Origin: an uncultured Kiritimatiellota bacterium
Lineage (GTDB): Bacteria; Verrucomicrobiota; Kiritimatiellia; RFP12; UBA1067
DNA: 64,000 nucleotides
Reading direction: 5' to 3'
Assembly (NCBI GenBank): GCA_934621385.1
Contig: CAKTUI010000008.1
Location: 2,455-66,454 of the forward strand
The notes below the pieces were generated by a model, which had not been told where the DNA came from, ran no database searches, and saw only the letters and a program-made list of their open reading frames with translations. This document shows positions 1 to 64,000 of this stretch, piece after piece. Each line of letters starts with the position of its first letter. Positions within the stretch are counted from its first letter, which is position 1. The position numbers were made by a program, and so were the translations under genes.

Positions 1-459
1 CGTATCTTCCCCGCCCGTAATCGGCGGAAAGGCGACATCCGAAAGCGCGGCACGACGGTAGATGTGCTCCCAGACAAAGACCGAACCCTTCGCGACCCTG
101 TTCGAATGGAAGCGCACGACATCCGCCTGCGCGGACTCAATCGCCTCAAGGGCCCGCGCAACAGCCGTGGGTGCGAGTCGGTCGTCCTGGTCGGCGAACA
201 TCAGGAAGGGCGCGGCACTTGCGCGCATCGCGGCATTCCGCGCCGCACCAACGCCTGCGTTCGTCTGAGAAAGGACGCGAAACCGGCTGTCCCTCGCGGC
301 AAAATCGTGCAGAATCTGCGCCGAACCGTCCGTCGAACCGTCATCCACAAGGACGCACTCCCAGTCGGTGAACGTCTGGGCGCGAATCGAATCCAACAAC
401 TCGACGAGATAGCACTCGCCATTGTAGACACCGACGGCAATGGAGACCCGCGCCGACAT
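1..459 (-). CDS. Family-2 (GT-A) glycosyltransferase, first 153 codons; 3' end runs off the window
   Basis: Absent from the ORF track because it has no in-window stop. My translation of the minus strand from the ATG at 459-457 gives MSARVSIAVGVYNGECYLVELLDSIRAQTFTDWECVLVDDGSTDGSAQILHDFAARDSRFRVLSQTNAGVGAARNAAMRASAAPFLMFADQDD. This is a classic GT2 N-terminus with DDGS and DxD-type motifs. The start overlaps the stop of the upstream gene. Confidence 0.8.
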   Translation of the reverse strand, partial: MSARVSIAVGVYNGECYLVELLDSIRAQTFTDWECVLVDDGSTDGSAQILHDFAARDSRFRVLSQTNAGVGAARNAAMRASAAPFLMFADQDDRLAPTAVARALEAIESAQADVVRFHSNRVAKGSVFVWEHIYRRAALSDVAFPPITGGEDT

Positions 460-1475
460 TATCCGCGCCTTCCAGCCTTCGACAGCAGGCGATCGCGCAT
501 CCGCACAAGACCCGGCACAAGGGCGTGCGGCACGAGGCGAACGACCCCCGCATACAGGCAACCGCGAATCCGCGCCCACCGCTTGGGCCAGCGCGTCCGC
601 TTCAGGTAGTCCTCATCTACAGGGAAAAGGAAGTCGCGTAACTTCATCCTGTTCTCACGGATGTAGCGCGGGAATGTCCCATCAAGGGCCACACCGAAGG
701 AACGCCCAGCGCGGCCGAAGAGGTCGCGCCCTTCCTTCAGGCGTGCCGCCAGCACGTCCAACGGAAGTCCGCTGAATTCGGAATGCGAAAACGCGGCAAG
801 TTTCGACTGAATCGCCGCGAGCCCGCCCAAGTAGGAGAAGTGCCATCCGGCCTGCGGGAGCGTCGCATCCGCCCGAAGGAAGCGCACCTTCTGGAGGGTC
901 GCGCCCTGGTTCTCGGCGGCCTGCGTATAGCGGTCAATTGGAACGCCCCGAAAGAACGCCGCGTCCCCCAGCGACCCAAAGCGAATCGCGCACGTGCCAA
1001 GCATCCACTTCGCACAGGAGAAGTTCATGAAGTTCAGGTAGAAGTTGTAGAACGACATCGCGAACCGGACGCTCTGCGCCCGCCCATCCTCAAGCAGGTG
1101 CCACGCCGCACGAACGGATTCGGGACGCGGTATCTCGTCAAGATCCGAGACCATGACGACATCCTCGGGCTGGACATCCACCAGGCCGCGTGCGAGGGCG
1201 TTGCGCTGCCGGTTCTCGTTGACCCACGGCAGGTTGAAGACATCCCGCTCGACCTCCTCCTCGGGGAGAAGGTCGTCCACAACGACATAGGTAATCTTGC
1301 CGGCAAAAGCCGAGAAACGCGCCGCGTTCTTCCTGAAGAGCAACTCCTTCGGTTTGCCCCGGTGCGTCCGCGTCGCCTCCGCAATGACAAAACGGTCGAC
1401 GACGGCGTTCAGGACATTCAGCCGGACTTCCAACAAGTCCAGTTCATTGAAGAACGTGAAGCAATCGTAGACCAT
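459..1475 (-). CDS. Glycosyltransferase family 17-like protein
   Basis: MVYDCFTFFNELDLLEVRLNVLNAVVDRFVIAEA... matches the GT17 N-terminal hallmark. The tracked ORF starts at a GTG (1505) that would overlap the ABC gene by 25 nt, so I prefer the ATG at 1475. Confidence 0.75.
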   Translation of the reverse strand: MVYDCFTFFNELDLLEVRLNVLNAVVDRFVIAEATRTHRGKPKELLFRKNAARFSAFAGKITYVVVDDLLPEEEVERDVFNLPWVNENRQRNALARGLVDVQPEDVVMVSDLDEIPRPESVRAAWHLLEDGRAQSVRFAMSFYNFYLNFMNFSCAKWMLGTCAIRFGSLGDAAFFRGVPIDRYTQAAENQGATLQKVRFLRADATLPQAGWHFSYLGGLAAIQSKLAAFSHSEFSGLPLDVLAARLKEGRDLFGRAGRSFGVALDGTFPRYIRENRMKLRDFLFPVDEDYLKRTRWPKRWARIRGCLYAGVVRLVPHALVPGLVRMRDRLLSKAGRRG

Positions 1476-1480
1476 TCGGC

Positions 1481-3472
1481 TCAGTTCTGGTGCTGCATAT
1501 CGCACAGGCGACGGTAGGCACCGTTCTTGGCATAAAGTTCGTCGTGCGTGCCGCGCTCGATGATCTCGCCGTGGTCCATGACGAGAATGAGATCCGCATC
1601 GCGCACGGTCGAAAGGCGATGTGCAATGGCAAAGACGGTGCGGTTCTTCATGAGGTTGTTGAGCGCATCCTGGACGAGCCGCTCGGTAACCGTGTCAAGC
1701 GCACTCGTCGCCTCGTCAAGAATCAGAATCGGCGGATTGCGCAAAATCGCACGAGCAATGGCGACGCGCTGACGCTCGCCACCCGAGAGGACGAAGCCCT
1801 TCTCGCCCGCCATACGAGAATAGCCCTCCGGCTGCGCCATGATGAAGTCGTGGGCGTTCGCCATCTTTGCCGCGGCAACGACCTGCTCGTGCGTGGCGTT
1901 CGGCGACCCGTAGCGAATGTTCTCCTCAATCGTATCGTTGAAGAGAATCGTCTCCTGCTGGACGGACCCGACCAACTGGCGCAAGTCGGCGATGCGCATC
2001 TCGCGCAGGTCGATGCCGTCCATCGTCACGCGTCCCGCGCTCGGATCGAAGAAGCGGGCGAGAAGCCCCGAGAGCGTCGTCTTGCCGGAACCCGTGCCAC
2101 CGACGACAGCCACCGTCTTGCCGCGCCCAATCTCGAATGTCGCGTGCTTGATGGCATCGTGATCAGCCGTCTCATAACGGAACGAGACATCCTCAAACCT
2201 GACGGCCTTGTCGAAGGTCGTCTTCGGCGCGGCATCCGCCTTCTCGGGCAGCGTGTCGTTGACATCGAGAATGGACCAGATACGCTGGAGCGAGGCCTGG
2301 GCCGTCTCAATCGAGACCTGGAGGTTGGCCATCTGCTTGATGGGCTTGTAGATGAGGAGAAGCGGCGCAAGCATCGGCAGAATGTTGGCCAGCGTCACGT
2401 GGGTGGCAAAGCACCAAACGAGAAAGGCACAAATGAGCACGATGCCAATCGTCTCGACCGTCGGGCCGACGAGCAGTCCCCAGCGCGTCGCCCGCATGGT
2501 CGTCGAGAAGAGCGTATGGTTCACGCTCTCGTACTTCTCGTTCTCATAGCGTTCGGTGTTGTAGGCCTTGACCACGCGAACGCACGTCAGAATCTCGTGG
2601 AGTCGCCCGCCAACGACAGACGTGCGCTCCAGCGTCCGACGGCTCCAGCGCCGAATGATCTTACCGAGGCCGATGACCGGAAGCATGAACGCCGGCATAC
2701 CGATGACAATCACGCCGAGCGTGGGCAGCATGTGGTTCTCAATCGCAAACCAGATGATGAAGCCGATTGAAACGACAATCTCGAATGGTGCGCGGGCCAA
2801 TTCGGCAAGCATCCCCTGAATCAGGCTCTGGACGACCTGCGGGTCGCCCGTTGCGCGGGACATCAGCTGCCCGACATCGATGCGCCCATGGAACTGCATG
2901 GACTGCCGCTGAATGTTCTTGAGGATATCCACCCGCAGGTCGGCGAGGACATGCGAGGCCGCCCAGGCAAGGCAGTACTGGTTAAGGAAGATCAGTCCCA
3001 GTCGCAGGAAGGCAACGAGTGGAATGATAACAATTGCCATCAGGAGCAACGCCCCGCCCATGCCACCGTCCTTGTCCTGAAGTTCAATGCCGAGCTTGCG
3101 GGCAATCTTCTCGGCCTTCGGGTACCAACTCGGCAGTTTTGAGGCCCGGTCGAGCTGCTTGGCAAGGCCGTGCTTCGCCTCCTGCACCACCGGTTTGGTC
3201 TCTTCGGGCGCGGCGACCTTCGGTGCGGACGCGTCCGCCATCTCCCCAGCCGCCTGGCGCTCGAACTGCTCGCGCTCGTTGGCGCTCACCTTCTCAAGGG
3301 CGGGCTGAATCGCCTGGTAAAGCGGCAGGAGCGTCCCGGCCGTCAGGATGCCGCACAGGATGCCGACGACAATCCGGAAGCGGTAGCGCCGCGCATACTT
3401 CCACACTCGGCCATAGGCCTCGCGGGCCGTGTACTCGCGGTCAAAGAATTCCTTCTTGTACGAAATGCTCAT
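1481..3472 (-). CDS. ABC transporter, fused permease/ATPase (MsbA-like lipid/polysaccharide exporter)
   Basis: 663 aa. N-terminal transmembrane domain. Walker A GGTGSGKTT, ABC signature LSGGERQR, Walker B ILILDEATS. Confidence 0.9.
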   Translation of the reverse strand: MSISYKKEFFDREYTAREAYGRVWKYARRYRFRIVVGILCGILTAGTLLPLYQAIQPALEKVSANEREQFERQAAGEMADASAPKVAAPEETKPVVQEAKHGLAKQLDRASKLPSWYPKAEKIARKLGIELQDKDGGMGGALLLMAIVIIPLVAFLRLGLIFLNQYCLAWAASHVLADLRVDILKNIQRQSMQFHGRIDVGQLMSRATGDPQVVQSLIQGMLAELARAPFEIVVSIGFIIWFAIENHMLPTLGVIVIGMPAFMLPVIGLGKIIRRWSRRTLERTSVVGGRLHEILTCVRVVKAYNTERYENEKYESVNHTLFSTTMRATRWGLLVGPTVETIGIVLICAFLVWCFATHVTLANILPMLAPLLLIYKPIKQMANLQVSIETAQASLQRIWSILDVNDTLPEKADAAPKTTFDKAVRFEDVSFRYETADHDAIKHATFEIGRGKTVAVVGGTGSGKTTLSGLLARFFDPSAGRVTMDGIDLREMRIADLRQLVGSVQQETILFNDTIEENIRYGSPNATHEQVVAAAKMANAHDFIMAQPEGYSRMAGEKGFVLSGGERQRVAIARAILRNPPILILDEATSALDTVTERLVQDALNNLMKNRTVFAIAHRLSTVRDADLILVMDHGEIIERGTHDELYAKNGAYRRLCDMQHQN

Positions 3473-3498
3473 GTATTTGCTCTTCCTTCTGAAACGGT

Positions 3499-3507
3499 AT
3501 TATATCA
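3499..3507 (-). promoter_or_regulatory. Extended -10 promoter (TGATATAAT on the minus strand) for the ABC exporter gene
   Basis: Plus-strand attatatca lies 27 nt upstream of the ATG at 3472. GAAGGAAGAG lies in the short leader. Confidence 0.45.
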
Positions 3508-3525
3508 AATCGGCAAGACGAGTCC

Positions 3526-4530
3526 TCAAAGGGCAACGAAACCGAGGTCGGACGGAATCCACCAATCGTGCAGCGACAGTTCGAACGGGAAGACCCGTAC
3601 GCCATCCGGCGCACAGTTCCGCTTGAACGCCTGCGTGAAGAACCGACGCATGAAGATGTCCAGCGTGCGGGCAATCACCTCGTCGGGGAACGCCGCGCCA
3701 AAGTGCCGCGCCGCCGCCGCACGAAGATCCTTCGTCCCCATCTCATTCACGATGAAGTTCCAGAGGAAGAAGTCGTGCAGCTCGTATGGGCCAATCTTGT
3801 CTTCGGTGACCTGTCCCTTGACGAGTTCGGGCGAAACGGGTGTCGCGATGATGTCGCGAATCGCCTGCGCCGCCTTTCCGGAGCCGTTCTTCTGCGCCCA
3901 CCAGGCGCAGACCTTGCGCACGACGGTCTTCGGCACATCCGCGTTGACTCCGAACATGGACATGTGGTCGCCGTTGTAGGTGCACCAGCCGAGGGCGATT
4001 TCGCTCAAGTCCCCCGTGCCGACGACGATGCCGTTCGTCATGTTCGCCTTGTCCATCAGAATCAGCGTACGCATCCGCGCCTGGGCATTCTCGAACGTGA
4101 CATCCGGCGTCCGCCCGTCGTGCCCAATGTCCCGAAAGTGCTGACGGCACGCACGGACGATGGAAATCGTCTCCAGTCCAAGCCCCAGTCCTTCGCACAG
4201 GAGATCCGCATTCCCTTTCGTGCGACCCGTCGTCCCGAAGCCCGGCATCGTGTAGACGTGGATGCCCTTTCGGTCGAGGTGAAGGCGATCAAACGCCCCG
4301 ACAGTCACGAGGAGCGCCAGCGCACTGTCGAGTCCGCCCGAGAGACCGATGACACAGTTGCGGCACGAAATCGCCTTCAGCCGAGCGGCAAGTCCTGCGA
4401 CCTGCTTGCGATAAACCTCGCCCGGACGACAGGGAAACGGCACCACACTGCCGCGCTTCGGCGGCTTGCCGAGGAAGGCGCGGTGGGTTGCAAGCGACCC
4501 GTACTTGTCCTTTGATGGTGTCGTCTTCAT
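3526..4530 (-). CDS. nadE: NAD(+) synthase, synthetase (PP-loop) domain only
   Basis: PP-loop GLSGGLDSALALLV. Strong resemblance to the synthetase half of long NadE proteins (TGDLSEIALGWCTYNGDHMSMFGVNADVPKT). No N-terminal CN-hydrolase domain in this ORF. Confidence 0.85.
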   Translation of the reverse strand: MKTTPSKDKYGSLATHRAFLGKPPKRGSVVPFPCRPGEVYRKQVAGLAARLKAISCRNCVIGLSGGLDSALALLVTVGAFDRLHLDRKGIHVYTMPGFGTTGRTKGNADLLCEGLGLGLETISIVRACRQHFRDIGHDGRTPDVTFENAQARMRTLILMDKANMTNGIVVGTGDLSEIALGWCTYNGDHMSMFGVNADVPKTVVRKVCAWWAQKNGSGKAAQAIRDIIATPVSPELVKGQVTEDKIGPYELHDFFLWNFIVNEMGTKDLRAAAARHFGAAFPDEVIARTLDIFMRRFFTQAFKRNCAPDGVRVFPFELSLHDWWIPSDLGFVAL

Positions 4531-5444
4531 GATTCGGAAGATGTGTCGGCCGCCGCCTGAATGGCCGCCGTCAATGCATGGCTTTCACCTGGTACGAGCG
4601 TTTTGGCCGCGCTCGGCCAGTCCGTCACAGGCTCGACGCAGACGAAGTGCTCCCAATCGTCCGCTCCGCAGTCCGCCGGTCGGTTCTCAGGGCCAGGATT
4701 CCAGACGACGGCATTGTTGCAGCCGCTTGCGACGACGGCAATGGCGCGGCGCAGCCCGGGATCCATCAGCGCGAACTCGTGCTTCGGGGTTTCGGGCAGA
4801 CTGAAAACGTGGTCGGGAGCGATGTCCATCTGGAAATCCCCCACCTGAACGGCGGAATCGCCCACACGCGCATCCACGAACGAACAGCCGTCCAGCCCGC
4901 GCACCGCCGTCGCACTGCGCTCGCGCACCAGCAGGTAGGGATGGAAACCCGCCGAAAACGACAGGGGTTCCGTCCCCGTGTTCTTCGTCGTGAGCTTCAG
5001 GTTCAGCTTCATCGAGACGGAAACCTTCAGCTCAAGGTCAAAGTCGTGCGGCCAAAGCTGACGCGTCTCATCGTCCGCCTTCAGGCCAAGCGTAATCTCG
5101 GTCATATCCTCCGAATACACGCTGCCGCGAACGGAAAAGACGCAGACCCGCGCAAAACCGTGCGTCGGCATTCCGGGCATCGCACGATTCCCGAACTGGG
5201 GCCAGCAGACGGGGATTCCCCCATGAATGGCCTCGCCCCGGTTGTAGTCGCGCTTCGCCGGGCGGAACAGCACGGGCGAGTGCCCCGTCGGACGGTAGGA
5301 GAGGACGTTGCCCCCGAGGAGGGCAATCTCCGCCACGCCGTACTTGTTGGAAAGGACGACCTCCGGGTACCCCGCAACACCCTCGTGGAAGACAATGCGC
5401 CCAGGCGCACCATACCGCCGGCTCAACTCATCAATGTTCATCAT
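4527..5444 (-). CDS. Aldose 1-epimerase family protein (glucose-6-phosphate 1-epimerase, YeaD-like)
   Basis: 305 aa with the GGIPVCWPQFG motif typical of YeaD-like hexose-6-phosphate mutarotases. ATGA overlap with nadE. Confidence 0.75.
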   Translation of the reverse strand: MMNIDELSRRYGAPGRIVFHEGVAGYPEVVLSNKYGVAEIALLGGNVLSYRPTGHSPVLFRPAKRDYNRGEAIHGGIPVCWPQFGNRAMPGMPTHGFARVCVFSVRGSVYSEDMTEITLGLKADDETRQLWPHDFDLELKVSVSMKLNLKLTTKNTGTEPLSFSAGFHPYLLVRERSATAVRGLDGCSFVDARVGDSAVQVGDFQMDIAPDHVFSLPETPKHEFALMDPGLRRAIAVVASGCNNAVVWNPGPENRPADCGADDWEHFVCVEPVTDWPSAAKTLVPGESHALTAAIQAAADTSSES

Positions 5445-5450
5445 GCGGCA

Positions 5451-5459
5451 ATTATACCA
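5451..5459 (-). promoter_or_regulatory. Extended -10 promoter TGGTATAAT placed 6 nt from the epimerase ATG (possible leaderless transcript)
   Basis: Plus-strand attatacca at 5451-5459. The ATG is at 5444. Confidence 0.4.
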
Positions 5460-6039
5460 TAATTGGCCAGCCTGCGACGCGTGTCATGTTGGGCGCAAGG
5501 GCGAACGATCGGTTCCACGGGCGGTCGAAGACGAAGATGTGCGTCTGCGTCCAGTCCGCCAGCGCGCGTAACACGAGCGGCGAATCGTCGATGGCCACGT
5601 CATATTGCCGCGCCTTCAGTTCCGCCAGCGACACCGTGCGCGGCTCGCCTGGCGTGTGCTTGTAGGCTCGCCCGTACTTGTCCACGTAGGTGACGGCAAA
5701 GTCCCCCAGCCCGACGGACGCAAGCCACGCCTCGGTCGCCCCATGGGAAAAGGCGGGACGCCCCGTCACAATGTCCACCGTATGCCCGGCCGCACGGAGG
5801 GCCTTCACGCCTTCCACCGCGCCTGGAGTCGTGGCATACCCCATCAGGCACGCGGGGTCGTGCGAGAGTTCAACAAACCGCGCCATTTCCTCATCCGTCA
5901 GGCAAAATGTCTCCTGCAGGTTGAACTGTTCCATCTGCTCGTAAGGCACGTGCCGACCAAACTCCCGCCCGGCCAATTTCGAAAGTGCCTTCGCCGTCTC
6001 GCAGAGCACATCGTCAATATCAACATAAATCCGCATCAT
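5452..6039 (-). CDS. HAD-superfamily 5'(3')-deoxyribonucleotidase-like hydrolase
   Basis: MRIYVDIDDVLCET carries the DxDxV/T HAD motif I. Start moved to the ATG at 6039, which is preceded by AAGGAG. The tracked start at 6063 is a TTG. Confidence 0.65.
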   Translation of the reverse strand: MMRIYVDIDDVLCETAKALSKLAGREFGRHVPYEQMEQFNLQETFCLTDEEMARFVELSHDPACLMGYATTPGAVEGVKALRAAGHTVDIVTGRPAFSHGATEAWLASVGLGDFAVTYVDKYGRAYKHTPGEPRTVSLAELKARQYDVAIDDSPLVLRALADWTQTHIFVFDRPWNRSFALAPNMTRVAGWPIMV

Positions 6040-6059
6040 CCAACATTCTCCTTCACTCA

Positions 6060-6737
6060 TCAATCCTGCAGCCTGAAATCAATCGGAATGCGCCGCCGAT
6101 CCTGGACGGCGCGGCCATTCGCCTTCGCCGGACGGAACTCCGCCTCGCGAACCGCCTTCAAGGCCGCCTCGTCCAATTCGACGAACCCGGACGAGACGAT
6201 GACCTCGGCCGCAACCACGCGTCCGCGCTCGCTAATTGTCACATCCAACATCACGCGTCCGTGTTCGCCGCGCTTTCGTGCCCCATTCGGATACTTGGGG
6301 CGAATGGGAACGCGGGGGCGCGGCGGTGCGTCAATTCGCGCCTGCTGGGGCGCGGGGGCAGGCGGCGCAACGTCCACCGGCTTGTGCACCACTTCTTCCC
6401 GAACCTTCATTTCGGGCAGGGGCTCGCGCTCCTCGTCCGGGCGCGGCACATCCAGTCCAACGGCCTCGGGTGCCGGCTGGTCAGGAACTTGCATCTCCAG
6501 CTCGGGTGGACGCGTCTCGGGGGCTGTCGACGGTTCAGGCGGCGCAGCATCCGGCAGTGCCGTTGAGACGGGCGCGGCGGAATCCTCCTCCTGCGCAAGC
6601 GAGAGCTCCACGCTGGAGAAGTCCAGTTGCGGGAGTTCCCGTTCGGACGCGGCAAACACAAGAAGGAGACCGACCCCTGAAAACAGTAGCGCATGAAAAA
6701 GCGCGGAAAGGAGCAGTGCTACCAGGAATTGCTTCAC
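6060..6737 (-). CDS. tonB: Energy transducer TonB
   Basis: N-terminal transmembrane helix, Pro/Glu-rich spacer, and a C-terminal TonB domain (YPNGARKRGEHGRVMLDVTISERGRV...FRPAKANGRAV). Confidence 0.85.
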   Translation of the reverse strand: MKQFLVALLLSALFHALLFSGVGLLLVFAASERELPQLDFSSVELSLAQEEDSAAPVSTALPDAAPPEPSTAPETRPPELEMQVPDQPAPEAVGLDVPRPDEEREPLPEMKVREEVVHKPVDVAPPAPAPQQARIDAPPRPRVPIRPKYPNGARKRGEHGRVMLDVTISERGRVVAAEVIVSSGFVELDEAALKAVREAEFRPAKANGRAVQDRRRIPIDFRLQD

Positions 6738-7129
6738 GGTTGACGTCCATTCACCTGAAAGCTCACCCTCTCCACGCCAGCCGACTTGAGTTCCGCCAAG
6801 AGTTCAATGCCCATCCCGAGGGACGACTTGCGGTCCCCCGAAATCAGGACGGGGCAGGAGACGTTCGCGGCAGCGAGTTCGCGCACCTTCCGGACGACCG
6901 AATCGCGTGTCGCGGGCACTCCGTTGACCTGGAGGGTGTCGTCCGCCGCAATGGTAATGACGATTCGCTCGCCCTTTTCAGGAACGCCGGCCGCCGTGGG
7001 CAGGTCGACTTTCAGCCCCCGATGGACGGCCATGTCGAAGATGCAGTAGATGAAGAAGACAAGCACCAGGAACATGACGTCCATCAGGCTCGTCATCTCC
7101 AACCGCGCACCTCGACGACGACGACCCAT
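6734..7129 (-). CDS. exbD: Biopolymer transport protein ExbD/TolR
   Basis: 131 aa. The N-terminal LMDVMFLVLVFFI helix and overall ExbD pattern. Overlaps tonB by 4 nt. Confidence 0.85.
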   Translation of the reverse strand: MGRRRRGARLEMTSLMDVMFLVLVFFIYCIFDMAVHRGLKVDLPTAAGVPEKGERIVITIAADDTLQVNGVPATRDSVVRKVRELAAANVSCPVLISGDRKSSLGMGIELLAELKSAGVERVSFQVNGRQP

Positions 7130-7495
7130 TCAGTCCTCGCTCATGCCGTCCAGCACGTTGTAGGGGAAGAGGAGAATCAGGGAGGCGATGAGACCGGCCG
7201 CCGTCGTAATCAGGGCCTCGCCGATGCCTGCCGTCGCAGACAGTGGATTCGTCACCCCATCCGCCACACTCAGGCTTCCAAATGTCTGCATAATTCCCGT
7301 CACTGTACCCAAAATGCCCAACATCGGCTCCGCCGTAATGATTGTCGAGACAATCCCGAGCCCCCGGCGCAGGCGCCGTCCACGACGGAACTCAAGGGCC
7401 TTCCAGATGAGAATCGCCAGCCCGAGGACGGAAAGCCCCAGAATCGGCCACATGACGGGGCCACCCTTCAAAAATGTCTGAACCAGTTCTTTCAT
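7130..7495 (-). CDS. exbB: MotA/TolQ/ExbB proton-channel family protein (short form)
   Basis: Contains PMLGILGTVTGIMQTF and GIGEALITTAAGL motifs. The tracked start is a GTG at 7549. A TGGTATAAT promoter lies inside that extension, so the ATG at 7495 is preferred. Confidence 0.75.
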   Translation of the reverse strand: MKELVQTFLKGGPVMWPILGLSVLGLAILIWKALEFRRGRRLRRGLGIVSTIITAEPMLGILGTVTGIMQTFGSLSVADGVTNPLSATAGIGEALITTAAGLIASLILLFPYNVLDGMSED

Positions 7496-7511
7496 GGTGA
7501 AATCGGCGCAT

Positions 7512-7520
7512 ATTATACCA
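7512..7520 (-). promoter_or_regulatory. Extended -10 promoter TGGTATAAT for exbB-exbD-tonB
   Basis: Plus-strand attatacca, 17 nt upstream of the ATG at 7495. Confidence 0.45.
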
Positions 7521-7603
7521 AATGCACCCGCCCCCTGCGGCACTTTCACCGTCAGAACCAGTCGACATTCGTCCGAGCGGCCTTCCGCCCAACGACAACT
7601 ATC

Positions 7604-9421
7604 CTACGGAGTTTCCCGAATGAGAATCGCACATGTGCGCCCAAAATGAACCTCTTTTGCTTCTTCGCCTTTCTGCCCCGACACCCACAGTTCGTCCAGA
7701 ACCAGCGTCCATCCAGGGCGAAGCTCAACTTGCGCATCCTCCGACTTCAACTTAAAGGTCACCGTCTCGTCAAGTACACCATTCCAGTCAACCGTCTTGA
7801 AGATGCGCACGATAGAGTCGGTGACATCCACCGGCCTGGGGAAACCTGCGACCGAACTGACGGGCACCGTCAGAAACCACCGGTCGCCCTTTCGCACGCA
7901 TGTCAGGGACAGGCCGTCAAGCAAGCACAACCGCGAAGCCCCGGCGATCGGGAACTCCCGAGGCGCGGAGAACCAGGCCTTCTCACAGGGCATATAAAGT
8001 CCGCGCTTTGGCGCATTCTTGCAGTGAGGGCTAATCCCAAACGCCGAGAACAGGTCCCCTTTCGCATATCCCTGCGTACGGCACACCTCTGCCGCGGCAT
8101 TCAGCACCTCCTCCGCAAACGCTGGACGATGCCAAATGTGCGGTTTCATCCGCGACCCATTATCAAACCAACTGTCCGAATCGCGCCCCCAACCAACGCG
8201 AGGGCTGAGATAGGTCAACGACCCGACGATAATTTCCGCGTCCTGTGGCGCAATCTTGACATCCGGATTGAGCGCCAACTTGCCGTCCTTGATAAGTCCA
8301 TTGCGCTCCAGGGCCGACCGGAGCCGATATTCCTGGTTGAAAATGGGAATGTCGACAATATTCAGAGGCGAGACCGTAAACACCAGCCCCGCGAGGGCGA
8401 TGAACACGAATAGCCGACGCGGATGGTGATTCAGTGCCGCGAGAACAAGTGCTACGAGTCCAATCAGCAAGGCGACCATCCCGAGAACGCGCGGGGTCGT
8501 CATACCATAGGCCCGATAGCGGATGACGACGCCCACAATCTGGGCAATGACGACGGGGAGTATCAAGGCCCAGCCCCATCGGACGACGAACCGGAAGAAC
8601 CGCTGGGTCGAATCGCGGAGCGTCAACCAGAAGAAAATGTAGACGAGCAGCGCCACCGACCCGAACCAATTCAACTTTCCGCTTGGCATCGACCACGCCT
8701 GAACGATGCGCCCCAAATAAATGTAGAGGATTGCCAGCAAAATGAGTGATGCCGGCAAAAACAACCAAAAGAGTGCTCGCGCCGCGCGCTGCGACTCATG
8801 CGAGCCTTCTTCGTCATCTCCCCCCTTTGGGAGGAATGCGAGGAAGGAAATCGTCGTGGCAAGCGGATAGACAAGCCCCGCGACATCACCCGTAAGGGAC
8901 AAGTCAACCGATGTCACGAGTTGGTCAAACGCGAAAATGCACAGGAAAAAGCTCAAGGTCAGGAGCGTGGCACTTCCGACCGAACCGATTGCCGTAAACA
9001 CCACACGCAGGAAGAGCGAGGGCTGAGACGAAATGCAGTACAGCACCGCAATGTACGAGGCGAGCATCGAAATGATGGAACCGATGTAGAGCATCATCCA
9101 CAGGCAATAACGCGGCGAATCCTCCCCGATGGAGAACCAGAACCAGCAACCGAGGGAACCGACGGCCAGCGTCACAAGGGCAACCGGCAACTGACGAATC
9201 GAGACCTTGCGCCATTCGAGCAGGAGCTGTGTGAAGACACCTGCCAAGGCTCCCCAGTAAATGCCACAAACGAGCCGAATCCCCACCGTGTCATCGACAA
9301 CGTCATGATTCATCAGAACGAAGAGCACGGACACGACCAAGGCGCAGACATAGGCACTTCCGAATCGACGGAAGCCTTCCCAAAGCCGCGTCAAAAGTTT
9401 CACAAAAAACGCCTTAACCAT
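7604..9421 (-). CDS. Polytopic membrane protein with a C-terminal soluble domain (DUF4153-like)
   Basis: About 12 predicted hydrophobic helices followed by a ~230-aa hydrophilic tail. Start set to the ATG at 9421 (MVKAFFVKLL), which is preceded by GAAAGGAG. Family name is from memory only. Confidence 0.6.
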   Translation of the reverse strand: MVKAFFVKLLTRLWEGFRRFGSAYVCALVVSVLFVLMNHDVVDDTVGIRLVCGIYWGALAGVFTQLLLEWRKVSIRQLPVALVTLAVGSLGCWFWFSIGEDSPRYCLWMMLYIGSIISMLASYIAVLYCISSQPSLFLRVVFTAIGSVGSATLLTLSFFLCIFAFDQLVTSVDLSLTGDVAGLVYPLATTISFLAFLPKGGDDEEGSHESQRAARALFWLFLPASLILLAILYIYLGRIVQAWSMPSGKLNWFGSVALLVYIFFWLTLRDSTQRFFRFVVRWGWALILPVVIAQIVGVVIRYRAYGMTTPRVLGMVALLIGLVALVLAALNHHPRRLFVFIALAGLVFTVSPLNIVDIPIFNQEYRLRSALERNGLIKDGKLALNPDVKIAPQDAEIIVGSLTYLSPRVGWGRDSDSWFDNGSRMKPHIWHRPAFAEEVLNAAAEVCRTQGYAKGDLFSAFGISPHCKNAPKRGLYMPCEKAWFSAPREFPIAGASRLCLLDGLSLTCVRKGDRWFLTVPVSSVAGFPRPVDVTDSIVRIFKTVDWNGVLDETVTFKLKSEDAQVELRPGWTLVLDELWVSGQKGEEAKEVHFGRTCAILIRETP

Positions 9422-9494
9422 ACGAAATCTCCTTTCTCCAAAGCACACAACCACAAGACACCTCCGACAGAAGCACCCCGCCAAAGCGACTCAC

Positions 9495-9524
9495 ATTGTA
9501 TCAAATGCCCCGTCCACCTGTCAA
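9495..9524 (-). promoter_or_regulatory. Sigma-70 type promoter: TTGACA, 18-nt spacer, TACAAT, with an extended TG
   Basis: The minus strand reads TTGACAggtggacggggcatttGATACAAT, about 75 nt upstream of the ATG at 9421. Confidence 0.55.
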
Positions 9525-9597
9525 AGCGGGCGGACGGAGGCTACCATAATAGAGGAATCACGGCGAACCGATGGACACCCCCTCACGAGGTCTCACA

Positions 9598-9661
9598 AAA
9601 ATGAAGCTGTTCTCTCGATCGGGAGAAGCTGTTCTCCGAGCCGAGAGAACAGCTTCATTTT
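9598..9661. terminator. 20-bp perfect inverted repeat with a 24-nt loop, flanked by A and T runs (bidirectional terminator-like)
   Basis: The arm aaaatgaagctgttctctcg (9598-9617) pairs with cgagagaacagcttcatttt (9642-9661). The loop holds a third copy of gaagctgttctc. Confidence 0.6.
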
Positions 9662-9729
9662 CCTCGGAGATGCGCTTCTCTCAGCCACCCGCCCAAAACC
9701 GCCGCGCCTGAGCCTACGCAACCAAATTG

Positions 9730-9863
9730 TCAATGCGGGCGAACAGAGGTCATGTTCCAGCCGCCGACCTTCCACGCGAACGGACGCGTGGGATGCTCAA
9801 CCGTCAGCACCTTCCTTTCGTCCAGGAGAAATGTAAAGAAATTGTCCGAGAGGAAATCCGGTT
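9730..9863 (-). pseudogene. Relic 3' end of a GH2 gene (diverged duplicate of 11464-11597)
   Basis: The minus strand translates to ...FLSDNFFTFLLDERKVLTVEHPTRPFAWKVGGWNMTSVRPH*. The intact GH2 C-terminus reads FFSDNYFALLPGERKVLTVEHPTHPFAWKVGGWNTAFVHPL*. By my hand alignment, 111 of 134 nt are identical. Confidence 0.7.
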
Positions 9864-9876
9864 GTATGTATTTTAC

Positions 9877-10938
9877 TTATTCTTTTTTTCCTTTCTTCGC
9901 CTCTTCTTCCAGTGCAAGGAGGAAGCGGTCGTAGTCGCTTATGAAGAGTTTATCCTGAACGATGCGATACTTCTCGAACTCGGACTCGGCGTAAAGCTGA
10001 GCCTTATAGGCATCGATGGGAACGCCCGCGTATTTCGGCGCATGTTGGTCAAAGAGGACAAGGAATTTGTCGAGACGCACTTTCCAATCTTCCATCGTCA
10101 GCGGAATCTTTCGCATCGTCTGCGTCTCAGCGTATTCAAGAAACGCGTTGACCATGCGCTCCAGAATGCCGAGTTCCTCATCTGTGAGATAGTTTTTTGC
10201 AACGACGACATCCGACTTCTTGATCTTCCCGTTCGGCCCATCCTCCCAATTTGTGAGGCCCATGTTCTCCCTGCCCGCATCGGCTCGCGTGTAAAGGATC
10301 TCGACGGCTGTATGCCCATGTACGGCACAATGCATACGATTCTGCACGGTCGCATAGAATATCCTCGTCAAGTTTGAGGTCTTGTCATAGTCAATGGCCG
10401 TTGCGTAGAGATCCGTCACCTTCTGATAGAACTTACGCTCGCTGAGCCGTATCTCGCGAATCTTCTCAAGCAAGTGTTCAAAATACTTGTCAGCGATGGG
10501 CGTTCCGTCCTTCAACCGCTGGGCATCCATCGCCCAGCCCTTAATCGTGTATTCTGCAACAATCTGATTCGCCCATTTCCTAAAAGCAATGGCCTTTTCA
10601 TTGTCGATCTTGAAGCCAAGGGCGATTATAACTTGCAAATTATAATGGTTGACTGAATAATTCTTCCCGTCGGGACCAGTTATCCAATATTTTTGGACAA
10701 CTGACTCCTTGTCAAGTTCAGCATCCTTAAAAATCTTGGTAATGTGGTAGCTGACCGTCCGCAGATCAACGCCATATACCGCCGCGAGCATCTTCTGGCT
10801 CATCCATATGTTCTCATTCTCGTAACGCAACTCGTACTTCTCGTGGCTTTCGCCAACAGAAGCAACATATGTGATGAACTGGGCCGCACTCGACTTCTGT
10901 GGTTCCATGTTGCCCCAATTGCTCTTCTTCTTAGCCAT
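9877..10938 (-). CDS. RhuM-family virulence-associated protein
   Basis: 353 aa. IWMSQKMLAAVYGVDLRTVSYHITKIFKDAEL and the following region resemble the RhuM family from memory. G+C is visibly lower than in the neighbours. Confidence 0.7.
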   Translation of the reverse strand: MAKKKSNWGNMEPQKSSAAQFITYVASVGESHEKYELRYENENIWMSQKMLAAVYGVDLRTVSYHITKIFKDAELDKESVVQKYWITGPDGKNYSVNHYNLQVIIALGFKIDNEKAIAFRKWANQIVAEYTIKGWAMDAQRLKDGTPIADKYFEHLLEKIREIRLSERKFYQKVTDLYATAIDYDKTSNLTRIFYATVQNRMHCAVHGHTAVEILYTRADAGRENMGLTNWEDGPNGKIKKSDVVVAKNYLTDEELGILERMVNAFLEYAETQTMRKIPLTMEDWKVRLDKFLVLFDQHAPKYAGVPIDAYKAQLYAESEFEKYRIVQDKLFISDYDRFLLALEEEAKKGKKE

Positions 10939-11187
10939 AATTCATTTCCCCAAATCTCAATACCCATTGCCGCGAGATACCCAGCGACCTTCTTTCTCAG
11001 TTCCTATACCATCCGCGCCACTTCGTCAGCTGATCACCCTTATATGTGCCAACAAGGACGACACGGCCTTTCGGTTCGCGCCCTTCGGACGAAGCGTCAA
11101 CCCGTCCAGCCTCACACCTCTTCGCTTTCATGTTCACCACGAGTCCTTCTCTATCGATGCCGCGAACCGTTGTCGCGGACTGGTGGC

Positions 11188-11196
11188 ATTATACCA
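11188..11196 (-). promoter_or_regulatory. Extended -10 promoter TGGTATAAT upstream of the RhuM gene
   Basis: Plus-strand attatacca. The implied leader to the ATG at 10938 is about 240 nt. Confidence 0.35.
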
Positions 11197-11224
11197 TAAA
11201 TCGCCTGCTCGGGGCTTACGCGAA

Positions 11225-11410
11225 ACCGCCGCGACTGAGCCTTCACAACCTCTATGCTCTCTCGACTTTCAGCAGACCCATTTTCACCACACAAAACGCG
11301 GCAAACCAAGGCTCCCCTTTTACCATATCCAACAATCATGCATAATCTTTCCTACCTGCGACTCAAACGAGTCCCAACTTCAACTCTCAATAGTTCCAGT
11401 TAGAAAAATA
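11225..11410 (-). repeat. Partial, diverged copy (R4) of the promoter-leader repeat family seen at 38091-38712 and 58912-59325
   Basis: It shares the aaaccgccgcg...gccttcacaac hairpin block and the tcccaact..aactc..agtt block. It lies 54 nt from the GH2 stop. Confidence 0.35.
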
Positions 11411-11463
11411 CGATATGCAAGATGAAATGCCCCACGCAATGCCACCAACAATCAGACGACTTG

Positions 11464-14034
11464 TCAAAGTGGGTGGACGAAGGCCGTGTTCCAGCCGCCG
11501 ACCTTCCAGGCGAACGGGTGCGTGGGATGCTCGACCGTCAGCACCTTCCTTTCGCCCGGCAGAAGCGCAAAGTAATTGTCCGAGAAGAAGACCGGTCGCA
11601 GGCTCTTCCCCCTTTCGTCCTCAACCCGAACCTCGACCATGAAGGCCAGGGCGCGCCCCGTATTGACGACCTCAAGCGTCGTACACCCTTCCTCTACCTT
11701 CAAGAAGTGTGCCGACAATTCCGTTTGCGGCAGTTCATCCAGCCGTTCAAAACCCGCCACGCAGGGACCCGTCACTGTATTCACCCCCTCGTAGCGCGAA
11801 GCCGACCGCCAGTAGAATGTTGAGGCGATCTCCGTCCCATTCTCGCGCAGGCGCAACTTGATGAAATGCGGACGGTCAAACTGAAGTGTGCGGTCCGAAT
11901 CAAACGGAATCCGAAAGGCATCCACAAACGATTCGCCGCGAACCTCAAGCACCTGCGACCGCATCCAGACGCGACGCGAGTCAAAGTCGTAGACTTCAGC
12001 CACCAACTCAACGCACCGCGTCTCACAAATGTCACTGGCAACCGAAACACGATTGGACAGGTACTCGTACTGCGCGTGCAACGGCTCAAGCGCATTGGCC
12101 TGAGCGAATTGCGAGGCCGTGGGAACAAGCGAATAGTCCCAGGCGTGTCCGCCCAGCTGGGGAACAGGCGACGCATTGTACCAAAAGAGAACGCCTGTCG
12201 CCGTCTCACGGACGCGATTCCAGGTCTCCCAGAGACAACGGTGCGCCAGTGCATCTGCCGCCTGCGACTTTCGGGCGTACTCGTCAAAGGTCTTCGACAC
12301 ACCATATCCGTTGACGTACTGGTGATGGAACTCTGTCATCCGATCAAAACCGCCGCCCTCACGATACTTCCACGCGGCAATGTTCCTCTCAACCGGCCAA
12401 AGGAGATTCTCGGGCATAAACTCCCGGCAACACTCGGCGGGCGGCAGGGCGCATGTTCCGTATTCGGGACTGAACCCGTAAACGCGGCTTCCTCGCGGCG
12501 ATGCGGTATCTTCATAATAACTCATCGGATTCACCGGGACATACGGGGAACCGTCGTGCACCCCATCGCATTCGGACTGCATCATCCAGCTTGTCGTCCC
12601 CGTCAGCCGACGCACGAGCTCCTCTGTTCCCTCGACTTCCGTCGACTCGTTGGACGCGACCCAATGCGCAAGACTCGCATGGGAGCGAATGCGCTTGACC
12701 TGCTGTGCCACATTGTCGAGGTAAAGCCCGACATCATCTGGATGCCGCGTGTCACCGGTCATCCAGAACTCCTGCCAGACGAGCAGTCCGTATTCGTCGC
12801 ACAGTTCGTAGAATCGGTCGCTCTCCACGATGCCGCCAGCCCAAAGCCGCACGAGATTAACACCCGAGTCCGCCGTCAGCCGCATCTCCGCCTCCATCCG
12901 CTCATCGTCCGCCTTGAGCATCGCCTCTGGCACCCAGTTCGTGCCGCGAATGAATATCTTGCGTCGATTGACATAGAACTGCCGCGCTCCGTCCTTGCCC
13001 GACTGGTCGCTCGTTATCTCGCGCACACCAAAGCGGACGCGCACCGCATCCGACTCCCGGCCCGTCGTATCATCCACATAACGGACAGTTGCCGTGTAGA
13101 GCGGTTGTGCACCCTTGTTTCTCGGCCACCAGAGTTTCGGTGCCTTCATCTTGGCAGACATGAACTCGGTGCGCCGTTCACCCCGAAACATCGAAACCGG
13201 CTTCTCAATCCGAATGCCCTCGCCCTCAACCTCAGCAATGATCCGCCCGCGCACCTCGTCCCCCCACCCGTTGCTCGCATTGTGCAAGTCGACTTCAACC
13301 GTCAGTTCGGCTTCCGAAAAGTCGTCGTTCAACTTTGTTCGGACATAAGGCGCGTCAAGGCGCACAAGATCCGTTGCAAAGAACTCGATATCCCGCCAAA
13401 TGCCCGTATTGCGATCGCGGATGCCGTCGCTGAACATGAAGTCCCATCCGGCGGACATCAGCATCGTCACGTTCCGCCCGATTTCCCCATCGCCCCCATT
13501 GTGCCACTCCCCGTTTGCCGCGCCCCATGTCTTCGGCTGCACCGTTCCCGGGTGGTCAACGGGCCAAACCTTCACACGAATCTCGTTCCGCGTACCCGGT
13601 TGCACAAACGAAGTGACATCGACAGCCGTGCGCGAGAACATCCCACGCGTGGACGCGGCAAGTCGTCCATTGAGGTAAATCTCACTGCGGTAGTTGATAC
13701 CCTCGGGCCGCATCCAGACGACGCGATTGCTGAACGCTATCGGCAGATCGACCCCACCGACGAATGTCGCCTCATAGAATGGGCGATTCGCCGAGAGGTC
13801 TGGTATCAGCCCATTCTCAAGCTTGTTGTTGAGACCGTAGTAGGGATCGGGGACCTTGCCGTTCTCGACCAGCGTCCGCAGGACGGTCCCTGGGACAATT
13901 GCCGGCATCCACGCATCGGGTGCCGTCGCCTGCGCCATCTTCCACGGGCCTGTCGCCCGCACCGTCGTCCGTTCCCCCGCCAACCCGAGTGCCGCGCCCA
14001 GGACAAGTGCCGCGCAAATCGTCAGTCGCCTCAT
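11464..14034 (-). CDS. Glycoside hydrolase family 2 protein (beta-mannosidase / exo-glucosaminidase-like), secreted
   Basis: 856 aa. Signal peptide MRRLTICAALVLGAALGLAG. Candidate acid/base region WVASNES and nucleophile region SPEYG in a TIM-barrel context. Confidence 0.8.
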   Translation of the reverse strand: MRRLTICAALVLGAALGLAGERTTVRATGPWKMAQATAPDAWMPAIVPGTVLRTLVENGKVPDPYYGLNNKLENGLIPDLSANRPFYEATFVGGVDLPIAFSNRVVWMRPEGINYRSEIYLNGRLAASTRGMFSRTAVDVTSFVQPGTRNEIRVKVWPVDHPGTVQPKTWGAANGEWHNGGDGEIGRNVTMLMSAGWDFMFSDGIRDRNTGIWRDIEFFATDLVRLDAPYVRTKLNDDFSEAELTVEVDLHNASNGWGDEVRGRIIAEVEGEGIRIEKPVSMFRGERRTEFMSAKMKAPKLWWPRNKGAQPLYTATVRYVDDTTGRESDAVRVRFGVREITSDQSGKDGARQFYVNRRKIFIRGTNWVPEAMLKADDERMEAEMRLTADSGVNLVRLWAGGIVESDRFYELCDEYGLLVWQEFWMTGDTRHPDDVGLYLDNVAQQVKRIRSHASLAHWVASNESTEVEGTEELVRRLTGTTSWMMQSECDGVHDGSPYVPVNPMSYYEDTASPRGSRVYGFSPEYGTCALPPAECCREFMPENLLWPVERNIAAWKYREGGGFDRMTEFHHQYVNGYGVSKTFDEYARKSQAADALAHRCLWETWNRVRETATGVLFWYNASPVPQLGGHAWDYSLVPTASQFAQANALEPLHAQYEYLSNRVSVASDICETRCVELVAEVYDFDSRRVWMRSQVLEVRGESFVDAFRIPFDSDRTLQFDRPHFIKLRLRENGTEIASTFYWRSASRYEGVNTVTGPCVAGFERLDELPQTELSAHFLKVEEGCTTLEVVNTGRALAFMVEVRVEDERGKSLRPVFFSDNYFALLPGERKVLTVEHPTHPFAWKVGGWNTAFVHPL

Positions 14035-14035
14035 C

Positions 14036-16129
14036 TTACCGCATCCTCTTCATCTCGAACGTTTCGCCGCGCAGGGCCCGACGAACGAATTCGCCCCAGT
14101 AGGGCGTCGGGTCGTAGTCCCAGCTCTTAATCATACATGGGGCCGCCTTCGGATGAAAGCACCACGCCGTCCAGTTGATGCGATACTTCTGGATGAACCC
14201 AATCATGTCGGGTGAGAAGGTGAAGGGGTCTTCCTTCTGCGCAAGCGGGATGAACGTCATTTCCTCACGCGGCGCGGCCCCGACCTCGCCGAGGAAGATC
14301 GGGTGCTTCGCGGCAACCGGCAGAACTCTCGCCCACCCCTTGTGCCAGTGGTAGGTGTGCCACGCGTACATCACGCCATTGCCCATCGAATCGTCAAGGC
14401 GATAACTCGGGCTGTCACCTTTCTCAATTGCCGCGCTCTCAATGCCCGTCAAGTCGTTCGCCCAGCCAAGTCCTCCCGCAATCACCACGTTCCGCGCCCC
14501 GGTCGACCGCACTGCCTCCACCAACGCCTGCATTCCGACGGATTCAAACCCCTGGTTCTTGCGCTTCTCTTCCGCCGACAGGAACGCAGACTCGTCCACC
14601 TTTCCGGCCTCACCGACGAACCCACCGTTGCGCCAAATCTCCCAGCTGATTCCGTGCGGTTCGTTGAAGAGGTCGAAGAGTACCGCTGGATGGTTCGCGT
14701 ACCGTTTTGCCGCGTCCTTCCAGAACGCAATGTGCTCGACTTTCGGCGCACGGAAGCGGTGCAGATCGAGCACGACATACGCCCCACGATTCGCCGCGAG
14801 CCGCACAATCTTGTCAACTGTCGAACGATAGGCCTCGCCCCCATCGTTCTGGTACGCGCTCGTTCCGAACCAAAAGTCCTCCTTGACCGGCAGGCGTACG
14901 CAATTCGCCTTCCATTCGTCAATGCCAACCACGGTCGACTTCACGATCTGATCACCGTTCGGCACGGACTCCATTCCCCCCGCGTTCAGTCCCTGCAACC
15001 ACACCTCGCGTCCGTCCGAATCGACAAGTCGATTCCCGACAACCTTCACCTCCTTCGGCCACCGCGCACGGTTCTCGGCCTCGTCAGGCACCTGCCGTGC
15101 GGCTATCTGACGCTCGCGCACGGCCTTCGCCTCACGGAGCGGCGCGGCATCCGTTGGCACGAGCCGGACATCCGTCATCACCATCTCACCCGCCTTCACA
15201 TTGAAGAGGCATGGCATCACGACGACCTTCACCGCCTCGGGCGGCACGAGGAACGCATTCGTCCGCGCCTGCCAACCGTCCGTGTTGCGCTGCGTGTAGG
15301 TCGGCCCAGGCTCGGGCTTCACGTCCTTGCCCTCCGCATTCTTAAACTTCAGCAGGACGCGTGCATCAAACCACGGCTTCGCCCCCGTACGCAGGTTCGA
15401 CACCTTCCACTTCCAGTTCAGGGCGAGTGCTTCGGTTCCCTCGGGGATGCCATATTCCCGATAGGCGTTCACCAGTTTGCCGGGGACAGTCGAGACAAGC
15501 GCACAATACGGGTCGTCCGGATTCTTCGACGGGGGGATGAGGGAGCCCGTCTTCTCAAACAGGGACTTCGCCTTCTCACGCGTCCGCGTCGCATTCTCGG
15601 CCTTGCGCCGTTCGTACGCCTCACGCCACGCCTTGTCCGCCGGATCCTCGACGAACGTCTCCTGCGCCTCGACTGAAAGATTGCGCACCGAGAGCGCACC
15701 CGCCTTCACATTGAAGAGACACGGCATCAGCGCAAGCCCTGCCGCGCCCTCCGGCACGCGCACCACCTTGCGCACCGCGACCCAGCCGTCGCTTGTCCCC
15801 TTCCATCCGCCAATCGCCGGGCCGCTCTTCACCTTCTTGCACTGCGAATTGATGAAGTCCACCATGATTCGCGCATCAAACCAGTTCTGCGCACCGCGCA
15901 CGACCCCCTCGTATTTCACCTCGCACGTGATGACCGCACCCTCCATCCCCTTTGGAATAAAGACCGGCACGTAAACAAGCGACATCTTACCCGACCCCTT
16001 GAACGGAACATCAAACGCTCGCTTGCCCTCCGGCACAAGGTTCGCGCCCACGGCCGAACCAACCAGACACGACAACAGAACCGACCAAACGAACTTTCTC
16101 ATTTCATTCATTCCCTTCTTGCCGAACAC
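14036..16129 (-). CDS. Glycoside hydrolase family 5 (cellulase-type) with two tandem N-terminal beta-sandwich modules
   Basis: GH5 motifs LFDLFNEPHG (acid/base) and PIFLGEVGA (nucleophile). An internal duplication is visible: NWFDARIMVDF...MPCLFNVKAGAL versus PWFDARVLLKF...MPCLFNVKAGEM. Confidence 0.8.
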   Translation of the reverse strand: MFGKKGMNEMRKFVWSVLLSCLVGSAVGANLVPEGKRAFDVPFKGSGKMSLVYVPVFIPKGMEGAVITCEVKYEGVVRGAQNWFDARIMVDFINSQCKKVKSGPAIGGWKGTSDGWVAVRKVVRVPEGAAGLALMPCLFNVKAGALSVRNLSVEAQETFVEDPADKAWREAYERRKAENATRTREKAKSLFEKTGSLIPPSKNPDDPYCALVSTVPGKLVNAYREYGIPEGTEALALNWKWKVSNLRTGAKPWFDARVLLKFKNAEGKDVKPEPGPTYTQRNTDGWQARTNAFLVPPEAVKVVVMPCLFNVKAGEMVMTDVRLVPTDAAPLREAKAVRERQIAARQVPDEAENRARWPKEVKVVGNRLVDSDGREVWLQGLNAGGMESVPNGDQIVKSTVVGIDEWKANCVRLPVKEDFWFGTSAYQNDGGEAYRSTVDKIVRLAANRGAYVVLDLHRFRAPKVEHIAFWKDAAKRYANHPAVLFDLFNEPHGISWEIWRNGGFVGEAGKVDESAFLSAEEKRKNQGFESVGMQALVEAVRSTGARNVVIAGGLGWANDLTGIESAAIEKGDSPSYRLDDSMGNGVMYAWHTYHWHKGWARVLPVAAKHPIFLGEVGAAPREEMTFIPLAQKEDPFTFSPDMIGFIQKYRINWTAWCFHPKAAPCMIKSWDYDPTPYWGEFVRRALRGETFEMKRMR

Positions 16130-16142
16130 GCTACACGACCAA

Positions 16143-18269
16143 CTACCGAATCTTCAAAAGGAATCCCCTGTTTCGCGAAGCGCGAAGTTCCGTTCCGTCC
16201 TCACTCAGCGAAAGAGTACCGATGTGTGCCCCGCGCCTGAAGGTGACGTCCTCCAGCGTTCCCTCCGTCACCTTGAGGACCGTCCACGTTCCGTACCACG
16301 CATCCGACTCGGCGGACACCTCAATCTCTCCCTCGGCGGAAATTGACGAAGCCGTCAACGGACCCTTCAGCCCCTCGTCAGCAACACCCGCAACGAACTT
16401 CGCACCGTCGGCAAATGCGACTGGCATCTCGACCGTTCCACTGCCACCCAATTCCGCGCCGCTTGCAACGGACACCTGACTCCCGCCCGAAACCACACCA
16501 TCCAGCACCAGCCGACCAGCCCGAACGGACAGTGGCTGCTCATTCATCACAACCGCTCCCCCGAACCGCTGAACACCCGCACCAATCTTGACGACATCCT
16601 GAAAGCCTGAAAGCGTTCCCTCAAAATCACCGTTCGCATCGTTATCACCCAGCGTCAAACTGACGCGGTATTTGTTGCACTTGACCGTTCCATTCCCGTA
16701 AAGCCCATTGATTGACTGGGAGACGAGCCGTCCGCTGCTCTCACCCCAAAAGGAAACCGTTCCACGAACATGCACATCGCCCTTCCGCGCCCCATTTGGA
16801 AAGACCTTCTTGCCCTGCCCAATGTAGAGCGGACCGTTTACCCACGTGTCGCCCGTATAGTCGCAGTCGGACCAAACCGTCAGACCCGCACCCGACAGAT
16901 TGTCCGACAGCACGGCCCAGACGACACCATCCGTTCCCGAAATGGGCGCATACCAATTCGAACTCTTTCCCTGCGCAAAGGAGATGCATCCCCGCGCCGA
17001 TCCGAAGTCAATCGGAACACTCACGCTCGGCGTGGCGAACCGGGGATACCCGATGACAACCTGTCCGCTCGTCACATGGAGCGTTCCTCCGTTCTCACCC
17101 GTCGACAGGACCGTTTCCACACGTCCCTCCCCACCGCGCAGGATGACCGCATTCACCGTCACATCGCCCAAAATCGCCATCGTCGTTCCGTGCGGCACGA
17201 GCAGGTTCTCGTCCCCACGCGTCACGAGCGCGGCATCTTGCACAAACTCCGTTTCAAGGTCGAGTGCTCGCACACCCCGTTCCGCATCATAGGTCGCAAG
17301 CGACGGATTGGTGTCAAAACTGCTACCAACCGTGTCGTAGGCGACCGCCTGCGGGATGACACCACCAATCATTGTCGGCGCGGCATCAAAGAAGAGGTTC
17401 GCGCCGATTTCGTCCGAATGCCGCGCCCCGAGCATCGTGCCTCGGAACTCGACGAACGCACCCTCATCCATCTCAAGCCGCCCGGCCCGAAGGATGCGTT
17501 TCGCCGATGTGCCGTAAATTGAAACCTTCTTCATCTTCCCCGATTCGCCCGAAATGCGCAACGCACCCGAAATGACATCCGCCGAAGCCGTCTTGCCTCC
17601 GTTCACCTCAAGGTCGGACGCGTCAAGAATGAGATTCCCCGTACGCACCGTTCCCTCCGCCTCGGCATCCAGGAACTGGTATCGAGACCCGCGCAAGACA
17701 AGATCGCACTCCGAATGTCCGAGCGCACCGCGAAACGCCACAAGGTTCGCCGTCGAACGAATTTCCAGCCGCCCATTCTGAATCGGATTGTCAAAGTACC
17801 ATCCGCTTGTCCCCGAGATCGTGAATGTACGCGGCATACCCCCGAGATCGATGAGAAAACGCCACCCGTCCGTCGCATGACCGAATCGCACCGATCCCTT
17901 GACTGTCGACGGCGCAAACATCACATCGCCCGGCACATACCAAGTTGCATCTCGCGTCCCATCCCCGACAAGGTAGAGCGTTGTCTCGTTCTTGTGCGAA
18001 AACGAAAGAGGGCCGCGCCAGTCTTCGCCGAACTTGATATACTCGGTCACCTTTGAGAGACCAAGCCCAAGTCCGAACTCACCCGTAATGGCACCCGAAT
18101 ACCAGTTGTTCGCGTCAAAGAAGTCATGCGCTGTGGCAAGGGTGCTCGCCCACGTCGAGTTACACCACCCCGTCTGCGTCACCTCTTCGGCCCGCAAGGA
18201 CGAAACCCCGAACAGCCCGACGGCAAGCAGGACGAAAGACGCGGCAACGAATGTGTGAGTTGACTTCAT
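16143..18269 (-). CDS. Secreted beta-helix protein (autotransporter-associated beta-strand repeat type)
   Basis: Real start taken as MKSTHTFVAASFVLLAVGLFGVSSLRAEE (signal peptide), with an ATGA overlap onto the regulator stop. The sequence is Gly/Thr/Val-rich and repetitive. The tracked 861-aa version adds an Arg/Gly-rich artefactual extension. Confidence 0.7.
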   Translation of the reverse strand: MKSTHTFVAASFVLLAVGLFGVSSLRAEEVTQTGWCNSTWASTLATAHDFFDANNWYSGAITGEFGLGLGLSKVTEYIKFGEDWRGPLSFSHKNETTLYLVGDGTRDATWYVPGDVMFAPSTVKGSVRFGHATDGWRFLIDLGGMPRTFTISGTSGWYFDNPIQNGRLEIRSTANLVAFRGALGHSECDLVLRGSRYQFLDAEAEGTVRTGNLILDASDLEVNGGKTASADVISGALRISGESGKMKKVSIYGTSAKRILRAGRLEMDEGAFVEFRGTMLGARHSDEIGANLFFDAAPTMIGGVIPQAVAYDTVGSSFDTNPSLATYDAERGVRALDLETEFVQDAALVTRGDENLLVPHGTTMAILGDVTVNAVILRGGEGRVETVLSTGENGGTLHVTSGQVVIGYPRFATPSVSVPIDFGSARGCISFAQGKSSNWYAPISGTDGVVWAVLSDNLSGAGLTVWSDCDYTGDTWVNGPLYIGQGKKVFPNGARKGDVHVRGTVSFWGESSGRLVSQSINGLYGNGTVKCNKYRVSLTLGDNDANGDFEGTLSGFQDVVKIGAGVQRFGGAVVMNEQPLSVRAGRLVLDGVVSGGSQVSVASGAELGGSGTVEMPVAFADGAKFVAGVADEGLKGPLTASSISAEGEIEVSAESDAWYGTWTVLKVTEGTLEDVTFRRGAHIGTLSLSEDGTELRASRNRGFLLKIR

Positions 18270-19405
18270 TTTCTCTTTCCTTTCGGATGTTTTGCTTCTG
18301 TGATTGGACAGTTCTTTTGCGCGGACGCACGGCGCACGGACTCGCGGCGGATGAGTGCGACTGGGAGGACTTCCATCCCACCGGTGCACGACGGATGCGC
18401 CACGCGCCGCACGAGTGTCTCGAAAGCGCGGCGCCCCATAAGCGCGAAATCCTGCCGAATCGTGGTCAGGGCGGGTGTCGTCCATTCGGCAATCGGGTCG
18501 TCGTCGAAGCCCACGAGCGAGACATCCTCCGGCGAACGGACACCCGCCTCGGCAAGCCGACGCATCACGATGCGTGCAATCGCGTCGCACGAACAGAAAA
18601 TTGCCGTCGGCCGCACCTTGAGGCGAAGGATGCGCTCCACAATCGCACGCACCTCGTTCGTCCAGTCCCCAAGCCGCCGCGCCGAGCGCACATCGTACTT
18701 GCGCGGCTTCACCCCATGCGCCCGGCACTCCGTCTCAAAGCCCATCCAACGCCACGCAACGGTATCGGACGCAACATCACCAACAAACGCCAGTTCCCGA
18801 TGCCCGGCGTTCAGCAGTTCCGCACCCGCCAGAACCCCTCCCATCCGGTTATCGGAGACAACACTCGCAACGCCCTCCACCTCGACTGCCTCGTCAATTA
18901 CCACGAAGGGAAATCCCTTCTGCGCCAGCGTCCGTACTGCAGCATCAAACGCCTTGCCATGCTGAGAGAAGATGACCGCACCTTTCGCACCCGATGTCGG
19001 CAGCGCGGCAATTTCGCGCAGAAACCGCTCTTCATCGCCCCCCGCATCGAAGTACTCAATCTGCGCCCCGACCTTTTCGGCCGCGCGGCGCATCGCACCC
19101 GCCGACTTGATGGCCGGATCCCAAAAGAGATTCCCGAAAAGTGCCCGGTAAATGTAGCCCGCCGACTCCGCACGACGGACGAACAGTCCAACGCCCGCAC
19201 GACGCTCGACCAGTCCCTCTGCCACAAGTGCATTCACCGCCTTGCGCATCGTCATACGCGACACCCCATTCGTCTCGGCAAGCGCAACCTCTGTTCCAAG
19301 GAATGCATCCGTCGATTTCTCCTGTGCACACACAAGGTCGCGCAAGCGCACGACCATGCGTTCGTAGGGCGGAACCCACCGAGTCTTGTTCTTTTTCAAC
19401 CTCAC
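18266..19405 (-). CDS. Transcriptional regulator: GntR-type winged HTH fused to a LacI/PBP1-type sugar-binding domain
   Basis: N-terminus PPYERMVVRLRDLV...LGTEVALAETNGVSRMTMRKAVNALVAEGLV (GntR HTH). The remainder resembles a periplasmic-binding-protein fold (VVSDNRMGG, LVGFDD). GTG start. Confidence 0.8.
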   Translation of the reverse strand: MRLKKNKTRWVPPYERMVVRLRDLVCAQEKSTDAFLGTEVALAETNGVSRMTMRKAVNALVAEGLVERRAGVGLFVRRAESAGYIYRALFGNLFWDPAIKSAGAMRRAAEKVGAQIEYFDAGGDEERFLREIAALPTSGAKGAVIFSQHGKAFDAAVRTLAQKGFPFVVIDEAVEVEGVASVVSDNRMGGVLAGAELLNAGHRELAFVGDVASDTVAWRWMGFETECRAHGVKPRKYDVRSARRLGDWTNEVRAIVERILRLKVRPTAIFCSCDAIARIVMRRLAEAGVRSPEDVSLVGFDDDPIAEWTTPALTTIRQDFALMGRRAFETLVRRVAHPSCTGGMEVLPVALIRRESVRRASAQKNCPITEAKHPKGKRK

Positions 19406-19412
19406 GGAATCA

Positions 19413-19421
19413 AGTGTATCA
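19413..19421 (-). promoter_or_regulatory. Extended -10-like element TGATACACT, 7 nt from the regulator start codon
   Basis: Plus-strand agtgtatca. The spacing suggests a leaderless or near-leaderless transcript. Confidence 0.3.
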
Positions 19422-19446
19422 AAAACATCACCTTTCGGTCAACCGT

Positions 19447-19466
19447 TTTTTAGACATGTCTAAAAA
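19447..19466. promoter_or_regulatory. 20-bp perfect palindrome TTTTTAGACATGTCTAAAAA (candidate operator of the adjacent regulator)
   Basis: Perfect dyad. It sits where the -35 region of the regulator promoter would be. Confidence 0.5.
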
Positions 19467-19744
19467 GACGCTTGCTCGGGGGCTTGCGCGGCGGCTCGCC
19501 CGACCCGGATGCGGCAGCGGTCTCGCAACGCCTCGCGCGCTTAGACAAGCGGCTTCGCTGAGCCTGCCCTGCCTCGGCGGTTATCACTGGTTGCGGACGG
19601 AGACCTCTCCTACGGCTGCGAGCCGCACCGCACCTCTCGTGCGACCGCCGCGCTCACCCCTTCGCCCGAGAGGAGGGACAGGCTGGTACACAGGCCCACG
19701 CGGCAGATGGTTTTGCCGCGCCTGCCGTCTATCTGGCGCTTACA

Positions 19745-19945
19745 GAAGTCCTACTTGCAACTCTTGCGCGTTCGAACTGCAACTCGAAAGAGTTCTAAGT
19801 AGAAAACCACCCAGCGGCATGGCGAAACAAACTGCCGCGCCTGTTCACAATCTGTAATGACCAAGGGGAACATTTCCATTGTTCGCCTGCCCCGCTCCTC
19901 AATCGGACCCGAATTTCTTCCACGCCCTGTAAAGCGCGGCACTTT
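19745..19945 (+). repeat. Diverged, inverted copy (R3) of the repeat family
   Basis: The reverse complement carries aaagtgccgcgc ... ggtcat ... cttagaact ... gagttgcaagt in the same order as R1 and R2. It lies upstream of the plus-strand porin gene. Confidence 0.35.
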
Positions 19946-19996
19946 TGATGGCAACGATTTTTCCAAGTCCCCGAAAATCAACGCTGGCCCCTCACT

Positions 19997-20012
19997 TGGC
20001 ACGGCTCGTGCT
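19997..20012 (+). promoter_or_regulatory. Sigma-54-like -24/-12 promoter TGGCACGgctcGTGCT
   Basis: GG and GC are spaced exactly as in the consensus TGGCACG-N4-TTGCW. It lies 67 nt upstream of the porin ATG. Confidence 0.4.
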
Positions 20013-20078
20013 CTCCAATGGGCATCCGCCCCGTGCGGACACCAACCAACACACAAAACCATCAAAAGGGAAAACACG

Positions 20079-20897
20079 ATGAACAGACGAATGGGTCTTG
20101 CGATTCTGAGCGCAACGGCTACTCTCCTCTCCTCAGCCCTGGCCGACGAAAGTGCCGCGCCCGTCGAGGAGTCCCCAAACGACGGACTGCCCCTCTCGGT
20201 CTCCGTCTCGCTTGACGTGCTGAGCGACTACCTGTGGCGCGGGCAAGTCTGCAACGACAATCCCGTTTGGCAGCCGTCCGTCACGCTCACCTACGATGCA
20301 GGCGACTACGGAGCACTTTCGGCCAATGTGTGGTCGACCTTCGACCTAACCCATAAGCAGGGAACCTCGACCGCGAGCCGCCGTTCAGCGGGCCTACAGG
20401 AAATCGACTACACCCTCTCCTACGCCGTCGACCTCTTCGGCGTGGGACTGGAGGTCGGCCACATCTGGTACACCTACCCGAACAGCAATGGGCACAGCGA
20501 TCAGGAACTCTACGCAACCCTCTCCTACGAGAACCCGATCCTCACGCCCAGCGCGTCCGCCTACTGGAACTACTCCGACTCGGCCGGCAACGACCCGGAC
20601 ATGTTCTACTACGCGTTCGCCTTAAGCCACGAGTTCGCCCTCATGGACGACCTTTCGCTTACGCCTTCCGCCTCGCTCGGTTTCGGTGGCAACTCCTGAA
20701 CGGACGGCGCGGGAACGGAACTCACGGGCCAGACCGTCGGCCTCGCCCTCACCTACGCTCTCTGCGAAAACATCTCACTCGGAGCGCAGATCAACTACAC
20801 CTGGCTACCGAGCCATACCCTGCGTCACGCGGACTACATGGGCGAGGGCAAAAACCAACTCTGCTGGGGTGGTGTCAATGTGACATTCAGCTTCTGA
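20079..20897 (+). pseudogene. TorF/Gcw_chp-family outer-membrane beta-barrel gene interrupted by one in-frame TGA (20697-20699)
   Basis: Signal peptide MNRRMGLAILSATATLLSSALA, then LSVSVSLDVLSDYLWRGQ. Directly after the TGA the same frame continues as TDGAGTELTGQ...CWGGVNVTFSF*, ending in a typical OMP C-terminal Phe. The combined length is 272 aa. Confidence 0.65.
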
Positions 20898-20940
20898 TTG
20901 TGCGGCGGGACAAGAAGTTCCGACGACCTATCAACCTGCG

Positions 20941-20977
20941 GCGGCGGAGAACGAGCGAACCTCCGACCGCCCTTTTT
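20941..20977 (+). terminator. Rho-independent terminator downstream of the porin reading frame
   Basis: An imperfect GC stem gcggcggag / ctccgaccgcc is followed by TTTTT. Confidence 0.5.
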
Positions 20978-20991
20978 GTCGTCCCGCGCTT

Positions 20992-21813
20992 TCAGCGGTA
21001 GACAATCTTCGCGTAGTCCTCGCGCTGGACACCACGCGGATAGGACACGGCAGGGAGTCCGAACAGCATCGCGCAGAACGGTGTCGTTCGGCGGATGCCC
21101 ATCGTCTTCTCAAGGAGTTCGGGTATCTCCTTCTGAATCAACTGAAGGAATCCGCACCAGCAGGTGGCAAGCCCATGCGCCGCCGCCAGCATCTCGAAGT
21201 AGGTGCAGGCCGCCGCAACGTCCTCCTGCGCCGAAACAACCGCCTTGTTCGTCTCATCCGAAGTGACGATCAGAAGCCCCGGCGCCCCACGAAAGAAAAT
21301 ATCCGACTTGCCCTCTCGCAGTTTGATTGCTGGAACCGCCAACCAGCGCGGCAGAAGTTTCGACCCATCCCGATGCTCCTCAACGGCATGGATGAATGCC
21401 TGACGGAACGCATCCACGGACTGCCGCGTCGAATAGCAGGTGAACGTGAGCGACCGCGCATTGCATCCCGTCGGCACATTGCCGAGGACGCGCAGAATGT
21501 GGTCAAGCGTCTTCGCATCCACATCGTCCGCCCGGAACTTGCGCACCGAACGGCGCACATGCAACCAGTTCTCAATCTCCTCCGCCGACGGACGCGGCAG
21601 ATTTTTCGTCGCGAGCGAGTTCTCGGGACGATAGCCATCGAAGACAATCGCCCCCTTCGGGCAAATCGCAAAGCAGTGCTGACACTTCATGCACCGCTTC
21701 TCGTCCTTGATGAAGGGATACCCGTCCTCGCCCGTCCTCAGCGCACCGAACGCACAGTCGCGCACACACGCCCCGCACTTGACGCATTCCGCCCGATTCA
21801 AGTCAAACAACAT
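20992..21813 (-). CDS. Nitroreductase-family protein with an N-terminal 2x[4Fe-4S] ferredoxin domain
   Basis: CVKCGACVRDC and CMKCQHCFAICP cluster motifs, followed by a nitroreductase-like body (RRSVRKF). Confidence 0.75.
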   Translation of the reverse strand: MLFDLNRAECVKCGACVRDCAFGALRTGEDGYPFIKDEKRCMKCQHCFAICPKGAIVFDGYRPENSLATKNLPRPSAEEIENWLHVRRSVRKFRADDVDAKTLDHILRVLGNVPTGCNARSLTFTCYSTRQSVDAFRQAFIHAVEEHRDGSKLLPRWLAVPAIKLREGKSDIFFRGAPGLLIVTSDETNKAVVSAQEDVAAACTYFEMLAAAHGLATCWCGFLQLIQKEIPELLEKTMGIRRTTPFCAMLFGLPAVSYPRGVQREDYAKIVYR

Positions 21814-21839
21814 GACGATTCTCCTTTCAGTTGACGCGT

Positions 21840-22556
21840 TTACATCCGCTCGACGAAGGCCCCCGCCGTCCGATCCAGGATGGGAACGAGTTCCTCGAAT
21901 GGAACGCCGCGCACCTCCGCAACCTTCAGGGCGACCTCCTCAATGCGCGGCACTTCCTGCGCATTCTCTTCCGTCGCATCCGTCTCGACCAGAAGGCGAT
22001 CCAGCGGAATCGACTTCACGAGTTCACGATAATTGACGGCGTGGTCGTTGAGAACGGCCGGGCCAACCGAGATGAACCCGTTCAGTCGCACGATGTCAGG
22101 CAAAAGTCCGTCCGAGCGGGAAAAGCCGTGGAAGAGGAAGGCTGGGATTCGCCCCGCATACGGGAGGCACGCCCGGACGACCTCTCCCCAGCACTTCGCG
22201 CCGTGCAACACGACCGGGCGCACGAACTCGGCCGCCAAGTCCAATTGCGCGGCAAAGACTTCGCGCATCAGAGGCGAAATCGTCCGCTCCTTCAGTCGGT
22301 CAAGCCCGATTTCACCGACTCCCAGCGGACCCGACCCATCCGCCAGCCGTTGACGCATCTCGTCAAGAAAAGGGTTCAGTCGCTCCGCCCGAAAGCAATC
22401 CGCGTCAGAAACGCCAATCGCCTGCCACGGGTGAATGCCGATGAACAGCGCATCGCGTCCAAGGACGACACCCTCCGCCCCCTCCTCGGGAGCGCGGCAA
22501 ACGAGATGCCGCCCCACACCCCTCGCAACATGGCAATGCGCGTCCGTCATCCACAA
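21840..22556 (-). CDS. TatD-family metal-dependent hydrolase
   Basis: The N-terminal DAHCH motif and the GEIGLD motif are typical of TatD. Confidence 0.75.
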   Translation of the reverse strand: MWMTDAHCHVARGVGRHLVCRAPEEGAEGVVLGRDALFIGIHPWQAIGVSDADCFRAERLNPFLDEMRQRLADGSGPLGVGEIGLDRLKERTISPLMREVFAAQLDLAAEFVRPVVLHGAKCWGEVVRACLPYAGRIPAFLFHGFSRSDGLLPDIVRLNGFISVGPAVLNDHAVNYRELVKSIPLDRLLVETDATEENAQEVPRIEEVALKVAEVRGVPFEELVPILDRTAGAFVERM

Positions 22557-22562
22557 AATCCA

Positions 22563-25500
22563 TCAGTCGAACTGATGGTAGAAGAGGACGCGTGTGCGAT
22601 GTGGACCATCCGTCTTCAGATCATCCTGCCACACGCTACGGGACATCTGCCGCGAAGTCGTGCTCTTGCCGCTTTCGCTCGACGAACCCGAGCGATACGC
22701 CGGAAGCGGATCGCGCCAGACAAGGGCCACGCCACGTGCCCCAAGCTGCGAATTCGAAATCGCGTCACCCGACGAACCGCCGACAGTCAGAGGCTCGGCG
22801 CGGATGAACACGAGGAAGAGCTGCTGACGATCCTGGAAGCACTCGCGCCAGAACGAATAGAGGAACTTGCGATCCACACCGTGCAGAGGCTCATTCAGGT
22901 CAGAGCTCCCAAGGAAGGAGAGCTGGTTGTCGCCGCTCTTCCCGTCAAACCAGGCAAGATTATCGTAAACGCCCATCCAGGTCACCCGCGAATCTTCACG
23001 GGCGCGTTCACGGAATCCAGTAATCAGACGGTCCGAAATCTCCTCAATCTCGTCATCCTGCCAACGGGCGGTCGACGCACGGCTCTCCGGCCCGAACGCA
23101 TACTTCCGCGCCTCGCTTACCTTCGATGTCAACTTCAGAATCGTCAGTTCGTCATTCGTGCTGGCCACATAGTAGTCGTAGGGTGTATCCTTCACAACCG
23201 CCGCGAGAACGCGTGAATCGGGTGAGAACGGGTTCGCCCTGAAGTCCCCGCTACCGGCGACGATGGGCTTGTTGTTCACCATCAGCTCGTAAATCGGGTC
23301 GTAGCCGTTGCCATGGTCGACGGGCGTGTAGGTCTTCCACGCGTAGTTAATGTTCGCAATGCCGCTCCACGTGCGCTCGTTGAACTTGTTGTTGCCCGTG
23401 TAGCGCCCCTTGTTGTTATAACTGCCGCGCCCAATCAACTCGGCCGTCCCGTCCAGTTCCTGTAGGTTGGGAAGGAAGGCGAGCTCTCCCATCGACTGCA
23501 GGTACTCCTGATCGCTCGTGAACATGAAGATGTCACTGTCGCGCCCACCCGAACCGAAAGCGCCGCCCGAACCTGTCGTGGTATCAGCCCCAAGAGCCGT
23601 GAGCCACGAATTCGGCGTGACATCACCACCGCTCTCCTTCTTGCCGAACCAGTCCTCCGGCGCAAAGTTAAAGCGCGGGTCGGTCGCATACAATTCCGAC
23701 CAGCCGTCCAGATTCGCCGCCGTGCCGTCCAAGGTCTTCAAACCATCCTCATTGTACTTGAACACCTTGTCCGTCACAAAGTCCAAAATCGGCGTACCGC
23801 CGCCCGCCAACTCGTCCATTGTCGGGTTGTCCTTCAGCGACCCGTACGAAACGCCCTGGAGCCAGTCCTCGTCATCCGCAAAAACCGCCGGTGCAAGGTC
23901 AACCGTATCGCTACCATTCAGCACACGCACCCAAACCGCCACCATCGGACGGTACTCAGCAGCACTCGTGAACGTAATCTTGCTCTGCTCACTGCCGGTT
24001 TCAAGCGCCGCCTTCTCCAAAATCTCCTTCTGATAGCCGCCGGAGAACAAGTTCCCCGTCTCGACCTTCTGTCCCGTCGTGCCGTAGACGACGAAGGCGT
24101 TGCCCTCCTGCGTCGAATCGGCCGTTTTGAACGGATCAAAGGTCATGTGCGCCGGTTCTCCGTCGTCGTCCTGCTGGGTAACATCCTGGTCGGTAACCGA
24201 GAAGTAAAGCGAACTCTCAACCTCGCTCGGGGCCTGCAGCGGAACCGAGAACTGCGTCAGCGCATCCGTCGTCTTCGTGATATTCTCGGGGAACGGGAGA
24301 TTGGCCGATCCCTTGAAGAAGAGGATGCCGTCCCGCGTTCCACCGCTCCAGTCGTTCTTCGTTGGGCGAATCGGGGAGGATGCGTCCAATCGGCACGAAA
24401 TGTTCTTGTCGGCCATAAAAACCGCCGCGACAGCTTCAACGCGGTAGGTTCCCTTGCGACCACTGTCCACGCGCTTGAACGGAAACGCCGCAACACCCGT
24501 CAACATCAGGGTGCTCGCGCCAATGCCCTTGTAGGCGGTGCGCGAAATCGTCCGCTGGATGGTGTGCGGTCTGCCCTGCGCGTCATTCTTCGTGTACTCG
24601 AACGTCTTCCAGCCAGGCGACTCCTCGACTTTCGGCATGAGCGAACTCGGACCGGTGCTGATAAGCCCAAGACCGCAGACCATCGGCGCGGTCTCGACCG
24701 TCGGTATCGCCAGCGAAATCGGAATCTGGTCCGCGTCAAGATAGTCGTAAAGGCAGGCAAAGCCGATGCCGAGGTTCTTCTGCAACTCCCGCCCCAATTC
24801 GGTCGACGAACCGCTCTTCGCCAAGTCAAGGAACGACGCGGCACTGTACGAGCGGAAAGGCTGATTCTCCTTCTTGGCCGAAATGTCGTGCATCTCGACC
24901 TCCTTAGCCGTACCAACGGCATTCGTCGCCGGGAACCAGGTGTCGACAACGAAGAGCGCATTGGAGATGTACGCCTCATCGCCCGCATTGTAGAACGAGC
25001 CACCGTTGGAGCCGATGTACTGGGCAAACGGCGTAAACGGACCGTCCCCGACAAGGTTGAAGTCAGCGAGCGAGACGAACGGCACGGTGTTTGCCTGCTG
25101 GAGAACCGAATCCAACGCACTTCCATTAGAGTCGAACAGCGAAGAGAGGTTGACGCGCATACCCGGTGCGGACGAGCGACGCTCGGTCGCCCGCAGGCGG
25201 TTGATGTCAAAGCAGTCCGACACGTCGACCGCCGTAAAGGCATAACGCCCGAGGTCGTAAGAGAGGTTTCTCCAGGCAGCCGTGCGCGACAGGCGCGAGT
25301 AGACGCGCACCTCGTTGATGATCGCCGGTGGAAGATAGGCGAGCCCCTCCAGCGTCAGCGTCGAAACGGTCGATGCGCTGTTCGTCAAGCCGAACGGCGT
25401 GAAGACACGGTGCGTCCAAAGGTCACCGTTCTGCCAGTCCATGAGCTTCTGCGCCGGGCCGACGCCCGGGTAGACGTCGTTGTAGACACCCTCAACATAG

Positions 25501-25718
25501 CCGTTGTCGTTCAGTTCGCCGTCAATGCGCGAAATGGCGTTCGCAAGGGCCGATTTCAGCAAGTAGCGTGCCGTCGATTCGCGGCGGAGGTGACTGGACG
25601 GCGCACGGCTCGTGCGCATGTAAATGGAAAAGCCGACCGCGCTCACCACCATGAAGGAGAGCATACCGAGCACAATCAGGAGGGCACTGCCCGCTCTTTC
25701 TTTCATCATCTTACTCAT
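22563..25718 (-). CDS. Giant GspK-like minor pseudopilin (1051 aa)
   Basis: The N-terminus KERAGSALLIVLGMLSFMVVSAV resembles the GspK/PilX-type membrane anchor. Last gene of the pseudopilin operon (ATGA overlap). Confidence 0.5.
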   Translation of the reverse strand: MSKMMKERAGSALLIVLGMLSFMVVSAVGFSIYMRTSRAPSSHLRRESTARYLLKSALANAISRIDGELNDNGYVEGVYNDVYPGVGPAQKLMDWQNGDLWTHRVFTPFGLTNSASTVSTLTLEGLAYLPPAIINEVRVYSRLSRTAAWRNLSYDLGRYAFTAVDVSDCFDINRLRATERRSSAPGMRVNLSSLFDSNGSALDSVLQQANTVPFVSLADFNLVGDGPFTPFAQYIGSNGGSFYNAGDEAYISNALFVVDTWFPATNAVGTAKEVEMHDISAKKENQPFRSYSAASFLDLAKSGSSTELGRELQKNLGIGFACLYDYLDADQIPISLAIPTVETAPMVCGLGLISTGPSSLMPKVEESPGWKTFEYTKNDAQGRPHTIQRTISRTAYKGIGASTLMLTGVAAFPFKRVDSGRKGTYRVEAVAAVFMADKNISCRLDASSPIRPTKNDWSGGTRDGILFFKGSANLPFPENITKTTDALTQFSVPLQAPSEVESSLYFSVTDQDVTQQDDDGEPAHMTFDPFKTADSTQEGNAFVVYGTTGQKVETGNLFSGGYQKEILEKAALETGSEQSKITFTSAAEYRPMVAVWVRVLNGSDTVDLAPAVFADDEDWLQGVSYGSLKDNPTMDELAGGGTPILDFVTDKVFKYNEDGLKTLDGTAANLDGWSELYATDPRFNFAPEDWFGKKESGGDVTPNSWLTALGADTTTGSGGAFGSGGRDSDIFMFTSDQEYLQSMGELAFLPNLQELDGTAELIGRGSYNNKGRYTGNNKFNERTWSGIANINYAWKTYTPVDHGNGYDPIYELMVNNKPIVAGSGDFRANPFSPDSRVLAAVVKDTPYDYYVASTNDELTILKLTSKVSEARKYAFGPESRASTARWQDDEIEEISDRLITGFRERAREDSRVTWMGVYDNLAWFDGKSGDNQLSFLGSSDLNEPLHGVDRKFLYSFWRECFQDRQQLFLVFIRAEPLTVGGSSGDAISNSQLGARGVALVWRDPLPAYRSGSSSESGKSTTSRQMSRSVWQDDLKTDGPHRTRVLFYHQFD

Positions 25719-26212
25719 TTGCTACCTCCCTCAATCGTCCGCGAACGCTCGCGATCCGTCAGGCGGTAGTAATTCGGCAGGGCGAGGGCCGTCTCGAACG
25801 ACGATGTGCTGTCGGTGAGTTCGGCCGTCTTGTCAATCATGTACTGGTAGGGCGTACCCCACGGGTCGCGCAACTCGCCGTTCTTCACCATCGCATTGAA
25901 GAGGACGGGTATCTTCTCGCCGTTCGCCCCGGTCTCGCCGCCGAGAATCATCTTCATATTGCCTTCGCTGCACGAGGTCCAGCTCGGGCTCATCACTCGA
26001 TCCAGCGTATGCCCGACGGCATACTGCTCGTAGGCAAGAATCGCATTCGTCATCTCGCGCACCTCCTGCGTCGCACGGGCAATCCGCGCACGCTCACGCG
26101 CCTTCTGAACCGAGGCCGTCATCGACCCCATGATAATGGCAATCATCGCGATGACAACAATCATCTCGACAAGGGTAAAACCTGTGCGCATTCTGTCGGT
26201 CACTCGTCCCAT
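25715..26212 (-). CDS. gspG: Type II secretion major pseudopilin GspG-like
   Basis: Prepilin leader plus GFTLVEMIVVIAMIAIIMG. Contains the GspG-like LRDPWGTPYQY motif. Confidence 0.65.
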   Translation of the reverse strand: MGRVTDRMRTGFTLVEMIVVIAMIAIIMGSMTASVQKARERARIARATQEVREMTNAILAYEQYAVGHTLDRVMSPSWTSCSEGNMKMILGGETGANGEKIPVLFNAMVKNGELRDPWGTPYQYMIDKTAELTDSTSSFETALALPNYYRLTDRERSRTIEGGSK

Positions 26213-26709
26213 CAGTACACCTCATCCGGCCAAGTCGTGATGTCGTCCTCCGTGCCGAACTCCTTGTCCGGCCCGGCACTGCGGACACCCACCGTGAACA
26301 ATCCAGAGCCAACCATCTGCCCGTTCGAGAGCGTCTTGGGGCTACCCTTCTTCGCATCTGACAGATTGAAGGCCGGTGCGGTATCCCACTGAATCTGCTC
26401 GTAGGCTCGCCCCGTATCCGTCCGCAGCGCAACGGTCCCGTTTTCGTCATTGAGGATGGAGACTGTACGATAAGTCAGCGGACGGTTATCACCCGAAGCC
26501 GAGAGCGAGCCAAGGCCTGGCAGAGCCTCGTCGCGAATCTCGTGCGCGATACCAAGCTGTCGGCGGACCGTCTGCAGTTTCGCGACACCAGCCGTGCCCG
26601 TGCGCCAAGCGATGGACGACGAGTTGAAGAGCATCGTCAGAATCGTCACGAGAATACCCAAGAGGAGACTCGCGACCAGCAGCTCAATCAGTGTAAAACC
26701 GCGTCTCAT
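26212..26709 (-). CDS. Prepilin-type N-terminal cleavage/methylation domain pseudopilin
   Basis: MRRGFTLIELLVASLLLGILV; C-terminal SAGPDKEFGTEDDI. Confidence 0.7.
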   Translation of the reverse strand: MRRGFTLIELLVASLLLGILVTILTMLFNSSSIAWRTGTAGVAKLQTVRRQLGIAHEIRDEALPGLGSLSASGDNRPLTYRTVSILNDENGTVALRTDTGRAYEQIQWDTAPAFNLSDAKKGSPKTLSNGQMVGSGLFTVGVRSAGPDKEFGTEDDITTWPDEVY

Positions 26710-27296
26710 TTGCTCGGATCTCCTTGGAAGTGGACCTCGCTGACGAAAATCGGCTGCGTCATCAGCGTCTCCTTGCGCCGCGCAATGCGGAAGGCCAGCT
26801 GCACGACCGCGCCACGCCGCGTCACGACCAGCCCGTACTGGTAGCCGCTGTCAATCGACGGATTCCCCGCGCAATACTCACTCGGCACCTTGCCGCGCAC
26901 ATTCCCAAACACACCGTCCGCCGTCGACCTCGGGTTGCCGCTGACGCGGTAGGTCACCTCATCGCCATTCTTGTACTCCTGGACATAGGCCGACCAGCCG
27001 CCCGACGGCCAAACCGCATCCGCGATGCCACGGTTCTTTGCCTCACCGCTCACGTCCGCGCCAATCTGCGTCCACGCCGTCCATGTCATGTTCGTCGCCG
27101 AAAGACCCGTAATCAGCGGTGCAAGATAGGCATCGGCAAATGCTGCGGATGCCACGTCCTCCACACTCTGACGGTTCTCACGGTAGCCGAGCGTATAGAG
27201 CGAGCACATCGAAAGCACGCCGACCGCCATAATGAAGATCGCCAAATTGACCTCCATCAGCGTAAAGCCGGCCCTTTGGAATGTTTTCCTCATCAT
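26706..27296 (-). CDS. Prepilin-type pseudopilin (GspI-like N-terminus)
   Basis: QRAGFTLMEVNLAIFIMAVGVLSM. Confidence 0.6.
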   Translation of the reverse strand: MMRKTFQRAGFTLMEVNLAIFIMAVGVLSMCSLYTLGYRENRQSVEDVASAAFADAYLAPLITGLSATNMTWTAWTQIGADVSGEAKNRGIADAVWPSGGWSAYVQEYKNGDEVTYRVSGNPRSTADGVFGNVRGKVPSEYCAGNPSIDSGYQYGLVVTRRGAVVQLAFRIARRKETLMTQPIFVSEVHFQGDPSK

Positions 27297-28123
27297 ACCG
27301 CCTTGTCCTCATCCGCCGAAGCCGTCCCCGCCTTGTGCCAGCGTTCCGGCATTCCGCTTGCATTCGGCCGCGTTGTGTAGACGTCAATCGTCGGCGTCTT
27401 GTCCTCGCTCGGGTCAAAGTAGATGACCGTCGGATCCGAAATCGTCCCGACGTCGGTTGGAATCGACGTGCCGAAGATGTAGCCGTGCGGCAGCTGAAGT
27501 TCACCCATCTCGAACGCGTAGGGCGTCCCAGCCGTCCAAGCCGTCGGCTCGCGTCGGCTCTGGTTCAAGTTGTAGAAGGCACTGCCGCAGACATTCGTCG
27601 TCTTGCCAATCGAGAAGAGATAGGCCGCCAGCCGATTGTCGCGATCCTTCTTGTAGACGGCATCCGCCACAATCGAGTACTGCATCCGCCCGCCGTTCTT
27701 GGACGGGAAGCGGTAGAGTTTCATGCCGCGTCGCTTGGCGAGCTCGGACTCGTCGTCGGTTGCCTCGTACACGAGGTCAAGGTCGCCGAACTCATCGTAG
27801 AGGAAGTTGTTCGCCGCCATTGTGATGCGCCCCGACCGGCGCACCGCCGTCATTACGCCCACGACCACCGCGTTCTCGTCCTCCGCACCGCTCGTATCCC
27901 TCAGCAACCGATTGTAGCAGAAAACCGCCGTCGGGACGCGATCGACCGCCGCACGCTCCTTCGCAGAGCGTAGCAGGGCCGAGGCCGCCGCGACGGCACT
28001 GCGCTCGTTCATACCGCGCACGAGCGCATTGTAGCCACCGGCCGCAGCAACGCCAAGCATCGCCATAATGGCCATGACCACGAGTAGTTCAATGAGTGTG
28101 AAAGCCTTGCGCATAGTCGTCAT
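27293..28123 (-). CDS. Prepilin-type pseudopilin
   Basis: The real start MTTMRKAFTLIELLVVMAIMAMLG is at 28123. The tracked ORF adds 60 spurious codons that overlap the upstream gene. Confidence 0.7.
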   Translation of the reverse strand: MTTMRKAFTLIELLVVMAIMAMLGVAAAGGYNALVRGMNERSAVAAASALLRSAKERAAVDRVPTAVFCYNRLLRDTSGAEDENAVVVGVMTAVRRSGRITMAANNFLYDEFGDLDLVYEATDDESELAKRRGMKLYRFPSKNGGRMQYSIVADAVYKKDRDNRLAAYLFSIGKTTNVCGSAFYNLNQSRREPTAWTAGTPYAFEMGELQLPHGYIFGTSIPTDVGTISDPTVIYFDPSEDKTPTIDVYTTRPNASGMPERWHKAGTASADEDKAV

Positions 28124-28740
28124 CACTTGTTCGGGTTCTCCTTGCTCACGCTGACGGAGTCTGTCTTCCCATTGTAGGTAATCCAGAAGCGGCGAAACCG
28201 CGCCTCCTCCGTCCCCTGGTAGCCAAAGGCGAGGTTCGAGAACGGGATGTAGAACTTGCCATTGCGGTTGGCCGCCGTCATGAAGTCCATACCCGAAATG
28301 CACTTCTTGTCACCACAGAAGGTGGTCTTGTTGCGGTTCGAGTGGTTATCGTAGCACCCCTCACCGTTGTTGCCGAGGCGGCTCGCATTCGCAACGAAAA
28401 GCGCGGACGCGTCAACGAGCACCGACCGCCGCCCACCACCCTTGCCGAACGCCTTGCCGACGACCTGCCGAAGGATGTCGTCCGTCTCGGATGGCGTGAA
28501 TGTGTAGGTGTCGGTCGTCATGCTCCCGGCCCTCGACTCAATCGCATCCGGCCAGACGCCCTCCTGTGCGTAGTAAGCCGCAATGCCCTGCTCCAGCGCC
28601 ACGCGCATCGCGTCCGCTCTCTTGCTCCGGGCATTGCGCACGGCCCCGGACGCGGCAACCGTGACAATGCCGACCAGGACGGCGATCACCGCGACCACCA
28701 TCATCAGCTCAATCAGGGTAAAGGCCTTTCTTACCTTCAT
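28123..28740 (-). CDS. Prepilin-type pseudopilin
   Basis: MKVRKAFTLIELMMVVAVIAVLVG. Confidence 0.7.
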   Translation of the reverse strand: MKVRKAFTLIELMMVVAVIAVLVGIVTVAASGAVRNARSKRADAMRVALEQGIAAYYAQEGVWPDAIESRAGSMTTDTYTFTPSETDDILRQVVGKAFGKGGGRRSVLVDASALFVANASRLGNNGEGCYDNHSNRNKTTFCGDKKCISGMDFMTAANRNGKFYIPFSNLAFGYQGTEEARFRRFWITYNGKTDSVSVSKENPNK

Positions 28741-29357
28741 CTTACCTCCTGTCCCTTCGCCCAGCTGCGGATGTCGTCCTTTGTGCCGAACTTACCATCC
28801 ATGCCCGCGCACCAAACGACCGCGCTCGCCCGCACATTCACCGTACCGTAGCCCTCGGGACTCGCCCGCACGATGCCGTCCATGTCGTCGTCAATTGCAA
28901 AGCGCAGGCGGTGATCCTGAATCGTGCCGCCCGACGGGACCTTCGCGCTGAGGCTCACCGAGCCCCTCGCCGCCAGCCGCTTGATGGTGTCGTGCGCCCA
29001 GGGCGAGACGATGCCGCATTGGTCGAGTCCCGACAGCTCGTAGCGCGTGATGCCCTGGTCGTCGGTCGTCTGCTTGTAGGTCAGCGACATTGCGCCGCGC
29101 CGCGCAAGTGCCGCGCCCACGCGGGGCGTCATCTCGCCGTTGCCGCTCGCGCCTTCGCTCAGAATCGTGCGCGGCCAGGATCCCTCCTTCTGGAGGACGG
29201 CTGTCAGCGCGGTCGCAACCTCGCTCACCAGCTCCTGCCCCTTCGCACGTTGCGCCTTGCGCACAACGCCCTGGTACCCGACCAACGACGCACCCGCCAG
29301 CGCGGCGATGATTCCCACGACAACCAGCATCTCAACAAGTGTAAAGGCCTTCTTCAT
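28737..29357 (-). CDS. Prepilin-type pseudopilin
   Basis: MKKAFTLVEMLVVVGIIAALAG; C-terminal CAGMDGKFGTKDDI. Confidence 0.7.
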   Translation of the reverse strand: MKKAFTLVEMLVVVGIIAALAGASLVGYQGVVRKAQRAKGQELVSEVATALTAVLQKEGSWPRTILSEGASGNGEMTPRVGAALARRGAMSLTYKQTTDDQGITRYELSGLDQCGIVSPWAHDTIKRLAARGSVSLSAKVPSGGTIQDHRLRFAIDDDMDGIVRASPEGYGTVNVRASAVVWCAGMDGKFGTKDDIRSWAKGQEVR

Positions 29358-29362
29358 AATCG

Positions 29363-30550
29363 TCAGTTGCTCATCTGGACGACGTCATCCGCCATCCAAT
29401 CCATAATCATCCGCTGATAGCGGCTCAGTTCGGAATTGTTCCTAATCTCCTCCGCAGACACCCACGGCGGAAAGGTCTTGCCATTCGGACCCGCACTCCA
29501 CAGGCGGTAGGTCTGGTAGGGCGGCGGCGAGTAGTAGTAGAAGTCGTTGCCCCACCCGTCCTTGCACGTCACGCCGTCCAGTGCATACAGCCGCGAATTG
29601 CCGCCGCTCGACCCGCTCTGGCTGTCCTCGGCCGAATAGAGGACCGGATACGGATTGTCCACGCTGATGTTCCGTCCCTTGCTCGTATCGTCCGTCGCCG
29701 CGAGTTCCACGCCGTAGAGCGTGAACGACTGGCGCTCACATGTGAGCTGACCCTCAAGATTCGCTAACCACCGCGCCGTCACAGCCTGGGACGGCAGGAG
29801 CTCGACCTTCCAGCGGTTCGACTTCTGCGCACCGCTGCTGCTCTCCTGAATCTGCTGATTCAATTCGTCCCAGCTGTTGTAGGGCGTACCGTCGTCGAAC
29901 TTGCTCGGCAACTCGTTGTTGTTGCACCACTGCACGAAGTCCCCGTAGATGCTGCTGTCGTTGTGGCCCATCATCACCAAGTAGCGCGGCAGAAGGTAGC
30001 TCATCAGTCCAAACTGGAAGAGCTGAATCTCCGTCCAGTCCGCCTCGTGCGATTTGCTGTTGAGCAGGCCCGGGTCGTCCAGCGCATTGAAGAGGTAGGC
30101 GAGTGCCGGATTCTTGCCGTAGGCGCTGTCGGGCTCCTGGTTATGCAGGTCGCGCAGGGCCTCCGAGACGCTCCGCACATAGTCATGCATATCGCTCGCG
30201 TACGGGTACTTCATCGCAACCGGCTGACTGCGGCAGGCCGCCTCAATCTGCCTCCACATCTCGTCCGTGTCCCGAAAACTCGTGCCCGGATTCCGGCTCA
30301 CCTGCTGGATGCCGCGCTCGTTCACCGCGTAGAAGGAGTTCCGGCTGCCGTGCAGTTTCACGGGCGGATAACTTCCAATCGCGGCATAATACCCCGAGAT
30401 GCAGTTCTCAAGGCGCTGCATACGCGTAATCGTCCGGTTGCGGGCCTCGGTACTGCTCCCAAGCCCCGCAAGACGGAAGACAATCGACATCAGCGTCACG
30501 ATGACGACCGTGACGACCAGCATCTCGACGAGTGTAAAGGCTTTGCGCAT
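29363..30550 (-). CDS. Large prepilin-type pseudopilin (395 aa)
   Basis: MRKAFTLVEMLVVTVVIVTLMS; C-terminal DGWGNDFYYY...SAGPNGK. Confidence 0.7.
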   Translation of the reverse strand: MRKAFTLVEMLVVTVVIVTLMSIVFRLAGLGSSTEARNRTITRMQRLENCISGYYAAIGSYPPVKLHGSRNSFYAVNERGIQQVSRNPGTSFRDTDEMWRQIEAACRSQPVAMKYPYASDMHDYVRSVSEALRDLHNQEPDSAYGKNPALAYLFNALDDPGLLNSKSHEADWTEIQLFQFGLMSYLLPRYLVMMGHNDSSIYGDFVQWCNNNELPSKFDDGTPYNSWDELNQQIQESSSGAQKSNRWKVELLPSQAVTARWLANLEGQLTCERQSFTLYGVELAATDDTSKGRNISVDNPYPVLYSAEDSQSGSSGGNSRLYALDGVTCKDGWGNDFYYYSPPPYQTYRLWSAGPNGKTFPPWVSAEEIRNNSELSRYQRMIMDWMADDVVQMSN

Positions 30551-31863
30551 CAGGCACCGGCTCCCGAAACGGACGAAATAATCTTGATCATCGGCAAGAA
30601 CATCGCGATAACGATGGTGCCGACGACAAGTGCGAGAACGATGATGAGTGCCGGCTCAATCGCGGCGGTCATGCCAGCGACGGCGTTGTCGACCTCATCG
30701 TCGTATGTGTTCGCAATACGCGTGAGCATATCGGCAAGCGCACCCGTCTCCTCGCCGACCTCGACCATCGATGTCACCATCGGAGGAAAGACTGGGCACT
30801 GCGAGAGCGGCTGTGTCATGCCCTCGCCTTCCTTCACCGCATCATGGACATTCTGGAGGGCCTTCGAAACCACGCGGTTGCCCGTCGTGTCGCGCACGAT
30901 GACGAGCGACTGCAGAATCGGCACGCCCGACGCGAGCAGCGTACCAAGCGTACGCGTCACACGCGAGACCGCCGTGCGCTGCACGAGCGTCCCCGTCACC
31001 GGCATCTTCAACGAGCAAACATCGTAGAAATACGCACCTTTCTCGGTCTTTCCGACAACTTTCTTGATGACCCAGAGCGCGAAGACGAACGCGGCAATCT
31101 GCAGGCCGTTGTGTTGTACGAACTCCGAGGCCTGAATCACCCACTCGGTGATCGCCGGCAACGACGCACCGCCCAACATGTCGTTGAAGACCTGCTTGAA
31201 CTTCGGGATGACCGCCACCAACAAGAAGGCCGTAATGCCGACGGCCGCAATCAGCACGACGATCGGGTAAATCATCGCACCCTTCACCTTGTTCTTGATC
31301 TTCTCGGACTTCTCGGCAAATTCGGCCAGACGCCCAAGCACGACTTCGAGCACACCGCCCGCCTCGCCGGCCTTCACCATGTTCACGTAGAGCTTGTCGA
31401 AAATCTTCGGATACTGCGTCAGCGACTCCGAGAACGTGCCACCGGCCGCAATGTTGTCCGCAATCCCGGTCAGCGCCTCCTGCATCTGCTCGTCCTTCAT
31501 CTGCCGCTTCAGCACCTCGATGCCGCGCATCAGCGGAAGCCCCGCATTGACGAGCGTCGCCAACTGACGCGTGAACTGGGTGAGGACCTTCGTCTTCACG
31601 CGCCCGCGCATCCACTCTGGCGTCTTGATCTTCAGTTCGCGGTTCAGCCCCGAGCCTTTCTTCTTCTCCTTCTTCGCCGGGGCGGCCTTTTTCTTCGCCG
31701 CCTTTGCCGCAGGCGCGGGCGCCGACTTCACCTCGCCAAGCGCCGTCGGGAAAAGACCCTGTGCACGGACGGCCGCAATCGCCGAAGCGCGATCGCCCGC
31801 CTCAACCTGTCCACGGGTCTCGTTGCCCGCAGCGTCCTTCGCAATGTACTGGAATGTCGCCAT
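30550..31863 (-). CDS. gspF: Type II secretion / type IV pilus platform protein GspF/PilC
   Basis: 437 aa with two GspF-type repeats (LATLVNAGLPLMRGIEVL and LGTLLASGVPILQSLVIV). Confidence 0.85.
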   Translation of the reverse strand: MATFQYIAKDAAGNETRGQVEAGDRASAIAAVRAQGLFPTALGEVKSAPAPAAKAAKKKAAPAKKEKKKGSGLNRELKIKTPEWMRGRVKTKVLTQFTRQLATLVNAGLPLMRGIEVLKRQMKDEQMQEALTGIADNIAAGGTFSESLTQYPKIFDKLYVNMVKAGEAGGVLEVVLGRLAEFAEKSEKIKNKVKGAMIYPIVVLIAAVGITAFLLVAVIPKFKQVFNDMLGGASLPAITEWVIQASEFVQHNGLQIAAFVFALWVIKKVVGKTEKGAYFYDVCSLKMPVTGTLVQRTAVSRVTRTLGTLLASGVPILQSLVIVRDTTGNRVVSKALQNVHDAVKEGEGMTQPLSQCPVFPPMVTSMVEVGEETGALADMLTRIANTYDDEVDNAVAGMTAAIEPALIIVLALVVGTIVIAMFLPMIKIISSVSGAGA

Positions 31864-31894
31864 GTACGCAATCCTCTAATCAAGTTTTGAGTGC

Positions 31895-31903
31895 ATTATA
31901 CCA
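31895..31903 (-). promoter_or_regulatory. Extended -10 promoter TGGTATAAT for the gspF-pseudopilin operon
   Basis: Plus-strand attatacca, 32 nt upstream of the ATG at 31863. Confidence 0.45.
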
Positions 31904-31952
31904 CATCGGAGCTGTTTCTCGCAAGAGCCGCGCCCGCCGAACCAACAGCCCG

Positions 31953-31988
31953 AAAAACCGACGGCGCAGCCCGAATTGTGCCGCGCCG
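31953..31988 (-). terminator. Rho-independent terminator after panD
   Basis: The minus strand reads CGGCGCGGC-acaattcgg-GCTGCGCCG-tcgg-TTTTT. Confidence 0.5.
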
Positions 31989-32002
31989 CCCATCTGGACC
32001 AA

Positions 32003-32329
32003 TCAGAAATGGAGCACCTTCGGCACGTAGCCGTTCGCCTCGTCGGGCGTCATCTGGGCGAAAGCCATCACAATCAGCCGGTCACCGACCTTGCCCTTGT
32101 GCGCGGCGGCCCCGTTCAGGCAGCACACGTGCGACCCACGCTTGCCCGTAATCGCATACGTCTCGAAACGGTTGCCGTTCTCGACATCCGCCACAAGAAT
32201 CTTCTCGTAGGGCACGAGACCAACGGCTTCCATGTCATCCGGATCGAGCGTCAGCGAACCCTCATAGTCAAGACACGCCTCCGTGACGCGAATGCGGTGC
32301 AACTTTGCCTTCAAAATCTGAATCAACAT
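32003..32329 (-). CDS. panD: Aspartate 1-decarboxylase
   Basis: MLIQILKAKLHRIRVTEACLDYEGSLTLDPDDMEAVGL..., including the GS self-cleavage site context. The tracked 272-aa ORF is an upstream artefactual extension. Confidence 0.85.
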   Translation of the reverse strand: MLIQILKAKLHRIRVTEACLDYEGSLTLDPDDMEAVGLVPYEKILVADVENGNRFETYAITGKRGSHVCCLNGAAAHKGKVGDRLIVMAFAQMTPDEANGYVPKVLHF

Positions 32330-32359
32330 CTTTTTATCGTCCTTGTATGGGGAGCGACT

Positions 32360-32368
32360 ATTATACCA
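32360..32368 (-). promoter_or_regulatory. Extended -10 promoter TGGTATAAT for panD
   Basis: Plus-strand attatacca, 31 nt upstream of the ATG at 32329. Confidence 0.45.
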
Positions 32369-32643
32369 TAAAGCGCAAGTTCGGGGGCTTGCGCGGCAGA
32401 TTGAACTGCCGCGCCTGCACCATCTGAACGCCTGCGCGGCATTCGAGCCGCTGCGCGTGAGAAGACTCTCCCGTGCGCATCCCAGCCATCCGTCGTGCGC
32501 ACCACAAAACGCCGCGATGCGCATGGCATCGCTCAATCTGCCGCAACACGGCTTCCCGTGACTTCTGTGATTCAATGCCCCATCCCTTTGCCGTTTTGCC
32601 GCGACAGCCGTCCAACAGGCGCACAAACACCGTGAGCCGATTT

Positions 32644-32652
32644 TGGTATAAT
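32644..32652 (+). promoter_or_regulatory. Extended -10 promoter TGGTATAAT, 8 nt before the ATG at 32661 (leaderless candidate)
   Basis: tggtataat acgccccc ATG. Confidence 0.45.
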
Positions 32653-32660
32653 ACGCCCCC

Positions 32661-34367
32661 ATGAGACGCAAAGGACAACAGGTCATCTCCGCATGGGTCG
32701 GGCTCTTCTCGGCCTTCGCGGCACTTGCGTCCGTCTCAATCGAAAATGCGGGGACACTGCAATCTGCCGCGCTCCCGGCGTTTGCCGATATGAGTGGCGT
32801 TTCCTGGTGCGGTTCGACCAACGCCTCCTTCTATGTCGTGCGGGATGGTGGGGCCGTCGTCTCAAACGGATGCTACCTCCACCGCATGAGCGTCGAGCTG
32901 GACAATCGTGGTCGCATGACGACACCACCCAAACTGAGCGAGGGCATTCTCCTCCACGGAGCGCACGACGCAGAAGGCATTGCCCGCGATCCGCTGACCG
33001 GCACCATCTGGATTTCCGACGAATACGATACCTCCATCCGCGAATACGACCCCGAAACAGGCAGGCAGACGGGGAATGATGTCGAAATCCCCGCCTTCGT
33101 CGTCAAGGGAACACGCAGCAACCTCTCCCTCGAATCGCTCACCATCTCCCCCGATGGGCGGACGATGTGGACGGCCAACGAGGAAGCACTGATAGACGAC
33201 GGCGCGACGGCCGTCGCAAGTGCAACCGGGACGGTCGTCCGCCTCATCCGGTTCACCCGACTTGATGCATTCGACCCGTGGAAACTCTCGGGCATGTGGG
33301 CCTACCGCTGCGACCCCGTCGGCAAAAGTCACCCCGTGAACAGCGGCGTTTCGGATCTCTGCGCCCTTCCCGATGGCTCGCTCCTCGTCCTCGAACGTGA
33401 ATGCTCATACGAGACGCTCGGGCTGACGCACATCTACCGTCCAAGCCTTGCGGGTGCAACGGATGTGAGCGACAGGGCCTCCCTCACCAACGCGACCTAC
33501 ACGGCCGTCTCAAAAGGCGAACCCCTCTACACGGCACGGGACGGCCGATTCTTCAAGGAGGGCCTGACCTCCATCGCCATCTCCTGCTACGAGGGACTTG
33601 GACTCGGCCCGCGCAACCCGGATGGAACCTACAACCTGATGATGGTCTCCGACGGCGGAGCCATCGCCAACAAGCGCTGGATGTTCCTCTCGGCCACCGC
33701 CAAGACGCAGGCGTTCATCCGCGCCCTCCGACTCTATGGACTGGATGACGACGGCTCCTTCAGCGTCCTCGCGCCCCAGAGAACGCTCGCCCAGTCCGAG
33801 AAAACCCAAACCCCGTCCTGGCGAATCGGCCTCGGCGGCTTCGGGCGCGGGGGCATCCGCACGGACATGAACACCTTCGGCAAGAACAACCGCGCCGACC
33901 ACTATGGAATTGAAATGGACGTTCAGCGCAACCTCCTCCAGTCGGACAAGTATGACCTCTGGCTGGGACTTGGCGGGGCGTACGGGCCGCGGCAGGGCGG
34001 TGCATTCGCCGGAAATGCCGCGAAACTCAGCACGGGCGAGTTCCGTCTCATGACGATTCCCCAGCGCTACCTGACGGACGACTTCGCCCTTGGGTTGCGC
34101 CTCGGGGCAAGTTTCAACTGGCTCAACGTCAAGTCCTCCACAGCGCAGGCAACCGCATTTCAGGATGCCTCAAAATCCGATACGCAATTTGCCGCGCAGG
34201 CGATTCTCGGTGTGCAGGCGACCTACATGCTAAACGATCGCGTCGGACTCTACGGGAATTTCGACTGGCGGCTCGGTGACGAGGCCTCATTCAACACTCG
34301 CGCCGGGGAAAGCACCGTGGACATGAGCGGGTGGCTCTGGAGCACGGGCGCAATCCTGACATTCTAA
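32661..34367 (+). CDS. Phytase-like esterase domain protein with a C-terminal outer-membrane beta-barrel
   Basis: The N-terminal ~370 aa resemble the 'esterase-like activity of phytase' family (from memory). The C-terminal ~190 aa alternate hydrophobic and polar residues and end in ...GAILTF. Confidence 0.55.
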   Translation: MRRKGQQVISAWVGLFSAFAALASVSIENAGTLQSAALPAFADMSGVSWCGSTNASFYVVRDGGAVVSNGCYLHRMSVELDNRGRMTTPPKLSEGILLHGAHDAEGIARDPLTGTIWISDEYDTSIREYDPETGRQTGNDVEIPAFVVKGTRSNLSLESLTISPDGRTMWTANEEALIDDGATAVASATGTVVRLIRFTRLDAFDPWKLSGMWAYRCDPVGKSHPVNSGVSDLCALPDGSLLVLERECSYETLGLTHIYRPSLAGATDVSDRASLTNATYTAVSKGEPLYTARDGRFFKEGLTSIAISCYEGLGLGPRNPDGTYNLMMVSDGGAIANKRWMFLSATAKTQAFIRALRLYGLDDDGSFSVLAPQRTLAQSEKTQTPSWRIGLGGFGRGGIRTDMNTFGKNNRADHYGIEMDVQRNLLQSDKYDLWLGLGGAYGPRQGGAFAGNAAKLSTGEFRLMTIPQRYLTDDFALGLRLGASFNWLNVKSSTAQATAFQDASKSDTQFAAQAILGVQATYMLNDRVGLYGNFDWRLGDEASFNTRAGESTVDMSGWLWSTGAILTF

Positions 34368-34419
34368 CAAGAGTCGTGCGCCCGCGTCGCGTAAGGGGGA
34401 AAACGACGAACGCCGCGCT

Positions 34420-35283
34420 TTAGCGGGCGAGGAGGTTGAGCAGGCTCACGACCAGCCGCCCCGTCGTCAGAAAGGAGTCGACCGACAGCTTGTCCACCGT
34501 GTCCTGCGGCGTATGCCAGTAGTCGTTCCGCCCCGGCGCACTGCCATACTCGAAGTCGATGAGATCGATGGCACTGAAGCCCACATCCATAAAGGCGACA
34601 TGGTCATCCTGGACGACCTCGGGAACGCGCACGACCTTCCCTTCGGGGAGACCGGCCCGCCGCGCCGCATGCAGGGCGATTCTCGCCAGCGTCTCGCTTC
34701 CGTTCGAGGGAATCGTAATCCGCAAGTCCCTGTCGCCCAGCATATCGAGGCAGATGACAGCCCGCACATCCAGCCCCTGCTCCTTGAAGGTGGCCGCCAT
34801 GCGCCGCGAACCCCAGAACCCATCGTCCGCACCGTAGGAAACCATGCTTTCTTCGCCATCCGTCCACGCCAGCATCACATTTGCGGACGGGGCCTGTCGG
34901 TTCGTCAGCAAATCGGCCAGGGTAATCAGAAGCCCCGTCGTCGAAGCCCCGTCATTCGCCCCCGGACACGAAACGCCGCTCTTCGTGTCAAAATGCGAAA
35001 CAATGACAGTCCACGGCTCACCCGGCTTCACGAGAAAGCCGCACATCAAGTTCGTGAACGTGCGCTCACCACGCGGCGTCATGGCCGTGAACCGATCGCG
35101 GCGGATGTCCGCCCCGAAAAGGCTGACGCGGTCAAGAATCCAGTTCGAGGCCAATCTGCCGCGAATCGTCCCCGCGTCACGCGGCGTACACTCCTCGACA
35201 AACGCGGCAGTCTGTTCAAGGGCATTGGTGGCATCGTGCGGCGAAAAGACAAGCGCCGCCGCCAAAAAGGGCAGAATCATCAT
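34420..35283 (-). CDS. M28-family metallopeptidase
   Basis: 287 aa with signal peptide. SHFDTK, GANDGASTTG and DGEE motifs are typical of M28 aminopeptidase or glutaminyl-cyclase-like enzymes. Confidence 0.7.
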   Translation of the reverse strand: MMILPFLAAALVFSPHDATNALEQTAAFVEECTPRDAGTIRGRLASNWILDRVSLFGADIRRDRFTAMTPRGERTFTNLMCGFLVKPGEPWTVIVSHFDTKSGVSCPGANDGASTTGLLITLADLLTNRQAPSANVMLAWTDGEESMVSYGADDGFWGSRRMAATFKEQGLDVRAVICLDMLGDRDLRITIPSNGSETLARIALHAARRAGLPEGKVVRVPEVVQDDHVAFMDVGFSAIDLIDFEYGSAPGRNDYWHTPQDTVDKLSVDSFLTTGRLVVSLLNLLAR

Positions 35284-35287
35284 AAAA

Positions 35288-36262
35288 TTAGTCGACCTTC
35301 AGACCAATCATGGAAATAACCCGGTCAAGGTCGTCATTGTCAAAGAAATCAATCTCAAGAACGCCCTTCGTGTGCTTGCCATTGGCATGGGTCACGCCGC
35401 TCGTCAGACGGACGGCACACCCAAGATGCTTCTTGAGCTTATCCGTCAGGCTACGAACATAGCCCTCGGGAAGGTCGGGCGTACCAGAGTGGACGACCGA
35501 CACCGGCTTGTGGAGCCGGTCGACCTTCTTCTCCAAGGCCCGAACCGTCAGTTGGTCGTTCACGCAGTCCCGCGCCAAGAGGACACGATCCTTCTCGTCA
35601 TCGACTGACAGCAGGACTTTCGCGTGCCCAACCGACAGCAATTTCGTCTGAATCAGGGCCTTAACCTCGTCGGGCAACTCAAGTAGACGCGTCGCATTCG
35701 CCACCGTCGCACGGCCCTTGCCGACTCGGTCGGCGACCTCCTGCTGCGTCAGATTGAACCGCTCCTGAAGCGTCCGATAACTGACAGCCTCCTCAATCGG
35801 GTTCAGATCCTCGCGCTGAAGGTTCTCAGTCGTCGTCATGGCGGCGGCCGTCAGGTCGTCCGCCTCAATCAGCGTGACGCGAATCTTCGTCCAGCCAATC
35901 AGCTGGGCGGCACGAAGACGGCGCTCACCGGCGATCAGCTCATAGCGCCCCGCCGCATTCTTGCGGACGGTCGGCGGCTGTACAAGACCGTTGTTCTTGA
36001 GCGATTCGCCAAGTTCGCGAAGCTCCTCCTCCTTAAAGTCGCGGCGCGGCTGATAGGGACTGCGCTCAATGTCGGCAATCTTCAGCTCAAGCGGCGCACC
36101 GGCCGAAATCGCCGGCACGGGCAACGGCGCAACGGGAACACGCGAACCGCCGGACGCAAGAAGTCCGTCCAGCCCACGGCCAAGACCGTGCTTCTTCTCA
36201 ACGCGCACGGGGGCCTTGGAGGTCCCCGTCGCTTTCTTCAGGAATGGATTCGGCTTCGCCAC
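35288..36262 (-). CDS. parB: ParB/Spo0J chromosome partitioning protein
   Basis: GLGRGLDGLL, YQPRRDF, ELIAGERRLRAA, and an HTH region. No parA is adjacent. Confidence 0.85.
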   Translation of the reverse strand: MAKPNPFLKKATGTSKAPVRVEKKHGLGRGLDGLLASGGSRVPVAPLPVPAISAGAPLELKIADIERSPYQPRRDFKEEELRELGESLKNNGLVQPPTVRKNAAGRYELIAGERRLRAAQLIGWTKIRVTLIEADDLTAAAMTTTENLQREDLNPIEEAVSYRTLQERFNLTQQEVADRVGKGRATVANATRLLELPDEVKALIQTKLLSVGHAKVLLSVDDEKDRVLLARDCVNDQLTVRALEKKVDRLHKPVSVVHSGTPDLPEGYVRSLTDKLKKHLGCAVRLTSGVTHANGKHTKGVLEIDFFDNDDLDRVISMIGLKVD

Positions 36263-36270
36263 CGCAGGTA

Positions 36271-36984
36271 TTAGAAATAGGCGTTGACGATCGGGAGGAC
36301 CTTCAGCTGGTTATCCATGATGATGTTCACGATACCAATCTGGAAGCCCCACGGGCAACGTTCGGCAAAGTTCACGATGCCGATCTGGCAGCCGTGCAGT
36401 TCGTTGGCCATGTTGAAGATACCCGCCAGCTGGCAGCCGTAGGCAACCTCGGCAATGTTCACGCCGATTGCGCCCTGGAAACCATAGAGCTGCTTCTTCG
36501 TAATGTTCACGAGGCCCGACATCTGCCAGCCCCACAGCTCGTCCTGGAAGCTGCCGAGGAACTCAAGGTCAAGACCCCAGAAGTTCTTGCGGTAACCGAA
36601 ACCGCCCGCCTCAACGCCATAGACCGTGCCCTGGCTGATGTTCGCACCCAGCGTCAGGCGCATACCATAGACATCCTCGTCCATCGCGTAGTTGAAGAGA
36701 CCCGCGACCTGGAGGCCCGCCATCGTGTCACGCGTCGTCATGCCAAGCCCGCCAATTCCGAGACCGTACATCAGGGGCGCATCGGAATAAAACAGGTTGA
36801 GATCAAGGCCAAAGACATCCCACTTCGCAAGGCCCCACGGAAGCTGCACCGGCGAAGCCAAGCCGAACGCAACGGGAGTCCAGCCAATGGCGCCCGACTC
36901 TTCTTCTTCCGCCTCCTCTGCGAACGCAGGAACCGCCGCCGCAAGCGCAAACGCCGCGATACCGACCTTAATCAAACGATTCAT
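36271..36984 (-). CDS. Secreted repeat protein (G-x-Q-x-G-x-x-N type repeats)
   Basis: Signal peptide MNRLIKVGIAAFALAAAVPAFA. Repeated motifs GLQVAGLFN, GWQMSGLVN, GCQLAGIFN, GCQIGIVN and GFQIGIVN. Ends in ...NAYF. Confidence 0.6.
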   Translation of the reverse strand: MNRLIKVGIAAFALAAAVPAFAEEAEEEESGAIGWTPVAFGLASPVQLPWGLAKWDVFGLDLNLFYSDAPLMYGLGIGGLGMTTRDTMAGLQVAGLFNYAMDEDVYGMRLTLGANISQGTVYGVEAGGFGYRKNFWGLDLEFLGSFQDELWGWQMSGLVNITKKQLYGFQGAIGVNIAEVAYGCQLAGIFNMANELHGCQIGIVNFAERCPWGFQIGIVNIIMDNQLKVLPIVNAYF

Positions 36985-37238
36985 TTTATCTAATCTCCTT
37001 TTACTAGGTGAAATCTTGCACGTATTTTACTCTATTTGGGGCGCTCGTGTCAATGTGGAACCAGAAAATACTCACAGAAAAGTGCAAGGGCCGGAAAACA
37101 CGGTCAACAGGCAACCACGCACCCTCCCATCCCCCCACGACACCGTCCCCCATCCGAAGAAATAAGCCGCCCCACAATTGTCGTCATAAAGACAATTATG
37201 ATGTAATATCCGCATCTTCTGCTCTTATAAGAACAGTG

Positions 37239-37541
37239 ATGCTGTACCTGACACGACAAGAAATACTGCACACGCTTGGCGCGAGCATACGCTCGGCGCG
37301 ACTGGCGGACAACCTCTCACTTGAGACATTGGCCGCACGAAGTGGCATCTCGGTCTCGGCTCTTCGAAATCTTGAGAATGGGAAGAACGCCTCGACCGTG
37401 ACGCTTCTGGAGGTCTGCCGCACCCTGCGTCGGACGGACTGGATTCTCAACATCGCGCCACCGGAAATAAATGACGCGCTCTTCGACCGCGCTGAACCGA
37501 AGAAACGCCTCCGCGCCTCACCAAGGAGAAAAACGCCATGA
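37239..37541 (+). CDS. XRE-family HTH protein (HipB-like antitoxin)
   Basis: LSLETLAARSGISVSALRNLENGKNASTVTLLEVCRTL is an XRE helix-turn-helix. ATGA overlap with a hipA-like start. The tracked 177-aa ORF is an upstream extension. Confidence 0.7.
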   Translation: MLYLTRQEILHTLGASIRSARLADNLSLETLAARSGISVSALRNLENGKNASTVTLLEVCRTLRRTDWILNIAPPEINDALFDRAEPKKRLRASPRRKTP

Positions 37542-37597
37542 CAAGTTTCCGCCATGTCACCCGCATCAACGTGTCCCTCTGGGGAAATCGTGTGTAA
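37538..37597 (+). pseudogene. 19-codon stub of a HipA-like toxin gene
   Basis: MTSFRHVTRINVSLWGNRV* resembles the first strand of HipA N-terminal domains (..L.V.L.G..VG). It is translationally coupled to the HTH gene and is cut off 6 nt from a convergent AT-rich ORF. Confidence 0.5.
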
Positions 37598-37603
37598 CGC
37601 GCC

Positions 37604-38149
37604 TTACCAATCCCACCTTTTTGGCCGCGCCCATTTCTCTCTAGGGGCATAACGCGCCGCATGGGGCAAGGCAATCCCGCCAAGGAGGTTGTTCAATTCC
37701 ACAAGTTCAATCGCATCCGGTTCTGCTCCATAACCGCACAGAGACTGATGCGACAGTGCAAATGCCGTAGCTAATACATGAAACATTTTATCATCAATGC
37801 TTAGGCGATCGTGCGCAACCAGTTCGGAGACCGTCATGACTTGCGAGAACCTATATTTGCAATTCTTGTTTGCACTTTCAACGGGCAGTCTTAAGCGATG
37901 GAAAATACTTCCACCACCAGAATAACAAATCGGTCTACCATCTAGTATCTGTTCACACAAGTTCATAAACGGCATAACGCGTATCAAGTCTTGATTCTCA
38001 TATTGCCCTCTCAGAATAGACATAAGATTATCAGCGTCCCCAAATGAGAAATGGAAAAGGGCACTGCGGCGGAAGTTGATTCCGTCGGCACAAAAGCCTT
38101 GATTTGAACGCGGACTGTTACTGGGGGGGGGGGGGTATTTTTTGCACAC
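37604..38149 (-). CDS. Hypothetical protein (181 codons as tracked); 5' end runs through a C13 tract
   Basis: A long ORF in an AT-rich segment with no recognised motifs. The tracked start is a GTG immediately before the homopolymer, so the true start and frame are uncertain. Confidence 0.4.
   Translation of the reverse strand: MCKKYPPPPSNSPRSNQGFCADGINFRRSALFHFSFGDADNLMSILRGQYENQDLIRVMPFMNLCEQILDGRPICYSGGGSIFHRLRLPVESANKNCKYRFSQVMTVSELVAHDRLSIDDKMFHVLATAFALSHQSLCGYGAEPDAIELVELNNLLGGIALPHAARYAPREKWARPKRWDW
38123..38135. repeat. Homopolymer G13 (C13 on the coding strand)
   Basis: Counted directly from the sequence. Confidence 0.95.
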
Positions 38150-38232
38150 AAGCCCGCCAACGCAAGATTTTGCGCCGCTACGCCCTCAACTGGACAAGCC
38201 ACAACTAAGCCCGACCCCACATCTCGTCCAAT

Positions 38233-38241
38233 AGTTTACCA
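38233..38241 (-). promoter_or_regulatory. Extended -10-like element TGGTAAACT inside R1
   Basis: Plus-strand agtttacca, conserved in R2. It parallels the TGGTATAAT promoters elsewhere in the window. Confidence 0.35.
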
Positions 38242-38362
38242 TAATCCACTTCCCCTGTGCGCAACAAAAGGCGCAGAAACTGCACATATAATGAGTCAGC
38301 AAGAAACGGAAAGACCGCTGGTGTTTCGCAGAAAGTGCCGCGCACGCGTCAGATTGTCGGGG

Positions 38363-38443
38363 GATGCGCATCTCCCGACCTTTGGGTTGCGCAAGTCGAC
38401 ATCCTTAGGTTGCGCAACCTAACACCCCCGGGATGCGCATCCC
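38363..38443. promoter_or_regulatory. Array of four TGCGCA-centred palindromes spaced 20-24 bp apart
   Basis: GATGCGCATC (38363-38372), TTGCGCAA (38387-38394), AGGTTGCGCAACCT (38407-38420), GGGATGCGCATCCC (38430-38443). Confidence 0.45.
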
Positions 38444-38715
38444 CCGCCCCTCCCCTTCGCCTTCGAAGGACGCATGGTCGTCTTTTGCCCTATCACCCAA
38501 ACCAACCGGGAAAACAAGCCATTATCAGTCAAATGCAAAGTGCCGCGCCTTCACAACGCATGCGCGGCGGTTTGAGACTTGGAACAAACGGTCATCTCGC
38601 GCCCAAAGCGGGAGGTGGCCGATGCGCAACCTGGAACTTCATGCCGTCCTAACTGGAACTCGTGCGAGTTGCAAGTCCAACTCCCAAAAGTCCCACGCTC
38701 AGAAGTGCCGCGAAC

Positions 38716-40041
38716 TCACTTGCCGACGCAGAAATGCGAGAACAGCGAATCCAACAGGTCGCTCGAATAAGTCGCCCCAATGAGGCGACCCAGTGTTTCC
38801 GCACACGAACGAACCGCATTCGCCAACAGCACAAGGTCGTCCCCAAGACTTTCTGTCCCTACCAGCGCGGCAGATGCGGACTGCAAAAGCGACATTTCAC
38901 GCTCACTCGTGCTGACAAGTCCATCTGTTGCACCACCGGCAAGCGATTCCAGTCGTCCCACAATCGCTCGCTTCAGCTTCTCAAGCCCCTCCCCCGTCAC
39001 AGAACTGACGCGGAGTGCCGCGCTCGCATCCTCGTGCGGATGCAAATCACACTTGGAACTGATTCGCAGAACCTTTTCCCTATCCAAAACCGCCGCTCCC
39101 GAACCGTGTGTAGCCGCCTCCGCCATCTCCGAATCCGAAAGAAGAAGGACGATGTCCGCACGCGCAACGAGTGCCTCGGCCCGCTTCACGCCCTCGGCTT
39201 CGATGTCATCCCCCGTTTCACGCAGGCCCGCCGTGTCCACGAGGCGGATGGGCCATCCGTCGAGGTCGAGTCCCTCCTCAATTGAATCACGCGTTGTGCC
39301 CGGGGTTGACGAGACAATGGCGCGGCAGTCACCCAAGAGCGCATTCATGAGGGAACTCTTGCCCGCATTCGGCGGACCGGCCAAGACCACCAACGCACCT
39401 TCCCGCAGCAGGCGACCTCCACGAGCCCCTTTCTGCGCGTCGGCAATGGCGCGGGTCAGCGCCCCTGCCTCACGCCTCACGCCGTCCCAAAAATCCGTCG
39501 GCAGTTCCTCCTCCGAGATGTCGAGGGCGTGTTCAAGTGTCGTCGAAAGTGAGAGTGCTCGGTCGTAAAGGACGCGGTATTCCGTCCGCTTGGCACCATT
39601 CAGCCGCGCCAGCGCATCATCCGCCGCACGGTCGGTCTTCGCATCGACGAGTTCAATGACGCTTTCGGCCTCCGACAGGTCAAGTTTCCCATTGAGGAAG
39701 GCTCGTTCGGTAAATTCGCCGCGCCGCGCCAGTCGTGCCCCCGCTGCGAAACAGGCCTCCAAAATGCGCTGCGGCGTCACGCTTCCACCATGGCACTGGA
39801 ATTCGACGACATCCTCTCCCGTATAGGAATGAGGGCTACGAAAGGCGAGAACGACAGCCGAATCGAGCAGATGACCCGCCGAATCGTGCAACGCGGCATA
39901 GGCGATACGCCCGGGTGTCGGGGGCCGCCCGGAGAGCGCCCGCGCGACCTCAAAAGCCTCGGGACCGCTCACCCGAACAACGGCAATGCCACCGCGCCCA
40001 GGCGCAGTGGCAATTGCCGCGATTGTTCGAATCTCGTCCAT
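38716..40041 (-). CDS. mnmE: tRNA modification GTPase MnmE
   Basis: 441 aa. [21 protein letters not shown]-terminus, G-domain [10 protein letters not shown] / DTAGLR, and the C-terminal CVGK motif. Confidence 0.9.
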
Positions 40042-40056
40042 CTGGGGGCGAACCCC

Positions 40057-42387
40057 TTACTTGATGGCGCGGAAGAACTTGCGCATCTCGTCCGCCGTCT
40101 TGCAGGCCGCCAGACGACGATAACCGTCATCATCGCGCAAAATGCGCGAGATGCAGGCCATCAGCTGCAGATAAGGCATCTGCTCCGCATCATTCGCCAG
40201 CGTCAGGACGATGATTTCGACGGGGCTCTTGTCAATCGTCTCGTAGTCGGCGATGCAGCCGCCGGCCGTCCCCGAATTGTCCACGATTGCAACGGCTCCG
40301 ACAATCCCTTGGACGCTCGCATCGCGTCCGTGCGGTACGGCGATGCCGTGGTCGAGCCCCGTGGGCATGGACTTCTCGCGGCGCATCACGGAGGCCGTGG
40401 CAGCCGCGACATCCTTCACGTGATTCGGGCACGTCTTCGCAATTTCCGCGACAATCTTCGCAATCGCCTCCTCCTTCGTCGCGGCGCGGAAGGACGGCAA
40501 CATCACGAAGGCCTGCAGATAGCGGCGCACATTCCGGGGACTCTTCTTCACCTTGCACTCGTCCGACGAGGCCTCCTCGGGTTCCGTTCGGATGGGTTTG
40601 GCAATCGCACGGGCCAGGTCGTTCATCTGGCTCGCGACCTCCATCCAGGCCGTCATCACCATCGCCTCCTCGGCTGGTGTGCACTGGACATAAATCTTGT
40701 TTTCCTCGCGGCGGATGGCGATTTCCATCGCATTCATCGTCACTTCCCAAATCTCGCCCTCCTGCGAGAGAAGGGACGTGAAGAAGCCTTCCGAACGGAA
40801 CTCCGCAACGAGTTTCTCCATCACGTATTCCGCAACATCCGCCGAACTCAACGCGAAGCTGATTTCACGCGAACCGGACTGGTTGGGACGGGGATGCCGC
40901 ACGCCACGGGCGGAAGAGCGGAACAGCCCGACGAGTGCAGGCGGCGCAACCACCGTCGTGATGAGCGTCATCATAATGCCGATGCCGAAGACCTCGGCGC
41001 TCAGAATCGGCCGACCGTTGACCATGGTCGAGACACCGATGCCGGCGATGATGAGGGCGACCTCACCACGCGGAATCATGCCCGCACCCACACGAAGAGC
41101 ACCGCGCAGGTTGAAGCCGCAGAAAAGCGAGGGAATTGCACAACCGATAATCTTCGCCAAAACGGCCAAACCCGTGTAAATTGCGCCAAATTCGAGCACA
41201 GGGCGCGAGCACAGGGCGCGGCAGTCGACCATCATACCCATCACGCAGAAGAAGATCGGCACGAGGAAGGTATAGACGGGCTGGAGATTCTCCTGGGTGA
41301 TGTACTTGAGGTCCGTCCGGCTCAGGGCAAGGCCAATGACGTAGGCACCAATGATGAGCGTCAGGCCCATGGCCTCGAAAAGTCCCGCAATCACGAGCGA
41401 AAGCCCGAATGCCAGCGTGGCAATCGCAACATGGCTCTTGAAGAGCTTGAGAAGCCACGAAATGCGCCGCGCAAAGAGGACACCAAGCACCGTGCCACCC
41501 AACCAAATGCCGAAGGCCTTCATTGCCACCATGCCGATGGCCGCCCATTCGATGCCCTGCTTCGCACCTTCGCCGGACTTCGCCTGCGCGGCGATGATGC
41601 CCATGCCAATCGCCAGCACGATGATGCCGAGCACGTCGTCAATCACGGCACCCGCCATGATCGTCACGCCCTCCTCCGTATCCATCTTGCGCCGTTCGGA
41701 GAGAATTCGCGCCGTAATGCCGACCGAGGTCGCCGTGCACATAATGCCCATGAACATCGGCGCAGGATCCATAATCGCCTTGACCAGACTCACCGACGCA
41801 TCGGTTGCCAAGTAGCCGAATGTCGCTGGCATGAACTTCGGCAACAGGTAGACCGCACAGAGATCGCCGAAGAGGAAGCTCGCCACAACGCCGCCAATGC
41901 CCACCAGCGACCCGGCGAACGCAAACTTGAGGAACATCTTCAAGTTCGTCTCGATACCCGACAAAAACAGCAGAACTACGCTTGCAATTGTGCAGATACC
42001 ATAAAGTTCGGGCGTCACCGCAAACGGCGCATTGCCGGTCGACTGGGCGATGAGTTCGAGTTCACCACCCCTGAACAGTCCGTACTTGAAAAGTCCCTCG
42101 CCAAAGCCGATGCCACCGAGGCACCACGGACCAATCAAAATACCAGCGCCCAACTCACCCAAAACGGACGGCAACTTGAAGAGAGAGGCCACCATGCCAC
42201 CCAGTTTTGCCGCGAAAAGAATGAGGCCGATTTGTAGCGCAAGAAGCGTCATTTTGTGCGCCAAAGGAAGCTCCTCCGGCTTAAAAGTGTCACTTACGGC
42301 ACCTGCCGCGCCTGTCACCTCATCAGCAAAAACACCCGCCGCAGCCAAAATGACTGCGCCCACCAAAAACATTTTCCTGTTTTTCAT
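40057..42387 (-). CDS. Cation:proton antiporter (CPA family) fused to a C-terminal PTS EIIA type-2 domain
   Basis: About 12 transmembrane helices of the Na+/H+-exchanger type. The C-terminal ~150 aa (GLDHGIAVPHGRD...) is EIIA(Ntr/Fru)-like. Start set to MKNRKMFLVGAV (ATG at 42387); the tracked start is a TTG. Confidence 0.75.
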   Translation of the reverse strand: MKNRKMFLVGAVILAAAGVFADEVTGAAGAVSDTFKPEELPLAHKMTLLALQIGLILFAAKLGGMVASLFKLPSVLGELGAGILIGPWCLGGIGFGEGLFKYGLFRGGELELIAQSTGNAPFAVTPELYGICTIASVVLLFLSGIETNLKMFLKFAFAGSLVGIGGVVASFLFGDLCAVYLLPKFMPATFGYLATDASVSLVKAIMDPAPMFMGIMCTATSVGITARILSERRKMDTEEGVTIMAGAVIDDVLGIIVLAIGMGIIAAQAKSGEGAKQGIEWAAIGMVAMKAFGIWLGGTVLGVLFARRISWLLKLFKSHVAIATLAFGLSLVIAGLFEAMGLTLIIGAYVIGLALSRTDLKYITQENLQPVYTFLVPIFFCVMGMMVDCRALCSRPVLEFGAIYTGLAVLAKIIGCAIPSLFCGFNLRGALRVGAGMIPRGEVALIIAGIGVSTMVNGRPILSAEVFGIGIMMTLITTVVAPPALVGLFRSSARGVRHPRPNQSGSREISFALSSADVAEYVMEKLVAEFRSEGFFTSLLSQEGEIWEVTMNAMEIAIRREENKIYVQCTPAEEAMVMTAWMEVASQMNDLARAIAKPIRTEPEEASSDECKVKKSPRNVRRYLQAFVMLPSFRAATKEEAIAKIVAEIAKTCPNHVKDVAAATASVMRREKSMPTGLDHGIAVPHGRDASVQGIVGAVAIVDNSGTAGGCIADYETIDKSPVEIIVLTLANDAEQMPYLQLMACISRILRDDDGYRRLAACKTADEMRKFFRAIK

Positions 42388-42576
42388 ATGGCAGAATAGT
42401 CTATCACATCCGCCGCCGAATGACAAGTACGCCGCCCGCTCGGGATCGTTCTAATGCCAGACTCCGTGAATTTTGACAAATTATAAGGAAATACGCGAAA
42501 TGTCACGAAGAACAACGATAGAGTTCGTCAACACGCAGAGGCGTTGCGTACGCCCGACTGAATGATAAGCCCAACC

Positions 42577-43533
42577 CTACAATGCCTCGTTAAGCTTCCG
42601 CGCCGCCTTGTCTGCAAGATGAGTGTAGCCAAACTTACGCAATCCAAGGACAAAGAGATCCTGTCCTGTACGGCAAGTCTCGTACAACCGCGTACGCCGC
42701 CCCTGTCGCCATTCGCCCAATCCCTTGTAATAAAACTGCCGCAACCCTTCGGCAATGATGAACGGCACATGCCCGTATTTCAGGCACTCTTTCAGCAAGA
42801 TTAAACGTCCAATGCGCCCATTGCCATCCTGGAACGGATGAATAGCCTCAAATCGAACATGGAGGTCAAGAAGCGTTTCAAAGGACTTCTCCGCCCCCTT
42901 GTACCAGGCGAGCAGTCTGGCCATCTCACGCGGGACATCCCCCACCGCACATGTCTCCATCTCGCCGACCACATTATCCAGTTTCTTGTACGCACCAACA
43001 GCAAACCAGCCCTTTCGACTGCCACTCGTGCCGCTCTTCAACTGCGCATGGAGCATCTTGACATAGCGCTCCGTCAGTGCAGCACCTGCCGATTCAATCA
43101 CAAGGTCAATGCAGCGGAAATGGTTCGCCGTTTCCACAATGTCGTCAACTGGAATGTCTTGGGCGAGATTGCCCACCATCTGCGTCTCAAATATCCAGCG
43201 CGTCTGCTCATGCGTCAGGCGACTGCCCTCCATATGGTTCGTATTGTAAGTGAAGTCAATCTGCAACCGATGGTAGAGTCCGCCAGGTATGCGCCCGCGC
43301 TTCTCGGCCTTGAGAGCCGCCCAGATGGTTGACGGCACACTCTTGGCACGGGGTTTACGCGGCGGACGCACCGCATCTGTCGGAATCTGCCACGCCTTCC
43401 CTTGAAGGTTGACACCGGGAACCGCCCCCCGTTCGCAGTAAAGTTGGACGCTACGCGGTGTCACGCCCCACTTCTTCGCGGCCTCCGCGACAGTCATATA
43501 CCTTCTCTTACGAGCCTCAAATTGACAAGCCAT
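42577..43533 (-). CDS. Fic/DOC-family protein with an N-terminal HTH
   Basis: Fic motif HPFQDGNGRIGR. N-terminus MTVAEAAKKWGVTPRSVQLYCERG resembles a MerR/excisionase-type HTH. The alternative start is at 43497. Confidence 0.85.
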   Translation of the reverse strand: MACQFEARKRRYMTVAEAAKKWGVTPRSVQLYCERGAVPGVNLQGKAWQIPTDAVRPPRKPRAKSVPSTIWAALKAEKRGRIPGGLYHRLQIDFTYNTNHMEGSRLTHEQTRWIFETQMVGNLAQDIPVDDIVETANHFRCIDLVIESAGAALTERYVKMLHAQLKSGTSGSRKGWFAVGAYKKLDNVVGEMETCAVGDVPREMARLLAWYKGAEKSFETLLDLHVRFEAIHPFQDGNGRIGRLILLKECLKYGHVPFIIAEGLRQFYYKGLGEWRQGRRTRLYETCRTGQDLFVLGLRKFGYTHLADKAARKLNEAL

Positions 43534-43539
43534 GCGAAA

Positions 43540-43548
43540 ATTATATCA
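43540..43548 (-). promoter_or_regulatory. Extended -10 promoter TGATATAAT, 6 nt from the first Fic ATG (leaderless candidate)
   Basis: Plus-strand attatatca. The ATG is at 43533. Confidence 0.4.
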
Positions 43549-43715
43549 TATTTTCACCCCTCAGTTTTACGGACATAACTTTCGCTTCAGCATCAGCAAT
43601 GATAAAATCAGACGGGGCAACTGGAAGGAAAGGATGGAGCGGCATAGAAGAGCGAGCCATGTCCTCCGAATCACCTACCTGCCCACATAAAAATGCGCGG
43701 CATCCATCCACGGGC

Positions 43716-44843
43716 TCACCGCGCCCGACGACGCAAGATGCTTCTTAACGCACCCAGTATCGCATCCTCATCCCATTGCGTATTTTCAAGTCCAAACGTA
43801 ATGCGGATCGTGGACTCGGCAATCGCCTTCGGCACCCTAATCGCCTTGAGAACATGAGATACCTGCGTATTCTTCGAGTCACAGGCGGCACCCGTCGAAA
43901 CCGCGATACCCTTCATATCCAGAATATGCATCACTCCCTCAGCCGAATTGCCCGGAAACGCAACACTCACAAACCCCGGCAATCGTTTTGCGTCCGTTCC
44001 ACCAAGATAGACCACATTGGGAAAGAACGACCTCATCCCTTTGCAAAATCTTTCAGCAAGCCTATTCAGATGGACTGTATTCCTTGCCATATTTTCGCAG
44101 TTATACCGCAGAGCCGTTGCCATGCCGACGATTGATGCAACATTTTCCGTTCCCGCGCGAAGGCCGTTCTCTTGTTGCCCGCCATTTAGCAACGGTTCGA
44201 GTTTCATGCCCTTGCGAATATAGAGGAATCCGATGCCCTTGGGACCATTGAACTTATGTGCGCTCGCAGACAGAAAATCAACCCCCGCTTCCTGCACATC
44301 AATCGGGATGTGACCGACTGCCTGAACTGCATCGGTATGGAACAACGCTCCACGTTTATGTGCGAACTCTGAAAGCAAATGAATTGGATTGATTGTGCCT
44401 ATCTCGTTGTTGGCCATCATCACAGAGACAAGTCCAATCCCAGCCGTCCAGACCTTTGAAAGCCGCTCCGGCATGATGTACCCGCCACCATTACCAACTT
44501 TGGGGCGGACAAATATCACCTCGCGGCCTTTACGCGCTTCGCTTGCGGCGGCGTTTAGAATTGCGTGATGTTCATATGACGAAACAAGCAACCCGCCAGA
44601 AGAGCCCTTAATCACCCAATTGTCCGCTTCAGTACCACCACTCGTAAAGAATATCTCATCTGGTTCGGCATTGATACACTCGGCAATCGTCGCTCTCGCA
44701 TCCGCGACCGCCTTTTTCGCCGGTCTCGCCCATCCATGCAGACTTGACGGATTTCCGAAATCCTCCTTCAAGAATGGAAGCATCGCCTCCAACGCCTCTG
44801 GCATCAGAGGTGTTGTCGCGGCATGGTCGGCATAAACTTTCAT
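43716..44843 (-). CDS. Cysteine desulfurase (class V aminotransferase; NifS/IscS/DndA/SspA-like)
   Basis: PLP-lysine motif SAHKFNGPKGIGFLY and active-site Cys loop STGAACDS. Its ATG overlaps the stop of the upstream small ORF (ATGA). G+C is about 40-57% on sampled lines. Confidence 0.85.
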   Translation of the reverse strand: MKVYADHAATTPLMPEALEAMLPFLKEDFGNPSSLHGWARPAKKAVADARATIAECINAEPDEIFFTSGGTEADNWVIKGSSGGLLVSSYEHHAILNAAASEARKGREVIFVRPKVGNGGGYIMPERLSKVWTAGIGLVSVMMANNEIGTINPIHLLSEFAHKRGALFHTDAVQAVGHIPIDVQEAGVDFLSASAHKFNGPKGIGFLYIRKGMKLEPLLNGGQQENGLRAGTENVASIVGMATALRYNCENMARNTVHLNRLAERFCKGMRSFFPNVVYLGGTDAKRLPGFVSVAFPGNSAEGVMHILDMKGIAVSTGAACDSKNTQVSHVLKAIRVPKAIAESTIRITFGLENTQWDEDAILGALRSILRRRAR

Positions 44844-45370
44844 TGGTAAAATCCTTGATACATTCCCAATCCAATTTCTTCTTCAAGCAAATCGGAAATA
44901 CGTTGTTCAACATCCTGTGGGTAATGTGATACTGCCCATCGAAACATTCTACACGTATAAAAACTTTCAGGGAGTTGTCGAACAAATACTTCTGGTATAT
45001 CTTCTTCCGACGGCACATACTCGAATATGCCGCCTGTTACATCTATCTTCCAGTTCTCAAACTCCCAGTGATCTGTTGCTCCTTCACGTGGCAGAACAGC
45101 TATGTGTACATTGTGTGGATAATTTTGATGCTTCGCATAGCCATTCTTGGATACGCCACAGATATAGATGGCATCCCACGAATCTTGTGGAAATTCATCC
45201 ATGACAATCGTTTGTCCAGGCAAAAACTCTTTGTTAAGACGCGAGAACCGTTTGGAGTACTTACCCTTGATTGCGTTTGTGCAATGGTGCATAGGGTTGC
45301 ATCCATGAGCATACTTGGCGTACAGCCACATGAACTTGCTGCCATCGAAATTGTGAGTTAGCCGTATCAT
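44840..45370 (-). CDS. Hypothetical protein (176 aa)
   Basis: An uninterrupted ORF with ATGA overlaps at both ends. Very AT-rich. No motif recognised. Confidence 0.55.
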   Translation of the reverse strand: MIRLTHNFDGSKFMWLYAKYAHGCNPMHHCTNAIKGKYSKRFSRLNKEFLPGQTIVMDEFPQDSWDAIYICGVSKNGYAKHQNYPHNVHIAVLPREGATDHWEFENWKIDVTGGIFEYVPSEEDIPEVFVRQLPESFYTCRMFRWAVSHYPQDVEQRISDLLEEEIGLGMYQGFYQ

Positions 45371-45975
45371 TGGTTGCCATTCTTTGGAGGTTCTGGCGTA
45401 TAGAAAACAAGTCCTTCGCCTTGCTCGTTAAGCAATGAACAAGCTTCGTCTAACGTCTCATTATCGATATCATTCCATGTGTTCAAGTCTTGAAACTTGT
45501 CCATTAGGAAATGTTCGATGCCTGTGTAAGTTGTAAAGAAATGGATTTCATAGAAATTGCAAACGGGTATTAGGTTGATGAACCCATATAAGGAATTATT
45601 GACTTTATTTTCTATGCAATAAACAATGTCCTTTTTTACACTTGAAATATCGACAAATCTAGTCTCTTGACCATGCAGTTGTTTGGCAAATTCATCGTAA
45701 TCATTAAATAGACTCTCAATAGTCGCCAATGAAGTGCCTGCGACGCAATCCCAAAATGAAGTACTATTTACTACTTTTTGCAGAATTTCGCGAGCTATTT
45801 GGTCATTGATTCCGTTAAAACGATATAGAGGAAAGTCGGGAAAATTCCCCAATTCCACCCATATTCCCGATGAATCCATAACAGTAAATTGAACACCCAT
45901 ATCATAAGTTTTGATGATGTTGCCAATCGTCGGCTTTATTCTCGAAAGTAGATTGATTTTTTGCTCTCGTGTCAT
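45367..45975 (-). CDS. Hypothetical protein (202 aa)
   Basis: The start MTREQKINLL is preceded by GGAGGTG. No motif recognised. Confidence 0.55.
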   Translation of the reverse strand: MTREQKINLLSRIKPTIGNIIKTYDMGVQFTVMDSSGIWVELGNFPDFPLYRFNGINDQIAREILQKVVNSTSFWDCVAGTSLATIESLFNDYDEFAKQLHGQETRFVDISSVKKDIVYCIENKVNNSLYGFINLIPVCNFYEIHFFTTYTGIEHFLMDKFQDLNTWNDIDNETLDEACSLLNEQGEGLVFYTPEPPKNGNQ

Positions 45976-45979
45976 CTTA

Positions 45980-46504
45980 TTACACCTCCGCCACCCACGC
46001 TGGAATTGAATATGATTGCCCTGTTGTGGCAAGTAATTGCAAGGCCGCACCTATCCTATGATTCCCATCCAAGACATGGAATCGTCCCATTACAGGATAA
46101 ACAGCGACAGGGAGCTGATAGGTCCCGCTACGCTGAAGAATGGCGATGTGGTATTCCGTACTCTTTCTACAATAGTCATAATCGTATGTAGGATGTCTAA
46201 AGAATAACGTACCGTTATAATTTTGAAGCAGCCCATCGATGTCCGCTAAAGATTGTTGGGTTATATTGAATATGCTTGGTATGAATGATGCAGTTCGCCA
46301 TTTACAGGACGATTGCTCATGTAAGGACACTACAGAGAATATTCTATGCCAGGGCGTGTTGTATGTGAAATCCATGCATGAGTGAAATGGCCAATTGCCC
46401 ATGTCGTTAATGAGAGCCCTTATATACATATCGAACAACTGGTCTGGCATCCTTGAAAAGATGCCGCGCGCAACTGCTATATGCCGTTCTAAATGGTTGT
46501 CCAT
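45980..46504 (-). CDS. Hypothetical protein with a C-terminal ParB/Srx-like DGxHR motif
   Basis: QLPVAVYPVMGRFHVLDGNHRIGAALQLL resembles the ParB N-terminal / DGQHR-type (DndB-related) fold signature. Confidence 0.5.
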   Translation of the reverse strand: MDNHLERHIAVARGIFSRMPDQLFDMYIRALINDMGNWPFHSCMDFTYNTPWHRIFSVVSLHEQSSCKWRTASFIPSIFNITQQSLADIDGLLQNYNGTLFFRHPTYDYDYCRKSTEYHIAILQRSGTYQLPVAVYPVMGRFHVLDGNHRIGAALQLLATTGQSYSIPAWVAEV

Positions 46505-46521
46505 TACAAGTTCCCAATTAT

Positions 46522-46725
46522 TTATATGAACAGCTTGCAGCCTTGGGCCTTGAACTCTTCAATTTTTGCGAGGAGGTCTTCAACGGTCACACCAAGGTTC
46601 TCGGCGAGACACGGGAGGCAAAAGAACTTGGAAACATTCTCGCCAAGTAGTTTCTTGTTCAGACCGACGGCATCCCTGTCGGCCTCTCCTCCACATCCGA
46701 AGCATCTCTCTACTCGTTGTGGCAC
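46522..46725 (-). CDS. Small zinc-ribbon-like protein (67 aa)
   Basis: A CFGCGG ... FFCLPCL pair of CxxC motifs. The GTG start is preceded by AAGGAGG, 2 nt after the brxL stop. Confidence 0.5.
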   Translation of the reverse strand: MPQRVERCFGCGGEADRDAVGLNKKLLGENVSKFFCLPCLAENLGVTVEDLLAKIEEFKAQGCKLFI

Positions 46726-46727
46726 TC

Positions 46728-48215
46728 TTACGCCTCCTTCCGTATCTTGAGAGCCGGCAGATCTTTTCCCCTGTATTGCTCGTTCATAAGGCCCATCTGG
46801 TAGCGGATGGTATAACGCATCTTCATCGCCGGTCTAAAGCAATAACGCACAAAATCCTTCTCGGAGATGTCCGCCGGGGTGCGGACATTCGGGAATAGCA
46901 ATTTTATAAATGCCGTTGAAATGCGTTTGACCGCTTCAGTGTCGCGCTCGTCTGACCCGGACGGCACGTCAATCAATTCGTCAACAACGTGTCTATAGGA
47001 GCTATCGTCACGTAGCTGATGCAGAATCGCCGTAAAATACTCGGAGTTCAAAGCCCATCCGTCGATTTTGAGCGTACTGTTCATGCGTGGGATATTCCAT
47101 CCCTTAATAAAGCCGTGGAAGCGGTCAATCATCGCGGCATCTTGAAACAGTTTAGGTAGATTAGCAAACATATAGGCATAACCATCCTGCTTCATAATTT
47201 CAGGTGCGATGTTGCCGCACAAGACAAATCCGGAGTCCGCAGAGCTGGAGTAATTGCCAACCGAGAACGTCCCTTGCTCCAGATATCCCTGCATTACGCT
47301 CCCCATGCCATCCTCAAAGATCGTCTTTTGAATTTCATCCAAGACGATAAAGTCGTTTTGTCCGACGAGTCCAGACTCACGGCGTCCTGCATCATAGAAA
47401 AGTTTTGCGCGGGTCATCTTGTCGCTGGTGGAAAGCCAGCCATAGCGACTCACTTGCCCGAACAAGTAGGATTTTCCCGTCCCCATCGGAGCAAGCTCCA
47501 TCAAATTGAGGCGTTTTTCCGCAAATGGCAGCACTCGCGAAAGCATGGTCAATTTCATTATTTGCAGATCAGGAAGTTCTGCGTTCTCCGCTTTCGCAGC
47601 ATCATACCCCTCTGCCTTATAGTCAACCGCTCCGAGAATAATGTCAATCCATTCTTGGATCGAAAATTCATTACGTACGTCTTTGTAATAGTTCAAATCA
47701 ATGTCATACGGGCAGAAGTCCCGGAATGAGAGAAGCCTTATCTTACCGGGCATTTTAGGACGCGCCGTATCATCCGGCGGACGATATCCAAGCTCCAGCA
47801 TTCCCCACGTCTCATGCCCAGATGCCAACTTGCCTCTGCACTTGTCCCAGACATCAGCATCAATCATCGTCTCGCGATTCCGAAGACCAAAATCAGGCAA
47901 AGAGAAAGTCACTTCTCCAGTGACAACGTCTATGTTTACAACAATCTTAGCGAGTAGCTTGACGTGCTCAAAGCCAACCACGATTCTGTCTTTGATGCGC
48001 GTCCAGTCATCGTGTTTTGGTATGAATTCGTGGACAAAAGAAAGCATTTCTCCTGCGTCGAACACGCCGTCCGCATTCTCGAACCTTTGCAATAGCCAGT
48101 CGCGCATAAACGACGGCAACCCTATCGTCTTGAAGAGACTTGTCTGCGTCAAGTCCTTGAACACTGCCATCGACTCGAAGCACTTACGAAGTTTATCTGT
48201 GGTTTCCTGTGTCAT
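46728..48215 (-). CDS. brxL: BrxL-like ATPase, short form (no Lon-protease-like C-terminal domain)
   Basis: Walker A LAPMGTGKSYLF and Walker B FIVLDEIQ. The N-terminal region LPSFMRDWLLQRF resembles BrxL / TIGR02688-type proteins (from memory). Strong AAGGAGGT RBS. Confidence 0.65.
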   Translation of the reverse strand: MTQETTDKLRKCFESMAVFKDLTQTSLFKTIGLPSFMRDWLLQRFENADGVFDAGEMLSFVHEFIPKHDDWTRIKDRIVVGFEHVKLLAKIVVNIDVVTGEVTFSLPDFGLRNRETMIDADVWDKCRGKLASGHETWGMLELGYRPPDDTARPKMPGKIRLLSFRDFCPYDIDLNYYKDVRNEFSIQEWIDIILGAVDYKAEGYDAAKAENAELPDLQIMKLTMLSRVLPFAEKRLNLMELAPMGTGKSYLFGQVSRYGWLSTSDKMTRAKLFYDAGRRESGLVGQNDFIVLDEIQKTIFEDGMGSVMQGYLEQGTFSVGNYSSSADSGFVLCGNIAPEIMKQDGYAYMFANLPKLFQDAAMIDRFHGFIKGWNIPRMNSTLKIDGWALNSEYFTAILHQLRDDSSYRHVVDELIDVPSGSDERDTEAVKRISTAFIKLLFPNVRTPADISEKDFVRYCFRPAMKMRYTIRYQMGLMNEQYRGKDLPALKIRKEA

Positions 48216-48234
48216 CTTAAGATACCTCCTTCAA

Positions 48235-50409
48235 TCAAAAGAAATCGTCCTTTTTAATTTGTGCGCCACCGCTCTTCACCACGAAACGCACATCGTTGAT
48301 TTTTGTATTCCCGTCATAAACAACCGCAACATGGTCACCTGCAGAAGGCTTGGGGATTCGGACAGTGTAGCGTCCCGTTTCATTGCCGTCGGCAATCGCT
48401 GCATAGCTGATTCCATCGAATCTGACAGAAGGCGACATCAATGTTGAGGCGCAGAACAGCTGAAGAGTTATTTCCGTATCGCGGAATGTTACCTTGAATT
48501 CGTCTTCCACAAGGCGTACATGAACATTCTTGTCGAGCAATTCAAATTCTATGACCGGCACTACCATTTCCTCCAATGTAGCACCTCCGTGGATTTCAAC
48601 ATCGCCTTTCCTGCCGCCTTTGAAACGGTCGTATCCAGCAAGAACGTGCCATTTCTCGTCATCACTTTCCGTAACACAAGCCGGAAGGACGCCATCGAAC
48701 TCGCTTTTCCGACAGCATCTTCCACCATGTTTTCCTTTCTCCGGCAATTCCCACACCGTTTCAGACTTGGAAATCACAGCAAGGCGAGTCGCTCCGTGAT
48801 CGCTTGTGAGAACAACCTTGCTGCCGGGCTTCTTGCGAAGTCGCATTGCTATTGCATTTATAGACTCCTCGACAACTATCAATTCATGCGGCAGTTCCGT
48901 GGCTGCACCAGTTGACGGCTCGTCGTATTTCTCAAAGTCACCATGCTTTATCTTGTCTAGTCTGGATACAGGAGGCATCTTTTCGCCCTGCCATTCATCA
49001 TAGAAAGAGCGATTGACGCTAGTTATGGAAGGTAATTTCGCCCTGGCAGGCGTGACTTTCAATTTAAGGCCAAGGCGCTCTGCGGCAGATTGAATAAAGC
49101 CAAGGAATTCACAGCCGAGAGCGTCTATCCAGCAAAGAGCAACGCCATTGGTGCCAATACTTTCAAGAACGGACTCGCGTGTCGGCAAAGTGAACTGCGG
49201 ACGGTCTTCGGCAAAATCACGAGCAGCATCCATGAAGCTAGGCTCAATTCGCCCTAATAATTTTTGCCGTTTATAATCCTGAAAGTACTTCGCAAGCACC
49301 TCCACGAACTCACCACTCGAAAAGGAAAATCCGCGCCAGTAGTTCCACATCGCTGGGTATACATTTTCCACAGACACAGGAACCTCTCCTGCGTCCACAA
49401 TCAGCCGTGTTATCTCCTCGCGCTCCACCTCTGTGCAGTCCGTCATGTAGCGGATGCGTTCCGATGGATTGGCAATCCGTCGTGATTCGCGGATGTACTC
49501 AGTCACATCAGCCTTGTCAAATTGCGGAACAATCTTTTTCCTTGCATCATAGAGCCGAGCAAAACGACCATCGTCAACTGAAACATCAAGGATTGCGCAG
49601 AGAAGATTTCTGTGCCACTCTGAATATTGCCTGGTTTTCGATATGGCAAATGCAATATACTGGTCGTCGCCAGTACCGTCTTCAAGGAATCTCAAGAGTG
49701 AATCCGGACTTGACAAGCTATCATCGCGAGCTCGCTCATCATTCAGGAATGCCGTCCATTGTTTTTCTGGGAACATTGTCTCCAGGACGGGACTTTGAGG
49801 ATGCCGTTCCTTATACACTTCATATGCGGAATCAATACGGCGACACCAGTTTGTGTTTAAGGGAACAACTGTCGTTATGGCAGTTATCGAATTATCGCAA
49901 CCGTCCTCAAGAATCCGCAAGAGCGCCCTAAAGCCATTTGCTTTTGCGTTCTTGATAAGGCCGTCTCGAAAAATACGTAGCGACCAATGTTTTTCGGATT
50001 TTGCGAAGGACACGCCTCTTCGGCCCAGTATTCGAGGATCGTTTCTTGACTCTTCTTCGATAAACTCATGCACGCCCCATACTGGTACGACAAGACGAAG
50101 GCTGTGCAAAGGAAGCCCAAATATCCATTTCTTCACTTCTCTGTCGCCAGAAAGCGCAGCGTATTCGCCAATGCCAAGAAGAATCGCCTTGCCCTCCATG
50201 TGTGTAAGCGTGTCGCCAAGAGCGTCCAAGTCTGGAAGCGCATCGGATGCTCGGCAGAAATCGCTGACACGTACCTTCTCGCATGAGGAAAGCGATGTGA
50301 CAAGCATTGATAGGTCTGTGGACGCATCAAACGCCACGAAAAACGGGTTAGTCGCACCATTCCCGTTCAGATATTCCTGCGCAGCATTGACAATATCCAT
50401 GATCATCAT
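48235..50409 (-). CDS. pglZ: PglZ alkaline-phosphatase-superfamily protein
   Basis: 724 aa with CWIDALGCEF and VVLTSDHGATRL motifs characteristic of the PglZ domain. ATGA overlap with brxC. Confidence 0.8.
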   Translation of the reverse strand: MMIMDIVNAAQEYLNGNGATNPFFVAFDASTDLSMLVTSLSSCEKVRVSDFCRASDALPDLDALGDTLTHMEGKAILLGIGEYAALSGDREVKKWIFGLPLHSLRLVVPVWGVHEFIEEESRNDPRILGRRGVSFAKSEKHWSLRIFRDGLIKNAKANGFRALLRILEDGCDNSITAITTVVPLNTNWCRRIDSAYEVYKERHPQSPVLETMFPEKQWTAFLNDERARDDSLSSPDSLLRFLEDGTGDDQYIAFAISKTRQYSEWHRNLLCAILDVSVDDGRFARLYDARKKIVPQFDKADVTEYIRESRRIANPSERIRYMTDCTEVEREEITRLIVDAGEVPVSVENVYPAMWNYWRGFSFSSGEFVEVLAKYFQDYKRQKLLGRIEPSFMDAARDFAEDRPQFTLPTRESVLESIGTNGVALCWIDALGCEFLGFIQSAAERLGLKLKVTPARAKLPSITSVNRSFYDEWQGEKMPPVSRLDKIKHGDFEKYDEPSTGAATELPHELIVVEESINAIAMRLRKKPGSKVVLTSDHGATRLAVISKSETVWELPEKGKHGGRCCRKSEFDGVLPACVTESDDEKWHVLAGYDRFKGGRKGDVEIHGGATLEEMVVPVIEFELLDKNVHVRLVEDEFKVTFRDTEITLQLFCASTLMSPSVRFDGISYAAIADGNETGRYTVRIPKPSAGDHVAVVYDGNTKINDVRFVVKSGGAQIKKDDFF

Positions 50410-53400
50410 TCCTTTGAAAGGATCGCAAGCCCTACATCAAGCGAATTAACGACAAGATCTACGAGGTACTGCTTTGCTTCATCCGCACTCATTGCCCTTA
50501 CTTTTCCGCGCACTCTCTCAGCACAGTTCAAGTTGTATTCGCTTTCGGCAAGTTTCTGGAGCGTTGCTTCAAGACGCGGATCGACAAGCCAGCTGTCTGG
50601 GTCTGCACTCAACTTGTTCAGTCGAGACCTAACGGACGCAAGGTCTGTCAGCACTACCGCATAGCGGCCGAGAACGCCGCGTCGGAATGCATCGTCAGCC
50701 TTTTCCCCGTCAAACCAACAAAACACTTCTGGGTGTACAGTAAAGAAATCGAGTGCCGCATCGACATTTGCAACGGACGATTCCTTGTTATTCAAAGCAC
50801 CTATTGCCTTACGGACGCCGTCCAGAAGTGGCGTCCCCTCTGCCGGCACCATAGCGAGAACTGGTGTTGCAAATTGCTTCGCCCATGCCGACGGAGTTGT
50901 CGTGCCGGTTTCTTCATTCCACAGCGATAGCAACTTTGTCCGTCCCTGTTGACTTTTAATTTCAGAGACCTTCTGGACGAGCATCTGCTCGTAGGTCGGC
51001 TTATCGGCAAGGAACGACGATTTGTCCAACCCAGTAAGATAAAGATCATCCATCTCCTGTGTGTCAAGCCCTGAAAGTTGCTCGCTGTAAGTTGCCTTGA
51101 ACAAAGCAAGGCATCCTTCAAGCATATCACGGTTGACATCACCCATATCGGTGATTTCACGGAAGAACGCATCTCGCCTGTCATTCTGTTCCAGCCGCCC
51201 CCCAGATGCAATGTCCTTTAGAAGGCCAAGGAAGGTCTTGGATTGCGGCTTAAGTGCCACAAGAGTGGCACAGGGGATACGTATCGTGCGCGTTTTATCC
51301 CGCCACGCTTCCATACACTCCCAGAAAGAATTCACCGGCGTTATGAATCCACGCTTGGACGATTCCGCAACTATGCGGTAGTCCCTCAAAAGTGCGCGTA
51401 TTTCATTTTCTCCAGTCTCACGATGCCAGAGCCATGCGCCGTCAGTACCGAAACAACGACGGACATCAGCAAGAGGGTCGGAAGCGTTTATTTCTTCCGC
51501 CGTCTTTCGGAAAAGCCCATCATCAAATTCGTCAAGCCAAGCGTTCATTGCTTTAGTGGCATTTTCCTTTGTGAACAGAGCCGAAAGCCTGGCCTCCACA
51601 CCGGGATCACCTGCTGCCATGCGTCCAATCTCGGTTGCAACGCCGGAGAGCGTGGCACCTTTCTGATTGGCCGGATTGGTGAGGAGAGTAAATTGCTCGA
51701 TGTAGCGTTCCGAACCGACGGACTCAGGCAATGCCTCGAAACACCACAAGGGGTATTGGAAGTCGCGTATTCGCACGGCCAAATCATGCGCCACAATGTC
51801 TATCGAGGCATTCTCCCCAAGGTTGAACACCGCCTTTGCAAGATCTGCGAACCGCCGCTGTTCCTCTGTCAGAACTCCGATGTATGCTTCGTGATATCTT
51901 CCGCTACCAGTGCCGAGAACCTTCTTAAAACAGGCGAGAATCGCCTCTGTCATGTTCGCCACAGTGAGAGGCGGACTTTCTCCGTCTCGGACGAAGCGAT
52001 AATCCCCGCCCACATATTCTTTGAGGAGATATCCCACAAGAAAACCGTGCAACGCAGTAGGCATGAATCCAGCATCGAAGAGTGTTTCTATAATTTCGCC
52101 AAACTCGACTCTGCCTTCACCGCCAGACTTGAATGCGTATTTGAGCTTCTGCTCTACCTTTGACTTGATCTTGGAGATTGTCTGTGTAGGCGCGACTTTC
52201 CAATAATCCACTTTGTCTTTAACAGAGCCTATAAGGGCGTTTTCTGATGCGGCATCCATCTTGCCGCCTTTCTCCCCATTCGGGAGATGCCCAAGGCCAC
52301 CATACACGCCGGCGGACACCTCGGCTTTTGTCGCTTGGTTGAACTGAGTGTCTTTCAAGCCACGCTCAAACTCAAGCGCAAGTGGATACTTTTCAAGTAC
52401 CGACAAACGCATCTCTTCTCCAACCTCAGAAGCCCCGTGGCAAACCACACCAGTTGCATTTCGCTTCGTCCGCACGGTAAACGCACCAGTTGCAATTTTG
52501 TCTCTCCATGCGGAAAGTATCTTCTCCGCCTCGGATAATGCATTGTTGGACTGTTGCGCGTCTTTGCGAGCATACCAATTTGCTCTGGCCTTGTATTCAG
52601 CCCACTTTGCGAAATCGCCATCATCCAATTCCACGGAAGTCGCATCGATGAATACTACATTGCCGCTTCTCGGATCTGCGAGTGCCTTGCTTATCGCCTC
52701 TTTTGCAGCAACTGCATCCAGACTGTTCCGGCCAACCACAATCATGGCTCGCATCCTATAGTTCTTGGCATCTTGAGCCAAGAGCTGTCCAAGAATCTGC
52801 GAGAACGAATCCGGACCAGCAAGGCGTATGTCGAATCTCTCCTCCAATGGACGCGACAGCCGAAGCACCTCTTCGCGTTGCCAATCCTTCAGCAGTTCCT
52901 TCGTCTTGGTTGTATGGAGGTAATTCTCCTTGAGTTTTTCAATTTCCTGCAAATCGCGACCACCGGTGGCCATTGGTGCCTGATAGACACGCTTCCCATT
53001 CACCTCTTCCACAAAAAGAATCTTGTCGGAGTTTGCAAGCTTGTTGGCAAGTGTTATTCCCGTGCCGCTTTCGAGACCCTCCACGCCCTCGAACGCAAGG
53101 CGAAGATTCTCCTCTGTCGCAAGAAACTCCGGCGGATTGTTGAGTTTCTTTGCAAGCGCCTGAAATATGAGAATAGTTTTCAGAACACGCTTCTCGGCAG
53201 AAACGAGCTTGCTGGATTTGTCGGGATACACTTCGAGAATCGCCCTTACTTGTGCATCTAGATTGCTCTTCCCGGTTTCGCCGGTACCTCTCAGCGTCTT
53301 GCCAGTCTCGTAGAAGTAGTCCCAAAGCAGATCAACGCCTAGCACGTCACCGTTCTCTGGGGAATGGTTCTTTATGTACCACTTAAACGCACGGGCATCC

Positions 53401-54620
53401 TCTTCCGCAGCAATAAACGTGAACATACTCCGTTGATTAGAGTCAAAAAGCGCGGCGATGTTCTTGAGAGCCAATGCGGCATATGGATGAAAAGGCAGCA
53501 TAGCACGAAATACGCCCTCATCAACGTCCTTAAGCATCTTCGCAATCTTCCGCCGCGGTTCCTCCATGCGCTCGTTCAAATCGTCAGAAAGCGCATCCCA
53601 CTCCTGTTTGAAAGCAGGCTTCACCTTCAGCGCATCGCCGATCAGCTCAAATGCAATGTTTTCAGGAAGGCTTATCTCCATCGTCGGCTTGAAACGGTCG
53701 ACAATAATTTGTGCAGAATTGTCGTTTTCCGGCAGGAACGATGTCGTGAAATGGGTTACAATCACAAGATTGAATCTAGTCAAGCCGGAAAGTTCCGCAA
53801 GCGACTGCAATGTATCGAGCTTCGTCTTGTTGTTCTTAAAGAACGCAGAGAACTCATCCCACACAAGTATGAGATGCAGATTGTTCTTCTCTACAGTTTC
53901 GCGTATCCAGGATGCAAGGTCTTCCTTTGAGAATCGTAGCGCTGTTATACCCTTGTCCTTGGCGAGACGACGGATTTCCTTAAGCAGATCGTCCGCCATA
54001 CCGCTTCCCTTTAGTGTCGCAAGCACATCGTCCGCAGACTTGCCGGCGAAGCATCCCTTATGGCAATATGGCGATTCCTTAATAAGCGCGTTGAAATAAG
54101 CTCGTTCTGTATTGCCCTCCAACCACTTGGCAATGCCACCACGCAGGGTCGCACCCGCATCGTATGGTACGCCGGAGTCCTCCAGCGCCTTTGAAAGACT
54201 TGAAAAGACGGCCTCAACAAGGTCTTCCGGGCCGGATATTGCATCAGACCCGTGCCGAGCGGCAACAACGATTTTTCTCGCCTTCCGATGACCGGCGAGT
54301 TTCTTTTTAAGGTCGCCCTCTGCTTTGAGAGGCGCATAATCATCGAAGTATGTGTTGAAATCAACATCGCTGCAGGTCAGAAGGCTACGAAGCGTCCACG
54401 TCACCTGGCTCTTGCCTGTACCATACGCGCCATGAACCCAAATGGAGTGTTTGTCCATCTCGCTGCCGCGCGCAAGCATCTTCTCAAGACGCTTCAAAAG
54501 CGCGACGAAGGTCTTGTGGGGGTATGTCGCTTTCCATCCGTCCGGATGCGCATCAAATGTGGCCTGTGTAATCTCTGGCGGATTGTACTTAAGCTGGAAG
54601 TAATCGCTGTAGTTGGACAT
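50406..54620 (-). CDS. brxC: BrxC/PglY-like P-loop ATPase (1404 aa)
   Basis: Walker A VHGAYGTGKSQ and Walker B LILVWDEF near the N-terminus of a very long protein. Start set to the ATG at 54620, 9 nt after AGGAGG. The tracked start at 54641 overlaps brxP. Confidence 0.75.
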   Translation of the reverse strand: MSNYSDYFQLKYNPPEITQATFDAHPDGWKATYPHKTFVALLKRLEKMLARGSEMDKHSIWVHGAYGTGKSQVTWTLRSLLTCSDVDFNTYFDDYAPLKAEGDLKKKLAGHRKARKIVVAARHGSDAISGPEDLVEAVFSSLSKALEDSGVPYDAGATLRGGIAKWLEGNTERAYFNALIKESPYCHKGCFAGKSADDVLATLKGSGMADDLLKEIRRLAKDKGITALRFSKEDLASWIRETVEKNNLHLILVWDEFSAFFKNNKTKLDTLQSLAELSGLTRFNLVIVTHFTTSFLPENDNSAQIIVDRFKPTMEISLPENIAFELIGDALKVKPAFKQEWDALSDDLNERMEEPRRKIAKMLKDVDEGVFRAMLPFHPYAALALKNIAALFDSNQRSMFTFIAAEEDARAFKWYIKNHSPENGDVLGVDLLWDYFYETGKTLRGTGETGKSNLDAQVRAILEVYPDKSSKLVSAEKRVLKTILIFQALAKKLNNPPEFLATEENLRLAFEGVEGLESGTGITLANKLANSDKILFVEEVNGKRVYQAPMATGGRDLQEIEKLKENYLHTTKTKELLKDWQREEVLRLSRPLEERFDIRLAGPDSFSQILGQLLAQDAKNYRMRAMIVVGRNSLDAVAAKEAISKALADPRSGNVVFIDATSVELDDGDFAKWAEYKARANWYARKDAQQSNNALSEAEKILSAWRDKIATGAFTVRTKRNATGVVCHGASEVGEEMRLSVLEKYPLALEFERGLKDTQFNQATKAEVSAGVYGGLGHLPNGEKGGKMDAASENALIGSVKDKVDYWKVAPTQTISKIKSKVEQKLKYAFKSGGEGRVEFGEIIETLFDAGFMPTALHGFLVGYLLKEYVGGDYRFVRDGESPPLTVANMTEAILACFKKVLGTGSGRYHEAYIGVLTEEQRRFADLAKAVFNLGENASIDIVAHDLAVRIRDFQYPLWCFEALPESVGSERYIEQFTLLTNPANQKGATLSGVATEIGRMAAGDPGVEARLSALFTKENATKAMNAWLDEFDDGLFRKTAEEINASDPLADVRRCFGTDGAWLWHRETGENEIRALLRDYRIVAESSKRGFITPVNSFWECMEAWRDKTRTIRIPCATLVALKPQSKTFLGLLKDIASGGRLEQNDRRDAFFREITDMGDVNRDMLEGCLALFKATYSEQLSGLDTQEMDDLYLTGLDKSSFLADKPTYEQMLVQKVSEIKSQQGRTKLLSLWNEETGTTTPSAWAKQFATPVLAMVPAEGTPLLDGVRKAIGALNNKESSVANVDAALDFFTVHPEVFCWFDGEKADDAFRRGVLGRYAVVLTDLASVRSRLNKLSADPDSWLVDPRLEATLQKLAESEYNLNCAERVRGKVRAMSADEAKQYLVDLVVNSLDVGLAILSKE

Positions 54621-54633
54621 TACTGTTTCCCTC

Positions 54634-56910
54634 CTATACATTGAACAAGGCTATGACGTTAGCGGGAGTCTTGTCATCGGCGAGACGAACAAGCTCCAGG
54701 TCGTGTGTAGTGGTAAACGTAACGAAATCTGGATTTGTCCGTGAAAGCCCATTCAGGAGCGCCTCCATTTCGTCGCGCGCGAGCGCAAATATCTGCGCCG
54801 GGCTAACCCCCTCCGCCTCAACCGTGAAGTCCATAAGGCGTGAGAGAGGAAACTCCCAATATCCGCCACACTTTTCAGCGAACTTGTAGAGCGCATAAAG
54901 CATGACAAGCGGCGACGGCGCAACCGTCTTCGTTCGAGTGAGCGAAACGATGTCCTGTCCCTTTGATACGACCCGACCAAAGTGGAAGCGCGTACTTAGC
55001 GGTATGTTGCACAGCCTTCCGAATGCGCGAATAACCGACATCACCCCATCTGGCTTAAGCCCAGTGACAGCTATCATGTCGTATAGTTCCTGACGGGGGT
55101 ATTCGCGCCCCACATCCATATTCCGCACATACCATTCGATTTGTGGATTGTCATATGAGAGGTTGGTGAGAATCAAACCCCATGTATCCTCTGCGTTCAT
55201 GCCTATCCGCCTTGCTAATTCAAAGAATGGAGTTGCCTTATTCTTTGCAAGCAGTCCGGCATCTGAAAGGAAGCGTTTAAATTTAGTTATCTGCATAGGC
55301 CCCAGCGAGTTGTTTGACACAAAGTCAGAACCTCGGGAAAAGAAATCCGTGACCCATTCTGGCTTCGGGGCGTGCGTAGCGAATGTGTTTATGCTTTTCA
55401 TGTCTATTCTCTCCAGTGTTGCCTTCTTAAGTGAATCGGCTCGATAGCAGCCTTTCTCAATTTCATGGCATAGTCCGCAATGTATGCAATTGTCAATGTG
55501 TAGCCCATTCTTAAAAGAGAGCGCACCTGAACGACAATTCGCCTCACATTCACCGCATCCAACGCAATATGATGCCTTATAAAAACATTGTTTGAGCCTC
55601 CTACCAAGAGAGGTCTTCGTGAGTGCGGACGGATACGATACTATCAGCACACCATCTGATTCTGTGGCTTCTAAATCAACAGGTCCATTTAGTGTCTTGA
55701 TCCATTCTCGCCAGTCTGTTGTTGGATTAAGAAGGCGAAGTGTCGTACGGCCATCTTTGGTTGCTTCTTGTATCTTCTCTTCGTTACCCTTAATGTCCCT
55801 GCCGTTCTTTCGAGCGACCCATCCACATTTCGCAATATATTCATTTGTGTCAGGGCAACTAATGCTACTCTTTACGTAATTAATAAATCGGTCAACGCCA
55901 TCCTTATAGGCAGTATGCTCAAAATAATCAGAACGGCCACCTGCACCGAGGGGACAAAAAAGACACCCTACGCGCACCATTCCCTTTACATAGGCACCGT
56001 TAATGAGTAATTGACGCGAGAAAATATAAATCCAAACCTCTGCGCTTGACCATTCCTGCATCGCATTGAAGGAGTATTGCCCCATCTGTTTCTTACTAAA
56101 ATTCAGATAGTCATACTGTGAGCGAGCATCACTCTCATGTCCTCTCACTCCAACAAAAGCCATTCCCGTATAGTCTCTTTTCCCGAGTATCTCGCGGATT
56201 TTGAGCGTCTGAGGGACGGACTTATGGACGGTACAGCACCATCTAAGAGCATGTGATGGCGGTCCGAAGAGCCGCCACGATTCCTCTGGCGTAAAACAGG
56301 ACTTTGCACGGTAAAACGCGATACCATCCGCCTTGCATCTCGCTTCCACAGCCTCAACGGCTTTATAGGTGTCAGGGAATTCCATCCCCGTATCGCCAAA
56401 CACAACCATGAATGCGGTGCGGGGCAATGCGCGACGGACGAGTTCCAGAAGCGCAATCGAATCTTTGCCGCCCGAAAACGCCACATGGAAACAATCAAGC
56501 TTCTTTTCGTATTTGCGATAGATGTCGTATATCTTCTTGACGGTGAGCGTTTCCAGCGCCTCAATACGGAGACGGTTTTTTGCGATCATCGCCTCAACAT
56601 CCACGGGGATGAGTGTTGTTCCCTTTGGAAGTATCTCTTTGCCGGCCTCGTCCCTCAAGAGTTCAATTTCTGGTTTTACATAGAGGGAGCCGCCATTCGT
56701 CTTGGCTACCTTTTGACCGCGATACCAATAAAAATTCGACTCGGCCCAGAGGTACGGGGCGTCACTCGTGTTGTCATATTTCCAGAAATCTCCAAACCCC
56801 AACAAGTCGAGTTCTGCCGCCCATACTGGTCTGGGTTCTTTTGAGAATTCCGAAAGCGAATCCGCAAGTAGCAGGCCTCCTGTTTCTGGATCATGTGAAT
56901 ATGTGTACAT
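54634..56910 (-). CDS. brxP: BrxP-like PAPS-reductase / PP-loop ATP pyrophosphatase with an Fe-S cluster region and a ~250-aa C-terminal domain
   Basis: PP-loop AFSGGKDSIALLEL. PAPS-reductase-family body. Ferredoxin-like CVGCGECEANC...CIHCGLCHEIEKGC. The real start MYTYSHDPETGG at 56910 overlaps the upstream stop (TAATG). Confidence 0.8.
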   Translation of the reverse strand: MYTYSHDPETGGLLLADSLSEFSKEPRPVWAAELDLLGFGDFWKYDNTSDAPYLWAESNFYWYRGQKVAKTNGGSLYVKPEIELLRDEAGKEILPKGTTLIPVDVEAMIAKNRLRIEALETLTVKKIYDIYRKYEKKLDCFHVAFSGGKDSIALLELVRRALPRTAFMVVFGDTGMEFPDTYKAVEAVEARCKADGIAFYRAKSCFTPEESWRLFGPPSHALRWCCTVHKSVPQTLKIREILGKRDYTGMAFVGVRGHESDARSQYDYLNFSKKQMGQYSFNAMQEWSSAEVWIYIFSRQLLINGAYVKGMVRVGCLFCPLGAGGRSDYFEHTAYKDGVDRFINYVKSSISCPDTNEYIAKCGWVARKNGRDIKGNEEKIQEATKDGRTTLRLLNPTTDWREWIKTLNGPVDLEATESDGVLIVSYPSALTKTSLGRRLKQCFYKASYCVGCGECEANCRSGALSFKNGLHIDNCIHCGLCHEIEKGCYRADSLKKATLERIDMKSINTFATHAPKPEWVTDFFSRGSDFVSNNSLGPMQITKFKRFLSDAGLLAKNKATPFFELARRIGMNAEDTWGLILTNLSYDNPQIEWYVRNMDVGREYPRQELYDMIAVTGLKPDGVMSVIRAFGRLCNIPLSTRFHFGRVVSKGQDIVSLTRTKTVAPSPLVMLYALYKFAEKCGGYWEFPLSRLMDFTVEAEGVSPAQIFALARDEMEALLNGLSRTNPDFVTFTTTHDLELVRLADDKTPANVIALFNV

Positions 56911-58817
56911 TAGCGTTTCTCCAATTCTTTCATTCTGGAAACTACCGCCCCGACGGTTTTTGTCGAGCGACGCAGAACACATTGCGTCGCAACGAGAAAG
57001 TCTCCAACTTCTTCCACATCTGCCGCGACACCGCAACGAAGAGCTATGGTAGCAAAGGCATCCTCCGCGCTCCATTCGCAGTTCATGCACGGAACGACTG
57101 CACCCGATACATCTCTTGCAGGAACAGACGGTGACACAAGGCGAAATCCTGTGCTGGCTCGACGCAAAAACGCCTCAAGCAGAAACTCATTCCAAGCGAA
57201 CCCAGGAACCGCAGGAAAGTCCGCCAGATTGCCAAATGCACCGAAAGGCATTATGCATCCTTCACATATGTCCGAAATTGATTTTTCAATCGACGAAACA
57301 TCAAATGTGATCAGCGCCGGCGAAACAAAACATTCCCGGTCGACACGCACCATTTCTTCATGTGCGGTCTTCAGTGCTAACCACGGTGCAATGTTGTATT
57401 CTTTTGCGACTGTCTCTAGTTGTTCAAGCGACACATCAGGCCTTTCGCGCAAGAATGCATGAAGAGGAATCTGTCCATCTATACTTGCACCTTTTGCACA
57501 TACGATCTGCCCGTGAATGTCGAATTGCTCTGATAAAAAACGCTGGAAGAATGAGCGTCGAAGCGCACTATCCACCAACCTTCGGTCGTTCATGGCTGCG
57601 CTGTCATTGAGACACAATTGAGAAAGGGAGAAAAATCCCTCGGCTTTGATTGCGGTTTCACATTGCGATTTCCCGCGAGAGACCTCCGCATCATCGAATT
57701 CGATCCGTGATACGATGGCATACGAATTCTTACCGTTCCTGACCAAATCGCTCAACCTCCTACACAGACTACGAATAAACGCCATGTCCACATAGGGCAC
57801 TCGCTTAGAAACCACACTTATGTCAATAACAGGACCCCTTTGTGACATGATAATTGAATTAAAGTGCTGAGTAATCGACCCCGCCCACTTGGGCACGAAG
57901 CATTCCCCTTCAATCTGATATGTATCTTGCGCCTCCCGCATAATTGCCTCTCGAAACATTTCGGGAGAGATGATGCCAATTTGCATAAGTTCTTGTCCAT
58001 GGAACTCCATCAGGCGCGAAAACTGAAATATGGAGTATCCTTGTCCGACAAGTCTTTCGATAAGCTTACGCCACCCGCCATCTTTGGATGATGGCCGAGG
58101 AAACACTTTCCCGTCGTGAATAACGCCTATTCTCGGAAAGACAGAATTGAAGTCAAAGTCCTTCGGCAAATCCTCGTCGAAATACTCGTGGTAAAACTTG
58201 CGGATTTTATTACGGTCGATTATCGAACTGGGTCTGACTCCGTTTGGGAACTCCGACTCCAACAATTCAGCAATCTGATTTTCATAGGGGAATTCATTAC
58301 CATCCCAATCGCATCGCCCCGGCATCGCTTCCGTCCTTTCCTCTCCATCGGCCGAATGGGGCGGACATAGGAGACCTTCGCTTTCTTTCGCGTCACTTTT
58401 CTCCGCTGAACGAAAATCTCTGTATGTGACCCGGACATCATCGTTGGACAAATTGCACCACTCAATAAGCTTGAGGGCTCGCAAGAAAGGAGTGCTACCC
58501 GACCCATTCAAGTCGATGTAACAATCCCGATCAATCTGATAAGGGTTGGCCATCCCGTACCGCGTTGTCCGCAACCACCCCAGATCCTTGGTTCTGATGA
58601 GCCGCTGCAATTGCCACCCCTTGAAGGTCCACAGGTGCTTGGCAAGCGAAACGAGGACATCATTCGCAGAGTTCACCGGAACCGTCTTCCCGATGATTTG
58701 CAAAGCGCTCAGTTGCGCCCTTGGGGGCATTTTCTTCACTGCGTCAACCAGTGGGCAGATATAGGATAGGCCTGCTGTTGAACAGCCATTGGATTCCGAA
58801 AACTCACAATCAGGCAT
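56910..58817 (-). CDS. Hypothetical 635-aa protein, first gene of the BREX-like operon
   Basis: An uninterrupted ORF with RBS GGAGGA 10 nt upstream of the ATG. Its stop overlaps the brxP start. I recognise no catalytic or binding motif. Confidence 0.7.
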   Translation of the reverse strand: MPDCEFSESNGCSTAGLSYICPLVDAVKKMPPRAQLSALQIIGKTVPVNSANDVLVSLAKHLWTFKGWQLQRLIRTKDLGWLRTTRYGMANPYQIDRDCYIDLNGSGSTPFLRALKLIEWCNLSNDDVRVTYRDFRSAEKSDAKESEGLLCPPHSADGEERTEAMPGRCDWDGNEFPYENQIAELLESEFPNGVRPSSIIDRNKIRKFYHEYFDEDLPKDFDFNSVFPRIGVIHDGKVFPRPSSKDGGWRKLIERLVGQGYSIFQFSRLMEFHGQELMQIGIISPEMFREAIMREAQDTYQIEGECFVPKWAGSITQHFNSIIMSQRGPVIDISVVSKRVPYVDMAFIRSLCRRLSDLVRNGKNSYAIVSRIEFDDAEVSRGKSQCETAIKAEGFFSLSQLCLNDSAAMNDRRLVDSALRRSFFQRFLSEQFDIHGQIVCAKGASIDGQIPLHAFLRERPDVSLEQLETVAKEYNIAPWLALKTAHEEMVRVDRECFVSPALITFDVSSIEKSISDICEGCIMPFGAFGNLADFPAVPGFAWNEFLLEAFLRRASTGFRLVSPSVPARDVSGAVVPCMNCEWSAEDAFATIALRCGVAADVEEVGDFLVATQCVLRRSTKTVGAVVSRMKELEKR

Positions 58818-58944
58818 ACGCGCACAATCCTCCAGGACTCTTTACGCTACCCTCAGAAATAAACCGCCAAGACCCATCCCCAAGCCAAGGACAGGCCTGC
58901 ACCAAGCAAGCCAAAAGCCTTGATTTTGAGCGTGGGCTGTTACT

Positions 58945-58959
58945 GGGGGGGGGGGGGGG
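58945..58959. repeat. Homopolymer G15 (C15 on the operon strand) in the predicted 5' leader
   Basis: Counted directly. It lies 128 nt upstream of the ATG at 58817. Confidence 0.95.
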
Positions 58960-59057
58960 TATTTTGGGCACACAAGCTCACCAGCGCAAGATTTTGCGCC
59001 GTCACGCCCACAATTGGGCAAGTCGAAACTAAGCCCGACCCCATCATCTCGCCCAAT

Positions 59058-59066
59058 AGTTTACCA
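59058..59066 (-). promoter_or_regulatory. Extended -10-like element TGGTAAACT inside R2 (candidate operon promoter)
   Basis: Plus-strand agtttacca, conserved with R1. The implied leader is ~230 nt. Confidence 0.35.
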
Positions 59067-59323
59067 TAATTCACATCCCCTGTGCTCAACAAACGGCACA
59101 GAAATTGCAAAATAAAGCGAGTCGGCACAAAAGAAAAAGAGAACTGGCGATTCGCAGAAAGTGCCGCGCCTTCACAACGATTGCGCGGCGGTTTTTAAGA
59201 CCCAGAACGAATGGTCATTTCGTGTCCAAAGCGGAAAAGGTTTGCCAAGCAACTTAGAACTTCATTCCATCCCAACTGGAACTCGTGCGAGTTGCAAGTC
59301 CAACTCACAAAAGTTCCGTGTTC

Positions 59324-59418
59324 AAAATCCCCCTGCCTGACTTGCAATTTACCGCTCGCACCCTCTCCCAAGAAGAGGGTGCAGGCAGGGGCGCGGCGGA
59401 CGCAAACCGCCGCGCCCC
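59324..59418 (-). terminator. Nested GC-rich hairpins downstream of trpA, the outer one followed by a T run
   Basis: Hairpin 1 is GGGGCGCGGCGG/CCGCCGCGCCCC (59388-59418). Hairpin 2 is CACCCTCT/AGAGGGTG (59359-59381). The outer pair is CCCCTGCCTG/CAGGCAGGGG, followed by ATTTTG on the minus strand. Confidence 0.5.
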
Positions 59419-59427
59419 TTGGTTGGC

Positions 59428-60186
59428 TTAGTGTTTCGCCGCGAGGAAACGCTCGACCAGTGCACTGCCGATGACGAATCCGTCGCAGTGCGCGGCAATT
59501 TTCGCGCCCTCCTCCGGCGTGCGGATGCCGAATCCGGCCACGACAGGCACACGCGTCAGCGACTTAATTTCAGCCAACCGTGCAGCCAGTTCGGGCGGCA
59601 GATGCGCCCGCTGTCCTGTCACACCCTTCACTGTCACCGCATAGAGGAACGAGTCCTCCATTCCCTCGGCACTCGCCCGAATGCGTTCCGCACCCGTTGT
59701 TGGGGACAGGAGCGGCACAAGCGTCAGGCCCTGCGGACGCAACACGTCCAGCAATTCGCCGCGCTCCTCCAGCGGGAGGTCGACGACCAGCACGGCATCC
59801 ACGCCCACGCGGGCCGCTTCTGCCGCGAAGCGTTCAATTCCGTACTTGTAGATGGGGTTGTAGTAGGAGAAAATCACGAGCGGCGTATCGGGATGCCGCG
59901 CCCGGAGCGGCGGAATGCTCGCCAAGACATCCGCCAGCGTGACCCCATTCGCCAGTGCCAGATTCGCCGCCTTGCGAATGACGGCACCATCTGCCACCGG
60001 GTCTGAGAACGGAACGCCCAATTCGAGGATGTCCGCCCCTTCCGCAAGGAGCGTTTCCGCTGCGGCAAAACTGTCCGCCAGCGTCGGAGCCCCCATCGTG
60101 AGATAGGCGACGAACGCGCCGCGTCCTTCGGCATGGGTCTTTGCAAAGAGTTTCTGAATCCTGTTCATATCCGTTTGTCCTTTCAA
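59428..60186 (-). CDS. trpA: Tryptophan synthase alpha chain
   Basis: 252 aa with typical TrpA motifs (ELGVPFSDPVADG, GFGI). Confidence 0.9.
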   Translation of the reverse strand: MKGQTDMNRIQKLFAKTHAEGRGAFVAYLTMGAPTLADSFAAAETLLAEGADILELGVPFSDPVADGAVIRKAANLALANGVTLADVLASIPPLRARHPDTPLVIFSYYNPIYKYGIERFAAEAARVGVDAVLVVDLPLEERGELLDVLRPQGLTLVPLLSPTTGAERIRASAEGMEDSFLYAVTVKGVTGQRAHLPPELAARLAEIKSLTRVPVVAGFGIRTPEEGAKIAAHCDGFVIGSALVERFLAAKH

Positions 60187-60189
60187 TCC

Positions 60190-61383
60190 TTAGTTCTGAG
60201 AGGCTTCCTGTGCCCGACGCTGCTTGTAGGCCTGAATGCTGTGGAGATCCTTATCGCCGCGCCCGGAGAGGTTGACGAGCAGAATCGCGTCCTTCGGCAG
60301 TTTAGGTGCGCGCTTGATGGCCTCGGCCAGGGCGTGGCTCGACTCAAGTGCCGGGATGATGCCCTCGAATCGGCAGAGCGCATCGAACGCGGCAACAGCC
60401 TCATCATCGCAAACGACCGTGTACTCGGCGCGTTTTGTGTCGGCGAAATAGGCGTGCTCGGGCCCGACACCCGGATAGTCCAGTCCGGCCGAAATGGAGT
60501 AGGTATCGATAATCTGCCCCGAGGGTGTCTGCAGGAGATAGGTCTTCGAGCCGTGCAGCACACCGACCGTTCCGCCGTTGATGGAGGCCGCGTGCTGGCC
60601 GGTGGCAAGGCCCCTTCCGCCCGCCTCCACGCCCACGAGCCGGACGGATGGGTCATCGACGAAGCCTGCGAACAGTCCCATGGCGTTCGAACCGCCACCC
60701 ACGCAAGCGATTGCCTGGTCGGGCAAGCGACCGAATCGCTCGATGCACTGCCGCCGCGCCTCCTTGCCGATGACGCTCTGGAAGTCGCGCACCATGGCCG
60801 GGTAGGGATGCGGACCGGCCACCGTGCCAATGACATAGAAGGTGTCGTCGCAGTTCGCCGCCCAGTCCCGAAGGGCCTCGTTCATCGCATCCTTCAGCGT
60901 GGCACTGCCTTCCGAAACAGCGTGGACCTTCGCGCCCAGCATCCGCATACGGTCGACATTCGGAGCCTGTCGCTCAACGTCAATCGCACCCATAAAGACC
61001 TCGCACTCCATGCCGAACAGCGCAGCGACGGTGGCTGTTGCCACACCGTGCATGCCCGCACCCGTCTCGGCAATGAGACGCTTCTTGCCCATCCGCCGCG
61101 CCAGAAGGGCCTGTCCAATCGTGTTGTTGACCTTGTGCGCACCAGTGTGGTTCAGGTCCTCGCGCTTGAGGAGAATCCGCGCTCCGCCGAGATGGTCCGA
61201 AAGTCGCTTCGCCTCTGTCAGCGGACTCTCGCGTCCGACATAGTTCTTCAGGATGTCCGCAAACTCCTGCTGGAAGGCGGGGTCGCGCTTCGCATCCTCA
61301 TAGGCCGCCTCCAGTTCGTTGATGGGGGTCATGAGTGTTTCGGCGATGTACTTTCCGCCGTAGATACCGTAGTGTCCGTTCAT
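60190..61383 (-). CDS. trpB: Tryptophan synthase beta chain
   Basis: 397 aa with [16 protein letters not shown] (PLP lysine) and GGGSNAMG. Confidence 0.95.
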
Positions 61384-61419
61384 TGAATGTTTCCTTTCAA
61401 ATTGAATGATTGTCTTGAG

Positions 61420-62193
61420 TCAGAGGAGTTCCCGGAGTTTCGCCGCCGGGCGTTCGGCCCGCATGAGCGTCGTTCCAATCAGGAAACCGTCGGCACCCGC
61501 CGCCTGCAACCGCGCCATATCGTCCGCCGTGCGAATGCCACTCTCGGCAATGCGCGTACGATCGGACGGAATGCGCCCAATCAGTTCCGCCGAGATGGTC
61601 GGGTCTGTGTGAAACGTGCGGAGATCGCGGCAGTTCACGCCAATCACCTCGCACCCGAGACTGACTGCGCGGTCAATCTCCTCCGCCGTGTGCGTCTCGA
61701 CGAGTGCCGCAAGCCCGAATTCGTGGGCCAGGTTCCGCAGTTCGCGAAGCTGGGCATCGGGCAGGACGGCCGCAATCAAGAGGATGGCATCCGCGCCCAT
61801 GGTCCGGGCCGCCGCAACCTGATACGACGTGGTGATGAAGTCCTTGCACAACAGGGGGACATCCACCGCACCGCGCACGGCGGACAGGTAGGCACGACTC
61901 CCGAGAAAGCGATGGGGTTCGCAGAGGACGGACAATGCCGCCGCACCAGCATCCACCAGTTCACGTGCAAGTTCCACCGGGTGGAAGTCTGGTCGAATCA
62001 GCCCCTCCGAGGGGGATGCCTTTTTCAGTTCTGCCAGAATGTGCCGTTCGCGCCCCCGAAAGGCCGCACGGAAATCACGCGTCGCGGACATCTGCCCAAT
62101 GCGCCGGACGAGTTCCGAAAAGGGCACGGCCTTCTCGGCCTCCATCGCATCGGCGCGGCGCGCCGCACTCAGTTCCTCAAGTATGTCGCTCAT
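61420..62193 (-). CDS. trpC: Indole-3-glycerol-phosphate synthase
   Basis: 257 aa with ILAELKKASPSEG and the KDFI motif. Confidence 0.9.
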   Translation of the reverse strand: MSDILEELSAARRADAMEAEKAVPFSELVRRIGQMSATRDFRAAFRGRERHILAELKKASPSEGLIRPDFHPVELARELVDAGAAALSVLCEPHRFLGSRAYLSAVRGAVDVPLLCKDFITTSYQVAAARTMGADAILLIAAVLPDAQLRELRNLAHEFGLAALVETHTAEEIDRAVSLGCEVIGVNCRDLRTFHTDPTISAELIGRIPSDRTRIAESGIRTADDMARLQAAGADGFLIGTTLMRAERPAAKLRELL

Positions 62194-63737
62194 TTGACCT
62201 CCAGCATCTTGCGCAATTTGGCGAAGGCGCGTCCCGAATCAACGGAGTCGACAGCCCGCGCCAGCGCCTCCTCGTAAGTCGATGCAAGACCGCCGACGAG
62301 AATGGCGGCTGCCGCGTTCTCTATTGCGGCCGCACGATAAGCGCCGCGCTCAGTCCCGGCAAGGACATCCATCAGGATGCGGGCGTTCGTCTTCGCATCA
62401 CCACCGGCAATCGCCTGAATCGGGTAGTGCGTTCCATAGACCGCGCCTGCATCCAGCAGCGTTGAGGCGACCTTGCCGTGCGCCAGCGAGGAGACGAACG
62501 TCATGCCCGTTGGCGAAATCTCGTCGAGTCCACCCTCTCCACCCGAGACGACAAGCGCCCTCACGCTTCCGAGGATGCGGAGCGCCTCGGCCATGACAGG
62601 CGTCAGCTTCGGGTCGTAGACCCCGACGACCTGTCGCCGCGCACCGGCCGGATTCGTCAGCGGCCCGAGCTGGTTGAAGATTGTGCGGAAGCCAAGAGCC
62701 TTTCGGACAGGCGCGGCAAACCGCATCGCCGGATGGAGGTTGCGGGCAAAAAGGAAACCGACACCCACCTCGCGAATGCACCGCGACACGCGCTCGGGCG
62801 TTGCCGTGAGATCGTAGCCAAGCGCGGCGAGAACATCTGCCGCGCCGCACTTCGATGTCGCGGCAACATTCCCGTGCTTGGCGACCACGACACCCGCACC
62901 TGCCGCAATGAAGGCCGCCGTCGTTGAGACATTGAACGTCCCCAGCCCATCGCCACCCGTACCAACGATGTCCACCGCGTCAATTCCACCGAGGTCGATG
63001 TGAACGCCGGCATCGCGCATCGCCCGCGCCGCACCTGCCAGTTCGTCGGCCGTCGGAGTCGTGCCTCGCGCCTTGGTCAGCATCTCCGAAAGTTCCCGCT
63101 CCGAGACGCGGCCTTCCATAATCGCCGCGAACGTGCGGTGGGCGTTCAGCTCCTCCAGTGTCGCCCGATGGTTTCCAAGCCCGAGGAAGTTCCTCAACTG
63201 GGCCAATCCCTCAGGTGTTCCAATACTTTCCGGGTGATACTGGACGGACTCGATGGGAAGCGTACGATGCCGAAGCCCCATGATTTCCCCGTCCTCAGAG
63301 ACGGCACTCATCTCTAAGCAGTCGGGCAACGACGCACGGTCGACGGCCAGCGAATGGTAGCGCATCGCCTCGAAGTCCTGCGGCAGGCCCGCGAAGATGC
63401 CCTTCCCATCGTGATGGATGCGGCTCGTCTTGCCGTGCATCAGGCGTTTGGCCGGGACAATGCGTCCACCGAACGCCTGGGCAATGGACTGGTGACCGAG
63501 GCAGATGCCCAGCAGGGGAACCTTTCCGGCAAACGCCTTCACCGCCGCCAGCGTCACACCAGCCGAGTCGGGATTCCCCGGCCCAGGAGAGAAGACAATT
63601 GCATCGGGTCTTTTTGCCGCGATGCCGTCAACATCGATTTCGTCGTTCTTGATGACCTCCATCTCCGCACCCAGCGCACGCATTTCCTGCACAAGGTTGT
63701 AGGTGAAGGAGTCGTAGTTGTCAATCATCAGAATCAT
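62190..63737 (-). CDS. trpGD: Bifunctional anthranilate synthase component II / anthranilate phosphoribosyltransferase
   Basis: N-terminal GATase (MILMIDNYDSFTYNL, GICLGHQ) fused to TrpD (GTGGDG, HGN). Confidence 0.9.
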   Translation of the reverse strand: MILMIDNYDSFTYNLVQEMRALGAEMEVIKNDEIDVDGIAAKRPDAIVFSPGPGNPDSAGVTLAAVKAFAGKVPLLGICLGHQSIAQAFGGRIVPAKRLMHGKTSRIHHDGKGIFAGLPQDFEAMRYHSLAVDRASLPDCLEMSAVSEDGEIMGLRHRTLPIESVQYHPESIGTPEGLAQLRNFLGLGNHRATLEELNAHRTFAAIMEGRVSERELSEMLTKARGTTPTADELAGAARAMRDAGVHIDLGGIDAVDIVGTGGDGLGTFNVSTTAAFIAAGAGVVVAKHGNVAATSKCGAADVLAALGYDLTATPERVSRCIREVGVGFLFARNLHPAMRFAAPVRKALGFRTIFNQLGPLTNPAGARRQVVGVYDPKLTPVMAEALRILGSVRALVVSGGEGGLDEISPTGMTFVSSLAHGKVASTLLDAGAVYGTHYPIQAIAGGDAKTNARILMDVLAGTERGAYRAAAIENAAAAILVGGLASTYEEALARAVDSVDSGRAFAKLRKMLEVK

Positions 63738-63760
63738 GGACTTCTTTCCTTTCTTCTCTC

Positions 63761-64000
63761 TCAGAGTGTCGCCGCAAACCGCGCCGCCTCGAAAATGGCC
63801 TTCGACTTGTTCAGCGTCTCGCGATATTCCTTGACGGGATCCGAATCCGCAACGATTCCCGCACCTGCCCGCATCTCAAGGCGATTTCCCTCAAGGAACA
63901 TCGTGCGGATGACGATGGCGAAGTTCATGTCGCCCGTGTAGCTGAAGTAACCGGCAGCCCCACCGTAAATGCCGCGAGGCGACTTCTCAAGCCCGGCCAG
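63761..64000 (-). CDS. trpE: Anthranilate synthase component I, C-terminal 79 codons (5' part off the window)
   Basis: My translation of the minus strand is LAGLEKSPRGIYGGAAGYFSYTGDMNFAIVIRTMFLEGNRLEMRAGAGIVADSDPVKEYRETLNKSKAIFEAARFAATL*. Not in the ORF track because no start lies within the window. Confidence 0.85.
   Translation of the reverse strand: MAGLEKSPRGIYGGAAGYFSYTGDMNFAIVIRTMFLEGNRLEMRAGAGIVADSDPVKEYRETLNKSKAIFEAARFAATL

Follow-up and report, generated by a model that had tools for sequence, protein, structure and literature searches.

For a few pathogens phase variation is textbook knowledge, and in these, to our knowledge, the slippery repeat is almost always inside the gene under control or in its promoter. 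Among the classical phase-variable gene classes are defence systems and LPS-type glycosyltransferases. The poly-C or poly-G tracts of Bordetella fim and of Neisseria porA, opc and fetA lie between promoter elements or activator sites and alter their spacing, and in E. coli rph-1 an accidental frameshift causes an early stop of translation that lowers pyrE. In lex2 of Haemophilus influenzae, expression of lex2B reportedly depends on the frame of lex2A. There the repeat is located in the short upstream ORF lex2A, and lex2B, which follows it, encodes the enzyme (PMC3116884). In Campylobacter and Neisseria, poly-G/C tracts of 8-13 nt act as ON/OFF switches at the DNA level (PMC5084427, PMC8437040), and phase variation in the BREX family is already known from the Pgl/BREX-2 system of Streptomyces coelicolor, whose pglX gene carries a G tract (PMC4365076). 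Termination by Rho that depends on an upstream ORF (uORF) has been reviewed, with tnaC, speFL and cruR as well-known attenuators and with E. coli fimS and Clostridioides difficile flgB as heritable 5'-leader switches that act via premature termination by Rho (PMC12360218).

The locus described here lies in a window of 64,000 nt (the whole stretch of DNA analysed, to which all coordinates refer) from a metagenome-assembled genome (MAG; G000) of a gut Kiritimatiellae lineage; G189 denotes a sister species. It resembles lex2 in that a repeat lies in a short leader ORF with the enzyme gene downstream, and lex2B encodes a LOS glycosyltransferase, the gene class of the GT25 gene at one of our copies (C3). 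It differs from lex2 in that the lex2 repeat is a tetranucleotide (GCAA) whereas ours is a homopolymer, lex2 is a single locus whereas ours is a repeated, apparently portable cassette with a putative promoter of its own, lex2 has no conserved stop immediately behind the repeat, and the phylum is a different one. The intragenic loci of Campylobacter jejuni, Neisseria and Helicobacter likewise place hypermutable G/C homopolymers on surface and defence genes and act by frameshift. Their tract is inside the regulated gene, however, and the OFF state is a truncated protein, whereas our tract occupies a leader ORF of its own, 100-320 nt upstream, the cargo gene is intact and the unit would act on a whole operon. 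As in attenuation at E. coli pyrBI, rph-pyrE, tnaC and speFL, a ribosome reaching a downstream signal would decide on read-through, but those attenuators sense metabolites or are accidents, while here a hypermutable tract would set a heritable, stochastic frame. The Bordetella and Neisseria promoter-spacer switches share with our locus a poly-C/G tract upstream of the gene in a promoter-leader region; ours is about 95-110 nt 3' of the -10 element and inside an ORF. Switching at fimS and flgB is driven by recombinase-catalysed inversion, in contrast to the uORF slippage considered here. Finally, a hairpin (U1) and a 205-nt insert beside our cassette are short, palindromic, multicopy and intergenic like REP/BIME and Correia repeats, but these only neighbour the cassette, whose core unit has no terminal inverted repeats.

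A preliminary description of the window had reported a repeat, R1 and R2, in direct orientation. The two copies, 58912-59325 (R2) and 38091-38712 (R1), do align over their whole length; of the aligned columns 340 match and 64 do not (84% identity). Both lie, as described, directly behind minus-strand core genes, trpA (59428-60168) and mnmE (38716-40041), and are followed by same-strand genes of lower GC content (48.9% and 47.0%, versus 62% for trpA and mnmE). All of the sub-blocks named at the time are present (TGGTAAACT, GCGCAA-aatc-TTGCGC, GCCGCGC-N13-GCGCGGC and AACTC/GAGTTG/CAACTC). R1 contains one extra insert, at 38332-38536, of 205 nt instead of the 195 given. The R1/R2 repeat is a composite, modular intergenic block, and only its inner ~190 nt recurs as a unit, at four sites in the MAG (R1, R2, G000:C2:88871-89090 and G000:C3:85473-85661). 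The following features make up this core and its cargo at R2 and R1.

58901-59100, minus strand: core cassette of R2 (putative promoter, leader ORF, poly-C, AGTAAC, through to AAGGCTTTT), common to the four genomic copies and G189:C35
59058-59066, minus strand: extended -10 element TGGTAAACT of R2, invariant among type-A copies, a putative promoter judging from its sequence
58940-59047, minus strand: leader ORF of R2, ATGATG start, 35 codons (MMGSGLVSTCPIVGVTAQNLALVSLCAQNTPPPPQ), from frame bookkeeping
58945-58959, minus strand: poly-C tract C15 of R2 (G15 on the plus strand), read from the sequence
58810-58817, minus strand: ATGCCTGA at the R2 cargo start, where the long post-tract frame 0 runs across the ATG (58815-58817) to its TGA (58810-58812)
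56910-58817, minus strand: R2 cargo, 635-aa first gene of a putative BREX type 4 operon, no Pfam match
38091-38290, minus strand: core cassette of R1, from the four-copy alignment
38233-38241, minus strand: extended -10 element TGGTAAACT of R1, from the four-copy alignment
38123-38135, minus strand: poly-C tract C13 of R1, with the TAA of C-AG-TAA at 38118-38120
38011-38220, minus strand: leader frame of R1, from frame bookkeeping
37604-38023, minus strand: R1 cargo, 139-aa ORF from ATG, no Pfam match

The G13/G15 homopolymer, the key feature, is present in both copies (38123-38135, 58945-58959) and had been overlooked, and no link had been drawn from the repeat to a poly-G/C tract or a leader ORF.

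The core has a constant layout: an extended -10 element, a short leader ORF from ATGATGG, a run of C13-C19 that encodes poly-proline when read, and an invariant AGTAAC. The tract lengths across the four MAG copies are C13, C15, C15 and C19. Diverged members have TGATATAAT, TGGTATACT or TGATACAAT at the place of the -10 element, 95-110 nt 5' of the tract, and the plan common to all members is TGnTAnAnT, a gap of 95-110 nt, and the tract. A two-hexamer promoter scan of R2 returned no -35/-10 pair, nor any pair spanning the tract. A second promoter, TTGCGC-N17-CAAAAT, which would fire into the tract and cause reiterative transcription, was rejected; it is not conserved in type-B members and did not appear in the scan. 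The start motif of the leader ORF, of the type ATGGAGT(C/T)G, is kept across diverged subfamilies; its Shine-Dalgarno sequence is at best weak, and the 5' UTR of the type-A copies is very short. The uORF peptide is not conserved, the changes between R2 and C3 being mostly non-synonymous. Purifying selection on the peptide was considered and rejected: the run of synonymous changes in WRISARN between two type-B loci coincides with compensatory hairpin changes, and divergence among type-A peptides is unconstrained. Each cargo gene comes with its own strong Shine-Dalgarno sequence (GGAGG, GAGGAGG) and could be translated independently of the leader, barring a transcription stop or a masked site. 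The second gene of the paralogous operon on C2 is a PAPS-reductase (BrxP-like).

As assembled, the R2 leader ORF is in a short frame that terminates at the TAA of C-AG-TAA, and frame 2 of R2 ends at TAA 58842-58844, 24 nt 5' of the cargo ATG. R1 has a 1-nt deletion (GAGATG-TGGGG), and the frame of its ATG (38222->38205) stops after 5 codons. The family frame is opened only by a GTG (38220) and, with C13, is the long frame, the TGA of which (38011-38013) is 10 nt beyond the cargo ATG (38021-38023); the R1 leader may be a damaged or locked copy. The 181-codon ORF noted earlier behind R1 is the 139-aa cargo ORF fused in frame 0, via the tract, to a GTG.

The family comprises 12 loci, which share a frame architecture behind the tract. 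The tract is inside the leader ORF and outside the cargo ORF. TAA stands at +2 in one frame in 12/12 loci (frame 1, the invariant C-AG-TAA), and most type-B loci have an early stop in frame 0 as well (+6 to +15). A single long frame is open for 100-320 nt, usually frame 2 (CCA-GUA-AC), and frame 0 in R2 and C2. At most loci its stop is on or beside the cargo start (ATGA, TTGA, TGATG, ATGAATGA or ATGCCTGA). Counted from the tract end, the positions are as follows.

G000:C6 and its G189 ortholog: long-frame stop +172, ATG +171
Further locus: long-frame stop +253, ATG +252
GT25 locus: long-frame stop +142, TTG +141
Further locus: long-frame stop +226, ATG +228
Further locus: long-frame stop +154, ATG +149
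R1: long-frame stop +109, ATG +99
R2 and C2: long-frame stop +132, ATG +127
Further locus: long-frame stop +319, ATG +328
Further locus: long-frame stop +124, ATG +141

Stop and start overlap or abut, in the manner of translational coupling, in 8 of the 10 locus groups and in the long frame only; in the remaining two, G189:C87 and G000:C1, the long frame stops 31 and 17 nt before the start. In dinucleotide shuffles, 9-64% of the trials at a given locus (0.09-0.64) had a frame that ended no more than 12 nt from the start, and the product over seven loci was 5e-5. This is a modest statistic, and the loci are partly homologous and therefore not fully independent. The frames also appear to have been held through indels. 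C3 has one A fewer and four C's more than R2, yet both terminate at the TAA; the long-frame stretches of R2 and C2 differ by two compensating 1-nt indels; and the C6 locus stops early in frame 0 with TGG-TAA in G000 and with TGA in G189. A terminator-like hairpin with a T-run is within the long frame of G000:C6 (by scan) and of its G189 ortholog and G000:C1 (by eye), and an intrinsic-terminator scan of the R2 leader found none.

At the GT25 locus the tract is polymorphic. Among assemblies whose GT25 protein is the same (100% identity) it is C13, C14, C14, C17, C17, C19 and at least C21, lengths that come from short-read assemblies and are as such error-prone, and these cover all three frames; length thus varies between otherwise identical sequences, as at contingency loci. 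Just 5' of this tract there is also A5/A6 variation. Depending on the variant, the uORF is 36 aa long with a stop at +2, 65-66 aa long with a stop at +93, or 81 aa long with a TGA that overlaps the TTG start. Five more contigs of this locus end at or within the tract. The orthologs of the C6 locus have C14 in G000 and C17 in G189. Among homopolymers of at least 9 nt in the genome, 34 are poly-G/C versus 7 poly-A/T.

These data lead us to propose, with a probability of about 60%, that the core of R1/R2 is a phase-variable frame gate in a leader ORF, which would give a heritable random ON/OFF or three-state output. We infer promoter use, translation of the uORF, coupling or polarity and the identity of the ON frame from sequence features. 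A transcript would be initiated at the extended -10 promoter TGGTAAACT, and its first ORF would be the short leader ORF, starting at ATGATGG or ATGGAGTCG. About 85 nt into this ORF the ribosome would meet 13-21 C's, read as poly-proline. Replication slippage would lengthen or shorten the tract and so set in which of the three frames the ribosome exits. In the long frame, ribosomes would be brought to the cargo start by translational coupling and would shield the leader RNA from premature termination. The termination route might be an intrinsic-terminator-like hairpin at G000:C6, G189:C74 and G000:C1; for the type-A copies we propose Rho polarity alone. In the short frames the cargo (the BREX-4 operons, the GT25 operon and others) would be expressed at a low level or be off. 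With rho and efp both in the genome, such a gate is feasible. RNA polymerase slippage on such long runs could blur a state encoded in the DNA.

An alternative that we consider unlikely, yet the best of those weighed, is attenuation by the leader peptide without any heritable state. The poly-Pro uORF (…PPPPQ-stop) would serve as an arrest or sensing peptide (EF-P, prolyl-tRNA), or the naked poly-C as a Rho loading site; in both cases the cargo would be under physiological control or simply silent, and the changes in length would be incidental. Poly(C) is a strong Rho activator, and the genome has both rho and efp. The assembled state also agrees with attenuation: in 8 of 9 complete loci the frame is a short one that stops 2-15 nt past the tract (a point that also counts against the frame gate), the TAA is invariant, and the short frame of C3 is preserved by compensating length changes. 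Attenuation leaves unexplained, however, why a second frame runs on for 100-320 nt to stop, at most loci, on the start codon of the cargo, and why natural variants occur in all three frames. It is moreover compatible with the frame gate as an additional layer.

RNA polymerase slippage offers a further alternative, in which every template would give a mixture of the three frames and the cargo would be translated at a fixed low level with no heritable switch. RNA polymerases are known to slip on long homopolymers, mainly on A/T runs, the tracts here (13-21 C's) exceed those of classical contingency loci, and the frame architecture fits such a rheostat equally well. The poly-G/C switches of 8-13 nt in Campylobacter and Neisseria act at the DNA level, however, and the tract lengths here differ between assemblies at the DNA level, which makes a pure rheostat improbable.

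The leader could also be a structured non-coding RNA, riboswitch-like or protein-binding, with the poly-C in the loop of a 12-bp helix and the ORF features due to chance. RNAalifold places the tract in a helix-closed loop; over nine sequences the 35 pairs are 98% paired, compensatory changes (U-A/C-G) occur at two pairs, an equal or higher score was reached by only 6-9 of 500 shuffles, and the one-sided changes are G-U wobbles that are valid on the gene strand only. These sequences are closely related, though, and the fold was derived from them. The folding energy is ordinary (z = +0.78 for R2, -0.94 for the C6 locus), the flanking helix is missing from type-B and C1 members, and the left arm of helix 1 is near the -10 element and may escape transcription. 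A search of Rfam 15 gave no gathering-score matches in the window and only chance-level ones in 58750-59450 (E >= 0.12, none at E <= 0.1). We therefore regard a structured RNA with fortuitous frames as very unlikely.

The outer half of the block is of a different nature from the frame gate and consists of hairpin elements, listed here with the remaining features (where no strand is given, the feature is unstranded).

59163-59189: U2 hairpin GCCGCGC-N13-GCGCGGC of R2, with an A-run and a T-run at its sides, z = -3.5 (plus strand) and -1.7 (minus strand)
59270-59326: U1, a long imperfect hairpin GGAACTTTTGTGAGTTG-GACTTG-CAACTCGCACGAGTTCC of R2, z = -4.4
59355-59420, minus strand: two hairpins right behind the trpA stop (terminator region), read from the sequence
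59428-60168, minus strand: trpA, 246 aa from ATG, PF00290 on the identical protein in other assemblies
38332-38536: REP-like palindromic insert in R1 (CGGGGGATGCGCATC...TTGCGCAA units), from alignment and blastn
38542-38568: U2 hairpin of R1, from the alignment
38643-38708: U1 hairpin of R1, z = -4.1
19697-19814: R4, a weak U1-like hairpin and no cassette copy, profile E = 5.6e-4 on the same strand, 63% in the alignment
11347-11399: R3, a marginal U1-like match only, profile E = 0.023

U2 looks like a bidirectional terminator. The three complementary segments at the outer end, for which alternative hairpins had been suggested, fold as the single long hairpin U1 (z = -4.4). U1 belongs to a small family of palindromic repeats, of which the genome has about 8-10 weak copies (nhmmer; C28, C61, C27, C13, C5, C19). 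R3 and R4, which the preliminary description had counted as diverged copies of the repeat, do not belong to it: blastn finds neither, and a profile built from the outer half matches them only weakly, at the U1 hairpin; R4 is matched on the opposite strand as well because its hairpin is palindromic. The R1 insert represents a separate REP-like palindromic family with matches on more than 20 contigs, and the same element adjoins the C2, G189 and L082 copies.

Where other strains encode an identical TrpA, U1 adjoins trpA in 5 of 5 arrangements and U2 does so in 4 of 5, and the cargo behind them varies by strain: BREX-4, a Dam-type restriction-modification system, an 86-aa gene with DUF4143, or other genes. 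The reported location at junctions of core and accessory genes is thereby borne out, with the trpA flank constant and the cargo different between strains. Since U1 and U2 remain by trpA while the cargo changes, they mark a hotspot of cargo exchange and do not travel with the cargo; they are hairpin elements of the conserved flank and lie outside the proposed switch. The least probable of the alternatives is that the block is the terminal sequence of a mobile or integrating element (MITE- or Correia-like, or an att site) that delivered the cargo: it sits at core/accessory junctions, the site downstream of trpA has at least four alternative cargos across strains, U1 is a palindrome of the kind bound by recombinases with about 8-10 occurrences, and a foreign contig (L019) has a related poly-C module abutting a truncated aminotransferase gene, but the unit ends (TTTTGTTG… and …AAGGCTTTT) are not inverted repeats and no flank is duplicated in the four-copy alignment, no copy of U1, U2 or the core is found where the BREX island ends on its other side (about 43.7 kb), a non-systematic look noted no transposase or integrase beside the four copies, and U1/U2 behave as flank and not as element. 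The earlier suggestion of a conserved end of integrating elements finds no support in that form.

The other suggestion made at the time, a portable promoter-leader cassette, is upheld for the inner half (about 58901-59100 and 38091-38290) and not for the outer half, where U1/U2 are the trpA flank. The ~190-nt unit stands ahead of four unrelated cargos in the MAG, and a fifth copy is behind trpA in the sister species G189 with another cargo; this copy came from a scan of the genome collection with a degenerate tract-flank pattern. The 5' boundary of the unit borders different DNA between strains, and at the GT25 locus the upstream DNA changes while the unit is kept. The motif C>=12-AGTAA occurs at five loci in G000 and six in G189 and in none of 219 other family genomes, and the reversed-pattern control gave one match, in one other genome. 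G000:C1:85108 is a variant locus with C15-AATAA. The 12 loci are confined to this MAG and the one sister species (2 of 221 family genomes), and their cargo includes two putative BREX-4 operons, a GT25 glycosyltransferase, an SPFH protein and lipoproteins.

A blastn of the core against 60 relatives gave no copies, only short matches at poly-C flanks, and a scan of JGI metagenomes for C12-AGTAAC(A/G)G gave 27 matches, none of them related. Exact-protein look-up returned no record of the 635-aa BREX leader protein, the R1 cargo or the gene upstream of C2, and the C6 and C1 cargos matched only entries apparently from the MAG's own sample. The degenerate scan also yielded another module, GGGCTTTGTATGCATCAAATA-Cn, in MAGs from sheep and rumen. 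Its tract is near the 5' end of the coding sequence of a secreted, sugar-isomerase-like protein; this is classical in-gene phase variation, with homology to our cassette over about 45 nt only.

We give even odds to a broader interpretation of the frame gate, namely that it is a self-contained, transplantable module that has spread to at least 12 loci in one gut Kiritimatiellae lineage and would switch whole operons, two BREX type 4 systems and an LPS-type glycosyltransferase cluster among them, stochastically without damage to the cargo, the cargo being swappable at hotspots such as the trpA flank; the poly-Pro and poly-C could add inputs from EF-P and Rho. If this is true, a separate, copyable unit controls whatever gene or operon stands behind it, by way of the leader-ORF frame. 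For genomics, assemblies break at the tracts, gene callers miss the leader ORF, and the ON/OFF state of a defence system in metagenomes would be unreadable from the cargo gene alone. A module that works as proposed would be a compact natural design for stochastic expression. It would explain how a commensal gut lineage hedges its bets with a costly BREX-4 defence and with surface-glycan genes, the cargo behind the switch being exchangeable.

The two main copies of the repeat, R2 (58912-59325) and R1 (38091-38712), are genuine: their alignment, in direct orientation, has 340 matches to 64 mismatches (84%), and only R1 is interrupted, by a single 205-nt insert (38332-38536). All genes relevant to the two copies lie on the minus strand, and GC content drops after each copy to 48.9% in the BREX operon behind R2 and 47.0% in the small ORF behind R1, versus ~62% in trpA and mnmE. 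The preliminary description of this repeat was partly confirmed. Every sub-block that it listed was found in the sequence; the three complementary segments at the outer end, proposed to form alternative hairpins, fold as one long hairpin (z = -4.4). Its weaker copies R3 and R4 were not retained as family members, since their matches to the outer-half profile are weak and confined to the long hairpin, U1 (E = 0.023 and 5.6e-4). A 136-nt direct repeat (9727-9862 and 11461-11596; 84% identity, 1.7 kb apart) adjoins the R3 region. Elsewhere in the window, 26132-30544 holds five copies of a 54-nt segment (repeat family D1; 65-78% identity), which look like conserved N-terminal segments of a row of minus-strand prepilin-type genes.

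The inner ~190 nt is the sole part that recurs as a unit, at four sites in the MAG that holds the window (G000, with the window at C8:2455-66454; 2.32 Mb, 58.8% GC, 85% complete): R2, R1, C2:88871-89090 and C3:85473-85661. On the gene strand this core cassette starts TTTTGTTG(A/C)GCACAGGGGA… and ends …CAAATCAAGGCTTTT.

Neighbours, core cassette and cargo of the four copies
trpA, 59428-60168, minus strand: upstream neighbour of R2
mnmE, 38716-40041, minus strand: upstream neighbour of R1
Promoter-like element TGGTAAACT, 59066-59058 in R2, gene strand (minus): first in the core order
ATGATG start, gene strand: 10 nt after TGGTAAACT
Stretch of ~85 nt with GCGCAAaatcTTGCGC hairpin, gene strand: between ATGATG and AAAATA
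AAAATA, then C-run, gene strand: C15 in R2, C13 in R1, C15 in C2, C19 in C3
AGTAACAG, gene strand: directly after the C-run, invariant in the copies
R2 cargo: 635-aa first gene of the BREX-4 operon
C2 cargo: 971-aa paralog of the 635-aa protein, then a PAPS-reductase (BrxP-like) gene, then a large ATPase-like gene
C3 cargo: family-25 glycosyltransferase (GT25), head of a polysaccharide cluster
R1 cargo: 139-aa ORF, no known domain

The C2 cargo looks like a second BREX-4-like operon. It spans G000:C2:89164-97003 and encodes the 971-aa paralog, a 782-aa PAPS-reductase/4Fe-4S (BrxP-like) protein and a P-loop (GAYGTGKS) protein of at least 854 aa, which may be BrxC-like; its own cassette copy lies upstream, and it is located ~1.3 kb downstream of a 300-aa, putatively RhuM-like ORF.

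We examined the DNA behind trpA in public assemblies encoding a TrpA identical to that of the window. U1 lies immediately behind trpA in 5/5 arrangements and the GCCGCGC hairpin, U2, in 4/5. The cargo is BREX-4 in G000; in other assemblies it is an R-M system with a Dam-like methyltransferase and its own TGATATAAT promoter, lacking the poly-C cassette, or an 86-aa gene and DUF4143 behind a cassette copy with the tract decayed to C5, or one further variant. Assemblies matched to window 58800-59430 (L081-L089) are from human gut, including Hadza samples, with identical TrpA and alternative cargo, the R-M cargo comprising a Dam-like MTase and an N6/N4 MTase. In the sister species G189 (JBNMKZ01), whose TrpA is 99% identical, trpA is followed in turn by U1, U2, REP, the core cassette with C15, and a 250-aa coiled-coil membrane protein. 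Behind identical TrpA, U1 is constant and U2 nearly so, and the cargo differs; the proposed core/accessory junction is therefore a true cargo-exchange hotspot, and the site downstream of trpA marks a defence-island hotspot. The proposal that the repeat is the end of an integrating element is not supported: neither inverted termini nor target duplications were found, and the far side of the island yielded no second copy of U1. The other proposal, a portable promoter-leader cassette, is supported for the inner half, which recurs as a unit at four places, and is taken further here, to a proposed frame gate. U1 and U2 are resident flank, and the core cassette a putative expression platform ahead of the cargo.

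The R1 insert is one member of an unrelated, REP-like family of palindromes composed of CGGGGGATGCGCATCCCCCG and GGTTGCGCAACC units (window 38332-38536, G000:C2:88700-88810 and >20 other contigs). Within R1 it separates U2 from the cassette, and the element also lies beside the C2, G189 and L082 copies.

An unchanged GT25 protein (229 aa, TTG start) occurs in 78 public-collection blocks. In the seven contigs that reach the tract of this locus, its length is C13, C14, C14, C17, C17, C19 and at least C21, preceded by A5 or A6, and the remaining cassette is nearly identical; three further contigs start inside or just past the tract. On translation, the upstream ORFs (uORFs) are 36 aa (stop +2), 65-66 aa (stop +93) or 81 aa (TGA overlapping the TTG start), indicating that all three states are present in natural populations. 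The orthologous C6 locus carries C14 in G000 and C17 in G189. The cassette tract appears to be hypermutable in nature.

The motif C>=12-AGTAA was found at 5 G000 loci and 6 G189 loci, and nowhere in the family's 219 other genomes; a control with the pattern reversed gave one match, in another genome. The core cassette was not detected by blastn in the 60 nearest relatives, and the tract motif had no related match in JGI metagenomes. Within these searches the wider cassette family is confined to G000 and its sister species G189. The diverged (type-B) loci and a variant locus, G000:C1:85108 (C15-AATAA), differ much in sequence from the four-copy unit (type A) and have a common plan: an extended -10 (TGATATAAT, TGGTATACT or TGATACAAT), ATGGAGT(C/T)G as the start motif, a hairpin of the GCGC type showing compensatory changes among loci, and an A/T-rich stretch followed by the tract and A(G/A)TAA. 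As cargo these loci carry an SPFH/zinc-ribbon protein, a lipoprotein, and small proteins of membrane or coiled-coil type.

Frames were assigned by scripted bookkeeping at every locus, with positions counted from the tract end. At each locus an ORF opens ~85 nt before the tract, which is read as prolines. Frame 1 (C-AG-TAA) stops at +2 in 12/12 loci; frame 0 terminates between +6 and +15 in 4/5 type-B loci, and in the orthologous pair by different codons (TGG-TAA versus TGA). One long frame per locus stays open as far as the cargo start.

Long-frame stop, cargo start and junction
G000:C6 and G189 ortholog: stop +172, ATG +171, ATGA
G189:C63: stop +253, ATG +252, ATGA
C3 (GT25): stop +142, TTG +141, TTGA
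G189:C4: stop +226, ATG +228, TGATG
G189:C35: stop +154, ATG +149, ATGAATGA
R1: stop +109, ATG +99, overlapping
R2 and C2 (long frame = frame 0): stop +132, ATG +127, ATGCCTGA
G189:C28: stop +319, ATG +328, stop falls in SD
G000:C1: stop +124, ATG +141, TAG within SD
G189:C87: stop +177, ATG +208, 31 nt short

Frame 2 of R2 and C2 likewise ends just 24 nt ahead of the ATG. After dinucleotide shuffling of the intervening DNA, 9-64% of trials at a given locus had a frame that ended no more than 12 nt from the start; multiplied across seven loci, which are partly related, this gives 5e-5. The proximity of stop and start is significant, not overwhelming. Relative to R2, C3 lacks one A and has four additional C's, and the uORFs of both therefore end at TAA. 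Two 1-nt indels that compensate each other within the long-frame stretch distinguish R2 from C2. The assembled state of R2, C2 and C3 is the immediate-stop frame. In R1 the ATG frame is lost through a 1-nt deletion and reading from GTG gives the long frame; R1 may therefore be a damaged or locked copy.

These frames can be accommodated in a frame gate, for which we infer the ON frame, uORF translation and the transcription start site. Replication slippage would alter the tract length and with it the reading frame of the uORF. Ribosomes in the long frame would reach the cargo start (translational coupling), cover the leader RNA and, at the C6 and C1 loci, traverse a terminator-like hairpin with T-run. 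Those in the short frames would be released at or just after the tract, leaving 100-300 nt of untranslated leader open to terminator formation or Rho. The genome contains rho, and also efp, which is relevant to the poly-proline stretch. We lean towards the frame gate as the mechanism. As for RNA structure, RNAalifold of nine type-A sequences, which are close relatives, gave four helices, one closing the tract-holding loop, with 98% of cells paired and compensatory changes in two pairs; this was equalled by 6-9 of 500 shuffles. The leaders fold with unremarkable energies (z = +0.78 and -0.94), and the type-B loci lack the tract-flanking helix. We take RNA structure to be possibly an accessory feature rather than the explanation.

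In G000, 34 runs of poly-G/C reach 9 nt or more, versus 7 of poly-A/T; the poly-G/C set resembles a genome-wide repertoire of contingency loci. Several of its members fall within or close to the 5' ends of very large ORFs (700-940 aa or more), examples of runs being C22:18184, C32:29579, C50:2172, C12:43634, C18:42893 and C4:84457; the large tract-bearing ORFs include paralogous proteins with autotransporter-like beta-strand repeats. C10-C12 runs touch the -35 box of near-consensus promoters at G000:C4:73507-73516, C39:12062-12071 and C40:444-455 (…C10-TTGCAA-N17-TGGTACAAT; C12-TCTCTC-TTGACA-N18-TATAAT), a promoter-type use that is different from the cassette. A related tract module, GGGCTTTGTATGCATCAAATA-Cn-TC(A/G)CAGCTT, was seen in sheep and rumen Kiritimatiellae MAGs (L018, L019, L020). 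In L019 (NZ_CALEFV010000257, binned as Fibrobacter) it adjoins an apparent truncated aminotransferase gene, whose fragment TGCAAGGGCGCGAAAACGTG accompanies it also in L018 and L020.

Phase variation through homopolymers is well documented for defence and LOS genes, including in Campylobacter and Neisseria; lex2B expression depends on the lex2A frame, and attenuation at pyrBI, rph-pyrE/rph-1, tnaC and speFL depends on ribosome position. A G tract in pglX of the Pgl/BREX-2 system phase-varies (PMC4365076). In pglX, Campylobacter and Neisseria the tract lies within the regulated gene or its promoter, whereas here it lies in a separate leader ORF. The nearest published layout found is H. influenzae lex2, with the repeat within the short lex2A and the glycosyltransferase as lex2B (PMC3116884). 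Ribosome-position attenuation and phase variation by inversion and Rho (PMC12360218) are mechanistic precedents for the frame gate. Literature searches on phase variation, upstream ORFs/leader peptides, translational coupling, BREX, lex2 and rph-pyrE turned up no description of a repeated portable homopolymer-uORF gate. The core cassette is very probably (about 0.85) a portable promoter-leader unit with a hypermutable poly-C tract, and we rate it as a form of simple-sequence-repeat phase variation, an already-known class.

Follow-up and report, generated by a model that had tools for sequence, protein, structure and literature searches.

We report an uninterrupted run of 15 cytosines (C15) that is part of a non-coding promoter/leader cassette of ~260 nt, termed module B here, which is present in two copies in the 64,000-nt stretch of DNA that was analysed (hereafter the window): the first copy, with the C15 tract, lies 3′ of trpA and 5′ of a type 4 BREX operon, and the second, with a C13 tract, lies 3′ of mnmE and 5′ of a 139-aa orphan gene. 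Going by sequence features, the reading that we put first, while holding it to be somewhat short of probable, is that the run is a slippage-prone leader tract tuning the mRNA output of whatever cargo follows it. That the tract of the cassette works as a stochastic expression switch is credible but unproven.

The run reads as G15 on the forward strand (58945-58959) and as C15 on the minus strand, that of the operon, where its context is GCTTGTGTGCCCAAAATA-C15-AGTAACAGCCCACGC (58959-58945). By base composition, runs of 15 or more G are expected about 6e-5 times per 64 kb in this window (57% G+C), and its only homopolymers longer than 7 nt are this G15 and the G13 of the second cassette copy (38123-38135). 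Both the C15 and the C13 runs exceed the threshold for a simple-sequence contingency locus, which for slippage-competent G/C repeats is about 9 nt or more without interruption. The C15 tract ends 128 nt upstream of the ATG (58817) of the first operon gene, which codes for a 635-aa protein. The original prediction of an unbroken 15-G run, long enough for slippage, 128 nt 5′ of the first ATG and downstream of a −10-like element was thus borne out in each of these parts: the run is real and far above chance, and the −10-like element is TGGTAAACT at 59066-59058.

The elements of module B follow one another in the order GCGCGGCACTTTCTGCGAA, TATGGTAAACT, the GCGCAAAATCTTGCGC hairpin, AAAATA-Cn-AGTAACAG and CAAGGCTTTT. 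Copy 1 (58911-59169, minus strand) extends from GCGCGGCACTTTCTGCGAA to CAAGGCTTTT and ends ~35 nt past the tract, with cargo-specific sequence from there on; copy 2 (38091-38343, minus strand) lies between mnmE and the orphan gene (37604-38023), with its extended −10 at 38233-38241 and its C13 tract (minus strand) at the same cassette position as C15. Past CAAGGCTTTT the two copies are unrelated, one leading into the BREX operon and the other into the orphan gene. Among the four copies recovered by the survey described below, conservation within the cassette is highest between the −10 and the tract, with 86-96% pairwise identity, as against 76-92% upstream of the −10 and 27-49% beyond the cassette. 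The tract remains unbroken despite flank divergence of 4-22%, depending on the segment, and in the long-tract copies the 33-38 nt 3′ of it are conserved at 84-91% across different cargo. Both the extended −10 and a small hairpin in the leader, GCGCAA-AATC-TTGCGC (58984-58999, minus strand), are invariant in all four copies.

On the upstream side, the stops of trpA (59428) and mnmE (38716) are each followed by another element, module A. Its copy 1 (59170-59340, minus strand) forms the flank of a hot spot, contains a long imperfect hairpin (GGAACTTTTGTGAGTTGGACTTGCAACTCGCACGAGTTCC) and is found 3′ of trpA in all strains examined, and its copy 2 (38537-38712, minus strand) lies directly 3′ of the mnmE stop. 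A 13-bp perfect hairpin directly 3′ of the trpA stop (59387-59419, minus strand) is likely the trpA terminator. After mnmE, modules A and B are separated by an insert of ~200 nt (38344-38536, minus strand), which is not found in the BREX copy and is present in L025 (7447-7678), L029 (4007-4212) and L018; its three to four GGTTGCGCAACC-type palindromes resemble an operator array. Another palindrome, CTGTGCC-N9-GCACAG, occupies the −35 position of the cassette promoter, with a similar motif in L022 (6985-7012). The motif GCGGCACTT, mostly in the form GCGCGGCACTT, occurs 13 times window-wide against 0.8 expected (e.g., at 59159-59169, 38333-38343 and 38538-38548); some of its sites are coding (Ala-Ala-Leu) and some lie in the intergenic hairpins of the cassette. 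Further, the module A hairpin recurs a third time, in diverged form (63%), at 19728-19806, and a dispersed 136-nt repeat (84%) is found at 9727-9862 and 11461-11596, as well as in L018 and L022. The sole inverted repeat flanking module B that an inverton test brought up is a 9-nt pair not conserved in the other copies, and no direct repeats or att-like sites were found flanking the island. A phage origin of the cassette was looked for in the phage collection and IMG/VR, where it had no match; pattern scans of JGI metagenomes found nothing, and a tRNA/tmRNA search returned none.

The 611-nt spacer between trpA and the BREX operon contains a single TGNTANNNT, in the form aattaTGGTAAACT (59066-59058), which belongs to the extended −10 TGGTAAACT (59058-59066, minus strand) and stands in an aTTTa context. 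This extended −10 fits the recurrent promoter consensus of the organism (TGGTATAAT; aTTaTGGTATAAT): TGNTATAAT is found at eight sites of the window, as compared with ~0.7 by our own estimate, mostly as aTTTaTGGTATAAT, in intergenic positions and usually preceded by aTTTa, and the alternative cargoes at the trpA hot spot carry TGGTATAAT or TGATATAAT promoters of their own. In gut Akkermansia, Cappable-seq has likewise located a TATAAT box at −10 (PMC4782308). As the extended −10 is the only recognisable promoter, the tract would lie within the predicted 5′ UTR; from its position we infer a transcription start site (TSS) at ~59051, counted from which the tract would span about +93 to +107 and the start codon would follow at ~+235, behind a 5′ UTR of ~234 nt. 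A generic sigma-70 scan of the locus found no promoter on either strand. Located 98-112 nt 3′ of the −10, the tract is outside any ORF (the short upstream frame that crosses it is taken up below), and on the operon strand it is not spanned by a sigma-70-like site. A promoter-spacer switch for the operon promoter is excluded by this position, the tract being downstream of the −10 and not between −35 and −10.

At the RNA level, the predicted fold of either leader is not significant (z = +0.3 and −0.4), RNAalifold on the four copies returned one GC/GU/AU pair only and no clean compensatory change, Rfam gave no match in the window at the gathering score and only chance-level ones at E<=1, and a search between the tract and the ATG found neither a terminator nor an attenuator. 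What the tract does alter is base composition: in 78-nt windows the C/G ratio exceeds 1 (up to 2-2.4) only around it, with 0.3-0.7 in the rest of the leader, and in the variant with a C5 tract it never exceeds 1. Hence, an effect at the level of the leader is to be favoured. The Vienna G4 model shows steps at 11 and 15, with the change from a two-layer to a three-layer quadruplex falling exactly at G15, a result that is indicative only.

The comparative evidence comes mainly from human-gut metagenome contigs with 95-97% nucleotide identity to the window over the trp genes, which implies that they are from the same species; a MAG in GTDB is 94.9% identical, and among the GTDB genomes searched there is only one true cassette match, L025. 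In the sample ERR7738598, the mnmE and trpA proteins encoded on contigs L001 and L032 are identical to those of the window. These sequences mark the site 3′ of trpA as a defence hot spot, at which module A is always present and is followed by at least five different cargoes: type II restriction-modification (RM) genes, a type I RM system with Fic, unknown genes of 632/666 aa, an 86-aa gene with DUF4143, and BREX4. After mnmE, other strains have module A and not module B. Our nhmmer survey for module B recovered four contexts only: copy 1 of the window (after trpA, C15, cargo BREX4); copy 2 (after mnmE, C13, cargo the 139-aa orphan gene); L025 (after trpA, C15, a different cargo); and L029/L031 (after trpA, C5), where the sequence continues as GTTTTAGGGG and on to an 86-aa gene. 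In L029/L031 the homology to the other cassettes stops at the tract, with the blast alignment ending at 58955. The same promoter cassette thus exists with a C5 version, which makes the long tract an add-on to a working promoter module.

Comparison of tract length across the related bins and contigs shows that it varies: 5 in L029/L031, 13 in copy 2, 15 in copy 1, 15 in L025 and at least 11 in L002/L003. As read from these assembled sequences, the tract is polymorphic in length within the species, given trp genes that are 95-97% identical. Both members of the orthologous pair formed by copy 1 and L025 have 15, and such an exact C15 in two diverged genomes could indicate a stable length. Six contigs of other samples contain the same BREX operon, with a first gene that is 90% identical or more, and none of them crosses the tract: L002 and L003 begin inside it (C11+AGTAAC), and L004-L007 begin 13-52 nt downstream of it, so that all six of these independent short-read contigs of the BREX locus end at the tract or no more than 52 nt downstream. 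As a sign of length heterogeneity these breaks are only suggestive, and they could stem from the two-copy repeat or from homopolymer sequencing failure instead. Since the tract and the two-copy cassette break short-read assemblies at the control region of the operon, MAG-based surveys usually miss them. The tract as a conserved feature of BREX4 was also considered and rejected: five further BREX4 operons (L048-L052; first gene 54-72% identical) have other upstream regions, with neither module B nor a homopolymer. Beyond these loci, the order of two core blocks differs between strains, being trp operon, cassette, BREX island, Fic, Na/H exchanger, mnmE, cassette and parB in the window, and Na/H exchanger, mnmE, module A, 204-aa gene, DUF456, trp operon and cassette in another strain (L018 and L029, which are one contig, ERZ27270442:k99_125286). 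The repeated A/B modules may mediate such rearrangement.

The operon itself is a type 4 BREX gene set, comprising BrxP (2e-231), BrxC/PglY (2e-201), PglZ (1e-90) and BrxL (6e-190) in PADLOC, with Pfam matching the PAPS_reduct and BrxL domains; a search for a methyltransferase or PglX among the ORFs at 42.5-58.8 kb had no match, and it is this lack together with the presence of BrxP, BrxC, PglZ and BrxL that identifies the set as type 4. All its genes are on the minus strand: that of the 635-aa orphan protein (56910-58817) comes first, followed by brxP, coding for the PAPS-reductase domain protein of type 4 BREX (54634-56910; PADLOC, Pfam), brxC/pglY (50406-54641; PADLOC), pglZ (48235-50409; PADLOC, Pfam) and brxL (46728-48215; PADLOC, Pfam). 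To our knowledge, there is no experimental study of type 4 BREX. The 635-aa protein has no match in Pfam, NCBIfam, PADLOC, PHROGs or the PDB sequences; its AlphaFold (AF2) model (pLDDT 86.5) predicts a tandem winged-helix array and finds structural matches only among such arrays (UFL1, SelB, Dcc1 and STK19). It has 47 homologues, in which the N-terminal ~28% is variable, and, judging from the modelled fold, it may be an undescribed nucleic-acid-binding component of BREX4. The island (~43.5 to 59.3 kb) has ~49% G+C versus ~62% in its flanks. Past BrxL and three orphan genes, in a stretch of ~40-46% G+C, lies a gene for a DndA/SspA-like cysteine desulfurase (43716-46504, minus strand; 4e-117), which along with the DndC-like BrxP hints at a sulfur-based DNA modification module. 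The brxP gene is a mosaic between strains, L003 being 94.6% identical to the window and then 70-77%, and L004 90% and then 98%; such alignments suggest exchange of a specificity region.

Against this background, the leader-level reading can be spelled out as follows. A slippage-prone repeat forms part of a reusable promoter/leader cassette that borders variable defence cargo on its upstream side, and this cassette is found at two hot spots of a human-gut Verrucomicrobiota species, one 3′ of trpA and the other 3′ of mnmE. Transcription from the extended −10 would take in the C15 run ~93 nt into a 5′ UTR of ~234 nt, and replication slippage would change the length of the tract heritably and reversibly. 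Length would then act on the leader, affecting elongation or termination of the transcript or else its stability: as the only stretch with C>G in a G-rich leader, the C run might serve as a Rho-loading-type site, and the G run of the template might form an obstacle to RNA polymerase. The outcome would be graded or bimodal mRNA levels of the downstream cargo, here the type 4 BREX operon, with neither uORF coupling nor promoter spacing as the mechanism. Slippage within populations, and any effect of length on expression, are steps that we infer. The specific mechanism, be it Rho or the obstacle, is improbable in the form given. In a sharper version length may act through a threshold, as modelling would have G15 on the template strand as the shortest run for a three-tetrad quadruplex, or else the C run may nucleate Rho loading. 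The most general version, in which module B is a portable phase-variable cassette at defence hot spots that exerts stochastic ON/OFF or rheostat control over any cargo recombining downstream of it, is one that we regard as rather unlikely. Against a switch of any of these kinds speaks the distance of the tract from both promoter (~90 nt) and start codon (128 nt), with no obvious sensitivity to single nucleotides.

Nearly as likely as the leader switch, and thus a serious possibility, is that the tract is a neutral hypermutable run at a recombination junction, which may slip but has no regulatory role and is kept by expansion-biased slippage at the boundary where cargo is exchanged. The cassette homology of L029/L031 ends exactly at the tract, a fact that fits a by-product of the recombination junction equally well; in the long-tract copies the boundary between cassette and cargo is only ~35 nt past the tract; the trpA hot spot has received at least five different cargoes; and no structure, terminator or conserved uORF links the tract to a mechanism. 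However, the run is uninterrupted over 13-15 nt in three diverged copies, for which neutral substitution in a single pair at ~13% flank divergence would give an expectation of about 0.87^13 = 0.16, and the 33-38 nt past it are conserved along with it across different cargo. Further, no other run longer than 7-8 nt was found in the window or in ~50 related loci (~300 kb), apart from one contig-end artefact.

Two further explanations we consider very unlikely. In the first of these, the G run would be the spacer of a weak forward-strand antisense promoter (cTGtta, then CT+G15 as a 17-nt spacer, then TATTTT), from which a length-switched antisense RNA would oppose the cassette promoter and leader. 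TATTTT does follow the G run directly in all three long-tract copies, with TGTTTT in the C5 variant; G15 would make a spacer of 17 nt and G13 one of 15 nt; and conservation within the cassette is highest in the segment that the putative antisense RNA would cover. But the site falls below the threshold of the promoter scan run on both strands (3/6 and 4/6 matches, with no TG extension), and the promoters of this organism appear to use an extended −10 without a recognisable −35.

In the second, which has equally little probability, the length of the tract would set the frame of a leaderless or near-leaderless uORF, one frame of which would end at a TGA overlapping the operon ATG and thereby allow re-initiation, with the operon coupled ON. 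The original prediction had pointed to a frame (59128-58940) that crosses the tract and stops directly after it at the present length, and that with one C fewer would stop at a TGA inside ATGCCTGA. A script varying the run length confirmed this arithmetic: the frame ends at a TAA directly after the tract at C15, C12 and C18, at the TGA within ATGCCTGA at C14, C11 and C17, and 24 nt before the ATG at C13 and C16. With its annotated GTG start (59128) the frame would begin 5′ of the −10, which leaves only the ATG at 59047 as usable, giving a uORF from there to the TAA at 58940 (58940-59047, minus strand; MMGSGLVSTCPIVGVTAQNLALVSLCAQNTPPPPQ and stop). Besides the correct geometry of copy 1, it is in favour of coupling that this ATG is ~4 nt from the predicted TSS, and that ~10% of the TSS of gut Akkermansia belong to leaderless transcripts (PMC4782308). 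The proposed translational coupling itself nevertheless finds no support, as the uORF does not run through in the paralogous copy 2, where a 1-nt indel gives ATG TGG GGT CGG GCT TAG, closing the frame after five codons and before the tract; the coupling geometry thus belongs to one copy and not to the element. Nor is there a signature of purifying selection, the uORF changes between copy 1 and L025 being three non-synonymous to one synonymous; at the present GC content, chance alone would produce open frames of ~40 codons about one time in four; and the operon ATG is preceded, at 11 nt, by a GGAGG of its own. The tract as N-terminal coding sequence was another candidate: the GTG frame of copy 2 (C13) enters the 139-aa gene, which is treated as chance, the frames of copy 1 all being stopped before the ATG.

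That the run or its length is an artefact of assembly or sequencing, against which the original prediction had warned, is scarcely credible, for although length calls of homopolymers are error-prone and the related contig L006 ends in a spurious C12 where L004 has C6, the run is internal to its contig with conserved flanks and is seen in both cassette copies of the window, in an independent MAG (L025, as C15) and at the start of two more contigs (L002 and L003). An artefact is thus excluded for the presence of the run, and the warning stands for its exact length, which is only as reliable as a short-read consensus. The C12 of L006 (3904-3915) is at the contig terminus within brxP, where homopolymers of the window do not exceed 7 nt, and is probably a poly-G read-end artefact; terminal homopolymers of Logan contigs are unreliable.

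Should the leader-switch reading be correct, the defence hot spot would carry its own stochastic switch for any system landing there. Bet-hedging at the population level would then be supplied by the locus and not by the defence system, which would help explain the carriage of costly or self-toxic defences in a lineage of gut commensals. Among known systems, the promoter-spacer homopolymer switches of the Bordetella fim and Neisseria porA/opc type, where slippage changes transcription, also have a C/G run near a promoter. In those, it lies between −35 and −10, whereas here it is ~90 nt downstream of the −10. Two systems come closest as precedents for graded control. In Moraxella catarrhalis, the mRNA level of uspA1 is graded between high and low by the length of an upstream G(n) tract (PMC7302503); as here, the tract is a G/C run upstream of the ORF and outside the spacer of the promoter hexamers. 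The uspA1 tract, however, has 6-12 nt, is 29 bp from the ORF and serves an adhesin gene, whereas the present one has 13-15 nt, is 128 nt from the ORF and belongs to a cassette shared by unrelated cargo, with an effect that is a candidate one. The G-repeat in the leader of Helicobacter pylori tlpB, target of the sRNA RepG, provides for post-transcriptional tuning (PMC8295292) and resembles our tract in being a variable homopolymer in an mRNA 5′ leader; it differs in requiring a complementary sRNA and in being a G-repeat in the RNA, the RNA tract here being C. In gut Verrucomicrobiota, poly-G slippage and phase variation have been demonstrated for the 9G tract of Akkermansia muciniphila Amuc_1413 (PMC13055324), and long tracts were noted in the Akkermansia genome paper (PMC3048395); the Amuc_1413 tract is intragenic, of 9 nt, and acts by frameshift, in contrast to the intergenic one of 13-15 nt described here.

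Finally, there are well-known examples of defence genes with homopolymer contingency switches, among them Pgl/BREX, in which a G tract within pglX/brxX is toggled by slippage (PMC4365076, PMC6326788). It was to these that the original prediction had appealed; the operon is indeed a bona fide BREX operon, and the likeness of a homopolymer associated with a defence system of the BREX superfamily holds, but it amounts to an analogy only, since the known tracts lie within the methyltransferase ORF and act by frameshift, whereas the present one is non-coding, its operon has no PglX, and homologous BREX4 operons occur without a tract. What sets our case apart is a non-coding run deep in a 5′ leader, located in a cassette that is common to two hot spots and several cargoes, with a type 4 BREX system devoid of PglX as its cargo.
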